A stretch of 63,502 bases of DNA, filler included, from Folioceros fuciformis (Eukaryota): assembly GCA_049999805.1 (NCBI GenBank). It is 18 parts of 18 records of this genome, joined end to end, with 100 filler letters (N's around TTAATTAATTAA, not from the genome) between each part and the next. Parts side by side here need not be neighbours in the genome. Positions count along the whole stretch, not along the records: positions 23,930 to 25,064 come from JBNGIO010002832.1; positions 25,165 to 29,115 come from JBNGIO010002833.1; 16 more parts are not named here. One strand, written 5' to 3'. A program made the translations under genes and the position numbers. The first letter of the stretch is position 1; each line of letters starts with the position of its first letter. Positions 1 to 63,502 of the stretch are shown piece after piece. Below the pieces are notes generated by a model. That model did no database searches. It was not told the origin of the DNA and worked only from the letters and a program-made list of their open reading frames with translations.

Positions 1-539
1 AGGCGAAGGCAGGCAGCCCGATCACCAGCGGCTAGCCCAGCCCGGTCTAGCTGCTAGCGGGTAGGCCGGCTTGCAGGGGCTGGCACGCGGATTCGACTGG
101 GCTGCTAGGCAGCCGCATGGCCGGGGAAAGGATCGTAGGCGGTATGGCAGCTGGTCGAGGTAGATCCATGGCAGCAAGGTGCAAGCCAGCAGGCAGGCCG
201 AGCCGGATCCAGTCGGAACAAGGTGGCTGGTGGGCTGCAGGCTGATCCAGGCCAGGTAGGCTGGCAAGCCGGATCCTAGTCGCTGCAGGGGACGCGCATC
301 CTAGTAGCTGGCTGGATTGCGGCCAGGCCTACGAGGCGGGAGCAAGGTGCTGCCCTCGCGAGATGGCTGGGGCTGGATCATGGCCAGTTGGCGGGCTGGC
401 AGTAGCTGCTGGAGGGCCTAGCAGCAGCCCAGCCCGGGTCGGACCCATGGCGGGCTGGCCTGGAGCGTGTTGCAGGCTGGCCTGGATTGGGTCTAGCAGG
501 ATGGCTAGTCCGCGGCCAAGCAGCAGCAGGGCGGGGGCG

Positions 540-670
540 GATCAAGCCAGCCAGATGGGCAACTGGCTCTGGGCAGGCCGCCAGGAAGGTAGCCTGGTCC
601 TGCTGATCGAGCCAGCCAGATGGGCAGCTGGCTCTGGGCAGGCCGCCAGGAAGGTAGCCTGGTCCTGCTG
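540..670. repeat. 65-bp direct tandem duplication in GC-rich low-complexity DNA
   Basis: gatcaagccagccagatgggc...ggtcctgctg at 540 repeats at 605. Confidence 0.85.
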
Positions 671-2159
671 CAAGCAAGTAGCAGGCAGGCCAGCAAGCTA
701 ACTGCCTGGACGGGATTGAGGCAGACAGGAGGCAAGCTGGCGCGGCCCAGTCGTGACCAGATTAGCGGCTGACAGCTACCATAGAGCTGGCTAGGATCCA
801 GGCTGCAGGTAGGCGATGCCACCGGGCCTGCCGCGAATGAGGCTGGAGCGGACCCAGGCAGAGCGGGTCCAGTAGGCAGAGTGGATCAAGCGAGGTGTGC
901 GTGGGTGGAGGCCGGATCGCCAATACAGATTGAGCATGCGAGCAGGGAGGTAAGCCAAATTGACGGGGACTGGCAATGGATCTAAGCGGGCAGGCGAATT
1001 GAAGCAGGGACCATTCGGCAGGTAACCCAGCGTTTGCAGCGCGGGCAGCATGGTCGGATGCGGGCAGATTGGTGGCTGATCGACTAGCGAGTCGGATCTA
1101 GCCATCCATCTAGTCAGCGGCCTAGCCAAAAGCCTGACAAGGGGTGGGTGGCGGAGCAGAAGGAGGAGGGCGACTGGCCTGACGCGGCCATGCTGCCCTT
1201 GCGCCTTCACATTGCAAAAGACAACTCTCATGTTGATAGGGACAGGTAGGTTGCAGGCAGCTGCCTCGAGGGGGCTGGGGCTAGAGATTTTCATGTTGCT
1301 CTTCCTGTGGAATCAGATAGCGAGAGAAGCCACAAGGCTTGGGATGTTGGTGCGTATTTCCCTTGAGTAGGGTGGTTGTGGCCAGCCTTTGCTCAGGCGA
1401 TCACAGGTGCTGAGGGACGTGTGGGAGCCGGTTGGTTGGGTTGGTGGGAGAAACCCCAACCTGCAGGACTTGGCCAACGGGGGACACGTGCAGGAATTGG
1501 GTTACTCCATGAGGGTGGTTCCGTGCAGTAATGGTATTGGCAAAGTTGGGTTTTGGGGGCCCGTAATTGGAAAGAATGGGGACGAGGAGGCTATCCCTCA
1601 GGCATGCGTATGCGTTCTGACGTCAATACTGAGCCTTTTTAGCGGTGGTCTACAAAGGCTCGGAGATGTCATTGGAACATCCAGGAAATGCACCAATAAT
1701 TGCTCATGGGATCAAGAGCATAGCAAGTCGGGTCCCGGCTCGAGCCTGGCGTTGAGCAAGGAGGGTACGGTGACCTAGACAAGGGTCGGGGGCGAGAGTT
1801 GCCAAGGAACTGCATGCGACGAAACTAAGGGATAACACCCGATCCGGATATATGACATAAGTGGTATTCAGCTTTCCCTCCGCTAACAGGTCGCTGGTAG
1901 GCGGAAGGTCTCGCACAGGTGTGTTGCTAGTGGGTGAGAAGCCCAGTGATGGTTATGTTGGCAGAATGGAGGGGGAACTTGAAGATGGAGGACTCTGAAG
2001 AATGCAGGATGGTCGGAGGGCAGGAGATAATTCCATCCGAGAGAGGAGAAGGGGGAAAGAGAAGCACCCCTGATTTGTGGTAGTTGTGAGGGATTGATGA
2101 TTTTAGGGTAAAGGGCAGCTAACGGTGTCAAGGGGGTAATGAGCAATTAGAAGCAGGAG

Positions 2160-2590
2160 TAGGTTAGAGTTAGGGTTCTTGGTTGGGGTTAGGTTTAGGT
2201 CAGACCTAGGTTAGGTCTAGGTCAGGCCTAGGTTAGGGTTAGGTCAGACCTAGATTAGGTCTAGGTCAGGCCTAGGTTAGGTTTAGGTCAGACCTAGGTT
2301 AGGTCTAGGTCAGGCCTAGGTTAGGTTAAGATCAGACCTAGGTTAGGTCTAGGTCAGGCCTAGGTTAGGTCTAGGTCAGACCTAGGTTAGGGTTAGGTCA
2401 GACCTAGGTTAGGGTTAGGTCAGACCTAGGTTAGGGTTAGGTCAGACCTAGGTTAGGTTTCGGTTATATCCAGGTTAGGACAAACCCAGATTAGGTTAGG
2501 TTAGGTCATACTTAGGTTAGGTTTAGGTCAGAACTGGATATAGGATGGGTTAGGTCAGAGAGAGAGATGGTTAGGTAGTTGACTCAGGTT
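2160..2590. repeat. Telomere-like 11/22-bp tandem array (GGTTAGGGTTAGGTCAGACCTA variants)
   Basis: Repeated TTAGG(G)/TTTAGG motifs alternating with the hairpin TAGGTCAGACCTA. Confidence 0.9.
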
Positions 2591-3331
2591 AACCCTAGTA
2601 GATAGAGATGAGGGCTAGGCAATATAAGAGGGGAGACCTGCCAGTGAGAAGGGGGCTGTCTACGGTGCGATTTCCCTGGACCTTGTGTGCGGAACTCCTG
2701 GCTAAGGGTGCTGAGCTGGTTGAGATTGAACCAAGGTCCTGATTTCCCTTGCCACTAGGGAAACGTAGAGGATCCCAAGACTGCCAAGATTCGTGTGGCC
2801 GGATCCGCAAGGTCTGAATGATTCGCAGGCTGGTTGAAGTGAAGTGACAGGTTCGTGAGCCAGGAGGGCTATCCAGTCCTAGTGCCCACACTACGCTTGA
2901 AGGCTGCAAGGAGTGAAGCCGTTGTGTCCCAATTTCCAGGGGATAGCTGAAGCAAAGAGAGGAAGAGTTGGAGTGAAGTGCATAGAAGTGAAGAGTCAGT
3001 TGTTGAGGTGCAGGAGTGTGGACTGAAGTGAAGGGTGAAGGGCTGAAGTGAAGAAGGAAGGACTGAAGTGGGAATCATGAAGAGCTGTAAGGCTGAAGAT
3101 CTAGAGTGTGAGTTGTGTGAGCTGATTTGAAGATAGGCTAGGCTTCTGGCCTCTTTGTTGTGTATGTTTGTTCAGGTCCATAGACCAGCTGATAGGTAGA
3201 AGTGTGAGTAGATAGTTGTAGGTGTTCCTTGACACTAGTTCACTCCCTTGGGAGCGAATCATAAGACTGCAACGACAAAAAGGGAAAGTGTGGCCCTTTG
3301 GTGGTTCTTGGATGCAAGAAATCACTCCACA

Positions 3332-6111
3332 ACGATCTCTATCTTCTAAATATTCAGTAAACATCCCTACCGGTAGACACCCAAAAGTCAGCCCCTAGGT
3401 CTCTATCCAAGTCAGACTCCCTTCTCTAGCACTGCCGAGCCAGCCACATGAGGGCCCGCTACCTTCATTTCTTGTCAAATCCCACCATGTACAGAGACCC
3501 TATATCAACTACGATGTCTCCAGACCTATACTGCGAGATGTGCCAGTATGCAAAACACCTGCTCGAAGTCGTCCATTTGAACAGCTGTGGCCCCATGAGC
3601 ACATCCTCTTTTGGTGGTCACTTATATTTTCTGACTATTCTAGATGAATGGCGCCGATACTGCCATATATACTTCCTCAGGCATAAGGACAAAGCCCTCC
3701 AGTGCTTCAAAGAGTTTGTCGCATTGGCAGAACGGCACATTGGACTTCAAGTCAACATCCTCCAAACGGGCAATGCTGGAGAGTACATTAGCCACTCCTT
3801 TTAGACGTACTGCACATCCAAGGGCATCACTCAACAGCTCATAGTCCCGTACATGCCAGCACAGAACCTCTTTGCAGAAAGACTCAACAGATCACTGCTG
3901 GAGATATCTCGCTCATAACTCAAGCTGGCAGGCCTCACGCAAGGATATTGGGCCGAAGCTGTTTCCATAGCCAACTACATCAAGAATAGACTGCCAACAA
4001 ATGAACTTCCGAATGTCACACTATATGAGCACTAGACAGGACAGAAGCCCTGCATATCTCATCTCCGCATCTTCGGCAGCCCAGCATTTGCCCATGTTCT
4101 AGATGACCTGCGCAAGAAGTGGGACGACAAGAGTAAGAAACTGTTGTTCCTCAGTTAGTCTGACCAATCCCAGGCCTATCGCCTAATTGATCCCTCCACC
4201 CGTCAAGTAACCTTATCTCGTAGTGTTCACTTTCACGAAGCAACTTTGCTCAATACTTATATGCAATCGGTGTCCAACTTCACACCTCTCCCTGCTCTTA
4301 GCCTTCATGGTCATTCACCTTCTTCCCTTTCTGACCTTGAGGGGAACACATATAACCCCACACATTATGAATTCGTTGATATGCAAGGCCAGATAGGTCA
4401 TCAGGTTATACCACATCATCAGTCATCCAGCCACCACTTCCTGCTCCAGCACCAGTGCAACCTGCACCGCCACATGCTATAGGTCATCCATTACCTGAAT
4501 CAAAATCGTCAAAACCCGTTTTACCTCCTATCCCAGAACTTGACCAGCATGATGCATTGGAGCAACCCATACCTGCAGAGCCTACACTTAGATGGTCAAC
4601 CCGTCCTCCTCGATCTAGCTGGAAGGACCCGCCATATTAGCTTGGAGACTCCATAATAGGGAGAGGCTCCACCGACCCAACTCTAGTTCCAGAGGACATG
4701 TAACAACATCACACTCATTAGATCCATGTAGCCCTACATCAAGCAATGTCAGCAATCGAAATGCAAGACATACCTCAGTCCATTGAGGAAGCCTTCAAGA
4801 CCCTTGAATGGACTGCAACAGCTAAGTCAGAATACGATTCACTGATTGCCAATGAAACATGGATACTGACCGACTTGCCATTAATCCGCAAGCCTAAATC
4901 TTACAAGTGGACGTTCAAGAGGAAGTTGAACCCAGAGGGCACAGTATCCCGATATAAAGCAACGCTAGTCGCTAGAGGCTTCAGCCAAGTTCCCGGCTTT
5001 GACTATGAAGAGAATCGACTCTACAGCCCTGTAGTTAAATCAACATTTATAAGGATACTCATGGCACTCATAGCCCAACACCGCCTGGACATCCACCAAG
5101 TTGACGTCAAGATTGCCTTTCTATATGGTACACTCAACGAAGATATCTACATGCTCCAACCCCCTGGTTACATCAAGGATTTGCTAGCCAAAGAGTATGA
5201 GATTGTAGACATAGGTCCTCTCAAGTATGCTTTAGGTGTCCAGTTCGAGAGAAACCCCGTGGACCACTCTTTCTTCATTCACCAAAAGCACTATGTAGAC
5301 CAACTTCTGGACAGGTTCAACCTAAAGGACACCAGACCTGTCACCACCCCCATAGCTGCAGGTGAGAAAGTGTTAGCAGAAGACAGTCCTACAACACCAG
5401 AGGAAGTTGAAGAGATGAAGTCTATACCTTATAGTGAAGTTGTCGGTACCCTTCTATATTTAGCAATCTTGACACGTCCGGACATTTCTCAATCTGTCAA
5501 CATAGTATCTAGATACCTTTCCAACCCTGTCAAGGCCCACTGGACATGTATCAAAAAAATCCTTAGATACCTAAAAGGAACTAGATCCCTTGGACTACTA
5601 TACAGACTAGATGGAAGTAGCAGATTGTTACTCACGTCTTTTTCAGATGTAGGGCAGGAGACCCTAATGCCAGGAAATCGACAACTGCCTACTACACCAT
5701 GATTAATGGTGACATTCTCTTGGGCATGTAAGAAGATGCCAACAGTATGCCTCTCATTCACTGAAGCAGGGTATGCTGCAACCTCGCTGGCAGCCAAGGA
5801 GATTCTCTGAATACGTTAGTTTCTGCATGGTATCAACGAGGAGCAGCATCAGCCAACTGAGCTCAAGTGTGACAACTAGTCAGCAATTGCCATGACCTTG
5901 AATCTAGTGTTACATGCTAGGACCAAGCACGTCGAGATACAACACCACTTCATCTGGCAGGTTGTGAGCAAGTATCAAGTCACCCTCATCTCAGTTGCTA
6001 TAGAAGAGAGCATAGCTGACTTGCTAACCAAGAGACTCTCCAAGACACCACACGAGCGGCACTTGAAAGAAATAGAACTAATGGCACGAGAAGCTTATCA
6101 TGGAGGGGGAG
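3332..6111 (+). mobile_element. Degenerate Ty1/copia pol (GAG-pre-integrase, integrase, RT, RNase H) ending in a PPT-like GGAGGGGGAG
   Basis: Motifs LL*HCR..H, CEMCQYAK, GGHLYFLTILDE, TWILTDLP..KWTFKRK, YKATLVARGFSQ, HARTKHVEIQHHF, IADLLTK; INT-RT-RH order; many stops; RT lacks YVDD. Confidence 0.95.
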
Positions 6112-6696
6112 CGAATCTTCCAGTTCCAGGGAAAGGCCATTGAAGACACTTAGCACTCGAACAACTGGAGTCACTGTCTAGCTAGCTGCTTAGAGCGCAA
6201 CGCCATCTTCATCTACCGGAAGAGGTTGCATCACTTCCATTCTAAATTCCTCCATGCTAACCGAACTGCTTTCAGATTGTGAAGCCTTGCGCCTTCGTTT
6301 CACTTGAGATGAGTTCTCCCTTAGCTTTTTGTGCCTGGGTACTTCAGCTTCGGCTTACTCCGTCACTGTCACCAATGGCATCGACGACGTAAGACCCAAG
6401 CTGGAGCGTTTTGGTCTGGAACGTTGGTCTGGATCAGGAATGGGCCGGCTGTTGGGCTAGCCACACTGATCGGCTGACTTGACCTGGGCTGAGGACGGGC
6501 CTGGCTGGCGGGATGTAGTCAAAGTCGGGGCGGCGCGAGGTTGGTCGGCTATGCATGCAGAGCCAGCCAGCTGGGAACGGTTGGGAGCAATAGTTGGGTG
6601 CAAATGGGTTGGTCGGGTAGTTCGTTGGTGGGCTGGCATCCAGGCGGTGGTTGCAGAAGACAGATCCGACCCGTCAGCAAGCAGTCAAGCAGCTGC

Positions 6697-6796
6697 NNNN
6701 NNNNNNNNNNNNNNNNNNNNNNNNNNNNNNNNNNNNNNNNTTAATTAATTAANNNNNNNNNNNNNNNNNNNNNNNNNNNNNNNNNNNNNNNNNNNN
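6697..6796. other. Artificial contig linker N44-TTAATTAATTAA-N44. Other copies start at 11734, 13036, 15983, 19467, 22671, 23830, 25065, 29116, 30257, 31923, 37823, 40247, 43419, 53639, 56224, 60966
   Basis: 17 identical 100-nt blocks; the core gives stop codons in all six frames; reading frames are cut abruptly at each one. Confidence 0.99.
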
Positions 6797-6898
6797 CTGC
6801 GATGGAGAATCCAGTTTCAGGCGCGCGCTCGAATCTGCCCCTACTGGGTGCGCCCTGCCTCGGCATGATTCTGGGGTCCCTCCAAAGGTTTCAGCATG

Positions 6899-6910
6899 GC
6901 TCTGATACCA
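6899..6910 (-). promoter_or_regulatory. Primer-binding site (tRNA-iMet) of a minus-strand LTR retrotransposon
   Basis: GCTCTGATACCA is the reverse complement of TGGTATCAGAGC and abuts TG at 6911. Confidence 0.9.
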
Positions 6911-8221
6911 TGAGAACAAAGCGATTAAGGAGCATAGCGATTCTTAGAATAGTTCTATGTGTCTTACATTTGAATAATAAAAGAGATCAAAGGTGCCCTC
7001 CCTTTGTAGGTGTCCCTAAGATTGGCTAGGGACGCTCTTTCTTCTGTGGCTAGGACTGCGATCGCTCAATTTTCAATTCTTCTTGACGTGGGAATTCGGG
7101 GGCTCCAAGCTTCTCTTCTTGAGAAAGGATATTAGTAAATGCAGCTTAATATTCTTGGGGATACTTCTATCCACAGGCCTATTGTAGCACGTTTTCGCTT
7201 GTGCTTAGGAAAGGGTGCAAACTCTTGGCTCTTAGCTCAACCTAACATCTAAGCTTTTAGAATTGCACCAACCACTTTCTCCACTGCGATGAGGTTTCAC
7301 CTTGGTTTGGTCCAACCTTTGGACTGCTCTCTCTCTTCTTGCTGTTGCAGGGTGCCTTTAGACAAGTTTGGTACTCATGTTCCCCGTTCTTCGGGTGGGG
7401 TCATTGGATTGCTGTGCATGACGCCCATGTGAGATGTCATGTTTTTGTTGGCCACAGAGGTTGGCTTTTAGTCCTTTAGGGAGGTCCCATACACTCTACT
7501 TAATGGCATTTGTCTTTGGGCTGACCTTTTCCTCATCCAGGGAGATCAACAAGTTTTTATTGCTGACGTGGTCATAACTGACCGCACACGGGTCATGGTT
7601 TGCGAGCATATTATCCTGAACTCTCCGGGTTATTCGGCATAGTGGAGTGCATCGGTTAAGGTTCACAAGTACACCCCTCTACAGGTCAGACATATCTTTA
7701 TCCCCCTTGCGATTGAGACCCAAGGGACTGTGTGCAAGGCTTTTTCCAAGTTTTTAAAGTCTTGTGCGAAGGCGATTCACAGCAGGAAAAATGGGCTTGG
7801 TCTTCCTCTCTCATACATTGTGGCGTTTTTTCAGCAAAGGGTTTCTATTGCTCTGTAGCGAGTGTTGGCTAATGCCATATATAGGACGACAACGTTGGCA
7901 GGAGAGGCACCATTAGCAACCCTACAGATATGTAGACCTTTTCTCCAACCAGACCATGATGTTTTAGGTGCTATTGGTAGCCATTAAGCTTCACAGGGCT
8001 AGCCCCGGTGCTATTGGTAGCCATTAAGCTTCACAGGGCTAGCCCCGGTGCTATTGGTAGCCATTAAGCTTCACAAGGCTAGCCCCGGTGCTATTGGTAG
8101 CCATTAAGCTTCACAAGGCTAGCCCCAAGTGTTCCTATCTACGGGTTCTAAACCCTCTCTACGGGTACATGGGTTTTTCCATTTTGTTCTTCTCAAATAA
8201 ATAAATAAGTGTTCTGATACA
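6911..8221 (-). mobile_element. Probable 5' LTR (~1.3 kb; outer end ~8195-8221 uncertain)
   Basis: Starts TGAGAAC directly next to the PBS; non-coding; contains an internal tandem array. Confidence 0.55.
7967..8126. repeat. 40-bp tandem repeat x4
   Basis: ggtgctattggtagccattaagcttcaca(g/a)ggctagcccc at 7967, 8007, 8047, 8087. Confidence 0.97.
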
Positions 8222-10126
8222 AATACCTTTATAACTTTAATTGGAACGATGTAAGGAACACCTATGGTCCAAAGTATGGAACTCTCCCACATAGCGGAAT
8301 GTGAGTTCACTTCCCTAACGAAAGACGTACACACGGGTAAACAACTTCTATTATTTTTTAAGGGTACGAGCTGAAAGTAGTTATAACAGATAGCAGGAAG
8401 CTGAAGGATACTTACGTGCAAGTTCGCGGCAAAATATTGTGACGAATCAGATTATACAGCCTGCGCACCCCACCCGATCTGCTGTGTCATCCTGATGCTG
8501 GCTCGAATGGGTATGTTGAGGCAACATTCCAAGGAGCACGCAACTTGTCTGTTCAGAGAAAGTAGATCCACTATCTACTTGGGCAGGTCAGGTCATGTAC
8601 GCGTCTGCAGAACGTGGGAACTTTATGACGAGACGCGCTTTCATGGAAACGTTGGCACATCTCCTGACCGCAATCTGGCAACTGAACCTTGCCCAGCTAG
8701 CCTACGTGCACATTGGACGGAGGGCGCTGCACACTCCTATAATTGGTGACATTGAAATAGGAGGATGATCTGCTAGGAATCGGAACAATGCTTCCCATTA
8801 AACGTAGCCTATTCCGCCTTTAAACCTGCAAATAAATGTATTTTTTATTACGTAGCCTATTCCGCCTTTAAACCTGGAAATAAATGTATTTTTTATTTCC
8901 GTATCGTACACCAACCTGGATTACGACATTGCCAGAGCACGTCCATTAATCGTGCCAGATGGCCAGGCTTACATCCGGTATTCTCAGTCGACACTGTACA
9001 CGATAAACTGGTTTGTCTAACGTGGGCAGCGATGAGGAGTTTAGTCCTGTGACAAAAAACTTTCAGCACAAACTTTCCTCCACCAGCTGCGTCTCCTCCT
9101 GTGAAGAATAAGACACGTTGATTCGTTCCTTCAAAATCAGCAGCAAAGTAACCGTTCGAAATGCCAACCAACGCCCAAGCCGAATCTTAACAACCGGAGT
9201 TCCTGGTGGGAGATCCATCGGAAGTGTACTTCAGAGCAGCATAAAACGATGCTTAAGCAACAGTTAAAGCATCACTGAGTAAACACTGGAGCCTTTCACC
9301 AACACATTCCGGATGATACTAGACACAGCAGATCGAATGCCATGCACCATACGAAACAAAACGTTGATAATACCTTTGCACTGCTAGAGCTTCTGCCAAC
9401 CCGGGAAAACTCTGAAGATGCATAGCTTGGGGTTTCCCATATCGCATATCCGCTTGTACAGATTCTAAACCAAGCGGCTAACTATCGGCTTCAAAACTGA
9501 TGCTGCCTGGACATGCATCAAATTACCCCTCCAATCTGGAATCTTAGTAAATTACATAATGTACCGCTGGAACAAAACTGTCCATCACAATCTGAGGCAG
9601 GTCAGTTTGCGGGGGGAGGGGAAGTCATCCATCCCATCGACCGACATGTCAGCAGCAGGGAGCCCATCCACTTGTTAGTAGCATCTAGACCCAGCTACAT
9701 AAGTTAACCGATAAAACACCAGGTTTCAATGCCAGAGTACCTAGGCCTGACCTTCATCCTTTTGTCAGTGCTGAACCCTGCCCTCGCTCTGATGAGGGTG
9801 AACTTGTATGGCACGGGAGAAATGATTCACTTAACAATATGCAGGACATCTCAGTGCATGGTGGAAACTTGTAGTGTCACACCTCCAGATACATGTAAGT
9901 CTGATCTTTGGTTGAGCTGATGTTCAATTGTTGAGAGCAGTGCAAATCCGCAATGTTTACACAAGATCGTCACCATGGCTCCACCCCACAGCCAACCACT
10001 TCGTTGACTGGCCATCCAGAAACATTTTCCATGAGAGACACTGCTCCGTGGCTATCAGGAAAGTAGAAACCAATGAAGGTACCATCCCTTGGAATACCAT
10101 GTGAAGTATTCCAGTCAAGGGGACTT

Positions 10127-11733
10127 CTAGTTGTACTGTAGCCCACCAAAGCCAGCAGATGTGCCCAGATTGCCTAAAAGCCCGTTCCCTGCCAAGTCAT
10201 GCTGAAGGGTGTTAGTCGGGTCCTGCAGCTGCAGACTCTGGCCTTGTGTCAACTGCAGGTTCTGACCTTGTGTCAGCTGCAGGCTCTGACCTTGTGTCAA
10301 CTGCGGACTCTGACCTTGAGTCACAGACGCCAAATTCACTCTCCCGCTGAGAGTATTCATCGCGCCCATATTTCCCAGCGAGCCAACATTAGCCCCCATG
10401 CTCCTCAGACTACTGTTAAGCCCACCACCCATGGTAACCAAGCTTCCTGCATTGGCTGCAAACGAGTTGTTGCTCCCTACGTGGCTCCCCCCCACCAATC
10501 CATTACCGTTCCCCATCCCTCCAGACCCATTGCTCAATGAACCGCCAGTGGTCACGCCATTTAAGCTTCCACCATATCCAGTACGCGCTGAGATAGACCC
10601 TAGAACATCTCTGCCTCCAACGTTTTGCTGGAATGAGCCACTTCCACTCATCTGCTGATTCATCATCATTTCTTGCAAAAAATGTTGCATAACATTCTGG
10701 GTATCCTGCTGATTGATTTGGGTGGACTGAAGGGGACTCTGTTGCAACAAAGTTGCAGCTGAGCCTTCCTGGATTGTGCTGGAGAGGACGTTGTTCAAGG
10801 GAGCTTGTTGAAGGGATCCAGAAATAGATGAGAGGGAGTTTTGAAAAGATACTGGGTTTGTCTGTGGTACCTGCTGCAAAGAGCTAGACATACCAGTCGT
10901 TGCATTTTGGAGGGGACTCGACAAGGGATTTAGGGCATTGGCCTGCAAATTTTGAGAATTGTTCAAACCAGACCGAATGACCAGGGAAGGGATGGAGCCC
11001 AGGGGGTTGGAATTTTGGGGAGCACCATTCAAAGCACTGCCAGCATGGCTACCGCCGTTGCTTAAGTGGAGAGGATGCAAAACACTGGATACCTGCTCCC
11101 CAAGCAAAGATGCCCCTGCCTGTGGATCTGACTGTTGAGAGAAACACTGGTTTTGCACCGCACCAGCAGTTGCGCTTTTCCGAGGAAAATTCAACAGACT
11201 CGCTGTACACGACACAAAACAAAATGGAAGATCAGGAGGAAAACTCCCAGAGTGGACCATACCAAACTTTCTTCAACAAGTTCACATCTGTCACTGACAT
11301 ACCTGTGGGGCCAATGTCATTATCCCGGCTGAAATCAATCAAATCTTTCATGCTGTTGACGACCTCTGATATCTGGAAAAGAATGGCGGAGCAAGTTAGC
11401 GTGAAGTGACGAGAGCGATACCATAAATGCACCTCAACTATTTCTTTCCTGGACACACCTGGAGGCAGCGAACGTATCTCTTTGTGTAGCCGAGATCATT
11501 AACAGGTTGCACCTCTAGATTTCTTGCCAATTGTCTTGCACTTGTGACAAACCTGAAGAAATGAGAGAAGAAAAACTTTTAACACATACCACTACTTCTA
11601 GTCTCCACCGACGACCCGTACCGTGGATAATGCATCACAACGCTGTTCAATGAAGAGACGACACAAACTTACAAATGGCAATTTGTTTGCATTTCCTGCA
11701 GACTGAGGTTGGAGCTACCATTTTGTGTTGCAG
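10127..11733 (-). CDS. SEU: SEUSS/SEUSS-like transcriptional corepressor, 3' part (5' cut by linker). Exons 11733-11673, 11552-11459, 11372-11303, 11202-10127
   Basis: Spliced translation ...LQEMQTNCHLFVTSARQLARNLEVQPVNDLGYTKRYVRCLQISEVVNSMKDLIDFSR... is the SEU/SLK signature; phase-consistent GT-AG introns; Q/S/G/N-rich tail. Confidence 0.93.
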
Positions 11734-12491
11734 NNNNNNNNNNNNNNNNNNNNNNNNNNNNNNNNNNNNNNNNNNNNTTAATTAATTAANNNNNNNNNNN
11801 NNNNNNNNNNNNNNNNNNNNNNNNNNNNNNNNNTCTGCATCGTGCCTCGATTGTGACCCATGCACACACACGAACAGGGATTTCCAGGTCAGCTGTGGAA
11901 ATCAAGGTGAGCTACAGAGCCACTGCAGGTGCTTCTAGACATGTTGGGATTCCATCCCACACCTCCAGTGTAATCTGTCCCGCACTCTTACAAAACCAAC
12001 CGGAACCACGAATCCTCTCCCTACGACTTGAACCTGAACCGCCTTGCCACATTGGAGACTGAAGGTTTCGCCCCCTGAAGCAGGCGATGCTTGCCAGACA
12101 CGTTTTCTTGGAACACTCGCATCCTGGTGTGGAAGAAACGTATAGGTGCAGAGACTCACCTTGTTTTGCATTGCTTTGTCCGTGCAAGCGAATGTCTCCT
12201 CAACAGTGTCTGCGTTCGTGGCTCAGAAATGCATTCACCACAGGACGTCACTCAAAGCAGGAATGCACTTGTCGCTTGTGATTGTAGTAGAGAGCAGGAA
12301 ACTACCCACTTCATCGGAATCTCTCATTCGCGTCCAACACACGAACCTCAAGATTTGTGCCCTGCATCTCTTTGCTCTCGTCCTGCCAGAAGAACAGTAA
12401 CTGCTGCACAGTGTACAAGGAAGCAACACACAATCGACTACACTCACCCCATCATTCGCCTACACTTCCCTGCTGGGACTAATAAATTCAC

Positions 12492-12742
12492 ATGTGGAAC
12501 TAATCTCTCTGCCAGCCACTCTCCTAACGAATCTGCGAACCACTCTCCTTCCAACCATCTCTTCTCTGCTCCGCCCTGAGGCATGCCAACCACTTGATGG
12601 ACCGCCTCGTTTCCTCATGTGGAACTAATCACTCTGCCAGCCAGTCTCCTAACGAATCTGCGAACCACTCTCCTTCCAACCATCTCCTCTCGGCTCCGCC
12701 CCGAGGCATGCCAACCACCTGATGGACCGCCTCGTTTCCTCA
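12492..12742. repeat. ~125-bp direct tandem duplication
   Basis: atgtggaactaatc...cgtttcctca at 12492 and 12617. Confidence 0.9.
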
Positions 12743-13135
12743 CGTCACGCCCGAAATGCGAAGGCAGACAGTCACACACGCCGAATGTGAGTCACGTCAA
12801 CGCCAAAATGGATGACAGAATCGTCGGTTCCACCAAGTCCGGTGCGAACCACATGGACCACAAGATGCAAGATTCGCAAGGTGGTGTTCCTGGCCAAGCT
12901 TAGAAACGCGGCGAGGAGAGACGAGTGACAGGATAGAGCGCAGGCGCTGTTCCTCAGACACTCGTGTCCGCTCAAGAGGGATAACGGGCTCCGTAGACGC
13001 TCCCAAAATGAAGGCCGCCTCAAACAGGGAGTATTNNNNNNNNNNNNNNNNNNNNNNNNNNNNNNNNNNNNNNNNNNNNTTAATTAATTAANNNNNNNNN
13101 NNNNNNNNNNNNNNNNNNNNNNNNNNNNNNNNNNN

Positions 13136-15982
13136 CCTCGGCACTCAAGACATCGTGGCTCCTTGACTCTGCGGCTACTACTCACATTTGCAGTTCCAAG
13201 CATATGTTTACTACCTATGAGGTTTCTTCTGATCCTCCACGGTACGTGCTCCTAGGAGATGATTCCGGTCTTGCCATTCATGGCATAGGGACGGTAACCT
13301 TCAAATTAGAAGATGGTTCTATCCTTATGCTGAAGGATGTAATGTATGTTCCACAAATGGCCAAGAACCTTATCTCCATTCGTCATCTTGTGCACGATAG
13401 TTTTTATAAATTGGAGTTTAACAAATCCGCTTGTCTACTCTATCGCTTTTCTCAGCCACACAAGGTGGTTGCTAGAGGTTGTCTTCATAGCGATCTCTAT
13501 ATCTTTTCAGGCACCCTTGTGTCTTCCTCTAGTGTTTCTGTGGTGGACTCGACTAAGGATGCAGTGGCTGCAAGGCACTCGCCCTCCGAGCAAGCCTTTT
13601 TATGGCATTGTAGACTTGGGCACCTTAACTCTGCCAAGCTTCTTGCCATGTCCATGCAGGATCTCTATAGAGACAAGCTTCCCGCCTTGGCCAAGACTCC
13701 CCCATTTTGTGAAGCCTGCGTGTTGGCCAAGTAGCGTAGTGCTCCATACTCTAGTCTTCCTGCACATAGGGCGTCTCAGCCCTTGGAACTAGTACATGTG
13801 GATCTGTGTGGACCTCTACCTGTACCTTCTTTAGGCGGAGCTCGCCATTTTATGACGATTGTTGATGATTACTCTCGTTATACTTTCGTGTATCCGCTCC
13901 GTCTCAAGAGTGACTCCTTTGCTGTGTTCCAGCCTTTTGTCTCGATGGCCGAGTTGCACATAGGCTGCAAGCTGCGGTGCATTCGTTCAGACAATACTGG
14001 GGAACTCAACAACCGGCTCTTCCAAGCCTTCTGTGAAGATAGAGGGATTACTCGCCAATTTACTGTCCCTTACACTTCTTCTCAGAATGGCGTTGCCGAG
14101 AAGGCCAACGATGATCTTATGGCCATGGCTAGAGCAATGCTCACTCAGTCTGGTTTGCCGAAGTCCTTTTGGGCTGAGGCTATCTCCACAGCTTCTTATA
14201 TTAAGAACCGGCTGCTTATGAAGGCTGTTACTGTCGTACACCTTTTGAATGCTGGTTTCGATACAAGCCTCTTATCTGTCACCTTCGGGTTTTTGGCTCT
14301 CCCGCCTATGCCTATATCCCTTCCCCTTTACGAGATAAGCTTTCTTCTCTTGCACGGAAACTTGTATTTGTTGGCTATGGGGAGGACCGCAAGGCTTATA
14401 AGTTAGTAGATACTCAATCTCATGCACTGGTCTATGCTCGTACAGTAACTTTTGACGAAGGCTCTGTGCTGTCTCGTGGCCCTGTTCTGGATGGCGACGA
14501 GGATGATAGTTCTCACACTTCTAGTCCTCATCCCCTGGACGATCTATCCGTTTCCTTTGACTCTACTTCTTCGTCCTTTCCTGATGCGTCTGTTCCAGAG
14601 GCACCTTCATCTCAAGCAGCTCCGGATTCTTTGGATGCTGCTCGAGGGGGGGAAACTGACGATGATGAAGACGAAGACGTTGCATATCCAAACATAGATC
14701 CACCTACTTCAACTCCTGTACCAGATGTGCCTATGACAGGTGACAGGATAGGGGATAGTGCTCCAGAGCGGAGGTATCCTTCACGTTTAAGACAGCCAAG
14801 ACATTTGTGGGGGGAAAAACCATTTGATTTAGAATTTAATCAAGCTGGATTTATTGTTGTTGATCCCACTATGTATTCTCTAGCCATAACCTCTGCTCTT
14901 TCAGAGGGAGATCCTCTCACTCTTAGAGAAGCATATTCTAGACCGGTCGCTGACAAGTGGAAGTTAGCTGTTGATGATGAGTACAACTCTCTAGTCAAAA
15001 ATAACACTTGGCAGTTAGTAGATCTTCCCTCAGGCAGGACTACAGTCAAGTGTAAGTGGGTGCTAAAAACCAAGTTTCAAGAGGTAGAGCCCCGGATAAG
15101 ATACAAAGCCCGGTTAGTGGCCAAGGGTTATAGTCAGCGAGAGGGAGTTGACTATCAGGGTGACCAGGTTTACTCACCTGTTGTCAAAGCAGCATCTATA
15201 AGAATGCTTCTAGCTTTGTGCGCTGAACTTAACCTTACCATTTACCAATTGGATGTCTGCACAGCCTTTTTGTATGGTCATTTAGAAGAAGAAATCTATA
15301 TGGATCAGCCTGAGGACTATGAAGATAAGAAACATCCTCATAAGGTGTGTAAACTTCTACGCTCCATTTATGGGCTTAAACAAAGCCCACACCTTTGGTA
15401 CAAGCGAATTGATACATATCTTAAGAAGATTGGCTTTGTGCAAAGTGAAGCTGATACTAATCTCTATGTACTGCGACGAGACAGTTCACTTGTTTTAATA
15501 GCATTATATGTTGATGACTTAGTCATCCCTGGAAATAATGTGGAGCTGGTTAACCAGATCAAGGCAGATCTCAGTAAAGAATTTGAGATGAAAGACCTTG
15601 GTCAAGTAAAGTATATTCTAGGTATGCATGTTCATAAAGATAGGTCTACAGGAGCTATCTATCTTCATCAGGGAAGATATGTAGCTGGAATGTTGAAGAA
15701 GTTTAACTTGGAACATGCACGAGCCGCTACTACTCCAGGTGCCGTTGGCACTAAGTTGTCCTCCTCATCCTGTCCGCAGTCTGAAGAGGATAAAAAGGAG
15801 ATGGAGAGTGTGCCATATCGAATGGCAGTAGGCACTCTCATGTTCCTAAGCAACTGGACCAAACCAGATATATCTAACACTGTGAATGCAGTTGCACAAT
15901 TCTCTGAGAATCCAGGAAGAGACCACTGGGTTGCAGTTAAAAGAATAATGCGATACCTTAAGGGTACTCCTAATTTCGGTCT
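13136..15982 (+). mobile_element. Ty1/copia pol (protease, GAG-pre-integrase, integrase, RT), lightly degenerate, both ends cut by linkers
   Basis: WLLDSAATTHIC, LWHCRLGH, CEAC, LVHVDLCGP, SQNGVAEK, YKARLVAKGYSQ, IYGLKQS, LYVDDL; stop at 13732; frameshift near 14230. Confidence 0.97.
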
Positions 15983-16375
15983 NNNNNNNNNNNNNNNNNN
16001 NNNNNNNNNNNNNNNNNNNNNNNNNNTTAATTAATTAANNNNNNNNNNNNNNNNNNNNNNNNNNNNNNNNNNNNNNNNNNNNTAGGAAGCCGTCTGCCAT
16101 CCTATATAAGTAGAACGAAGAACTTGAGCCGGAGCCTCCGTTCTTTGATTGTAAGTGTTTTGTGACGAATAGAGAACCAATTTTCATAAGCCTGCATGGA
16201 CATCCTGGCGGAAGGGGGAGCTGCAAGTGCCCTTTCTGTTGCCGATCACAAAGGTTCTTGTGATGTCTGGTTGGGAGTCTTGAACGTAGGGAAATGCGGA
16301 GTTGGATCGTGTAGAAGGTGTTGTGAGGAGACTTGCGGGGAAAGGTGCTGGGTGTAGGTAGTTGGAAGTTGGTAG

Positions 16376-16872
16376 GGGGAGGTGTTGGGGCCCTTCCAAG
16401 TGAAGGAATGGTGCCTTCCTACTGACTGGACGTGTTAAAGGTACGCGGGAAAGGTTGAATGTCGTAGGCAAACGATAAACAGAGTTGGAGGGAGCGGAAT
16501 AGGCTCGGAGGAAAACTTGTTGGTCGCTGGGCGTAGGGAGACGAGCAGCTAGATTGTGGGTAGAGGAAGGTGTTGTAGGGAGCCTTGTGAGGAAAAGGTA
16601 TTGAGTGTAGGGAGGTAGAAATTTGTAGGGGAGGTACTGGGGCCCTTCCAAGTGAAGGAATGGTGCCTACCTACTGGCCGGACGTGTTGCAGGATTGGTA
16701 GGAAGGTGATTGGAAGGTAGAAATTGGTAGGAGAGATACTGGGGCCCTTCCAAGCGAAGGAATGGTGCCTACCTATTGACGGGACGTGTTGTAGGATTGG
16801 TAGAAATCGGTAGAGGAGGTACTGGGGCCCTTCCAAGTGAAGAAATGGTGCCTACCTATTGACTGGACGTGT
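16376..16872. repeat. Four dispersed imperfect copies of a ~55-bp motif in non-coding, LTR-like DNA that truncates the LINE
   Basis: ggggcccttccaagtgaaggaatggtgcc(t) motif near 16388, 16639, 16741, 16824. Confidence 0.8.
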
Positions 16873-17019
16873 GGCAAGATTGGTAGGTACATGGTTGGGA
16901 GAGTTGACTATTGTAGGGGACGATAGACGTAGCTGACCAGGCTCAAAGGGCAGCGATTCCGGGGAAGCCTACAACGACCATAGGATTGATGTGGCCACGA
17001 TACATGTGAGCGGGTGCCT

Positions 17020-18562
17020 GGTAGGGATACCATACCCGCTTGCCCACAGTTAGTCCAAATGAACTTCAAGGATTGCGGCTGACGATGCACTGGGAGGGCC
17101 AGCCACGGATCCTGTACAGCCAAGACAATGTCTCTCAGTTCCTGCCAAGACATGGGCACCGACCCAATATCTACTGGGCTCTCCCCTCGGATACCCTTCC
17201 CGTCTTTCGACAAAGTTGAAATCCCCGGCCAACATCCACAGGATCTGCTCATCCAATTGTTCCCCCAACCTACACCAGAGACTACTCCTGTCAGAGGCAG
17301 CATTGGGGGCATAAATATTACAGATGCCGAGTGGGCCTTGAGGTGTTTGCAACACTAGCCACACAAACCTACCACCCTCAACTTGACCCGACTCCAAGAT
17401 ATTATGAGTGTGTTCTGGGTGAACAGTTATGGATACACCCCCCCTGGTTGCTGATAATCGCTGAGTCGGATAATCCCCACCGCTTGCTTCCTCTGCTCTA
17501 GCTGCCACCCATTCTGTTCTACCTGGAAGAAAAAGCTTCTTCACTTTTTGGATATGCTCCATAGAAAGCTTGTGCTCTTGCAGGCAAACAATATCCCATG
17601 TGACCTCCTCTTCTAACAAGTGCTTCAGCCTCCTACACTTTGAAGCCGTCTTTGTCCATCCCCCCAAGCCCCTAACATTCCATGAAATGATTCGCAGATG
17701 TGTCCCCCTCTCATAGTTTTTTAAGGTGTCAAGACTCATCTATCAAGATTTGCTTGGGAGCTTCCGGACCGCTATAGGTTTAGGCATCCTAGCCCCAGAC
17801 ATGAGTCTAGACCGAGACAGCTGATTATTAGCTTTAAGATGAAGGGTCAGTCTCTGAATCCGTTTAGATTTACGGATGGCAGGCGCACACCTTCTGCCCT
17901 CAACACTTGAGGGCCTCTCAAACTCTCCCACTGCCATGTCTGGAGTCCAGGACCTGTCATTCGCCCACGGCACTTCTAGGGTCCACCTCCATTCAAAAGT
18001 AAGCGGCAAAATTGGTCCCCATGCCTGTTTGAGATGGATGTCAGCAAAATATATGTCACCCGTCTGGTAAACACCACTGAAAAACTCGACCTCCTTGCCT
18101 TCCTTACTCGGAAGAACCCCTCCAGATGACAAGGCAGCAAAAATCCTTTCCTGCCCTGAGTGCAACTGCTGCAATGAGATGATGATAGGGAGCAACTCTC
18201 TCTTGTCTCCTAACTTAGCCAAGTACGAGCAAGTGTTCTGAACCTTCCTCGTAACTGTAATGTTAATTAAGTATTATCTGCCTTCCTGCCTGGTTAGTTT
18301 TTCCAACGTCCAGCTTCCCTGGCCACTAATCACTGTAGGGTTCTTCAGCCTTGGATGGCAGAATCCTTGCTGCGCCACCTTGGCCTGGTCCCAGCTTCTT
18401 TCCCAAGAGCTTAGCGGAGAGGAGCAGCCTTCATCCCCAGAAAAGAGAGCTTGGACTTCATGCCAGACCAGTTCCCCGTCCTTGTCATCCTCTGCACCAG
18501 GAGTGGAGAACAAGTCGTCCTCGGAAGCATACGCAGCATTTTCACGCATGATGAGGCTACCG
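17020..18562 (-). mobile_element. L1-like LINE fragment: ORF1 C-terminal part (to 17743) and ORF2 apurinic endonuclease (ATG 17739), frameshifted and truncated
   Basis: RIISWNVRGLG, IVCLQEHKL, GGVSI, NIYAPN, LAGDFN, then a shifted frame QDPW...KFIWTN. Confidence 0.92.
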
Positions 18563-19466
18563 TGTTAGATAAGATATACATATATAGGTGATATATATAT
18601 ATATTGTATTAAACATTAACCTATAGATAGGTCAAGTAGACTGTGGTCGTTTAGGTTAATGGAGGTGACCTTTAGCCAAGCGTTACCTAGAATGGTATTA
18701 AGACTTTTTTGGTTGTTGACATTCGTTGTTCAATTTATCTACCAAGAGATTAAGCAAGTATTCTCGCTTCCACTCGACAATTTACATGGTATCAAAGCAT
18801 GGTGCTCTGTTTCCTATCTACAGACTCTAAGGATGCCGAGGCAGGGCGGCTGTAGGGGGGGTCAACGTAGTGCACTCCCAAGAAATAGAAGGAGGGAGTT
18901 CCACCCACGAAGACAGACAGCAAGCGTCCCTATTGACAATTTGCTGGATCTTTACGAGCACGACTACCCTGCACTCTAGCTGAGACAATTTGTGGCATAG
19001 CGTAGCAACCCCCCTGGACCGGCTCACGTCCTCAACAGTAATCTTGAGACTGATCGCCTGTATAAGGAGCGCTGCTGCAAGAGAGGACAGAATCCAGAAT
19101 TGTTTTACAGCAATAGGACTGAAGTACCCTCACCTTGCCTTAGACCCCCTGTGCCACATCAACACGCAAACAGCATCAACAGAAACTCTCCACCATTGAG
19201 TAGTAGTCATAGTGCGCAACGCACATCTGTTACCTTGGCTCATGCGGAGAAGGTGCTCACGTTGGCTTTAGCCAACTAGGAATCTGTGAGGAACAGGGCA
19301 GACAGCCTGAATCGCAACGTAGAATTGGCCATATCAGAATGCAAACACGAGATCAAGCAGGATTTGAATTTCGTGACTTATTCTCTGCAAATGATGTACC
19401 TTAGATTGCAAAAACTTGAAGCTGGCTGCAGTTCCGCTGCTGTTGGGTCACAGGCTGAAGAATCCT
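18563..19466 (+). mobile_element. 5' end of a copia-type LTR element inserted in LINE ORF1: LTR 18563-18786, PBS 18787-18798, degenerate extra ORF from 18833
   Basis: TGTTAG...TTTACA (224 bp) directly followed by TGGTATCAAAGC (tRNA-iMet PBS with one mismatch). Confidence 0.85.
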
Positions 19467-19566
19467 NNNNNNNNNNNNNNNNNNNNNNNNNNNNNNNNNN
19501 NNNNNNNNNNTTAATTAATTAANNNNNNNNNNNNNNNNNNNNNNNNNNNNNNNNNNNNNNNNNNNN

Positions 19567-22500
19567 TGGCTGTTACTGGATAGTATCAAATCGTCCACAT
19601 AGACTGCTAGGTAGCATATAACCTCTCCTTTCAAGTATATGTACAAGCTGCTGTCAGCCTGGCTCTTTGTGAACCCAAGCTGTAGAAGTTCTGTGTCTAA
19701 AGCAGCATTCCATTTCATTGCTGATTGTTTTAACCCGTATATACACTTGATCAATTTACATGCATAGTGTCCCTTTCCTTTCACTTCGTACCCTGGTGGT
19801 TGTTGCATGTATATCTTTGTATCAATCTTGTCATTTAGGAATGCAGTTTTAACATCATACATCTGTATCTCATCATCGTAGTATGTTGATATTGCAAGGA
19901 GGATACGAAGTGTGGAGAGTTTAACAACTGGTGAGAACGTTTCAAGATAATCCAAGCCAGGGATTTGAGAAAATCCCCTCGCCACCAAACGAGCTTTGTA
20001 CCGGTCAAAGGTACCATCCGCTTTGACTTTAAGTTTAAAGACCCACTTGCATGAAACCAGCTTTCTGTCAGGAGGTAACTCCACCAGTTCCCATGTTCCG
20101 TTTTCAATTAATGAGTCATATTCTGACTGAATAGCTTTCCGCCATTCTTTGTGATTAGGTTGACGCAGTGCCTCTTCATATGATTGAGGCTCAATAGGAT
20201 CAAGTGAACTTGCAGCATTGACGAGCACATGAGAGGAAGATGGACGAAAGTCCAAAGCACGGTAGTAATCTGGAGGTTGACGCTGACGGGATGGATACCG
20301 TCTACCAGGTTCTTCTGCAACTTGTGGTAGATCAGGTAAGTCAGCGTCTAGGGTAGGCTCAATGATATCAGCAACTTGTTCTTGAGGATGGTAGTCATGT
20401 GGATCCGGAGGATGATCTGGAACATCTGGCTGTACAGGTACTTCAATGGCATCATCAAGGCCAACAAGCTCAAAACCTGCAGGATCACCTAAATCATCAA
20501 CCGGATCTTCCCCCCCCCCATAGGGGCAACATCCTCAACGGGAAGAACTGGGGTGCTGTGATCAGTCTGGTCAAATTGCGAATCAGGGAAGGCAGATAGG
20601 TCTGAATCATCAATGGAGGAATCCTTGGATGCTCCCACTGAAGACCAAGTGCGTCATTCAGCAAAGGTAACGCTTCGAGCATGTACAATCTTGTTTTTAG
20701 AGGCATCATAAAGCTTAGATGCTTTAATGCCCTCTGTATACCCTAACATCAATAGTTTTTGAGATTTATTAAATAACTTCTTCCGTTTTTCCTTAGGGAT
20801 AAAGGCGTATGCGATACATCCAAAGATATGCAAGTGGAGTGTAGAAGGCTTGCGCCCTGTGAACGCTTCATAAGGGGTAAGACCAACTAACGAATTTGTA
20901 GGAAGTCTGTTTTTAAGGTAGGTAGAAGTCATAATAGCTTCTGCCCAGTATGGCAGAGGAAGCTGAGCATGATGAAGGAGAGATGATGTCATCTCCTGCA
21001 GTGATAGGTTGTTTCTCTCAGCCACGCCATTTTGTTGAGGCGTGTAGATAACTGTAAGCTGGCGACCAATACCCTCAGCAGTACAGTAATCCCGAAACTC
21101 ATCAGAGGTAACTCTCCCCCGTTATCTGATCTTAGGGTTTTTAATTATTTGCCGGTCCATCGTTCCACATACTTGAGATACTCTTTAAAGTAGCTAAAGC
21201 ATTCATCTTTGTGCTTTAGAATATAAGATGTAACAAAACGTGTCTTATCATCTGTAAATGTTAGGAAATACTTGCCACCACCAATGGATGCTTATGAGAG
21301 TGGGCCACACAAGTCAGTATGGACAAGTTCCAAGACATCTGAAGCTCTGTGTGGCTCTTTGTTCTTGAAGGCTGCTTGATGGCGCTTTGTAAGAGCACAA
21401 GACTCACATAGTGGAAGTGGCATAAGAGGACCTATCTGCCCATGCTGGTACAAATCATTTGTAGCTTAACAGAGTGTGGATGACCTAGTCGTAAATGCCA
21501 AAGTTTTGACTTCTCTATCTGCTGTACAGACACTTGACAAGATCCTTCAGTCAAATGGGCATGTGGCTTACGACTGTCTGTATGAAGACGAAACAAGTCT
21601 TTCTCTGAAGACCCAAAGGCAAGTATTTTCTGATGATTAAAGGCATCTAACACTTGACATTCTGTTTGAGTAAAAAGAATGTGACAGTGATTATCAAAAT
21701 TCAACTTCCTTATGGAAATTAAGTTACGTGTCATGTCTGGTACGTAGTACACATCATGTAACACTAACACATTTCCTGATGGTACTGACAGGTCTATGGT
21801 ACCAATACCAAGAGATACAAGGGATCTATCATCCCCCAGGTATACGTACTGATCCTTGACTGATCTGTACGTTTGAAATGCCTTTCTGTCCAAGCATATG
21901 TGGGCAGTAGCCCCTGTGTCTAAATACCAGGCTATGGTATGCTGAACCTTTGTATGTGTTGACAAATAGGCAGGTGACAAGACCGAGCTTGTAGCAAAGA
22001 CTGTTGTACCAACTGTGAGGGCAGAGGGGGTTGGTTGCTTCTTAATAACCACGTGAGTCTCAGCGCTGGTTGAACCCTCCTTGCGAGGAACACCAGCCTG
22101 CTTTTTCCTGCATTCACGCTCCCAGTGACCAGGTAACTTGCACCAGTTGCAATTTCCTGTCCTTTTGGGTTTTCTTTGACGGGCTCCACGTCCTTGTGAG
22201 CCACCTCCTCTTGAGGTACTGCCCCCACCCCTATTGTAGGGTCTTCCTCCTCCATGTCCTCAGTTAGAAGTGAAGAGGGCTTGGTGTTTACCAGTGCGTC
22301 TGCTATGTGTTTTGCTAGCCTCCTCTTGCAATAAAGCTCCCACTAACTCTGCAAAGCTTGTTTCAGGTAGGGTTACACCTGAAGCCTTTGCAAGCTTTTC
22401 AGTCTAGAGCTTGGAGGAATTGAAGGATGTCACAAAGTGTGACCAAGAATCTGGTAAGGATATTAGGAAGTATAGTGTAAGTATATCATCCTTTAAGGTC

Positions 22501-22670
22501 TCATTTGTAGCACTTTCCAGTCTTGAGACAAGTGTCCTGAAATGTCCAAGGTGCTTTTCAATTGAGTCTCCTTCCCTCATTTTACATAATTGTAAATTCC
22601 TTAATGCTGTCATTTGACTTGTCTGGTTGCTGCCTGAATACAGGTCTTGAAGTCTTATCCATATTTCAGC
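19567..22670 (-). mobile_element. Degenerate Ty1/copia gag-pol (gag, CCHC knuckle, protease, integrase, RT up to YVDD)
   Basis: SLPDSWSHF, CNWCKLPGHWEREC, WYLDTGATAHIC, LWHLRLGH, QNGVAER, YKARLVARGFSQ, IYGLKQS, VYVDDL; same family as 27826-29115. Confidence 0.97.
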
Positions 22671-22770
22671 NNNNNNNNNNNNNNNNNNNNNNNNNNNNNN
22701 NNNNNNNNNNNNNNTTAATTAATTAANNNNNNNNNNNNNNNNNNNNNNNNNNNNNNNNNNNNNNNNNNNN

Positions 22771-23400
22771 CTCCATCACCTGCCCATACTATTGACTCAC
22801 AGTCACAGCCAACCTCAACTCGACTTCAGTCAGTTGTTCAGCCAGTTGCACACTTACCTGCAGATCAGATCAGTGATGCTACACTTGGTGTAGATGAGAT
22901 AGATGATGCAACTTCTCAAGCTGATATACCAGCAGCTGATCTTGCAATGGATGATTTTGAGCATGTTCAGCATTTAGATTTCGGAGATCAATCCCTCTTA
23001 CCTATTTCTGAACATGAGCAGGCTGCTGAATAGGTTCTCACGTATCTGGAGCCTAAACCAGCTGTGACTGCGTCTCCTGTTCTCGAACCTGTTGTGGAAG
23101 CACGAAGATACCCCATCAGGTTGCATCCTCCACTAGATCAATGGAGTGAACGACCTTATCAGCCTGAAGATTTTTGGCAGCCTCGTTCAGCTCAACTCTG
23201 TGAGGTCTTCTCCACCAGCACTGTTCACCCTGCTGAACCACGCTCAGATAAGGAGGCTATAAACGGCAAGGACAAGCATCACTAGATCCCTTCCATTCAA
23301 GATGAATACGATTCCCTCATGAAGAATGAAACATGGGAACTGTGTCCTTTACCTGCTAGACGCAAAGCTGTGAGCTGTAAATGGATCTTCAAACATAAGT
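22771..23400 (+). mobile_element. Ty1/copia INT-RT linker and RT start, interrupted by another LTR element
   Basis: EPRSDKEAI...DEYDSLMKNETWELCPLPARRKAVSCKWIFKHK. Confidence 0.9.
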
Positions 23401-23829
23401 TGTATTAAAATACTAGGGTATACCAGCCCTAATACGGAATAACGTTTGGTATTTAAGTGGAGCGTTACGTAGTGTAGCGTTTCGCTAAATGGCGTTTCAT
23501 GTTTTAAGTTAGGGTTGAGACGGTTACGAACAGAGCCCTTTTGTATCGCTGTTTCAATGCAAGAATACACTTCTTTGTGCTTTCATGTGTATGCGTGAGG
23601 TGGTCTAATGTTTTGGGTACATATTCTTTATGGTATCAGAGCAGGATCATCCTGACCTGCTAATTGGCACGCTGGTGTGAGACATACAACTGGGCACCCA
23701 GTTGTTCATCCAGTTGTTTGGATGGATGACCAGGCACCCAGGTACGTCTCCCACCTGCACACCAATAGCAGACTATTAATTTTATGGAGTTTCCAGGCCA
23801 ATTCCGATTTCTAGCCTATCATACATATC
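23401..23829 (+). mobile_element. Nested LTR (23401-23630) plus tRNA-iMet PBS (23631-23642)
   Basis: TGTA start at the RT break; ~230 bp; perfect TGGTATCAGAGC; terminal CA reads TA. Confidence 0.85.
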
Positions 23830-26800
23830 NNNNNNNNNNNNNNNNNNNNNNNNNNNNNNNNNNNNNNNNNNNNTTAATTAATTAANNNNNNNNNNNNNNN
23901 NNNNNNNNNNNNNNNNNNNNNNNNNNNNNCAGTTGGGATTCTAGATTGTAAGGGCTGTGGATGTGAAGGACTAGCCCGTAACCGTGCCAACTCTTGAAGT
24001 GACCGAGTAATTTGAGTATGAAGTCTAAGTTGTTCCTCTACTTCAGAATCAGTGGAAGCATGTGCATCTACAGGCTCAAGCTCACCTGGTAAGTCCGACT
24101 CCCTGCTGGATGATGAGGCCGACATACACAATCTAGCAAAAGACGGGTAGGCTACCTCCATAGAAGACTTAAAAAAAACTATTCTAAAGTCCTTTTTCTA
24201 AGAAACTCAAATTGAAGTTAATTAAAAAGGAGCTTCTAAAAAAAAGTTTTTTTTTTTTAAGGAAAAAGGCCCAACGCAACAAACCGCCAACTTAAACACG
24301 ACGGGGCGAACCGCCAACTTAAAAGGAAGGCCGAAACGCTAAGTTGCCGCAACTCGACGCACACCGCGACACGGGGAAAACGGGCACAAACTCTAAGCAC
24401 ATGTGGAAGAAGAATCCTCATGGGCAACCTTCCAGGCGTCGATCCAAATCTGTAAACCACACAAGAGCAGGGGAGCGCCCAGCGGCAAACAGCAAAAACT
24501 AGGGATTGCGTCGTCCCGCGAGTGCCTGCACCCCTTCAGATCTCAAACTGCTTCAGAGGAGAGGAACATCCCGCCGCGGGCGAGATGGCTTCAACGATGG
24601 CAAATACATGGCCACCAATGGGTCTCTGGTAGAAAGATCAGGCGCCCGCCCTAGCCATGAGGAGTGTGCCGCAAAATTTTTATCCAGAAGATCTTCAACT
24701 GCTGAGAATCGCCTGCACACCTCTCCGTTTAAGTGAAGAAGAGACTCCACAATTCCATTCACCACAGTCTTCAGATCTATGAGAGAAGCAAGGGATGCAT
24801 GAATCGCAGCAGAAACCTTCCGGCAAAGCTCTGAATCATCTGAATTGTGGACACGTGAATCCCTAGCAAAATTTTTCCTTGTATCCCTTGTGTAATTCCT
24901 ACACGAGTTCCGAAGAAAAGATTGCCTCTAACTCTTGTGCACAATCCTATTATGATCCCTAGAGCAAGGTAAAGTGTCCCCCAAGAATCCAGGTTTCCTA
25001 ACAGCCTGCCTAAATTGTGATCTCAGATTAGAAGAAGGCTGGAAGAAAAACTCTGAAGACCGACNNNNNNNNNNNNNNNNNNNNNNNNNNNNNNNNNNNN
25101 NNNNNNNNTTAATTAATTAANNNNNNNNNNNNNNNNNNNNNNNNNNNNNNNNNNNNNNNNNNNNGATTGAAAATAAAGTTTTCAATTATGTATTCATGAA
25201 CCAAGTTTTCAAGTTTCAAAGTCTTCAAGTTTACTTTTAGGAATTGAGCTTAAACTCAAAAGCTTCCATGTTGCAAACAAAGTAACAACCGCTACACCAT
25301 TCCCTATATCCATACTATTCATTGTTTTTGTTCAATTATATAGATTCTAAAAAAATGCATGGGCCTAGGGTCTAAGAGTGCATTGGTTTACCGACGTACT
25401 CTAATGTTAGTGTGGAGTGCACCGATCTACCAGAGTACTCTTGAAAAAAATGTCCGAAATCAGGAACCATGGAACGTCAGCACTCTACCTTTAATGCCAA
25501 TTTACGATTTTATCAAGGAAGGAGTCATGTGGCTAGGAATATCATTTTCACTAAGTAACTAGATAGTTTCATACACTTTTGTTGCAACACACCCACAATT
25601 TTGTTGTCTTTGATTGCCATCATGATGAAATGGAAGTACAACATCAACTTTTTAGAGTTCATTTCCGCATGTTGCACAAGAAAACCAATAGAATTATGGA
25701 TATGTGCCACAAAAATTACACAACAATTTCATCTGAAGCTTAATATGGCGGAATCCAACCATTAGGCGCAGACCATCTTACACGAGAACATGTCAGAGAG
25801 AATCACTCTTAATGACATCCCCTAATCAAGATCAAGCAAGTGGCTCCCTTACTCCATGGGCCATTACTCTTAAGCATATCAAACTCAACCTAATTCTAGC
25901 TAGCTCCCCTTATTCAAGCCCTCCATCCATCCCTTATTAGGAACTCACCTAAGCCATAGTCTCTTTATTCATTGACCATCAGACTTTCTACTTCTTCCTT
26001 TGACGGAATCCACTCCAATATTAGAGGTAGGGTTCAATCAAGCCTAAATCTCATCAACTTCTACTAGACCAGTAACAATGCTCTCCATCACGTCTTTTGT
26101 GGCCCAATTCTATCTATTGCTCGTGGAGTGAGTGGAGGGAGCTTCCTCCTTTCCGCCAACTCATTGTTTGCTCTCCTAGATGCCACCAAGTCCTAAGCCA
26201 CTTTGTCCCAATGCTACTAGAGTGCGATCTGTCCTCTTCTAATTACTTTGGTGTTACTTCGTCAGACCTTCAACAAATCTCCATGCTTATGAGATGGAGA
26301 GGCTGACCTTGTCATGGGATTTTGATTATCTGCTGCTCACAAGAGTTGTGATGCCTGAGCGCTGCAAGTGATGAGAATAGGGTGTTAATACCTTAGGTTT
26401 CGTTTGGTGAATGCGTTCATAGCTACTATAAGTCTAGGTGCCCATTCATTTGGGTTACGTCCTTTATGAAAGGGTGTGTCTATTCACCCTACCTAGCTTA
26501 AGTTCAATTATTTGTCTATGCTGTATATAATTATTATTTAATCAATATAATAATATAATTGTTTTATAACAATTCGTCTACACCAATTTCCATATTTTCT
26601 CATGGTATCAGAGCAAGGTTTAGGTGTAGATTACACTTGTGATAATGCACATTAAAATCTGCACATTCTAATGTGCACGACAATGTATTTTGTTTATATG
26701 TTTTATTGTTGTTTTCTTTTAAAGAAACTATTTTAAAACATACTTCAAGAAATAGGTTTATAGCTTTCTTGATTTTATATTTAGAATATTTGCACTTCTA

Positions 26801-26963
26801 GTAGGTTGTTCTAGTGTATCCATTGTCAGATTGCACTCTAGCAATCTGGCACTAGGCACGCTAGAACAACTGCCAGAATTGGTAAATATTTAATTATAGA
26901 ATCATTTACAAAGCTACAAATGTTTCTTAAAAAATAACAAAATACAAAAGCTTGGCCAAATGA

Positions 26964-27671
26964 ATGGCCAATTTGGTGGACGGGCAGCAATGGCGGCCAC
27001 GCCCTGCTGAGCGCATCCAACAGAGGAATGCCCACAGAGGACAACGAATTCAAGAGGGCAGGCTGACTTTTGCAAAATCACTTCACCATCAAACCCTGGA
27101 TTGGACTCTTCAAACACAAGACCAGCCTGAACAATCCCGGCTTGTGAGAGATTCCTTCAACTATCTGCTTGAGGCTATCTTCCCACAACAGCACCATTTG
27201 TTGCTTCCTCCACCACCCAGGAATCAAATTAATCTTCCACCCATTGTAAACGGTAACCCTAGGGGTTTCCTGACAACACACACATCACCACATGTTAGTG
27301 TGTCACAATTAAATGCAAGAATAAAAACACTTCAACAACATGTTGACGAGCGTTTCCAGAGCATTCGTCATAAGATAGCTGAAGTCAGTGTTGACTTGCA
27401 AGATTTGAAGGAACGTATAGGACATTTGGACTTCAAGTTGCTTACCTTGCTTAAGCCCGTTTTGCTAACAAATCCTGCACTCAGAGGTGTTGCTTGCAAA
27501 CGTGCTAACAAGAATTATAAGCAACACACTTTTGACGCTCCAAATTCCTGTCCTTCATGCTCTGTTCATACATTTAACATATGGGAGATTAGACATCCAA
27601 GGATAGAAAATAGATTAGCAAATCAACAGGCCAATTTACCTCAAGTTGGTAGATTTGCTCACCCCTTGTAG
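26964..27671 (+). CDS. Intact 235-aa extra ORF between the PBS and gag (Arg/Gln-rich N-terminus, Pro tract, coiled coil, CxxC); function unknown
   Basis: Uninterrupted ATG-to-TAG frame; heptad segment VSQLNARIKTLQQHVDERFQSIRHKIAEVSVDLQDLKERIGHLD. Confidence 0.7.
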   Translation: MANLVDGQQWRPRPAERIQQRNAHRGQRIQEGRLTFAKSLHHQTLDWTLQTQDQPEQSRLVRDSFNYLLEAIFPQQHHLLLPPPPRNQINLPPIVNGNPRGFLTTHTSPHVSVSQLNARIKTLQQHVDERFQSIRHKIAEVSVDLQDLKERIGHLDFKLLTLLKPVLLTNPALRGVACKRANKNYKQHTFDAPNSCPSCSVHTFNIWEIRHPRIENRLANQQANLPQVGRFAHPL

Positions 27672-27825
27672 ATAGGGCTGCTCCTGCAGTTTATTTAAGA
27701 TGCAACAGTAGCCTCTTACCTCTTCCCAGTCTTTCTCTTCAATTTGTACCTTGTCTGGATAGGCTACAAAGCTGCATACAGCCATTTCTCCTAACAGTTA
27801 GGATAGAATTACTACATTCTAATAA

Positions 27826-29115
27826 ATGGCAGATACCACTACTGTAGTTGGTGATATTTTTAAGGAGAAAGATAGATTTGGGGGGATTGACTATGACATC
27901 TGGGTCATGCGTATGAAAGGAGCCTTACAAAGTAAGAAGCTATGGAAGATAGCAACAGGAAATGAATCACTTCCAACACCTACTGCATCTTCTGAATCTT
28001 CTCCTTCTTCTACTGAAAAAAGATACCAAGAAGCTTGGTATACAAAGGATGAAGCTGCAATGCACCTGTTGAGAAGTGGACTAACCTCTGACATGCTGCG
28101 ACAGACTTCTGGCTGCAATACATCTTTTGAGATATGGACCAGATTACATGAGCTGTACGCAGGTGTTAATACCACAAGTCAGATGACAGCCCTTCGCAAC
28201 ATTCAAAATTGCAAAATGAGAGAAGGGGAGACAGTTGAAAAACATGTTGGGCATTTTAGATCACTTGTTTCTAAGTTAGAAAGTGCTTCACAGGAGGCTC
28301 TATCTGATGAGCTGCTTACCTTATATTTCATGATGTCTCTCCCTGACTCATGGTCACACTTTGTGACATCTTACAATGCTCCTCAGCCACAGGCTTCAAA
28401 GATAGCTAAGGCTGCAGGTGTCACAATACCACAGACAACATTTTCTGAGTTAGTGGGAGCTCTTCTTCAGGAAGAAGCTACAAGAGGACAAAACAGGCGT
28501 GCAGGCAAGCAGCAGGCTCTTTACACCACAAATAAAAACAAGGGCGCAAGGCCCAACTTCAAAGGTAAACAGAATACCTTTCAAGGTGCTGGTGCCTCAC
28601 GGCGAGGGACAGCACAGAAGAAACCCAAGAAGTCTGGAAAATGCCACTAGTGCCAGATTCCAGGACATTGGGAAAATGAATGTCGAAAGAAGCAGGCCGG
28701 AGTACCTCGCAAGGAGGGCAACTCTACTTCTGAGACACATGTTGTGGTGAAAAAGCAAGGCTCACCTTCTACCCTTACAGTAGGGATTAGGAAGTTTGCA
28801 TATCCTCTTGTTAACCCCACCTGTTTGTCTGCAAACACACAAGGTAAACCAGTCAGCGAGTGGTACCTTGATACAGGTGCAACAATGCACATATGCTTTG
28901 ACAAAAATGCCTTTGTCACATACGAGTTAGTAGACAATCAGTTTGTTTACTTAGGTGATGACAGATCACTAGTGTCTCCAGGCAGAGGCACTATAGAAAT
29001 TCCAGTCCCTCCTGGAGTTACACTCATATTGAAAGATGTGTACTATGTTCTAGAAATGACTAGGAATCTCATCTCTGTTAGGAGACTCAACATGGATAAT
29101 AATACTTACATCCTA
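27826..29115 (+). pseudogene. Copia gag-protease with an in-frame TAG at 28648 inside the zinc knuckle
   Basis: DYDIWVMRMKGAL...LWKIATG, SLPDSWSHF, CH*CQIPGHWENEC, WYLDTGATMHIC in one frame. Confidence 0.93.
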
Positions 29116-29215
29116 NNNNNNNNNNNNNNNNNNNNNNNNNNNNNNNNNNNNNNNNNNNNTTAATTAATTAANNNNNNNNNNNNNNNNNNNNNNNNNNNNN
29201 NNNNNNNNNNNNNNN

Positions 29216-29460
29216 CTTCGAGTATGAGGATCGTTGCGAGAAGCGCCTCTTCTCGTTCCCTCTGTTGGCTACTTACATGCATGGCAGACACTTCGAGTAT
29301 GAGGATCGTTGCGAGAAGCACCTCTTCTCGTTCCCTCTGTTGGCTACTTACATGCATGGCAGACACTTCGAGTATGAGGATCGTTGCGAGAAGCGCCTCT
29401 TCTCGTTCCCTCCGTTGGCTACTTACATGCATGGCAGACACTTCGAGTATCAGGATCGCG
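29216..29460. repeat. 75-bp tandem repeat, ~3.2 copies (cut by linker)
   Basis: cttcgagtatgaggatcg... at 29216, 29291, 29366, 29441. Confidence 0.97.
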
Positions 29461-29734
29461 GTGCAGCGCCGGGGGAGTGCGCCCATCAGACCCAGCCACT
29501 TCCCTTGTGGGAACATCTGGCCCACCGAGTGCGGTAGCAACACTGGTGGGAAGAGCAATGCGCTGCGCAAGGCCTGGCCACAACTGAGGGTTGAAGGCCA
29601 CTGGAGAGTACGAGATGCCACCGCCAAGGTATGGGGAGGATGGGAAGTCGTCAGTGCTGTCAAAAACTGTCTCTAGAACTCGCCCCTCCATACCGTCCAG
29701 TGACCTACCGCAATCGACCTCATCGATTATGGGC

Positions 29735-30100
29735 GTGCCCTCTCCGGTGTCCTAACTAACTTAAACAAAACATGATTGTGAGTGTACCGAAACGTGAGGG
29801 AGGGAAGAAAGTAGGTGTCCTCTCCGGTGTCCTAACTAACTTAAACAAAAAGTGATTGTGAGTGTACTGGGACGTGAGGGAGGGAAGAAAGTAGGTGTCC
29901 TCTCTAACTTAAATAAAAAGTGATTGTGAGTGTACCGGGATGTGAGGGAGGGAAGAAGGTAGGTGTCCTCTCTAACTTAAACAAAAAGTGATTGTGAGTG
30001 TACCGGGATGTGAGGGAGGGAAGAAAGTAGGTGTCCTCTCTAACTTAAACAAAAAGTGATTGTGAGTGTACCGGGATGTGAGGGAGGGAAGAAAGTGGGT
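29735..30100. repeat. Tandem array of 80-bp units followed by 68-bp units
   Basis: gtgtcc anchor at 29815, 29895, 29963, 30031. Confidence 0.95.
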
Positions 30101-30356
30101 GTTCGGATCCTTTATCTTTGCACCGTATACCGCCGCCTGCCCGCCACCCTTAAATATCTATGAAAGAACCCTGTCCGTATGGGTATTCCATACTTTAAAA
30201 GTAGTAATAGAAAAATCCTTCTTATTATAAGATTAGTCACAAAATTCTTTTATAACNNNNNNNNNNNNNNNNNNNNNNNNNNNNNNNNNNNNNNNNNNNN
30301 TTAATTAATTAANNNNNNNNNNNNNNNNNNNNNNNNNNNNNNNNNNNNNNNNNNNN

Positions 30357-30972
30357 GAGCACTAGCAGGAGAAGGAGAACGTGTTCGTGTAGGAGGACAA
30401 GCAGGTTCATATCCTTGAGCACTAGCAGGAGAAGGAGAACGTGTTCGTGTAGGAGGACAAGCAAGTTCATATCCTTGAGCACTAGCAGGAGAACGAACAC
30501 GTTGATATACTTTAGCATACGCGGGAGGGTGACCATACTGACATCCTTGAGCGGGTGCAGAGGGGTCATATCCTTGAGCGGGTGCAGAGGGGTCATATCC
30601 TTGAGCGGGTGCAGAGGGGTCATATCCTTGAGCGGGTGCAAAGGGGTCATATCCTTTAGCAAATGCAAGGCGACCATATCCTTGAGCTGATGCACGAAGG
30701 TTGAGGTCACGTCTTTGAGTTGATGCAGGCTGACCATTTCCTTGTGCATATGAAAGATCCATGGGTCGATTTCCATTTCCTTGTGCATATGAAAGATCCA
30801 TGGGTCGATTTCCATTTCCTTGTTCATATGAAAGATCCATGGGTCGATTTCCTTGATGTTCACCGGAGTGATGAGCTGTAGCTTGTATGGCTTCTCTATC
30901 TGGTGTGTTGCCCTTGCACAACCTTTTTCCATTCATGTTGTTTGGAGCTTCTTGGAATTTTCTCTTCTCCAT
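30357..30972 (-). CDS. Unknown repeat-rich protein, N-terminal part (MEKRKFQEAP...), open into the linker
   Basis: 39-, 27- and 60-bp internal repeats all preserve frame; basic NLS-like start; TATA-like TATAAAA upstream at ~31238. Confidence 0.45.
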
Positions 30973-32696
30973 TGTAGATGGATGTTTATGATAAAGAATC
31001 GTGCAAGCTAACTTTAGCTTTGCACAATTGCCTAAAGTCTTTATAAAATAATGTAGCGACTTACTCAAAGTAACATCACTCGCTCTACTAGAATTTGCAA
31101 GAATCCTTAGAAATGTTACCAATGCTTAGGGATGTTTTGAATGCAGTGCATCCAAGAATCCCTAGAAATGTTGCCAATGCTTAGGGATGTTTTGAATGCA
31201 ATGCGTGCATTGTCGAGCTAGCCTAGGCCTCTTTTTATAATGAGGGGTATATTCCTCTTAAAGTAACTACCTAATGTGCATGTAGTTCTCACCCTATTCT
31301 CCACCACATATATAGACCTAAAATAGAAAGAGCAGCATAGGAATTTTTAACTCTACTCAAACAGTAAATAGTAAATATAAAAATAAATTAATCTTAATAA
31401 AGGTAGCGTATAAAATAGACTATTGAGAACATGTTGTACAAATGGCTTGAAAGTCATTTACGTTGTTAGGGTTTTGGGTACTATATATGTACAAAGCATA
31501 ATATATATTGTCTCCAAGTACAACATAGGTAGGCATCACTCTCCATACTCCCTACTCAATGGTATGAAACTTTCCAAGAGTAAACAAGCTTAAGAGTGAA
31601 AGCTCAAGGACCTCAATAGAGCACAAGGGCTTTTCTCCAAGGCATTCTTGAGATCCATTTCTCCAAGACATCTTTCGAGATCCATTAATCGAAGGCGTCT
31701 TTAGAAATCCATTTCTCGAAGTCGTCTTTAGAGATCCATTTCTTTCATCTCCATTGATGTTAGCTTTGAGGGGTCACTTGAAGAATATTTCAACATGTCG
31801 GACAAACCAAGAGAACCTAGTACTAAAGATTTCAATATATCAGATACATTAAAGGAGCTTCAAACTATTGGATGTAGTATTCAAATTATTGGGTGTAGTA
31901 GTGACAATGCTCTAGGACATGGNNNNNNNNNNNNNNNNNNNNNNNNNNNNNNNNNNNNNNNNNNNNTTAATTAATTAANNNNNNNNNNNNNNNNNNNNNN
32001 NNNNNNNNNNNNNNNNNNNNNNACATGATCCTCACACCACCTAGACCCCCAAGCAGAATGACATCAAGGCTCGCATAGCCGATGCACCGTCACTAACGAA
32101 AAAACAGTACTGTAACCCTAAAGCCCAACTTCATACGGTTCCGAACGTGCTCCACGTACGAATCGGCGACGTTGCGTTTTTTCTGGACTCCCAATCGTTG
32201 CTTTTGCCTTTCCGATTTATTTGCTCTTTGATTATCCATTTCATTGGCCTATTAAACTTTCATGTATTCCAAGCTGTGGTCACAAGCTTGTCATATTACG
32301 GACTATCAGCCATAAAAGTTGGAATTATAAATCAATATATTATAACATGATATGTAATTTGTTAGTTCACAACCTAATATATGTAAGACATTTTTTCAAT
32401 TTCTCAAGACAAGTTCACCATCCACTAGCGATTTAAGTACCTCATGTTATCGAAAATAGCTTTTTCATAAGCACCTTATAGTCTATATATGTAAGCAACT
32501 AGTGCACTCAAAAGATGTATGCCACAGTGACTTTCTAGAGGTAAACTTACTTGGCGATAATTTTTTTGTTCTTATTTTTGTATATGCGAATATATATTAG
32601 ATGATAAGTATGTTGGTTCATATCTTTTACTCATATTAATGCATCATATTTTCAACCTAACCTTTTGCTCCTTATTTCATGAATGTCAGGAAAAAC

Positions 32697-33527
32697 ATGG
32701 CGAAACACACAGCTGCACTACAAAAATATATCAACAACTTCATGAAGAATTATTTTGGTATAAGAATCGTGGAACTTTGGGTTCTCTTACTTGGAAGAAG
32801 TGCAGCGGATGAGGAGAATGAGACATTAGGCACTTTTGTGTTTTGCTTCTATGAGATGTTGATGGACAGCTTGTATTCTAATATTAAGAAGAATCGGCAC
32901 AAGGTCCTTACACTTGTAAAGAGATTGGCTACTGAGTATGATTTCCAAGTTATTGATGAAGATATTGGACGACAATCTCTAGGTGATTGTTCCGCAATGT
33001 TGGAGAAACTCTTTGGGCCAAAATCATTTGAAGAGCGTCAATGCCTAATAGCAAGTGCCTGTGATCAAGTTGCACCAGATTGTACATGCTTCAAGTTTCA
33101 TCTTACTGAAGAGAATATAAGGACATATGTGGATTCATTCAACACTGCCGTGCCTTATGTTGTCGCCTTGAAGCTCATTGCAAAGCATGTGTTGGTATTA
33201 GAAGGAGCTATAATGGGAATATTCCTCTTAGGAGCTTGTGGCATGGATTCCCAAATCACTCAGGATCGCATGATTTTGGATGATGTTTACAAGATGATAA
33301 ATGAATTCAAAGGTTTCTTGGTCGAGAGGCTTATCAAACCTAGAACTTTGGTTGAGGAATGCCAATCAGGTGAACTTCAAGGCTCTGGACCCAAAGATGT
33401 TGTGATGGAGGGATGTGCATTTTCCAAATGTTACACAAGGATTCTAATTGAGCACCTCAATAATAATATCGATTCAATGGAGAGTCTTTTTTTCAAGGAC
33501 GTAAGCAATTGTTCTGCTTCCAAGTAG
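32697..33527 (+). CDS. Orphan ~276-aa protein, single coding exon, probable 5'UTR intron 32541-32689
   Basis: Long ORF in AT-rich DNA; AG|GTAAAC donor, CTAAC branch point, CAG acceptor, then AAAACATGGCG start context. Confidence 0.6.
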   Translation: MAKHTAALQKYINNFMKNYFGIRIVELWVLLLGRSAADEENETLGTFVFCFYEMLMDSLYSNIKKNRHKVLTLVKRLATEYDFQVIDEDIGRQSLGDCSAMLEKLFGPKSFEERQCLIASACDQVAPDCTCFKFHLTEENIRTYVDSFNTAVPYVVALKLIAKHVLVLEGAIMGIFLLGACGMDSQITQDRMILDDVYKMINEFKGFLVERLIKPRTLVEECQSGELQGSGPKDVVMEGCAFSKCYTRILIEHLNNNIDSMESLFFKDVSNCSASK

Positions 33528-34808
33528 TATCACCTTAAACTCTAAGAAGTGAGACATTTGTCAAGGAAGCCAAGAATGCTGTGTTTGTTCTGCATCCAAG
33601 TAGTATCACCTTTAACTCTAAGGAGTGAGACATTTGTCAAGGAAGCCAAGAATGCTGTGTGCATCAATAGTATCAACTTTAACTGAAAGGAGTGAGAATT
33701 GTTGTGATGTTGTGATAGTCACTAGATAGGGAACACTCGTTTTAGTTGTGCTAAACAACTTTCTACTAAGTGGATTTTCATGTTAAATGTTTTATTTTGC
33801 CAAAGTTTGGTGCAAGGATCCACCACGTGCTACTATGAAAATGTGGCTCAAATTTAAAGAATGTGGCAGAACTTTGGGATTGCGCAACCTTAGGGTTTAG
33901 GAAAGAGCAAGGTAATCTCTATGACATTGCAAGCAGGGGACCTACAACAAAGGAAGAAAAGCCAATTGAAGCAAAAGTCAAGCATGAAGATCAATCGAAG
34001 TTGAGAAGGTGGGATGGGAGCAAAAAAATTGATAGATGAGAATGTGGGATGGGAGCAAAAAATTAACAGATGAGCAATGGTAGCAAATATGGGAGTTCTC
34101 GAAATGTCACATATGCGGTTGCATCCATGAAGAAGAAGCCATATTCTTAGGCAAGCAATGATAGCATCTATCTTGTCTACAATTACCTTAGGAGGAAATG
34201 CCATAGAAAGTGTTGTTACAACATATTCGTCCATAGTGGTAAAGTACTGTGCAACACGAAATAGTTTTAAACATATATGCCCATAGTGGTAAAGTGGTGA
34301 AGTACTATTTTACAAGGAATAGAGCTGCAACACCATCATACAATAATCAAGGTCTATACAAAGTTGGAGTGAATAATCATTAACTAATGAATACGATGAA
34401 TAATCATTAACTAATGAACAATGATTATGGTTGGTGGGAATAATGATTAACGAATGAACAATAATTATGGTTGGTACAAATAATCATTAAGTAATAAGTA
34501 CTATATGCTACAAGGACAAGCTCAAAACGATGCCACAAGGACAAGCTTGAAACGAAGCTCCTGTCCCCCACCAAAGAAAAGAGCAAAGTTTATCTTATAT
34601 AAAAATAAAGAATGAGGGTTGAAAAAAAAAACCAAAACAAGAGCAAAGTCTACCTTTTGTGAAATAGAGAACGAGGGTTGAAAAAGAAAAGCTTCGGAGG
34701 CAGTGTGAAGCGCGTCAGTATCATTCCATCCCTTGAACCATGAGTGATGGGAAGGTGGAAAAGGAGGTAGATATAATACGTAATAAAAAATGGGGACACG
34801 ATCAAGGA

Positions 34809-34980
34809 AATCGTCAGCAATCAAACAATACGTTTCCTTTGTGTACCTCGTGCACAATCCTTTGAAGAGCCCCTGTCCCCACTCCTGCCATGATCTCAAT
34901 CGTCAGCAATCAACAATACGTTTCCTTTGTGTACCTCGTGCACAATCCTTTGAAGAGCCCCTGTCCCCACTCCTGCCATG
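34809..34980. repeat. ~89-bp tandem duplication downstream of CYP710
   Basis: aatcgtcagcaatc...ctgccatga occurs twice. Confidence 0.9.
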
Positions 34981-35436
34981 ACCTCGCTTGTGGGGGATGA
35001 TCACCTTCAGGTGGTGACTAGAAAAATCATGTTTGCTGTAGCGCACTAGCCACCCACAATCTATGCGCATTTGCTTGTTCAATCGTCTGACACACCCACC
35101 TCTGACCAGCTTGTGAACAAGAGCCGTGTGAAGTGATTTGCAAGAGGGTCACGAAGGAGATGCGAACTTGGACTTCGGTGGACTAGGGAAGAATAGCCTG
35201 GAACTTCGAAGACAATATCCTGGAAGAGCTCTTAGAGCCACAACCATGTGACGAAGTTCTCATATCACGTAGTGCGGGGTGGCGTTGTAAGACGCTCGGT
35301 AATTTGACAACATTTTGTCGACCAATAGAATACAGCAGTCTTATGACACAAGGCAGCAATTCATACAACCAGGGGGGATAACACCCTCTGGAACTGGTTT
35401 CGTTTTTATTACGGTTACAAGGTCCCTTAGGTGGGA

Positions 35437-36951
35437 TCAGTTATCAGCCTTCCGTTTACATAAACTTACTAGACATCCGTCCTTCGGCGCAATGGTGGGA
35501 GTGTACAGGAGATCATCACACCCTGGTGTGCGGACCCGGGTCCAGTCCACCAAGGATGTGAAGAGAGCAACAAAGAGCATCAGGTGGTTAATAGCATACC
35601 GCTGTCCCAAACATTGGTGAGGTCCTGCTCCGAATGGGAGCCAGTTCCTTTTGTGCAAAAGGTCCTCTTGCCGCTCTGGAGAAAACCTGCCGGGATCAAA
35701 GGTGTGTGGGTTTGTGAAGCCTTGGAAGGAGGATTCGAATAGCGATGGGAAGACAATGGTGCCTTTGGGAACTGTGTAGGTGTCTGTGAGAGCAAAATCT
35801 GAATTCGCTACGTGGGGAACCATGGTTGCTGGGGGTCGGAACCTCAACACCTCCTTCACCACCATCTCAGTATACTTGAGCTCTCTAAGTTGTTCAGGAG
35901 TGAAGAAGCTGGATGGATCGGGCTTCACAGACTTCACCTCTTGCCTCACCTTTGAAAGCACCTCAGGATGGGAATCGAGGAGGCTTACAGCCCAGGCAAG
36001 AGAGGACGTTGATGCATCCTGTGCCGCAAACAGGAAGTCAAATATGTGCTGTCCAATGTCAGCATCAGAACTGTGTGGAGGTGGTGGGAGGCCAGCTGCT
36101 GCCGCCTCCTGTATCTCCTTCACGGTTTCCACCATCCAGAAGTCTGTCAGGCAAGCTGGGTCCTCAACTTTCATCATTCTCTTCTTGCTTAGCTTCGCAC
36201 AACCCGCAAGGGCGTCAATGAGCCTTTGAACAGCGTGATTGGCCTTGTAGAAAGCAAATCCGGGGAAGTTAACAGGGACACTCATCAGCCCCACGTTGAA
36301 GAGATTGTAGTCCTCGAAGAACTGCAACCTGGCATCCTGATTGAGGTAGGGCCCCACGAAAGCATTCTGCGAGGTCTCCAAGTTGAGATCCCTGCACAGG
36401 CTTCTCAATTGCACTGGATCACTTCCAGTGCGTTCCGCCATCTGAAGCCATTTTCCAATGTGCTGACGAATCGTTCTCTCTTGTATGGACACATACACGC
36501 CAAGGGCCTTGAGAGTGAAGAGGGGAGCAAGCCTCCGTCTCAAATCCTTGTGCTCTTCTCCATACATGAAAATAAGATTGCGCTCACCAAAGATCTTCTT
36601 GCCGAAAGGATGTCCAACAAGTTGGAATACCTCAGGCTTTACATTCGCAAAGATTTTCTGTGACATTTCAGAGTCTCTCACAAACACCACAAACCTGCCG
36701 AATAACACGTTCCACGACATGCCAATTTTCCTGGCAGCGCTGGCCTGAGCGTCCCAAAATCTTGTCGGATCGTTCACCACGCCTAATAATCCCCCAAAAA
36801 ATGGAAATACAAAACCAGGTCCTGGCAAGTGCTTTCCTTTCCTCATGTATGTGAGCTGCTCCAAAAGGAGCAGCAGAGTCAAAACCAAACCCGTAAGCAG
36901 CCGCCAATCAGCAGCCCAAAACCATCCCATCAGAGACGAGGGCTGCTCCAT
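35437..36951 (-). CDS. CYP710A: Cytochrome P450 CYP710, sterol C-22 desaturase; intronless, ~504 aa
   Basis: N-terminal TM helix, LPGP hinge, GHPFGKK, FDFLFAAQDASTS (CYP710/CYP61 I-helix), EVLR, FGAGPHQCLG heme motif; first ATG at 36951. Confidence 0.97.
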   Translation of the reverse strand: MEQPSSLMGWFWAADWRLLTGLVLTLLLLLEQLTYMRKGKHLPGPGFVFPFFGGLLGVVNDPTRFWDAQASAARKIGMSWNVLFGRFVVFVRDSEMSQKIFANVKPEVFQLVGHPFGKKIFGERNLIFMYGEEHKDLRRRLAPLFTLKALGVYVSIQERTIRQHIGKWLQMAERTGSDPVQLRSLCRDLNLETSQNAFVGPYLNQDARLQFFEDYNLFNVGLMSVPVNFPGFAFYKANHAVQRLIDALAGCAKLSKKRMMKVEDPACLTDFWMVETVKEIQEAAAAGLPPPPHSSDADIGQHIFDFLFAAQDASTSSLAWAVSLLDSHPEVLSKVRQEVKSVKPDPSSFFTPEQLRELKYTEMVVKEVLRFRPPATMVPHVANSDFALTDTYTVPKGTIVFPSLFESSFQGFTNPHTFDPGRFSPERQEDLLHKRNWLPFGAGPHQCLGQRYAINHLMLFVALFTSLVDWTRVRTPGCDDLLYTPTIAPKDGCLVSLCKRKADN

Positions 36952-38254
36952 GCCGTCCGTCAGCGCTTTTTCCTTACTTGAAACGACTTTTTGAGCCACT
37001 TCCTGTCCTCAGACGCTCAACTTGGAGATACAAACAGAGATAGCTTTGAACCTGCCAAACAAAACAAACCTAGCTTCAAGGTCCTCTAAAGTAGAAACAA
37101 ATGGTAGCAACTGGGCTGGCCACCTTCCGTCCTAATTTGAAGCGGTGGATGGCCTTGGACGGTGGAGGACTGTGCAACAAGGGCCGAGATCTGTACGTGG
37201 AACCACATGGCCATGCGAGGCGCATCTCTCACAGAGTTAGTGCCCACACAACCATCGCAGTGCAAAGGATAGTAAGTAGCAACATGTCCAGGTATCGCAG
37301 CTAGCGAGGCATGCCAAGCCATGCAGGATGAGACGACTCAGCAGGGGAAGGGGACTCAATGACTGGGTCAGAGATTCATACCTTCCACATAAGCTCCCGT
37401 CCAGATGCACCCCATCTCCTCAGCTGCTACAAACCTGCGCATCTCAGCCTGATTGCAAAGCAGACAGGGAGGCACTGGTTAGGCATTCGGCACAGCAAGG
37501 AGACGGGAGTCAAGCTGCACCACATAACGGAGAGGGGCAGGATGGTACCCAGGAAGCAGCAGGCCGCCCTGGAGGTCTACTGGGCCGGCAGAGACGTTAG
37601 CTGGCAAATAAACACTACTACCAATGGCTCGCAAAAGCTGCAGCCACAGTAAACACGTGCGAGGAGGCCCTCGGGGTAGATGTGTGATGAATCCGGTGCA
37701 CAGTGCCGAATGTGTTGGCAATCCTTTCCACCGTTTCCACCCGAGCCGAGGCCTCATTCCCAGCTTCTGCTTTACAGACTAAACTCGGGGTATTTGCGTG
37801 CACTGCGTGCATCACCTGGCCCNNNNNNNNNNNNNNNNNNNNNNNNNNNNNNNNNNNNNNNNNNNNTTAATTAATTAANNNNNNNNNNNNNNNNNNNNNN
37901 NNNNNNNNNNNNNNNNNNNNNNGCGTCGCCTCGCGTGCCACGTCCTGTTGCATTATTGTGTCATCCCATCCAGGCAGGTTCGGTCATTATCCTCAAACTC
38001 ACTCCGTCGGAGGCCTTCTTTCTTCATGTTGCTTGCATTTAAATCGGGCTTGTAGTAGCCAGTCTCGCAAAATCTGGTATCGTTTCCGATAGAGATGCCT
38101 TATTGGCAGCTAACTGCCAGCTTTGTATTTAGTTCCCATCATTTTCTTAATGAATAAGATCTACCTCGCAATTTATGCATCTAGCTTCAGTCATTCCTGC
38201 GTACCGGGGTTTTAGTTTCAGTGTCTCGAATTAGTAACCGGCCTTTCAGGATTG

Positions 38255-38352
38255 TTTAGGGTTTAGGATTTTAGGGTTTAGGGTTTTAAGATTTAGGTTT
38301 TGGGCTTAGGGTTTTAGGGCTTAGTGGTTTAGGGTTTTAGGGTTTAGGGGTT
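38255..38352 (+). repeat. Degenerate interstitial plant telomeric tract (TTTAGGG)n
   Basis: About a dozen perfect or near-perfect TTTAGGG units. Confidence 0.85.
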
Positions 38353-38579
38353 ACACGATTTTTTTTCATGAGTAACAAGGGATTGCTAGTCAATATTATG
38401 CAACCTCTAAACTAGGAAGGGTTAGGGGATGCAGTGGGCAAGGCTTCAATAAAAATCTAATGATTTCATGTTATTTGAGCCTTTTTTCATGTTATTTTAC
38501 ATCTTCTCATAGCTCTTGGCTGATGTCTTTCATTGGTTTCAAGAGATAAATTTCGCTCCAATGTTGATATGGCTAGTTG

Positions 38580-39100
38580 CAAGTACTATACATTATGTGA
38601 AAGTTGAAAATTAAAGGCACTAATCACGGATTCTACGAGAATGATCAAATAGAAATTGGTGTAACAACCTTACTATAACCCACACGTAACAAAGGCTGCA
38701 AGTCTTCTTAAAGTAGTCTATCTAGACATCTATGGACATCAAAATGTACACTAGGCTAGCGAACATTATGTTGTTCACATTTTAACTTCACTAAACGAGT
38801 TAAGCTCTTTTTGCATAGTCTTTATTTCTTAATAAATAACTAAACATTTAGAGGCTCTACTGTTGTTTGTATTTTATGGGTAGAAGATCATAAGCATATC
38901 TCAAGTTTAGGAGACAACAAGCAAAATGCTTAGTTCTTAGACCATGTTGAAATGACTAAAACATAGACATATAAAGTACTTAAGAGGCTATATAGTGACA
39001 ATAAATAAGAGTCTATAAGACAAACATTGCTAAGAAAAAAACATAGTCCATCAACTTACAATCCCTTACTATCCTCCACAAAACTCTTAATAATATAGTG
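38580..39100 (+). pseudogene. Highly eroded copia integrase remnant
   Basis: Residual TLCES, KAASLLKVVYLDIYG and LTIPYYPPQN in AT-rich DNA. Confidence 0.6.
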
Positions 39101-39612
39101 AGTAATACCACTACACTTAAGAGAAAAGATACACAAAGGCTAAACTTTGTAGTTGCTACTAGGCTAAGTTATAGCGCTATTAATTATGTTTGCAACTAAT
39201 TATCATAAAGCCTTTACTTGATTATAGCTTTTTGAATGATGAAGTTAGCAATCGATTAGCTTCTAAAACTATTTTCATACTACACATCAATGAACTTATA
39301 GCTTGACCACATCCATGAACTAGCTTGACAACTTTCACCCATTGTTGTAGCTTCATTGGTACCTAATCCTTATGACACACCAACCACTTACAAGCATACT
39401 TTACTTAGCCCACAAAAGTTAGAAGGACAAAAAAATGATTGATTCAAAATATGATAGTCTTATTGGCAGAAAAACCTACTAATTAATTTTAGTATAAGTA
39501 GATTGAAAAGCAATCACACACTTAGAAGTGGGTGTTTAAGTTAAAGCTTAAACCTAACAAATCTATACTTCATTATAGGCCAGATTGGTAGCAAAGTGCC
39601 ATCCTAGGTCTA

Positions 39613-39802
39613 GGGGTTGGATTGTAATAAAATAGGGCCGGCCTGATTCTGGGGTTGGATGGTAATAAAATAGGGCCGGCCTGATTCTGGGGTTGGATGG
39701 TAATAAAATAGGGCCGGCCTGATTCTGGGGTTGGATTGTAATAAAATAGGGCCGGCCTGATTCTGGGGTTGGATTGTAATAAAATAGGGCCGGCCTGATT
39801 CT
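39613..39802. repeat. 38-bp tandem repeat x5
   Basis: ggggttggat(t/g)gtaataaaatagggccggcctgattct. Confidence 0.97.
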
Positions 39803-41877
39803 GCTGACTGTGCTGTGTGTGACCACTCCTTATTAAATTGAGGTGAGGTGGTTCCAGCCATATATATATTTTGTTGTTTGGGAGTAGCAGTGTACGGAAT
39901 AGTGGAGCTTTAAAACGTGATAGAACTCAGGGACACATCACGTACACCTGCGCAATTATCCTATTTCATCTTTCCTGAGGTCCGACACATCACAGCTCGT
40001 GGGGAGACCTGGTGAGGCAAGCTTGGTTGCTTAATGAGTGTTTGATTGCCGTATCAAAAGGTTTCGAAGTTGTCAGTGGCACATTATGGACCCGGAATGG
40101 CTGCGAAGTGATTTCACCAGAGGCATCAGTCTGCAGACTCTGCATGCAGCCTTGCGAGTGAAGAAAGCATGGTCAAGTGAGGGAGCCGACGCCATCTTGA
40201 GAGCTATTTCCCACGTGGGGACTGGACGGCCAGATGAAACTATGGGNNNNNNNNNNNNNNNNNNNNNNNNNNNNNNNNNNNNNNNNNNNNTTAATTAATT
40301 AANNNNNNNNNNNNNNNNNNNNNNNNNNNNNNNNNNNNNNNNNNNNTCGGAGAGTCACTCGAGATTATGGCTTCACTCAAGCACCTCGCTATTACCAGAT
40401 GTTCGGCGAGAATTGGATGGATGCCCTCATCCATACCTTGTAAGAACAAGGGTGGTCTCCGCCATCAGGATTCCATCGTCATCAATCCGAGACGGCATCA
40501 GATCACTCAGGAGAGCCCTTGAACTGACAACATCGGAGAACACAAGAGCAATTGAGAAGATCTAACTCTCTGCCTCAATCTCAACTCGATTCAAGCCACG
40601 GAGAGGTGCTTCTCTAGGGCGCCTTGATCGGCTAAGGTCCCACAGACGTCAAGCTTCCTCAACTGACCAAGAATCCTCAAGGAGCTTTGTGGATTGGGCG
40701 GAGAGCGATGAGGATTTGATCATCATCGAATCTCAGTAATTACAGCATTCATCTTGAGAGAGGAAGCGCGAGATCTGTACAAGCCTAGGGCGCCTCAGCT
40801 GCTAGAGTCGACGTCGACCAAGGAGGCGCTCCTTCAGCAATCGCCCCGCCAACCACCATCCTCACCGACCTCAGAGATGCGGGAGCAGGAGGCGCGCAAG
40901 GGGGAGGCAGACAATTTGCCCTAGGCACTTCGCGGGCGGTTGCACCCGCCGGCAAACCGTTATCCAACTTAAGTTGGATAACGCGCAGCTGCACCCGCAG
41001 GGTCGCAAGTTGATTGACCCTAAACCCACTGAATAGCGATATCTTCAACTTGCTTGACATATTTACAAGACAAGAAGTGTGGCTCAACTACCTAGTGTGT
41101 ATGGAGCAAGCAGCCACTCAATTCGTGTCCTACTCATACTTGTAGTTATGGTAAAGGTATTTTTCCAGAGTAAGGGTTTTGAAGAGCAACAGGCTCTTCA
41201 CATGCTCTCTTTGCGTTGCGCTAAAGATTCGTATCCGCAACACCTCCAGAGTAGAACAAGGTATCCTTCAAGATTAAAGGGGATGCTTTATGATAAGTTT
41301 GTTAGATGCCACTATATCCCTTTGCTCCAATGTCTACCCTCTCCTTGCTTAAACCCACAGTAGAGATTGTGAAGAACCAAGGCAGGAGATGCACTGGCAT
41401 GCCACCACATATCCATGCGGCCAAGGTTAAGACATAGGGGACATGGTCTACAATTTGTGCTCATGCATGTTCACCATTTGTAGTTGGTGCACCGATAAAC
41501 CGGCACACCAAAGGCATAAGAGTCGTTTATTTTCAAGTTGTAAGAAACATGTCCACCAACAGCATGGTCTGGAAGTTAAAAATAAGAGAAGTGTTAATGT
41601 ATAACGCATGTCAACAAATGATGATTTTCTAAAAAATAGGTAAAATGTGGATACATTACTAGGATTTTGTTATCTCAAGCGTGCACTAAACGGGGTATAT
41701 GGAATCTAATTGTTAGGCGTAGACTATATTACATGTATTTAGTTTATTGGGGATGAAAGGTGAGAACTTATCTTAGACTAATGATAACCTATTAAAGACC
41801 TATACATCATGACAATATAGGATAAGAATAGGACTATCCTATTGGTGATAGTGGACGACCCACATTACTGAATGATT

Positions 41878-42170
41878 GAGGTTGAGAGCGATGACTTTGT
41901 AAACACTGAGTAGGAGCACCTGAAAGATGTTGAGAGCGATGACTTTGTAAACACTGAGTAGGAGCACCTGAAAGATGTTGAGAGCGATGACTTTGTAAAC
42001 ACTGAGTAGTAGCACCTGAAAGATGTTGAGAGCGATGACTTTGTAAACACTAAGTAGTAGCACCTGAAAGATGTTGAGAGCGATGACTTTGTAAACACTC
42101 AGTAGTAGCACCTGAAAGATGTTAAGAGCGATGACTTTGTAAACACTAAGTAGTAGCACCTGAAAGATGT
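41878..42170. repeat. 48-bp tandem repeat x6
   Basis: gatgttgagagcgatgactttgtaaacactgagtaggagcacctgaaa. Confidence 0.97.
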
Positions 42171-43518
42171 AAACGTCGTTGTAGATTCAAAGGCAAATCA
42201 AGAAGACCCCTTTTCGTTTTAAATAACAATTGTTCCCATTTGCAACCCTAGAACCCTTTTTCTTCGCGAAAAAAAAGGCATACCTAGCCTAAACTAATTT
42301 CTATTTCTATGTCCCTATGATTCTATGTTCCTATGATACAATACATGATCATACTTGCTATGAACTTTCCCTCTAACAAGGGAATGTCTCAAATCCCTTG
42401 AATTAGTTAGCATGTTGACTCATTCCTTTAGACAACTAAGTTACGTAAGTGTCATGTAATATTCCTTCTTACATTTAGACAACTAAGTTATGTAAGTGTC
42501 ATGTAACATGTGAACCATAATAAGTGTCATGTAATATTCCTTCTTATAATATTCCTTCTTACATTTAGATAACTAAGCTATGTAAGTGTTATGTAACATG
42601 TGAACCATAACAATTCATAAATGATGAGCACACTTACAAATTGTGAAAGTGTAGTAGCAACATAGCAACTTTGTGGTCCAAAGAAATAGATGATGGAAAT
42701 GAAGTGCAAACAATTATTACTTGGAGGCAAGTTTGACACAAACGACTACAAAAGTTTGGTTGTTCACTTGCCCCTCTCTCTTGTGCATCTTGTTAATGTA
42801 AAGACCTATCAACTATAGTGTCAATAATCATCAAGACCTTCTAAATTGATCATATAGACCTTTATTTCTTGAGAGTTGGAAAAATATATATTCGTCTCAT
42901 AAATGTTCAACATTACAACCCAAGAACCTAAGAGATACATCCTAACTTGTTGCTACACATTCTCCTAGAAGATTACAATCCCTTTAACAACATCCTAAGT
43001 ATCTTTTGCTATTTATCATATTTCAGTATATAAATTTTTTTCTTATAGTTCAAGGCACTCACTTACTTTCCAAGTACGCCTAGGGAGAAATTATTTTTGG
43101 CCTTAAAAAGTTTCAAAGATATTTTGATATTTTTTATCCCTACCTTAAAATGTTTTGTCGTTAGGCTAGACTCCGACGGGTATAACATTTCGCAAATGTA
43201 CCATATGGATAGGAGGGAATATTGTGACGGAAATGGCGTGCGGCTATTTTGCACTTGAATACATTCGATCCTCCTTTCTCCTTCTGCGTTGTGAATTGGG
43301 TAGAGAGCGTTTCGCGGATTGGAATTTGGAAGCCGCTGTCTCCTCACCGTCGTAAACGAAGGAAAGACTCGGGTCAGGAGCGCATTAGCCGGGGTGATAA
43401 GATTCCATCTTCATCGATNNNNNNNNNNNNNNNNNNNNNNNNNNNNNNNNNNNNNNNNNNNNTTAATTAATTAANNNNNNNNNNNNNNNNNNNNNNNNNN
43501 NNNNNNNNNNNNNNNNNN

Positions 43519-43935
43519 ATCGTGTGCCCTACTTTGTTGACAAGAGAATGAGCTTCAAACCCTGGATCTAGATCGTGTGCCCTACTTTGTTGACAAGAGA
43601 ATGAGCTTCAAACCTTGGATGCCCTACCTTACTGAGAAGAGAATGATCTTCAAACCATGGATGATGTAGACCATGTGCTCTACCTTGTTGACAAGAGAAT
43701 GAGCTTAAACCTTGGATGTAGACTATGTGCCCACCTTGTTGATAAGAGAATGAGCTTCAAACCCTGGATCTAGATCGTGTGCCCACCTTGTTGACAAGAG
43801 AATGAACTTCAAACCCTACATCTAAACCGTGTGCCCTACCCTTTTTGACCAGAGAATGAACTTCAAGCCCTGCATCTAGACCTTGTGCCCTACCCTTGTT
43901 GACCACAGAATCAGCTTCAAACCTTGGATCTAGCC
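43519..43935. repeat. Degenerate ~53-55-bp tandem repeat, ~8 copies
   Basis: atcgtgtgccctac...gacaagagaatgagcttcaaaccctggatctag variants. Confidence 0.9.
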
Positions 43936-46900
43936 TATATGTACTTCAATGTGATAGATACGTTGAGGCTAGAATAAGAATTTTATATTAAAAGGTTACA
44001 AGAGGTCCTTCATTCTTAGCAGTTTTGATGTATGTGATGCGTAAGGTTATGCCAAGTAAAGAATTTAATGTTGGAAGGTTATAGGGGTTTCTTCTTTCTT
44101 AGTAGTAAATACAAATGTAAAGTACTAAATTGAGCTTTTCAAGTATAATATATGTAAGTTATGCCAAGATAATAATTTTATATTAGAAGGATGAAAAGGT
44201 TTTTTTTTTCCTTAATATCTTTCTTAGTAGCAAAAATAAATATAAAGTACCAAGATAATAATTTTATAAAGTATTTTATAAAGTTTAACGTTGTCTAGCT
44301 TTCTATAAACGAATCAAACATTGAGTGATTCTAGTAAGGTATATTCTTCTTTCATCTAGACAACGACAACAAGTTATTTCAACAAAGTTTGAAAGGAGGG
44401 CTCAACTACTTGGTGGGTGCTGTGGATGGCTCCTTCATGAAGTTAAGTGCCAAGCCTCCACCAAGGTATACTCAGGCCATGTATCATGGCGAGTGTTTAG
44501 GGTTATTGCAATATTTTGCAAGGTGTTTGTAAGCCCCAACATGTGTACTTAGAGATACTTGTGAATAGTCTTGGAGGTTCTAAGGATGGAAGAACAAGGT
44601 GCAGTCTCTATTCACATAGCCTATTATCTTGGTTGAAGGTGATCATATCCCAGAACACAACACAACATCCTTTGGCCGCCTTGTCATAGCGGAGAAAACA
44701 TTTTCTACTCTCAACAGCCGCTGCCCGGCACCCGAATATCTCACTGTGCAATTCCTTGTCGTCATGGTGGGAAAAAATCTAGCTGAGAGCACGAATCCAG
44801 TGATCCCAAGACACGCACTCACTTTGCAAAATGGGGTAAAATTGGATTATTAATATCGAATATATTATAAATAGGGGGAGGGGGGGATAGGGTGAGCCAC
44901 AACGGGAGGGGCTGGACTGTGTCGGGCGCCGACGGACGCCCTATGTTCAGGAAAAGAGTGCGACCGGATATGCTCGCGACGGACAGAGCGCCTCGGAGTG
45001 CCTTCAGTCTGAGATCCGCGTGTCTTGAGCTTTGCTGTAACGCGTGCGGACTCGGCCTCCAGAGGCGGGCATGGACATCCGAACCCGGAGTTGTCTGGGT
45101 GCCCTTGCCTACCCCTTAGGGCCCCGCGATTACTCTGGTCATGTGATCACGTTCTGGCTTTGTGTGGGTCTTCTTCGCCGACTAGAGGCTCTCGACGGGC
45201 ACAGCGGGTATGGCAAAGTCGTAGGATTTTCTTGCTTGCGACGTGTGCAACTGACGCTTATCGGGACTGACAACGTGAGGTGTCACTAGAGCCTGGTTGC
45301 AGCGTGTTGTAGTTTCTTGTTGTTGTCAATCAGCAGCTATGGATGGGCTTTTTTTGGTTTTGTGTCACGAGTCCACGTAGTTTCGTCTGTGTTTTCTGCA
45401 GGGTTTCAGATACCAGAACCTGAAGGTATGTTCCACTAGCATTTTGTTTCAGGGGTTTTTTTTGGTTTGACAGTGATGGTCGTGTCAGCAGTCACCACCA
45501 TGTTGCCTCCAGCAAGTACTCGATGAAGCGAGGGGGCTGGTGGATGAGGGTTATGTCGGGTGTGATGTGACAGAAAAACAACAAGTTGAGTCGGCCGGCG
45601 GACTTCCGGCCGTCCATCTTGGCAGCTACGGTGTGAAAGGCAGAAAAGGTAGAGGAGTAGACTAGGTTGGCAGCTCGATAATTGTTTTGCAGCATCGGTG
45701 TTGACACACACAGCCCTGCCAGGCCTTGTTTTTATCCGAAGGTCACTGTAGTTTGGCAGCTCGGCAAAATTGTTCGGCTATGGCGATGTGGATGTTGAAG
45801 CATCCAGAGCATCTCCTGGCCTGGATATCATTTATGTAATGCAGCTTTGCGTTTTCGTACCACAAAGCATATTTTGATTCCTTTGGCTTATCTTTCCACT
45901 CCCCGCCCTGCAAACTCAAGCAGGACAAAGTTGGATTTAGGCAGGCTCCGTGTGCTGTGGGGATCCCATCCCACTCACTACACTGTTTGTACTTCGACCT
46001 GTAGGGATGTGGGACAATGTGCACTGTACCGGTGGAGGCAGCCAGGCAGGCAAGCGGTTAGTGAAAAACTTAGGTGGGTGTTGCCAGATACATCATGTGC
46101 AACCTGCCTTGACGTGGCTCTGACGGACTGTTTTCCAAAATGCTTTGTGTTCACCTGGTCAGTCTTTGCCAAAGGTTTCCGAAGAGGAAGTGGAGGGGAG
46201 AGGGAGGGGAACCCGGCGCTCGACTTCCAACTTCCCGCTCTCCAATGCTTTGCTGGAAATAGGGTGTGCCAACCCCATTCGTAGGGGATGTCAGATGGCA
46301 GGACCTATGTCCTTTCCCGTCCCTTCCCTTTTGGGTTCATGTATGTACACAACAAGAGGGAAAGAGGCGCCGGCCGGGTCCGGCCCATAATTGCCACATT
46401 GTTACACCCAGGACACAGCGCGCGCTGGCTGGCCGGCTGGTGGCAGGCGGGGAGTCTGTTCCCACTCCTTGCCGGTGGCGCAGTACAGCCTTTTCACAGA
46501 GCGGCAGGCCAAACCTTGCACGGGCCTCGCGTCCTCACTAGCTGCCTTTACACCATGTCCTGGCCTCCATGCTTTTTCCCCATCTTTCACCCGCCGGACT
46601 CATCAGGGCTGCCTAATCTGTCTCTCCTCTCGGTTTCGGCTCACAAATCTGTTTCAACGGCCATCAATCCTGCCGCGTTCCTCCATTAAATACAGTGTGC
46701 ACAAAATATCATCCGACACTTTCGAGAACCTCCCGCCACTTCCGGAGCCGGGCCTCACCAAAAATTCAGCAGCAACCTCTCAGCTCTCTTGCTCCAAAGT
46801 CCTCCTTTCGTGCCATGACCTGTTCGTGAAGTCTGGTGACGTATCTTCGAATGCCATTTGTGAAGTCTCGGAAAGTCTCGTGACGTATGTTCGAATGCAA

Positions 46901-48068
46901 AAAGTTTATGAGGAAAGGAAACATTTTATCATAGGAAAAGAAGGATGCCGGGAATCCATCCGCCAAGACTAACCTTTCTCTCTCGTTGCCTATCTTGCCC
47001 AAGATGATATTTATGCTGCACTTGCTGGCATTCTTTACAAGGATTGGCTAATGCCCACTACTCTGCGAGTGGAAATAAAGCCTAAGATCAACAAAATAAA
47101 GCTTGGATCACCATTCCCATAGTCCACCCCTTAAACAAACCCTTGAGCAGCTCACTTTGCATGGGACCACTTCAACAAACCCCTCACCAGTTCATTGGAC
47201 CTTGTCTCATATGGTAAGGAAGGAAGGACCAACCTGAATGATATTTGTGAATGAGTTGCTGAGTGAACCGGATTTGTCAACCACACTAAAACTGACAACT
47301 GAGAGACACTAAAGAAAGAGTTGCACAAACTTACCACGGGGCCCAATTTCAACGTGAAGCTTCTATTCTAGCTAAAAGTGAGCTGCGTTAGCCGCAGTAA
47401 GGGCCCACATGTGTGGCACCCACCGATGCTTGCAAGCTCGCTCCCGCCCGCCCTTTGCTGTGTGCCGTGCAGTGCCTTGCAGCGCACTGGGATGAGCTCC
47501 CTCTGCTCTGCTCCACGCCCGCCTCTATGACGAATGCCCGCGCTTGCCTTGTTTCCCTCCCGCCAGCCACGCTCGTCCTGCGGCTTCCTGGCGCTTCGTG
47601 CCCTGACTGCTACCAAGCTCCGGCTGCTTCCGGTTCTGCTGCCGCTCCTGCCCCTGCTCCTGCTCCTGGTGCGGTCCCCGCAATGGACGCCGCTTCCGTT
47701 TCCCCCGAAGAGGAAGACACAGCGCTGAATGTCCCAGGAAAGGGGAGCTGTATCGGGAGTTGTGGAGGAATGGACCTTCGTCTCGCCCCGCCTGCAATCC
47801 CCGCTCTCGGCTTTCAATCTGAGGGAGATCAACCTGCCACCACTTCCTGAAGATGGAACGCCACACATCCAAGCCTAGAGTTCCGAACCTTCCTAGCTCC
47901 CTCTCACTCACAGCTCAGTTCAGGACCAGCTCGTTCCCGCATTTCTGTGACACGCCGAGCCGCAGCTTGTTGTCAGAATGACGCCGGCACCGGCTGAATT
48001 ACAGCGCGGCCAGCGCCTGCCCGGCTGTCTGAGGCTGCGAATGCCCTCCTGATCCTGCCTTCTGTCTC

Positions 48069-51000
48069 ATGGATTCGCGTCCCAGGCTCTCTCAACGCCT
48101 TGTCGCGCTGGCTGCCTTGGCCAGTTTTCTGGTGCTGCTGGTGCTGCCTCTGCCTGGGCCGGCGCGGGTGTATGCGCAGGAAGGTCAGCCCCTGGCTGTG
48201 TGCAAAGTGCTTGCGTTTGCTTTCCTTTTGCTTGCTTCTGCTTTGGCTCACACAGCTCTGGTTCTGCAGACAATGACGCTCCTACGGCGTCCATTTCTGC
48301 CGGTCCTCCCTTCACTGCTGCTGAGAGCTTCCAAGTGGATATCACTTTTAACAAGCCCTGCTATCAACCGGGCGCTGGCAACCAGACTGGTTTTCAGTGC
48401 AGTGACGCCGCGGCGTGTGATGTAAGTCTTGTCTTTTGCATGCCACTTCTGACAGTGCAGTCATCCAATCTCCAATTCAACTCACTCTTGCGTTTTCTGC
48501 TTTAGCTGCTGGTCTACGGTGATGGAGCTGTTCTTCCATCCTCTTTGAACGAAACCGAGCCTGGATTGAAGTATTCCTTGCAAGTCAATCTCTCTACAAT
48601 CAATCTGACAGGCAAAGTATCGCTGGCTATGCAAAAGGCCTTCTGCGTTGATTCTGCGGGAAGGCGTTTTCAAAGGACTGCAAACTCCACCGCCACCGTA
48701 CGCTTTGGTCTGTCTCCTTTTCTGTTGTTACTCACAGACTCCTCTTTCGCTCTTTTTTTGTTTTGTTTTGTTTTCTGTTTCTTGCCCCTCTTGTGTGGTT
48801 GTGAGCTTCTACTTTGGTGCTTGCTCCTAAGCACGGCTTATCTGCACCTGCAGATCGCACTCCTGTGACGGTCAATGTCTGGACTCCTATCGTTGGAGCT
48901 CAGTTGCAAATCAACGATGAAGCCAGGACCGTGGAGGCTACTAACTCAACAGCTGATCTTCTCCTCTATCTTGACTTCAGTTCGCCAGTCCTTAACACTT
49001 CACTTGAAATTGGAAGTGCTCTCGTACCGGCGCACGCTACTCTCTCCCCAACTGGACGAAAAAGTAAAGGCAACCGGAGGTTTGCATTCAAGGTGAACAT
49101 GCACACTGGCGCAATTCTGCCGTCTGTTTCAAGCCTGTCCTGCGTTTTCCCCTTACTCCTGCCTATTTTTACTCCTCATCGATGTTGGTGGATTTTCAGA
49201 TACAAACCAACCACAGCACATCCGTGGTTTCGGTGGCCCTTCCTCCTAACACGGTCTATGGTAGATCAGGTTTGGCTGTTGAGCCAACGTCCGTGGCTTG
49301 TCTTTACGGTACGTGTTATGTGGACGAGACAAACACTTGTTTTGTGCATCTTTTGTGAGTGTTGTTCCTTCATACGGGGCCTCCAAGGGGCTGCACTTCC
49401 TCAGCTCTGAGGCTGCAATTGTCGGCAGATCCTGTGAGACCATCGGTCAAGCTTGTTACACAAAGTCCATCAAGGACAAGAGACCAACAAGTGACTATCT
49501 TTGTTCAGTTCAGTGAGCCTGTGTTTGGTTTCAACCGTTCTGGAGTAGGAATCACGGGAGGCACGATGACAAGGCAGGTGCAGGATTTGATGCCTTCATC
49601 GTTTGTTTGAAAGGTAGTACTGTGTAATGTTTTTCAATTTCTTCTGATGCGTTGTCTCTGCTTTGCAGCTTTGAGGAACAATCTAAACTCTCATACGCCT
49701 TGCAAATTTACGTGGCAGCAGACCGCGTTGTCTCTGTTGTGGTGGGAGAGAACAAAGCCGTCGATGTAGCCGGCAATGCTAATTTGGCTTCGAACACGGT
49801 ACAAGTTAGACACTGTGAGTACTATTTTCCTTTCAAGTGATCTAAACAGGGGATGTGCTTGTTGGATCGGACACTGCATGCTCTTCAGGTGTCATCACTT
49901 GGGTATCTTCTTTCGTATCTTTTCTGAATTTCGTAGGCAACTCCCTTGTTTATTCTGGTGTGCAGATACCACTCCAGCAGTCTCGGTAGCACTGTCGTCG
50001 TTCGTTACTGTTGGTCTACTTGCAACAGCAGTAGCTTCTGGGACCCTTGCTATCTCTTCAGCGACCCTTGCTGCTGCCGGTGCATTGGCTAGTAGGACAG
50101 CAGGATCTATCGGAGCTGATCCCTCACGAAACTTGCTGGTATGAATAATGCCTTCAGAAGTAACGAGATCAAGCTTTACCCTGACGCAAATTGTTAGTGG
50201 AGCACTCTGAACACAGCTGAAAGTCGTTATCTGTTCGAAACTTGTCCTGCTGTTAAACCGTGCATGCCACTATGATGGCCTCCTGAAGAATGGATATGTG
50301 ATGGCATTCTTGTGTGCAGGGGATGGCAAGCCACGTTCAGGTTTTAGCGCTTTCCAGCTATTTGGCAGTGAGTTTACCCATCAAATACAGTGAGACAGCT
50401 AGGGGACTTAGGTGGACCATCCCTAATGTGCGGCTTCCGTGGGAAGGAAGACATAGCGAGGTTATCACGCCAGTCGGAGGAACTCCATCTGTATCTCAAT
50501 TTATGAAGGTTCCCAGAATGTTGATGGCCGTGGGCAGGATAGACATAGATGGGGCGTGGTTGGGAAATAGGGGGAAAAGGAGGCTAGCTGTTGATGCAAT
50601 GCCTCTGAAATTGGGGGTTGAAGGTCACCGCTCTCGACAAGAGCGCAGGCTTGGAGCGAATGGTTCCATGTACGGTCCTGCTCTCAGTGCAACGGAGTAC
50701 GAAACCTTCTTCTTGGTGAGCTGCACGCGAAACTTCAATTGCTGTTCATTGGGTTTCATTTCGGACAGCAACTCATGAGGAATGGTATGTGGGCATGACT
50801 TATGGTTGCTGTTGGGCAGAACGGAAGCTTTGCCGGAGTCAGTCCAGTGGTGGTTTTGAGCAGTGTCAGCGGATACACTACCCATGGGTAAGCCAGCTAG
50901 CGCATTTCGATTTTGGCGGTGAGAGAGCTACCAGTGTTGAAAGCGTGTGGGCCGCTGTGATTTGCAGATGGTGGGGATTCGGAAGAAACCTGTTTTGGTT

Positions 51001-52585
51001 GGGTACCGTTGGAGGAGCCTTGGTCGTGCTTCACATGGTGCTGGTGGTGCTTCTGCGGTGGAGGACAAGAACGTCCCTAAGAGGATCCTTGTCGTTTCCC
51101 AGATTTGAGTTATTTTTGCTGATTTTGGCTATGCCTTGCGTGTGCCAAGCGTCAGCATTTGTGATCAGAGGTACGCGCTAGAGGCTTGTTGCCAGTGCAG
51201 ATTCTTGTGGTATTCATAAGTGCTAGGGATGCTGACTGGAGTGGGTTGCAGGAGGATCCGCTGGGGGCATTGTAGTCGGAGTGCTACTGTTGGCCGTACC
51301 CGTGTCGCTCTTCTTGTCAGTTGGCCTGTTTCTGGTAGTGGCTGTTTTCATGGGAGCCTTTGTTCAATACGAGGAGGTGAAAAGCGACGAGCGTGAGAAA
51401 GCTGTCCCTTTGCTTGGGAAGATTCTGAGATCCATAGCTGGCAAGAATGTTATCAGCAAGTGGGTCCGGCGGGAAGGTCTGGCCCCGACATTCCTCCCTC
51501 GCTACGGCTTGCTGTTCGAGGATCGCAAGGGACCCCCAAAGATCAAGACTCTGGAAAGTGGCGCAGCCCCGCCACGATGGGTTTACAGCGGCGTCAACGG
51601 AATTGGAAGAATGCGGGCCGTGGACACAAGCGACGAAAGCGAGGTAGCAAGCATCACCGACGGCGAGCAACTGCTGGGCTCATTGCGGTCTGCCTACCTA
51701 CTAGTGGACATGGCAAGACGGATTGGCCTCGGAGTGGTCTCCGGAGCGTACTACACCGGCCAGGGCCAGCAGTCATGGAGTCAGGTATGGGTATTGTGGA
51801 GCGCCACACTGCTACAGCTCGTATACCTGGTGGTATGCAAGCCCTTCGTCCGACGCGGAGTGCAGCTAGTGGAAACAATTTCGGTGCTCTGCGAACTCGG
51901 CATCTTCACCGCCTCGCTGGTGCTCTTGGCGCGACATCGTCCTGCCGACGACGACTCGGGGCTGAGCGTCTTCATGATGGCTCTACTCCTCCTCAGCTTC
52001 GTCGCTCAGCTGGTGAACGAATGGTATGCCTTGATGAATCAGCTGCTGAAGCTGGCGCCCACGGAAGACACGTCCCTGAAGCTGGGGTTGAAGATGCTGG
52101 CGAAGGGGCTGCTGCTGCCTCTGCTGCCGCGAAGCCGCTGGTGCTCCTACATCTCTCCTCAGATTCTGCAACCTAAGTCAATTGGGGTGGGAACTGCAAT
52201 CCCCCCCCAATCCAGCCCCGAGCCTTTACCCAGCAGCAGCCCGGGACCCGCGATGGATGAGTCGCCGGCGGCCCCAGTGCGAAGGACGTCGCCGTCTAGA
52301 TACGCACCGGGGTCGCCGGTCTTCATTGACCCCCGCGCCGTCGTGTCGATAGACGTGGATGACGCAGAGGCGGGTGAAATCAGAGCTGCGGAGGCAACCC
52401 CTCCACCGGAGAACCGTTCGCGGAAGGCTAAATCCAGGCGTAGGTTGAAATCCAAGTCTGCCTCGGAGGAGTCTTCCATCGCCTTGGAACAGTTGATGGA
52501 TGCTCTGGACATGGAGGCTAGTCCCAAGCTCGCTGGCTTTCGTACGCCTCCCGAACCTACCGGCTCCGCCCCTGCCCTATTCTAG
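48069..52585 (+). CDS. Conserved plant membrane protein with signal peptide, Ig-like ectodomain and multi-TM domain (AT3G48200-like, from recall). Exons 48069-48183, 48270-48421, 48506-48707, 48854-49092, 49200-49308, 49429-49573, 49669-49814, 49966-50138, 50320-50715, 50820-50887, 50968-51170, 51252-52585; ~1093 aa
   Basis: Phase-consistent model of 3282 nt; motifs CDLLVYG, GNRRFAF, FSEPVFGFN, DVAGNANLASN, DPSRNL, FPRFELFL, PRYGLLFEDRKGPP. Confidence 0.88.
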
Positions 52586-52973
52586 TCTTGTAGACTGTCA
52601 TTCTTGCTCCAGTGGAGCTGTGAAAAGCCGCAAATTTTGGATGCCCTCTACCTGTTGAGTCCCTCGTAGTCAAGCGGGGTTTAAAACACAATGCCACACT
52701 TGCACCTTCAACCCACTAGAACCCCCCGTGAGACCTTTGGACTTGATTTGAAGCAAATTATAAAACTTTTGTAGATGATGGCATGTACACCAGCCCTGTA
52801 CATTGGCGCCTTCGTGGAATATATCAATCTTGTGTTGGAGTTGGTTTTGTTTGGATGTAGGATATGTTAGAGTATTATGTGCTTACTATTATACATCAAT
52901 ATTTTCTATGTTTGAAATATTTTCTATGTTTAAAAAAGAGATGCAAAGTCTCATCTACTCCAAAGATGGGAGG

Positions 52974-53151
52974 AACAACCCCATTAGGGCCAAAGGCAAA
53001 ACAACCCCATGAAGGCCAAAGGCAAAACAACCCCATGAGGGCCAAAGGCAAAACAACCCCATGAAGGCCAAAGGCAAAACAACCCCATGAGGGCCAAAGG
53101 CAAAACAACCCCATTAGGGCCAAAGGCAAAACAACCCCATTAGGGCCAAAG
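52974..53151. repeat. 26-bp tandem repeat, ~7 copies
   Basis: acaaccccat(t/g)a(g/a)ggccaaaggcaaa. Confidence 0.95.
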
Positions 53152-53242
53152 GTAAAAAGAAGTACTCTCCCCTGCGAATATCATTTCCAAAAACTACCTA
53201 CTACTCCCAAAATGTCATGATGTGGAATAACAAAAGACCTAC

Positions 53243-53638
53243 CTACCACCGATGCCGAAGAAGCCGCTTGACCTGCACTTGTTGCTCACTTGTTGCTGTT
53301 CTAAAAACTGCATTGGCCAATGCTCATTGCAAAGCAATGGATACACGTTGTTGAAAGAAGGCCACCACAGAGGAAAGAGGGAGAACACCATTCCTATTGC
53401 TTTGATAAACCTTGGCCCACTCCTTGATAAACCTTGAAAAGTCCTTGCCCATAGCTCCATGAGTCTCAAGAGCAAGGGGGATGAAAGTATGCCTGTCTTG
53501 CAAGGGAGAATACTTATGTTATGGACTTTGGCACTTGCACAACCCTCTCCCGTCCAACCAGGGGGGTTGATGATGACGTGCTCACAAATCGAATCCCTAG
53601 CGGAATCCGTAACAACCACATCAGCAACACAAACCTGT
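53243..53638 (-). mobile_element. 3' end (restriction-like endonuclease domain) of a CRE-like non-LTR retrotransposon, degenerate
   Basis: ADVVVTD...AK.HKY...FIPLALETHGAMG...FFQQRVSIALQ*ALANAV after removing a 5-bp duplication. Confidence 0.75.
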
Positions 53639-53738
53639 NNNNNNNNNNNNNNNNNNNNNNNNNNNNNNNNNNNNNNNNNNNNTTAATTAATTAANNNNNN
53701 NNNNNNNNNNNNNNNNNNNNNNNNNNNNNNNNNNNNNN

Positions 53739-53934
53739 GCCTCTGCCTCTGCCTCTGCCTCTGCCTCTGCCTCTGCCTCTGCCTCTGCCTCTGCCTCTGC
53801 CTCTGCCTCTGCCTCTGCCTCTGCCTCTGCCTCTGCCTCTGCCTCTGCCTCTGCCTCTGCCTCTGCCTCTGCCTCTGCCTCTGCCTCGGCCTCTGCCTCT
53901 GCCTCGGCCTCCGCCTCCACCTCCACCTCCACCC
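53739..53934. repeat. (GCCTCT)n microsatellite, read as (AE)n in a minus-strand ORF starting at ATG 54046
   Basis: At least 24 perfect units grading into GCCTCC/ACCTCC. Confidence 0.97.
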
Positions 53935-55327
53935 CTACCAATTCCATGTTGGTATCATTCAATTGGTTGGCCAGCACGTCTTGAAAGCCAGGGACGATAT
54001 CAGAGTATGTAGGCGATCGCGAGCCTGGACTATGGTCGTCCGCCATCACGTATTGAGAACTTTGCCGTTGTAATTCCGGATCCTTCTCACCTGCCCCTAC
54101 CTCTTGCACTGAATGCCGGCGCTGTAGGGCAGGCGTGCCAAGCCGCAGGCAGACGATCGTAGTAGACACGAGATATGAAAAACATATAGCGATCCAAACA
54201 AAGTTAACGGTGCCTCCGTCCCTGGTAGCAATATGATGGCAGGTAGAACAAGGTTTTGGGATCTTTGGTTCATCCCCGAATTCTTCGATTATTCATCACA
54301 GGTTGCATGGAGGCCATCTGGTCCTGAGTCCGCTCGAACGTGTAAAGTCTGCGCCACAGTGGAATGATGAGATAAAACCTGCACAGGAAGGACAAAGAGA
54401 TCTATCTGCAGGATCGACGATATCACAATGTGAAGCCTCGAGAGACCAGCTCCAGCGCAGGTGAGCGAGTCGGTGGAAGAGATGATGAACGTTTCCTGCT
54501 CCGCGTATATTCGGGCAAGCAGGCTGAAATTTAAACCCCGATTGAAATCACGTGTCGATACAAATCACGTTCATAATTCTGATTTGACGAGACGCTTCCG
54601 CTTCTAGTTTGAACTCAATGCTCGCGAAGAATCTCTCCGGACTGTTCCTTCACAAGCCAACCTTCCTTCAACGTTCAAAAGGCATTTAGTATTAGTTTAG
54701 TGTCTTGTCTACATTGGGCTCGAATTTTTGCCGTTCCAGGCCGCCCAGACGTGACCATTGCAGGTAACACGCTGCCTGACATGAACTCAACGTTGCTGTT
54801 CACTTGAGCCTATGAACGGACATTATTTCCGCAGCCAGTCTGCCACTCCGGTATCTTCATAGTCAGTCCCTACCATCCTGAATCAGAACATTCTTAGCGT
54901 AAAGCCGGTGTGTGTGCTTCCTGAGTTCGGGCCTATCTTGGGGGTCTCGTCTTCGACTTTCCCGAGATTCATCATCAAGACCTTAGTGGCCTCGTTCAAC
55001 TGTAAGGTGATGCAGCCTGAGGGGATGCGCCTCTCATGCTGCAGCACCTTGGATAATGGGAGGGTGAAGTCGAGTAAGGCTGATTTCCGCAAGACTCTGA
55101 GAAAAAGAAATCATGTGTTCGTGGGCCACTTCATCTAGGAGGTACAGTAACCTGCAACCTCGTCACGTTCTCACGCATTCAGAATTTGGTGGTTTGCAAA
55201 TAGATAACACGGGGTCCGCCAACCTCAAGACTCTAAATCCTGCACGCTCGGTGCGATCGATTCACGGTCATCCATGGCCTCCTTGTTATACGCTTGCAGT
55301 CCTTCGGTGAGAATATGTCAGCTACCG

Positions 55328-55865
55328 CTGGTAGCATCAATGTGGGGACAAACACATCCATGCTTGTGGCCGAGAAGTGGTAGAAAGGGACATACGAGAG
55401 CTTGACACCAGGCACCCTAAAGTAGGCACAATGCGTAAATTGCATCCGCACTGGACTTTGGATTTCAACTATGCAAAGGCCACAGGCCCGCCCATCTTGT
55501 CTCAAATGGCTCACAAGCTGCGCTCAGACTCGACTCGTTGTGTGCAGAGTTGCAACTAGACACACTGGCGATAGATCTAATATTCCCCGGCATCTCTGGT
55601 AGCATCAATGTGGGGACAAACACATCCATGCTTGTGGCCGAGAAGTGGTAGAAAGGGACATGCGAGAGCTTGACACCAGGCACCCTAAAGTAGGCACAAT
55701 GCATAAACTGCATCCGCACTGGACTTTGGATTTCAACTATGCAAAGGCCACGGGCCCGCCCATCTTGTCTCAAATTGCTCACAAGCTGCGCTCAGACTCG
55801 ACTCGTTGTGTGCAGAGTTGCAACTAGACACACTGGCGATAGATCTAATATTTCCCGGCATCTCT
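55328..55865. repeat. 268-bp near-perfect tandem duplication immediately 3' of the DUF26 gene
   Basis: ctggtagcatcaatgtggggac at 55328 and 55596. Confidence 0.95.
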
Positions 55866-55900
55866 AGCAGCCACCCCTCCCGGAAGCTCGAGATGGTTTC

Positions 55901-56223
55901 CTAGTAGAAATTGTAGGTCTCGTAGCGGATGAAGCAGTCGGTAAACTGCACTCTGGCTCCAACAGCCTTTCCGCAAATTTCCCCGATGTCCGAGCGGAGA
56001 GCCTTGAGACAGGCGCTGCACTCAGACTGGGTGAGTTTCTGGTTGCAGATTCCTTGGGCGTAGGCTGTGTCACCACCCCTGCCGTGCTGGTATTGTGTAC
56101 GGTAGATGTAGCCGCTGTAGGCTGTGTTCTCGTCCAAGTCCGAGAGCGCGGCATCTACTCCGGCCCAGAGGTGAGAGCCGTCACGAATTTTCTCCGTATT
56201 GCACAGCCCCGACACCAGTGTGG
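55901..56223 (-). CDS. DUF26/Gnk2-homologous cysteine-rich protein (ginkbilobin-2-like), 5' end cut by linker
   Basis: LCN...AYAQGIC-X8-C-X2-CL...CGKAVGARV..TDCFIRYETYNF*; stop directly after the domain, no TM or kinase. Confidence 0.93.
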
Positions 56224-56323
56224 NNNNNNNNNNNNNNNNNNNNNNNNNNNNNNNNNNNNNNNNNNNNTTAATTAATTAANNNNNNNNNNNNNNNNNNNNN
56301 NNNNNNNNNNNNNNNNNNNNNNN

Positions 56324-59300
56324 TAGGGGAACCCTTCTAAAAATCTCTTCCCATCCCGGGAAGGGTTCCTTTTCCTAAACGTGCCCTAATTCAGCCACCA
56401 CCTCAGCTGGGGCTGTTTCCATTTATGGCACCGTCTCCTGAGGTGCCTCCTGCTCCCTCTCAGTTCGCTCTTGGACAACCTCTCACTGCGCTGTTTGACT
56501 CGCTCCCTTGGCGACCTGCCCACCAGCTTTCCTCCTCTTGGCAGGAGTCCTCCGACATGTTCCCACCTTCCTCTTCTTGTTGGTTGGGGTTTCCTTGGAG
56601 CTCTTTGTGCCGCCCACTCCCAGCTGCTAGAATCAGCTTCCTTCGGCTCCACTTGTTTCCACTTCAACTCCCTGAGTGGCTTCCACATATGCATCGAAGC
56701 AATAACCTCAACCTCAGGTAGAAGGTTAGCATAACAATATATGTGAACTAGAAATGGGGAAATCATCGACAGTTGAGGAGAGGCTGAGGCCAGGTTCTGC
56801 CTCTCTTCACTCATCCTGTCATACAGGATCCTGCCCCAATCTACCCGACTACCCTTAACTACCTCGTGCACAAATAGGAGCATATGATCGGAGAGGTGGT
56901 CTTGCTGCCGAATCTACAGGAAGCATAGGAGCCACCTCGCCAGCCCCATCAGCTGGGCAATCGCCAGATCCCTCGCCAACCACTTGTTGGCTTCCCTTCC
57001 AACTCCGGCCTTGAACTGCGCCGCCGCGGCCGCTGCAATGCAGCGTTTCTTCAGGGACTCAAGGACAAGTTCTCCTTCCTTCTCCTAGTTGCGCCCATAC
57101 ACCTGCCGCACCAACTCTAAATTCCAGTCCAGTGGCCTGCCTTGGACTCCTTCCTCCCTGGCCGGGCTCCTCAATCGTTGGGCGCACTCCTGCACCAAGC
57201 TAGGAGTTGCGTGGTTCCAGCGCTGGGCCATGAACCCGAGGCCTAGCTCCTCCACTAGCCCTCCGGCTCTGACCCGCCAATGCTCCATATTCGGCCAGAA
57301 GGCCACCTCCACCCTCGGCACAGGAGCTTGCTCCTGCTCCCTGGCCGCTTTCGCTAACGCCAACTGTGCAACGACTTTGTCCCATTTCATCCTGCTCTGT
57401 CTTCTCCTTGCTCCGCTTACCTCCGAGGATTCGGTTGTCCGCTGCGCCACTTCTGCCTCGCTCACCCGTTGCTGCGCCTGCTTGCTCCCCGCCGAGGTTG
57501 CGCTCCTGCTCTACTGCTGCTTCCGCTCCCCAACCTCCTAGTTGCGCTCCTGTTCAAATCGTGATTGGACCCTTCTAACTTACTTAGGGTTTTATACTGG
57601 TCGGATCGTCCTCGTTCCGCTACCGCCCGCAACACTAGCATTGGTTGGCCTTCCGCGACGATGGTTCAACTTTCACCACCGTTGCTGAGTCACGACATCC
57701 CTGTTTTCTAGCCTAATTCCATACCCTACCTACTCCAAGGACCATTTCTTATTTCTAATATTTAGGGGGGGGGGTGCATATATAGGCCCCCTGGTGACCC
57801 CTCCACTACCAAAGGCCAAGGACTACCCAGCCACGCCGCACACTTGGTCCGACCATCGGTTCGCCCAAAACCTCATGGACCAAGGAGACCTTGGGTATGA
57901 ATACCCCGGTCTTATTCTCAACCTAGGCCATTTTCCTCGCACTATCACAAAAAAAAAAATCAAAGTCCACACAATCGAGCACTAAAAAAGGGGTTCATGC
58001 ATTTTTTTTTCCTCTACACTGAACGAAGTCGAAGTGTCTCCTAAAGCTTCAAACGTGCTGGAGAAAACAGTTTGCCCCTTTTTGCCTTGCTTGTCCGGCA
58101 CTTCCTTCCTGGCTGGTTTGCTGGTCTCCTTGTTACCCTTAGATTTTCCACGAGTACGAACAGCCATGGCGGGCGCCTCCTCATAGTATTCTCCATCCAA
58201 GCTCCCTAAGCCTTCCACTTCCCTGAGTATGCTAGCCTCAGCGTCCTCCCATACTGCCATGAGTGCGTCCTCCACCTATGCGGCAGGTGCTGCGTTTGTC
58301 CCAGATGGTTGGATCACCGTTGCTGGGGTTTGAGCGATCCTCACATGAGCAGAGAACACTTCCAACGACATGTCCCGTTGGGTGTTGAGCAGAGAACACT
58401 TCCAACGACATGTCCCGTTGGGTGTTGAGCAGAGAACACTTCCAACGACATGTCCCGTTTGCTTGCAGTCCATGCACAGCCTCTCATAGTCGTCGTTTCC
58501 CTGTCGCGTCGCTGAAGGACAACTGCTTGCGAAGTGGCTTATTCCCCAACAGTTGTAACACTGGATGATAGTCAACTGTCCAGAGCCACGTGGTTTTGCA
58601 TTCCCATGGTTGCAGTGTTTTGCAAATTCAGAGGATACGAAGTCTTTGGGATCCCATCATCGGCGTCGCTTCCTGGATTTGGTAAGTGTCTTCCAGGTAC
58701 ATCTCTTCCTCTCCCTCCTTGTAGTCCATCATTTGCACCTTCAGCTGTGGACAACTCACTCTCAAGTGCCCCTGTTGTTCGCAAGTCGAGCAGTAGAGGT
58801 TTGCTCTGCCTCCTGTCGCGACTCTTCGCCTCTCATGGTCCTTCACAGCATTGATGTGGAGTTTTTCCAGCTTGGCCAACATATCCTCCATTTTGTTTCC
58901 TTTCTGTTCCACCTTCTTAGCTGCCAACTCCAGCTCCTTTCTTGCTTGCTCAGCATCCCTTCTTGCGCTCACAACCTGCTTCGTCTTCACCAGCTCCTTG
59001 CTCTTGGGTTGGTGCTTTCGTTCCGACTCGGACTTCAGCAACTTTTTATTTTTCTTCCAACTCCGCTCATCGTCAGACGAATCCTCTTCAGAGCTGGGTA
59101 GATCCTCCGCAAACGAGCTGTCGGAGAAATCCTTAGAGAAGTTCTCCTCCTCCATCGAGTCATCTTCTGAGGACGAGGAATATTTTGTCTTTCTGCAAAC
59201 CTCTTGTCCAGAGGAACATCTTCTCCATAAACAAACGCAATTCAACACAACGTTGGATCATAGGATGATCCCTCACCAACCGATCTTTAGCCTTGAGTAG

Positions 59301-60245
59301 CTAATAAAACATAATGGCTTGACAGTAGCTCAACAAGAGCAGATGCTTCACCTCCAAATAGCTCAGGCCATCTTTGGTAGAAAGTCCACCTGATTGCACT
59401 CTTTTCAAGAGTCACTACCGTTTGCTCATCAAGGAGCAGTAGCAACACCGGAGCAACACTCATGCCTCCCTCCTCCTTTGACAACAAGTTGCCGTCTTCT
59501 CCGAGTTGTCGAATAAGGGGTTCCAACCCGCACCTACTACCAGCTTGTACACCCCAGACCCCTCCAGGGCGGCCCAACCGGGGTAGATGCTTCACACATG
59601 TGTGCCCGACGTGTCGAGAAGGCCGAGGTGGCTAGATTGGCAGTCGGGATGCATCTTGGACTCCTGCTCTAACCCCCCTCACCACGGGACCGCCCACACA
59701 CCATGACTCCACCGACATTGCGCGGGACACACTGGACCTGGACCGCTGGCAATACTCGCCACTCCAACTCCAGGTCCAACAGCGAGCCCAACACCTCGTC
59801 TGTGCCTGCGTACAACTGCTGGCACCTTGCCAGCGCTCATCTGGACAACCAGCCATCACCGCCATCCCCGCGAAAGCCTCCCCGGTTGTGATTGCTTGCC
59901 ACTCATTCCAGCTGTTGCACCCACTCTACCCAATTTTGGCTCACCATCGTTGTACATTGCTAGCAGCACGCTCCTAGGGAACCCTCGACTCGCCTTCACA
60001 CACAGAGATCTAAGGTTCCAGGCACATTAGTACCCCCGACCCAAAGGAACAACCCAGCCTGGTACTTGCTCTTTCCATCGGTTAGCAAATCGGCTGTTCA
60101 CTTTTTGAACACAATCACTACCTAGCTCCTGACCGACCTACCTTGCCTAATTTCCTAACTACTTCCTCATAGAGATCAACCAAAACTCAAAAAAAACAAA
60201 CACTACCATTTTTCCAGGGGATCCATTCACCATGTGGACTCCACA
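56324..60245 (-). mobile_element. Non-autonomous Ty3/gypsy-like element: LTR remnant and PBS (~60220-60245), degenerate gag with three zinc knuckles (~59400-57982), no pol, extra 3' ORF (~57465-56386)
   Basis: CSTCEQQGHLRVSC, CYNCWGISHFASSC, CMDCKQTGH; AVRTRGK linker; 3' ORF with VDWGRILYDRM...ISPFLVHIY. Confidence 0.65.
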
Positions 60246-60965
60246 AATTAATAAGATGTGGCCTCATAAGGTATGCAAGCTTCTCAAAACAATTTATGGA
60301 CTAAAAAAATCACCTAAAGCTTGGTATAAACGCATAATGAAGTTTTTGTGCAAGTCCGGCTTTGTTCAATCCCTGTCTTATTCGACTGTCTTTTATTTGG
60401 CTTAGGCTAGTTTTTTTGTAGTGCTTGTCATTTATGTTGATGATGCTATTCTCCTTAGTAATAGCACCTCACAACTCAACAAGATCAAGGATGTGCTCAG
60501 GTTAGAATTCGAAATGACGGATCAAGGACCTCTACAATATTGCTTGGGAATTCAGATTCTAAGGGATAGATCTCAAGGCACTATTATCCTCCATCAAACT
60601 AAATATCTGAAGGAGATTTTGAAGAGGTTCAACTTACATGAAGCTCATCTTGTGGCCACGCCTTCTGCAGTGGGGAAAAACTCACACTTGAATAGTCCCC
60701 TCAAATTGCTAAAGAGGAGTTAGATATGCTCGAAGTGCCTTATGCAGAAGCCGTGGGCTGCCTTATTTTTCTTGCAAATTGGACGAGGCCCGACTTCAGC
60801 TATTTTGTGAGTATGGTCTCCCAATTTTTAAAGAACCCTAGTAGATCCCGCTGGGCAGCTGTTAAACATGTCTGTCGCTTCTTGCTTGGTACCTTGCATT
60901 ATGGACTTTACTATACCAGCAGTGGCAGTAGAGAATTTTTTCTTACTTCATTTGTCGACGTAGAC
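60246..60965 (+). mobile_element. Degenerate Ty1/copia RT fragment
   Basis: PHKVCKLLKTIYGLKKSP, IYVDD, EFEMTDQG, PYAEAVGCL, TRPD. Confidence 0.95.
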
Positions 60966-61065
60966 NNNNNNNNNNNNNNNNNNNNNNNNNNNNNNNNNNN
61001 NNNNNNNNNTTAATTAATTAANNNNNNNNNNNNNNNNNNNNNNNNNNNNNNNNNNNNNNNNNNNN

Positions 61066-61400
61066 AATAGCAAGCAATACCCCCGAAAGCCTTGGGAGAG
61101 TTACTGGAGACACGATGTTTAAAGGTAGAAAAACATGAATATCCGGAGAACGGCCTATGGGGGCGGGTATGATGCTTATGAGTCTCTAATAGAAACACAA
61201 TATCCCGGCAATCCTGGCCCGTGAGGAGATCAAGCATTCCGCCAGGGTGTAGATTGATATATCCGTTGCAATTCCAAGAAGCCAGGCGGAGGATGCCGTC
61301 ACGGGCCCGCATCCCTACGGGACATGCGCGGTAGACTTGGGTTCCCGTATAACCAGTTCGTCATCAATGAAATAAGCCACCATACCCTATGATTTTGCCT
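61066..61400 (-). mobile_element. Second LINE: ORF1 end (...FIDDELVIREPKSTAHVP*) and start of ORF2 APE endonuclease (ATG 61312)
   Basis: LRLASWNCNG, DIVFLLETH, GGIACY. Confidence 0.85.
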
Positions 61401-61599
61401 TCTTAGTAAAAACTACGGATAAGCCACCATAAGAAGGCAATAAGCCACCATACCCTCTGATTTTGCCTTCGTTTGCACTCGACTACAAAACCTAGGGCAC
61501 AGACCACCGCACTCGACTGCGAAACCCGTGCAGCACGGGCACTGCAAGAAAACCCAACCTCCACCCTAAACCTCGCTCCTACGAAGCAGCCGTTCTGTT

Positions 61600-61965
61600 G
61601 CGCGCACCACCGCACCGCTCACAGCTCGCTGCAAACCATCGCACACACCATCGCACCGCTCACAGCTCGCTGCAAACCATCGCACACACCATCGCACCGC
61701 TCACAGCTGACAACTCGTCGGAAACCGTCGTGCGCACCACCGCACCGCTTATAGTTGACAGCTCACCGGAAACCATCGCGCGCACCACCGCACCGCTCAC
61801 AGCTGACAACTCGCCACAAACTGTCGCGTGCACCACCGCATTGCTCATAGCTGACAGCTCGCCGCAAACTGTCGCGCGCACCATTGCACCGCTCACAGTT
61901 GGCAGCTTGCCACAAACTGTGACGCGCACCACCGCACCGCTCACGATTGAGCACTCACGGCACGC
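61600..61965. repeat. Degenerate 42-48-bp GC-rich tandem repeat
   Basis: caccaccgcaccgctcacagctgacaactcg... about 8 copies. Confidence 0.9.
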
Positions 61966-62152
61966 CGAACCGCCGCACACCGCTCATGCTCAACGCGCTA
62001 AATGTCTATTTGGTTTGGCTATAGCCAAACCAAATAGACATTAAAGAAAATTGTTAGAGGGTTAGCTGTAACTCAGCACTCCTTGGCTGGCTAAGGGATT
62101 TGGGATAAAACAATTCCAAGAGCATGATCAATATGAAGCTGAAGCTGGTAAG

Positions 62153-62475
62153 CTAGCCATCCTCTAGAGAAGACTGGAGAAATGATTGGAACTGGTGTCA
62201 AGTGTTCAGACTTGACAAGTTATAATGAGCCGTTGTCCACGCTAGCTCCACAACCACATTGTGTCTAGTTCAAGGAATAACATTGCAAGAATCAAGCTAT
62301 CAGCTGAATGTACTAGCCATCCTCTAGAGAAGACTGGAGAAATGATCGGGGAACCGGTGTCAAGTGTTCAGACTTGGCAAGTTATAATGAGCCGTTGTCC
62401 ACGCTAGCTCCACAACCACATTGTGTCTAGTTCAAGGAATAACATTGCAAGAATCAAGCTACTAGCTGAATGTAC
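62153..62475. repeat. ~161-bp tandem duplication
   Basis: ctagccatcctctagagaagactggagaaatgat at 62153 and 62314. Confidence 0.9.
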
Positions 62476-62960
62476 TTCCGAGGTTTTAGCTAGGAATTAT
62501 TGTGAAGCCGTAGGACAGGTTCAGGTCTCTAAGACTTTAGGGGAGAGAAGGAGATGTGATGAGGATGAAGAAGGTGCGCTTAGCCTAGCCTGCAACCACT
62601 AGGTTGAGGGAAAGTCTTTTCCCTTCTTTTGTGTCAACTTTGTTCACTACCCAATTATTGAAGATATCTCTACGTGCAACGGAACACCTCGTGAGTTGAG
62701 GATGAAGGGCTTGGCCACCAGTGGGTGCTGGAACAACATTGGAGCAACCTGCAAGAGGCAATGGATGTATTTGAAGCAATTGCTAAACCCACATGTCTTC
62801 ACCTCGTTCGATGTGAAGCTAGGTGGACGAGCTTGTTCAAGGGGATTGGAGTTGAGTTCTTGGCAGTAGGTGCATGCTAATGTGTTGTCTAGTGGGACGG
62901 AGCCTAGTTTATGCATTTCTAGCTTCTTGGTCGACATGTATGGAAGGTGCAGTAGCTTGA

Positions 62961-63502
62961 TGTGGAGTAATTCCTTGCACCCAAGAACCACCAAGGGCCA
63001 CACTTTCCCGGCCACACTTTCCCTTATTATCGTTGCAGTCCTATGAGTCGCTCCCAAGGGAGTGAACTAGTATCAAGGATTCTACTATGGCCTGCTCTCA
63101 CGACTACCTATCAGCCGGCCTGACCGCACTCCAGCAAAAAGGTCAGATCCCTATTCTATCTTCAGCTCAACCCACAAACCTCACGCTCCAACACTTCAAT
63201 CCTTCAACCCTTCATGATCCCCACTTCAGTCCATCACTTCTTCACTTCAGCCATTCCCTTTTCACTTCAACTCACACTTCACTTCAGCCATTCCCTTTTC
63301 ACTTCAGCTCACACTCCTGCACTCCGGCAGTTCCTTTTTCACTTCAACTCACACTCCTGCACTCCTGCAGTTCCCTTTTCACTTCAGCTCACACTCCTGC
63401 ACTCCGGCAGTTCTGCAGTTCCCTTTTCACTTCAGCTCACACTCCTGCACTCCGGCAGTACCCTTTTCACTTCAGCTCACACTCCTGCACTCCGGCAGCT
63501 CA
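62961..63502. mobile_element. LTR terminus (TGTGGAGT...) of the same family as 1-3331, with subterminal pyrimidine-rich ~38-bp repeats
   Basis: Reverse-complement match to 3060-3331; expanded cttttcacttcagctcacactcctgcac array from ~63230. Confidence 0.8.

Follow-up and report, generated by a model that had tools for sequence, protein, structure and literature searches.

Does an LTR retrotransposon of Folioceros fuciformis carry an additional gene between its primer-binding site (PBS) and gag, and what kind of sequence would such a gene be? The question arises from the window, a stretch of 63,502 nucleotides that consists of 18 contigs with N44-TTAATTAATTAA-N44 spacers between them. The contig at 25165-29115 (3,951 nt), the end of which falls inside the protease, holds the 5' third of such an element, and the open reading frame in its leader is probably a lineage-specific 5' extra ORF. 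The features on which the analysis is based are given below.

26383..26602, + strand: 5' LTR, 220 nt, with TG at 26383 and CA at 26602 (sequence and depth step)
26603..26614, + strand: PBS TGGTATCAGAGC, complementary to the 3' end of tRNA-Met, directly after the CA of the LTR (sequence)
26615..26963, + strand: upstream leader, 349 nt, about 70% A+T, with short upstream ORFs (composition)
26964..27671, + strand: extra ORF, 235 codons plus stop, a real-looking frame for a basic coiled-coil protein (ORF list)
27300..27461, + strand: coiled-coil part of the extra ORF, residues 113-166 (heptad chain and AlphaFold2 helix)
27672..27825, + strand: spacer from the ORF stop to the gag ATG, 154 nt, with the acceptor-like TTCTCCTAACAG (sequence)
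27826..29115, + strand: gag and start of the protease, 1,290 nt, cut at the contig end (Pfam profiles)
28648..28650, + strand: in-frame TAG of gag, in its CCHC zinc knuckle, private to the copy in the window

The boundaries of the LTR, which contains TATATAA at about 26525, were set by a step in depth in two DNA runs (X1 and X2) together with the adjoining PBS: the summed depth of the contigs climbs from 8.2/8.6 over the flank bins 25825-26352 to 225/320 over the bin 26353-26484, and an X1 contig of the single-copy flank ends at 26378, 5' of the LTR. The 5' LTR stands alone on the contig, with no second LTR copy found within the window, and neither a reverse transcriptase nor a 3' LTR was found on this contig, which ends at 29115. 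Nine copia families of Jatropha have the 12-mer TGGTATCAGAGC as their tRNA-Met PBS according to PMC3852365; the window contains no tRNA genes for comparison with it. The gag frame, read with X at its stop, matched PF14223 (Retrotran_gag_2) with an E of 1.2e-27 and 96.9 bits against a cut-off of 27, and was followed by PF22936 (Pol_BBD; E 1.5e-21), the sole Pfam domain after gag. Weak matches to DUF4219 and zf-CCHC were also found in gag. By gag domain and PBS, sequence similarity supports the assignment to Ty1/copia that the earlier note had made, and the order that it described (LTR, PBS, 349 nt, 235-codon ORF, 154 nt, gag with one stop) agrees with the sequence at all coordinates.

The extra ORF is a sense frame between the PBS and gag, in another frame than gag and separated from it by 154 nt and stops, with a TAA directly 5' of the gag ATG. 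Its stop-to-stop length is also 235 codons, given a TGA at 26961-26963, and its A+T content is 56%, versus 70% in the leader upstream. The start codons of this ORF and of gag share their context, with A at -3 and G at +4. Seven ATGs in 26602-26960 open frames of 5-21 codons, the last of which, at 26960, overlaps the start of the extra ORF; these upstream ATGs would hamper its translation by scanning ribosomes. No tandem arrays were found inside 26964-27671 (Tandem Repeats Finder, minimum score 30), so that repeats do not explain the open frame.

All the protein features that had been described from the sequence were found again, namely an Arg-rich N-terminus (7 R within residues 1-33), PPPP at residues 82-85, a heptad stretch and CPSC at residues 196-199. 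The protein is basic (K+R 30, D+E 18, H 14), has a single Met and carries C-x17-C-x2-C-x2-H in its C-terminal part. The heptad chain comprises 12 successive hydrophobic positions with alternating 3/4 spacing over residues 127-166, whereas no chain longer than 7 positions occurs in the remaining five frames of the contig. The AlphaFold2 model is poor as a whole (mean pLDDT 56.7; below 50 for residues 182-235), and its best-scored stretch is a helix at 113-153 (block pLDDT 78-88). The ORF resembles a genuine coding sequence for a coiled-coil protein.

One could put these observations down to chance, i.e. to a random open frame in a leader that is long and non-coding: LTR elements may have a long leader, and several long frames could catch notice when 63 kb are scanned. 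However, an open frame of at least 235 codons, with all six frames considered, arose only once in 5,000 mononucleotide shuffles, never in 5,000 first-order Markov sequences and twice in 5,000 random sequences of the ORF's own composition, i.e. no more than 2 times in 5,000 under each null. The 12-position heptad chain was reached by only 2 of 20,000 shuffles of the protein, and on the opposite strand the leader's longest frame has 80 codons. The chance explanation is close to refuted and in our judgement very improbable; the frame is real coding-type sequence.

To set an extra ORF apart from a single-copy transduction, Vicient and Casacuberta (2020) ask that it occur in most or all members of a family. 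In our case, the segment with the extra ORF belongs to a repeated family and not to one copy. Summed contig depth reaches about 12-26 times the level of the single-copy flank, and it amounts to 99-217 in the extra-ORF bins, versus 8.2-8.6 in the flank, and to a similar 103-284 in the first gag bins, although such sums over contigs do not equal copy numbers. The highest depth within the ORF was found in the two bins covering 27277-27540, which contain the coiled-coil part. The segment with the ORF thus has about the depth of the start of gag, and it is joined to gag in other copies, as in a 323-nt contig (depth 39/57, 5 differences) that spans 27599-27921 and links the ORF end to gag. Among the X1 family contigs, 84 of 276 are at least 95% alike, indicating that part of the family is young, and 192 are less than 95% alike. 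Three low-depth joints (5.7-9.8) among the 15 listed of 20 skip parts of the ORF (26835-27263, 27010-27168 and 27364-27698), so some copies have lost these parts or diverged strongly in them.

The copy in the window is itself dead, judged by its gag stop and its mostly non-synonymous private ORF changes. At 28649, a letter other than that of this copy is carried by 597.5 of 629.5 depth units of X1 and by 762.3 of 804.6 of X2. Among the nine listed differences between its extra ORF and those of other copies, eight are non-synonymous and one is synonymous, which amounts to neutral decay of this copy. The earlier note had observed an uninterrupted ORF beside a broken gag; this contrast is no indication of selection, as the stop is private to this copy and the listed ORF changes are mostly non-synonymous.

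The protein is an orphan in the libraries searched, which may lack the organism's own genes. No Pfam family exceeded its cut-off in the extra ORF (best E 0.036, 12.5 bits versus a cut-off of 35), and the domains of the Ogre, Athila and Retand extra-ORF proteins, PF10536 (plant mobile domain), PF03078 (Athila ORF-1) and PF04195 (Transposase_28), did not reach theirs. A comparison with 1.84 billion representatives returned one match, to a low-complexity coil; none of 230 candidates matched, the other 17 contigs of the window held no relative, and no fold match was found. The structure and homology checks proposed in the earlier note, which had named a known copia 5' ORF and a host gene as the matches that would speak against its reading, thus gave no match in the libraries searched, although these are thin for close relatives, with gag itself getting 2 matches at 24-27% identity. 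Searches of these libraries gave no hint that a conserved host gene had been captured. The lack of relatives is expected also for a young, functionless frame. Two other candidates were set aside. Coils of viral fusion proteins gave weak matches that were not significant (best E 0.052 in the PDB and 0.036 in Pfam), and a displaced piece of gag finds no place here, as BLASTP against gag returned nothing and gag has a normal N-terminus, with DUF4219 and Retrotran_gag_2 starting at gag residues 19-30.

Extra ORFs are common in plant LTR retrotransposons and mostly known from Ty3/gypsy, and to our knowledge none has a proven function. The earlier note had stated that 5' extra ORFs are typical of the Ty3/gypsy Ogre elements and that copia extra ORFs normally lie 3' of pol, which is roughly right by Neumann et al. 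2019. Supplement 5 of that survey (PMC6317226) gives 5' forward extra ORFs for Tekay (33%), TatII (23%) and Ogre (21%), all of them Ty3/gypsy, and a 3' forward extra ORF for 74% of SIRE elements; among the 16 copia lineages as tabulated in PMC6317226, other extra-ORF classes appear only in Bianca and Ikeros (5 and 2; 4 and 6 per cent; classes unassigned). The extra ORF here shares position, orientation, a separate frame and freedom from tandem repeats with the class eORF-5'F as described in PMC6317226, but its 235 codons fall below the cut-off, so that it would go uncounted there; this cut-off of 250 codons is a convention of Neumann et al. 2019 rather than a biological criterion. A 5' extra ORF is known mainly as a Ty3/gypsy trait and is rare in copia.

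Env-like proteins are defined by membrane segments. Only one extra ORF typifies a copia lineage, the env-like ORF of SIRE, which is heterogeneous in sequence. It lies 3' of pol, whereas the ORF here is located 5' of gag and lacks membrane segments (highest 19-residue Kyte-Doolittle mean 1.14); its 5' position and this hydropathy maximum rule out an env-like ORF as in SIRE or Athila. Proteins of the LINE-1 ORF1p type offer a working analogy only, drawn from another element class: the product of the first ORF there forms oligomers through a coiled coil, binds nucleic acid with basic parts and serves its own transcript as an RNA chaperone. The extra ORF contains no Pfam match to an ORF1 family and no recognisable RRM or CCHC knuckle. 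The 5' aORF of the sunflower element Tekay 13-2, as reported in PMC11728184, is likewise a sense frame between the 5' LTR and gag, and its protein, like the one here, is without a known domain and combines basic NLS-like stretches, proline richness, few helices and disorder. According to the same report, the Tekay 5' aORF is family-specific and without sequence similarity between species; the sunflower protein has about 400 residues and occurs in 500 of 523 group members, compared with 235 residues here. Tekay is Ty3/gypsy and our element Ty1/copia, and the likeness is one of description, not of sequence comparison. Accessory sense ORFs 5' of gag are also described for the Drosophila MDG1 group (412, Stalker2) in PMC11952523, where sORF1 and sORF2 have low ratios of non-synonymous to synonymous rates, which shows that an ORF in the leader of an LTR element can have a function. 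Their architecture is unlike that of the ORF here, as they belong to animal Ty3/gypsy elements, have about 110 and 70 residues, and sORF2 resembles a membrane fusogen (PMC11952523).

On balance, with about even confidence, we regard the locus as the 5' third of a decaying copy of a moderately repeated Ty1/copia family whose leader carries a lineage-specific 5' forward extra ORF. It is possible, though we rather doubt it, that the ORF is instead a functionless relic, i.e. a piece of a host coiled-coil gene or mobile element that was picked up by the founder, or a frame that arose in the leader, kept open only through young, similar copies while the element needs nothing from it. The orphan status of the protein in the libraries searched, the seven upstream ATGs, the predominance of non-synonymous private changes (8 of the 9 listed) and the partly young family (84 of 276 X1 contigs) all favour such a relic, and so does the high heterogeneity of extra-ORF proteins noted in Neumann et al. 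2019 (PMC6317226). Against it, the heptad pattern and the 235-codon frame appear to be kept across a family in which 192 of 276 X1 contigs are less than 95% alike, and a host homologue was not found, although the searched library may lack the organism's proteome. Small indels among the family contigs also speak against it. Among the 12 listed of 24, two fall in the LTR, eight in the upstream leader (at 26619-26776) and two in the spacer (at 27721 and 27728), whereas none falls in the 708-nt extra ORF or in the 1,290-nt gag-protease part; that is, 10 occur in 515 nt of leader and spacer and none in the ORF. With the ORF and the non-coding parts taken together, the chance that no indel falls in the ORF is 3e-4 for 12 independent events, but only 0.07 for four, and the listed indels come from about four variant contigs, with 12 further indels and 450 further substitutions beyond them.

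If the lineage-specific extra ORF is an accessory gene, its protein could associate with itself through the coil and bind nucleic acid through its basic parts and, by analogy with the Tekay 5' aORF proteins, it may be an accessory factor in RNA handling, particle assembly or nuclear import. It would be translated from the full-length RNA. As 9 ATGs separate the start of the ORF from that of gag, gag-pol would in that case depend on re-initiation, on internal entry, or on an RNA that is shorter or spliced.

One such route, in which gag-pol comes from RNA with the ORF spliced out at an acceptor at 27797, seems unlikely to us. In its favour, scanning ribosomes would seldom arrive at gag on unspliced RNA given these ATGs, and removal of the ORF would bring the gag ATG forward; a donor-like TG/GTAAAT at 26882 (6 of 8 consensus positions), paired with this acceptor, would remove 916 nt and with them the whole ORF. 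The acceptor-like TTCTCCTAACAG is indeed present at 27786-27797, 28 nt before the gag ATG, as the earlier note had pointed out, but as evidence of splicing it carries little, because the motif is common: the + strand of the contig has 14 of them, 7 in the leader, by a permissive criterion (8 or more pyrimidines among 11 positions, followed by N and YAG). With three donor-like sites in the leader as well, a pair is expected by chance. Plant introns are usually AT-rich, the reverse of the candidate intron, which has 57.8% A+T versus 67.7% for the leader upstream; likewise, known splicing in plant copia elements removes pol sequence and not the leader, which also counts against the proposal. A family contig (depth 37/65) joins 27769 to 27849 and leaves 27770-27848 unaligned, including TTCTCCTAACAG and the gag ATG, so that the motif may not be conserved, and the joint 26882-27797 is absent among the 15 listed of 20 joints in the DNA runs. 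Other retroelements do use splicing: Ogre has an intron according to PMC6317226, and subgenomic gag RNAs of copia elements are reported in PMC5580714 and PMC3735527. The most far-reaching possibility, a copia lineage with a retrovirus-like layout, in which a conserved 5' gene encodes a basic coiled-coil protein that binds RNA or evades silencing and gag-pol comes from leader-spliced or internally initiated RNA, we likewise consider improbable.

With one truncated, dead copy and indirect family evidence, the case is a lead, not a finding. If the ORF is under selection in this copia family, 5' extra genes would have arisen independently in both superfamilies, and its product, a small protein of 235 residues with one clear coiled coil, would be tractable for studies of RNA binding, oligomerisation and localisation. 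Should the retrovirus-like layout hold, it would mark the first case of a copia lineage that is defined by an accessory gene at the 5' end, and it would offer a handle on the role of 5' extra ORFs.

The window is composed of 18 contigs of 1.0-10.1 kb (1,041-10,120 nt) rather than one genomic stretch. The contig joints are N44-TTAATTAATTAA-N44 spacers, for example at 25065-25164 and 29116-29215, and features that cross them, including ORFs listed with runs of X, are artefacts. The copia element studied here lies on a contig of 3,951 nt (25165-29115) and runs off the contig end inside the protease, so only its 5' third is visible, and no integrase, reverse transcriptase (RT) or 3' LTR is present. 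The features described in the earlier note were each located in the sequence and the ORF list, and that observation is confirmed:

26383-26602: LTR, 220 nt, TG...CA
26603-26614: primer binding site (PBS) TGGTATCAGAGC, directly after the LTR
26615-26963: upstream leader, 349 nt, directly after the PBS, about 70% A+T
26964-27671 (+): extra ORF, 235 codons
27672-27825: spacer between the ORF and gag, 154 nt
27826: gag start (ATG)
28648-28650: in-frame stop in gag, inside the CCHC knuckle

The 12-mer TGGTATCAGAGC is given as the tRNA-Met primer binding site of Jatropha copia families in PMC3852365. In two DNA sequencing runs with the same organism label, the flank bins at 25825-26352 had a summed contig depth of 8.2 and 8.6, which leapt to 225 and 320 in the bin beginning at 26353, and a single-copy flank contig stops at 26378; the LTR start is thus independently supported. 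The gag frame, read with X at its single in-frame stop, matched Pfam Retrotran_gag_2 (1.2e-27) and Pol_BBD (1.5e-21). Scanning the contig and the window for Rfam families and tRNA genes gave no match. Upstream of the LTR, the flank at 25486-25780 holds another dispersed repeat, with a depth of 25-60 versus 8 further on, and is matched by contigs of 1.6-2.2 kb with 50 differences and 6 gaps.

Other mobile elements and one gene were found elsewhere in the window. A second, different copia at 19567-22670 (-), cut at both contig ends, contains the gag C-terminus, protease, integrase and RT (Pol_BBD 7.9e-25, RVT_2 4e-54) and shares 66% DNA identity with the gag-protease of the studied element (951 nt aligned). 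Two further copia fragments, at 4722-5699 (+; RVT_2, 2.9e-36) and 13735-15980 (+; integrase core, SH3_retrovirus and RVT_2, 2.9e-72), have no DNA similarity to it. An ORF at 17050-17736 (-) weakly matches Exo_endo_phos (1.9e-5), the kind of endonuclease found in LINE-type elements, and an uninterrupted 504-codon cytochrome P450 gene (PF00067, 1.1e-55) at 35437-36951 (-) looks like an intact, intron-free host gene. Several short contigs are dominated by tandem arrays (29216-29458, 29746-30097, 30357-30694, 39575-39841, 41825-42208 and 43528-43949) with periods of 75, 68, 60, 27, 38, 48 and about 53 nt, and the long ORFs in such contigs (e.g. 30301-30972) are repeat artefacts.

The extra ORF now codes, or recently coded, for a coiled-coil protein, and it is more than a chance frame. 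It measures exactly 235 codons from stop to stop, and the next longest frame in the 1,223-nt leader has 80 codons on the other strand. At least 235 open codons in any of the six frames occurred in only one of 5,000 mononucleotide shuffles of the same length, in none of 5,000 first-order Markov sequences, and in two of 5,000 sequences with the ORF's own, less AT-rich composition. Within residues 127-166, 12 hydrophobic residues are chained at strictly alternating spacings of three and four, and the chain reaches back to residue 116 if one stutter is allowed; a 12-position chain appeared in two of 20,000 protein shuffles, and no chain longer than seven occurred in the remaining five frames of the entire contig. 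No tandem repeat was found under the frame.

The encoded protein is basic (30 K+R, 18 D+E and 14 H) and enriched in Q, R, P and L; it contains one Met and no membrane segment. Single-sequence AlphaFold2 modelling was poor overall (mean pLDDT 56.7), its best part being a long helix at residues 113-153, and Foldseek of this model against the PDB returned nothing at E <=0.001 (best E 3.0). No Pfam family approached the cut-off, and the 230 word-sharing candidates drawn from 5.8 billion clusters all failed to score against the protein. When 1.84 billion representatives were searched in full with HMMER, a single match emerged (P0001, E 7.5e-5), a protein of tandem RFQTLQQNVD-type repeats, several of which pair only with ORF residues 114-162; this was rejected as coil or low-complexity similarity. 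Influenza HA2 coiled coils, the best hits of a PDB sequence search (E 0.052), were likewise rejected as heptad-repeat similarity, and the best ESM Atlas score, 0.75 to a Streptophyta hypothetical-protein cluster, was too low for meaning. The ORF is not a piece of gag according to BLASTP against this gag and two distant copia polyproteins (best E 0.86). Two metagenome loci (L001, L002) showed 16-22-codon matches in several frames and no other likeness to the contig, and were put down to chance. A viral-contig scan with the ORF gave no match; with gag it gave one locus (L003) sharing the zinc knuckle only, and a prokaryote genome scan with gag gave none. The predicted protein is, as judged from these sequence comparisons, an orphan. 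The earlier note had named an already described copia 5' ORF or a captured host gene as matches that would overturn its reading, and no protein relative was found in the libraries searched.

The main rival is that the ORF is a functionless frame, captured or newly arisen in a young family, which we regard as a serious but less probable explanation. The closest library entries to this gag were two matches at 24-27% identity; since the libraries are poor even in gag relatives, an absent host homologue is weak evidence against capture. The earlier note had also remarked that the ORF is intact although gag is broken. This says nothing about selection, for the gag stop is private to the window copy: nearly all aligned depth carries another letter at its middle base (597.5 of 629.5 depth units in one DNA run, X1, and 762.3 of 804.6 in the other, X2). 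The window copy shows a G-to-A or C-to-T change at 16 of the 23 places listed where it differs from essentially all aligned depth, as is usual when a silenced insertion decays. One of nine such listed differences in the ORF and three of ten in gag are synonymous; these private differences record post-insertion decay and are uninformative as a selection test. As nine or ten random changes seldom make a stop, the ORF of the window copy would be expected to stay open even if the family had no need of it.

Evidence from other copies came from Logan contigs of four runs, aligned to the element contig at 80% likeness. The ORF bins had summed depths of 99-217 in X1 and X2, about 12-26 times the single-copy flank, similar to the 103-284 of the first gag bins; such sums are not copy numbers, as the tool warns, and were used only to say that the ORF is repeated about as much as gag. 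One 323-nt contig, at depths of 39 and 57 and with five differences, covers 27599-27921, so the ORF end, the spacer and the gag start are joined in other copies as well. Of the small indels that separate the window copy from the family contigs, the 12 listed comprise two in the LTR, eight in the upstream leader (26619-26776) and two in the spacer (27721, 27728), with none of the 12 in the ORF or in gag-protease; 12 further indels and 450 further substitutions exist beyond these. With an even spread over the ORF and non-coding sequence (1,443 nt), the probability of no ORF indel would be 3e-4 for 12 independent events, and 0.07 given that the listed 12 stem from about four variant contigs. In some individual copies the ORF must carry deletions or strong divergence, since three joints of low depth (5.7-9.8) pass over parts of it; joints of this kind occur in gag as well. 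The overall pattern leans toward constraint, short of proof.

How the ORF and gag could be expressed was considered from the leader sequence. The two start codons share the same context, A at -3 and G at +4, and an in-frame stop lies immediately before each. Seven ATGs ahead of the ORF open frames of 5-21 codons, one overlapping the ORF start, and nine ATGs, including the ORF's own, precede that of gag; neither frame would be easily reached by scanning on a full-length RNA. A donor-like site at 26882, one of three in the leader with six of eight consensus positions, could pair with the acceptor-like site ending at 27797 and remove the whole ORF. The acceptor motif proposed earlier is indeed present, but it is not exceptional: by a loose rule, seven such motifs occur in the leader and 14 in the contig as a whole. 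Introns in plants are usually AT-rich; the candidate intron is 57.8% A+T versus 67.7% for the leader before it, the reverse of this pattern. One family contig fails to align across 27770-27848. None of the runs found to contain the element is recorded as RNA; in X5, the one run guessed to be RNA, only two contigs, less than 90% alike, matched the element contig, falling on gag and the flank, with no match to the ORF. Splicing out of the ORF at 27797 is improbable, a weak lead.

That plant LTR retrotransposons can carry extra ORFs is well established (PMC7264820, Vicient and Casacuberta 2020; PMC6317226, Neumann et al. 2019). In the latter study, 582 copia and 3,372 gypsy elements carried ORFs of 250 codons or more, which fell into 45 and 314 unrelated groups, respectively. 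Its table gives 5' forward ORFs in 33% of Tekay, 23% of TatII and 21% of Ogre elements and a 3' forward ORF in 74% of SIRE elements; for copia it otherwise gives only small percentages of some extra-ORF class, in Bianca and Ikeros. The open-access literature searched yielded no description of a copia lineage characterised by a 5' ORF. By architecture, the closest described proteins are the Tekay 5' aORFs, with an NLS, few helices, long disorder and proline richness, which PMC11728184 reports in 500 of 523 sunflower group members. Drosophila MDG1-group elements have two short ORFs ahead of gag that act as functional accessory genes, according to PMC11952523.

The interpretation in the earlier note is partly supported. 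Our best reading, held with evenly balanced confidence, is of a 5' extra ORF specific to one copia lineage, encoding a basic coiled-coil protein whose function may be suggested by analogy only.
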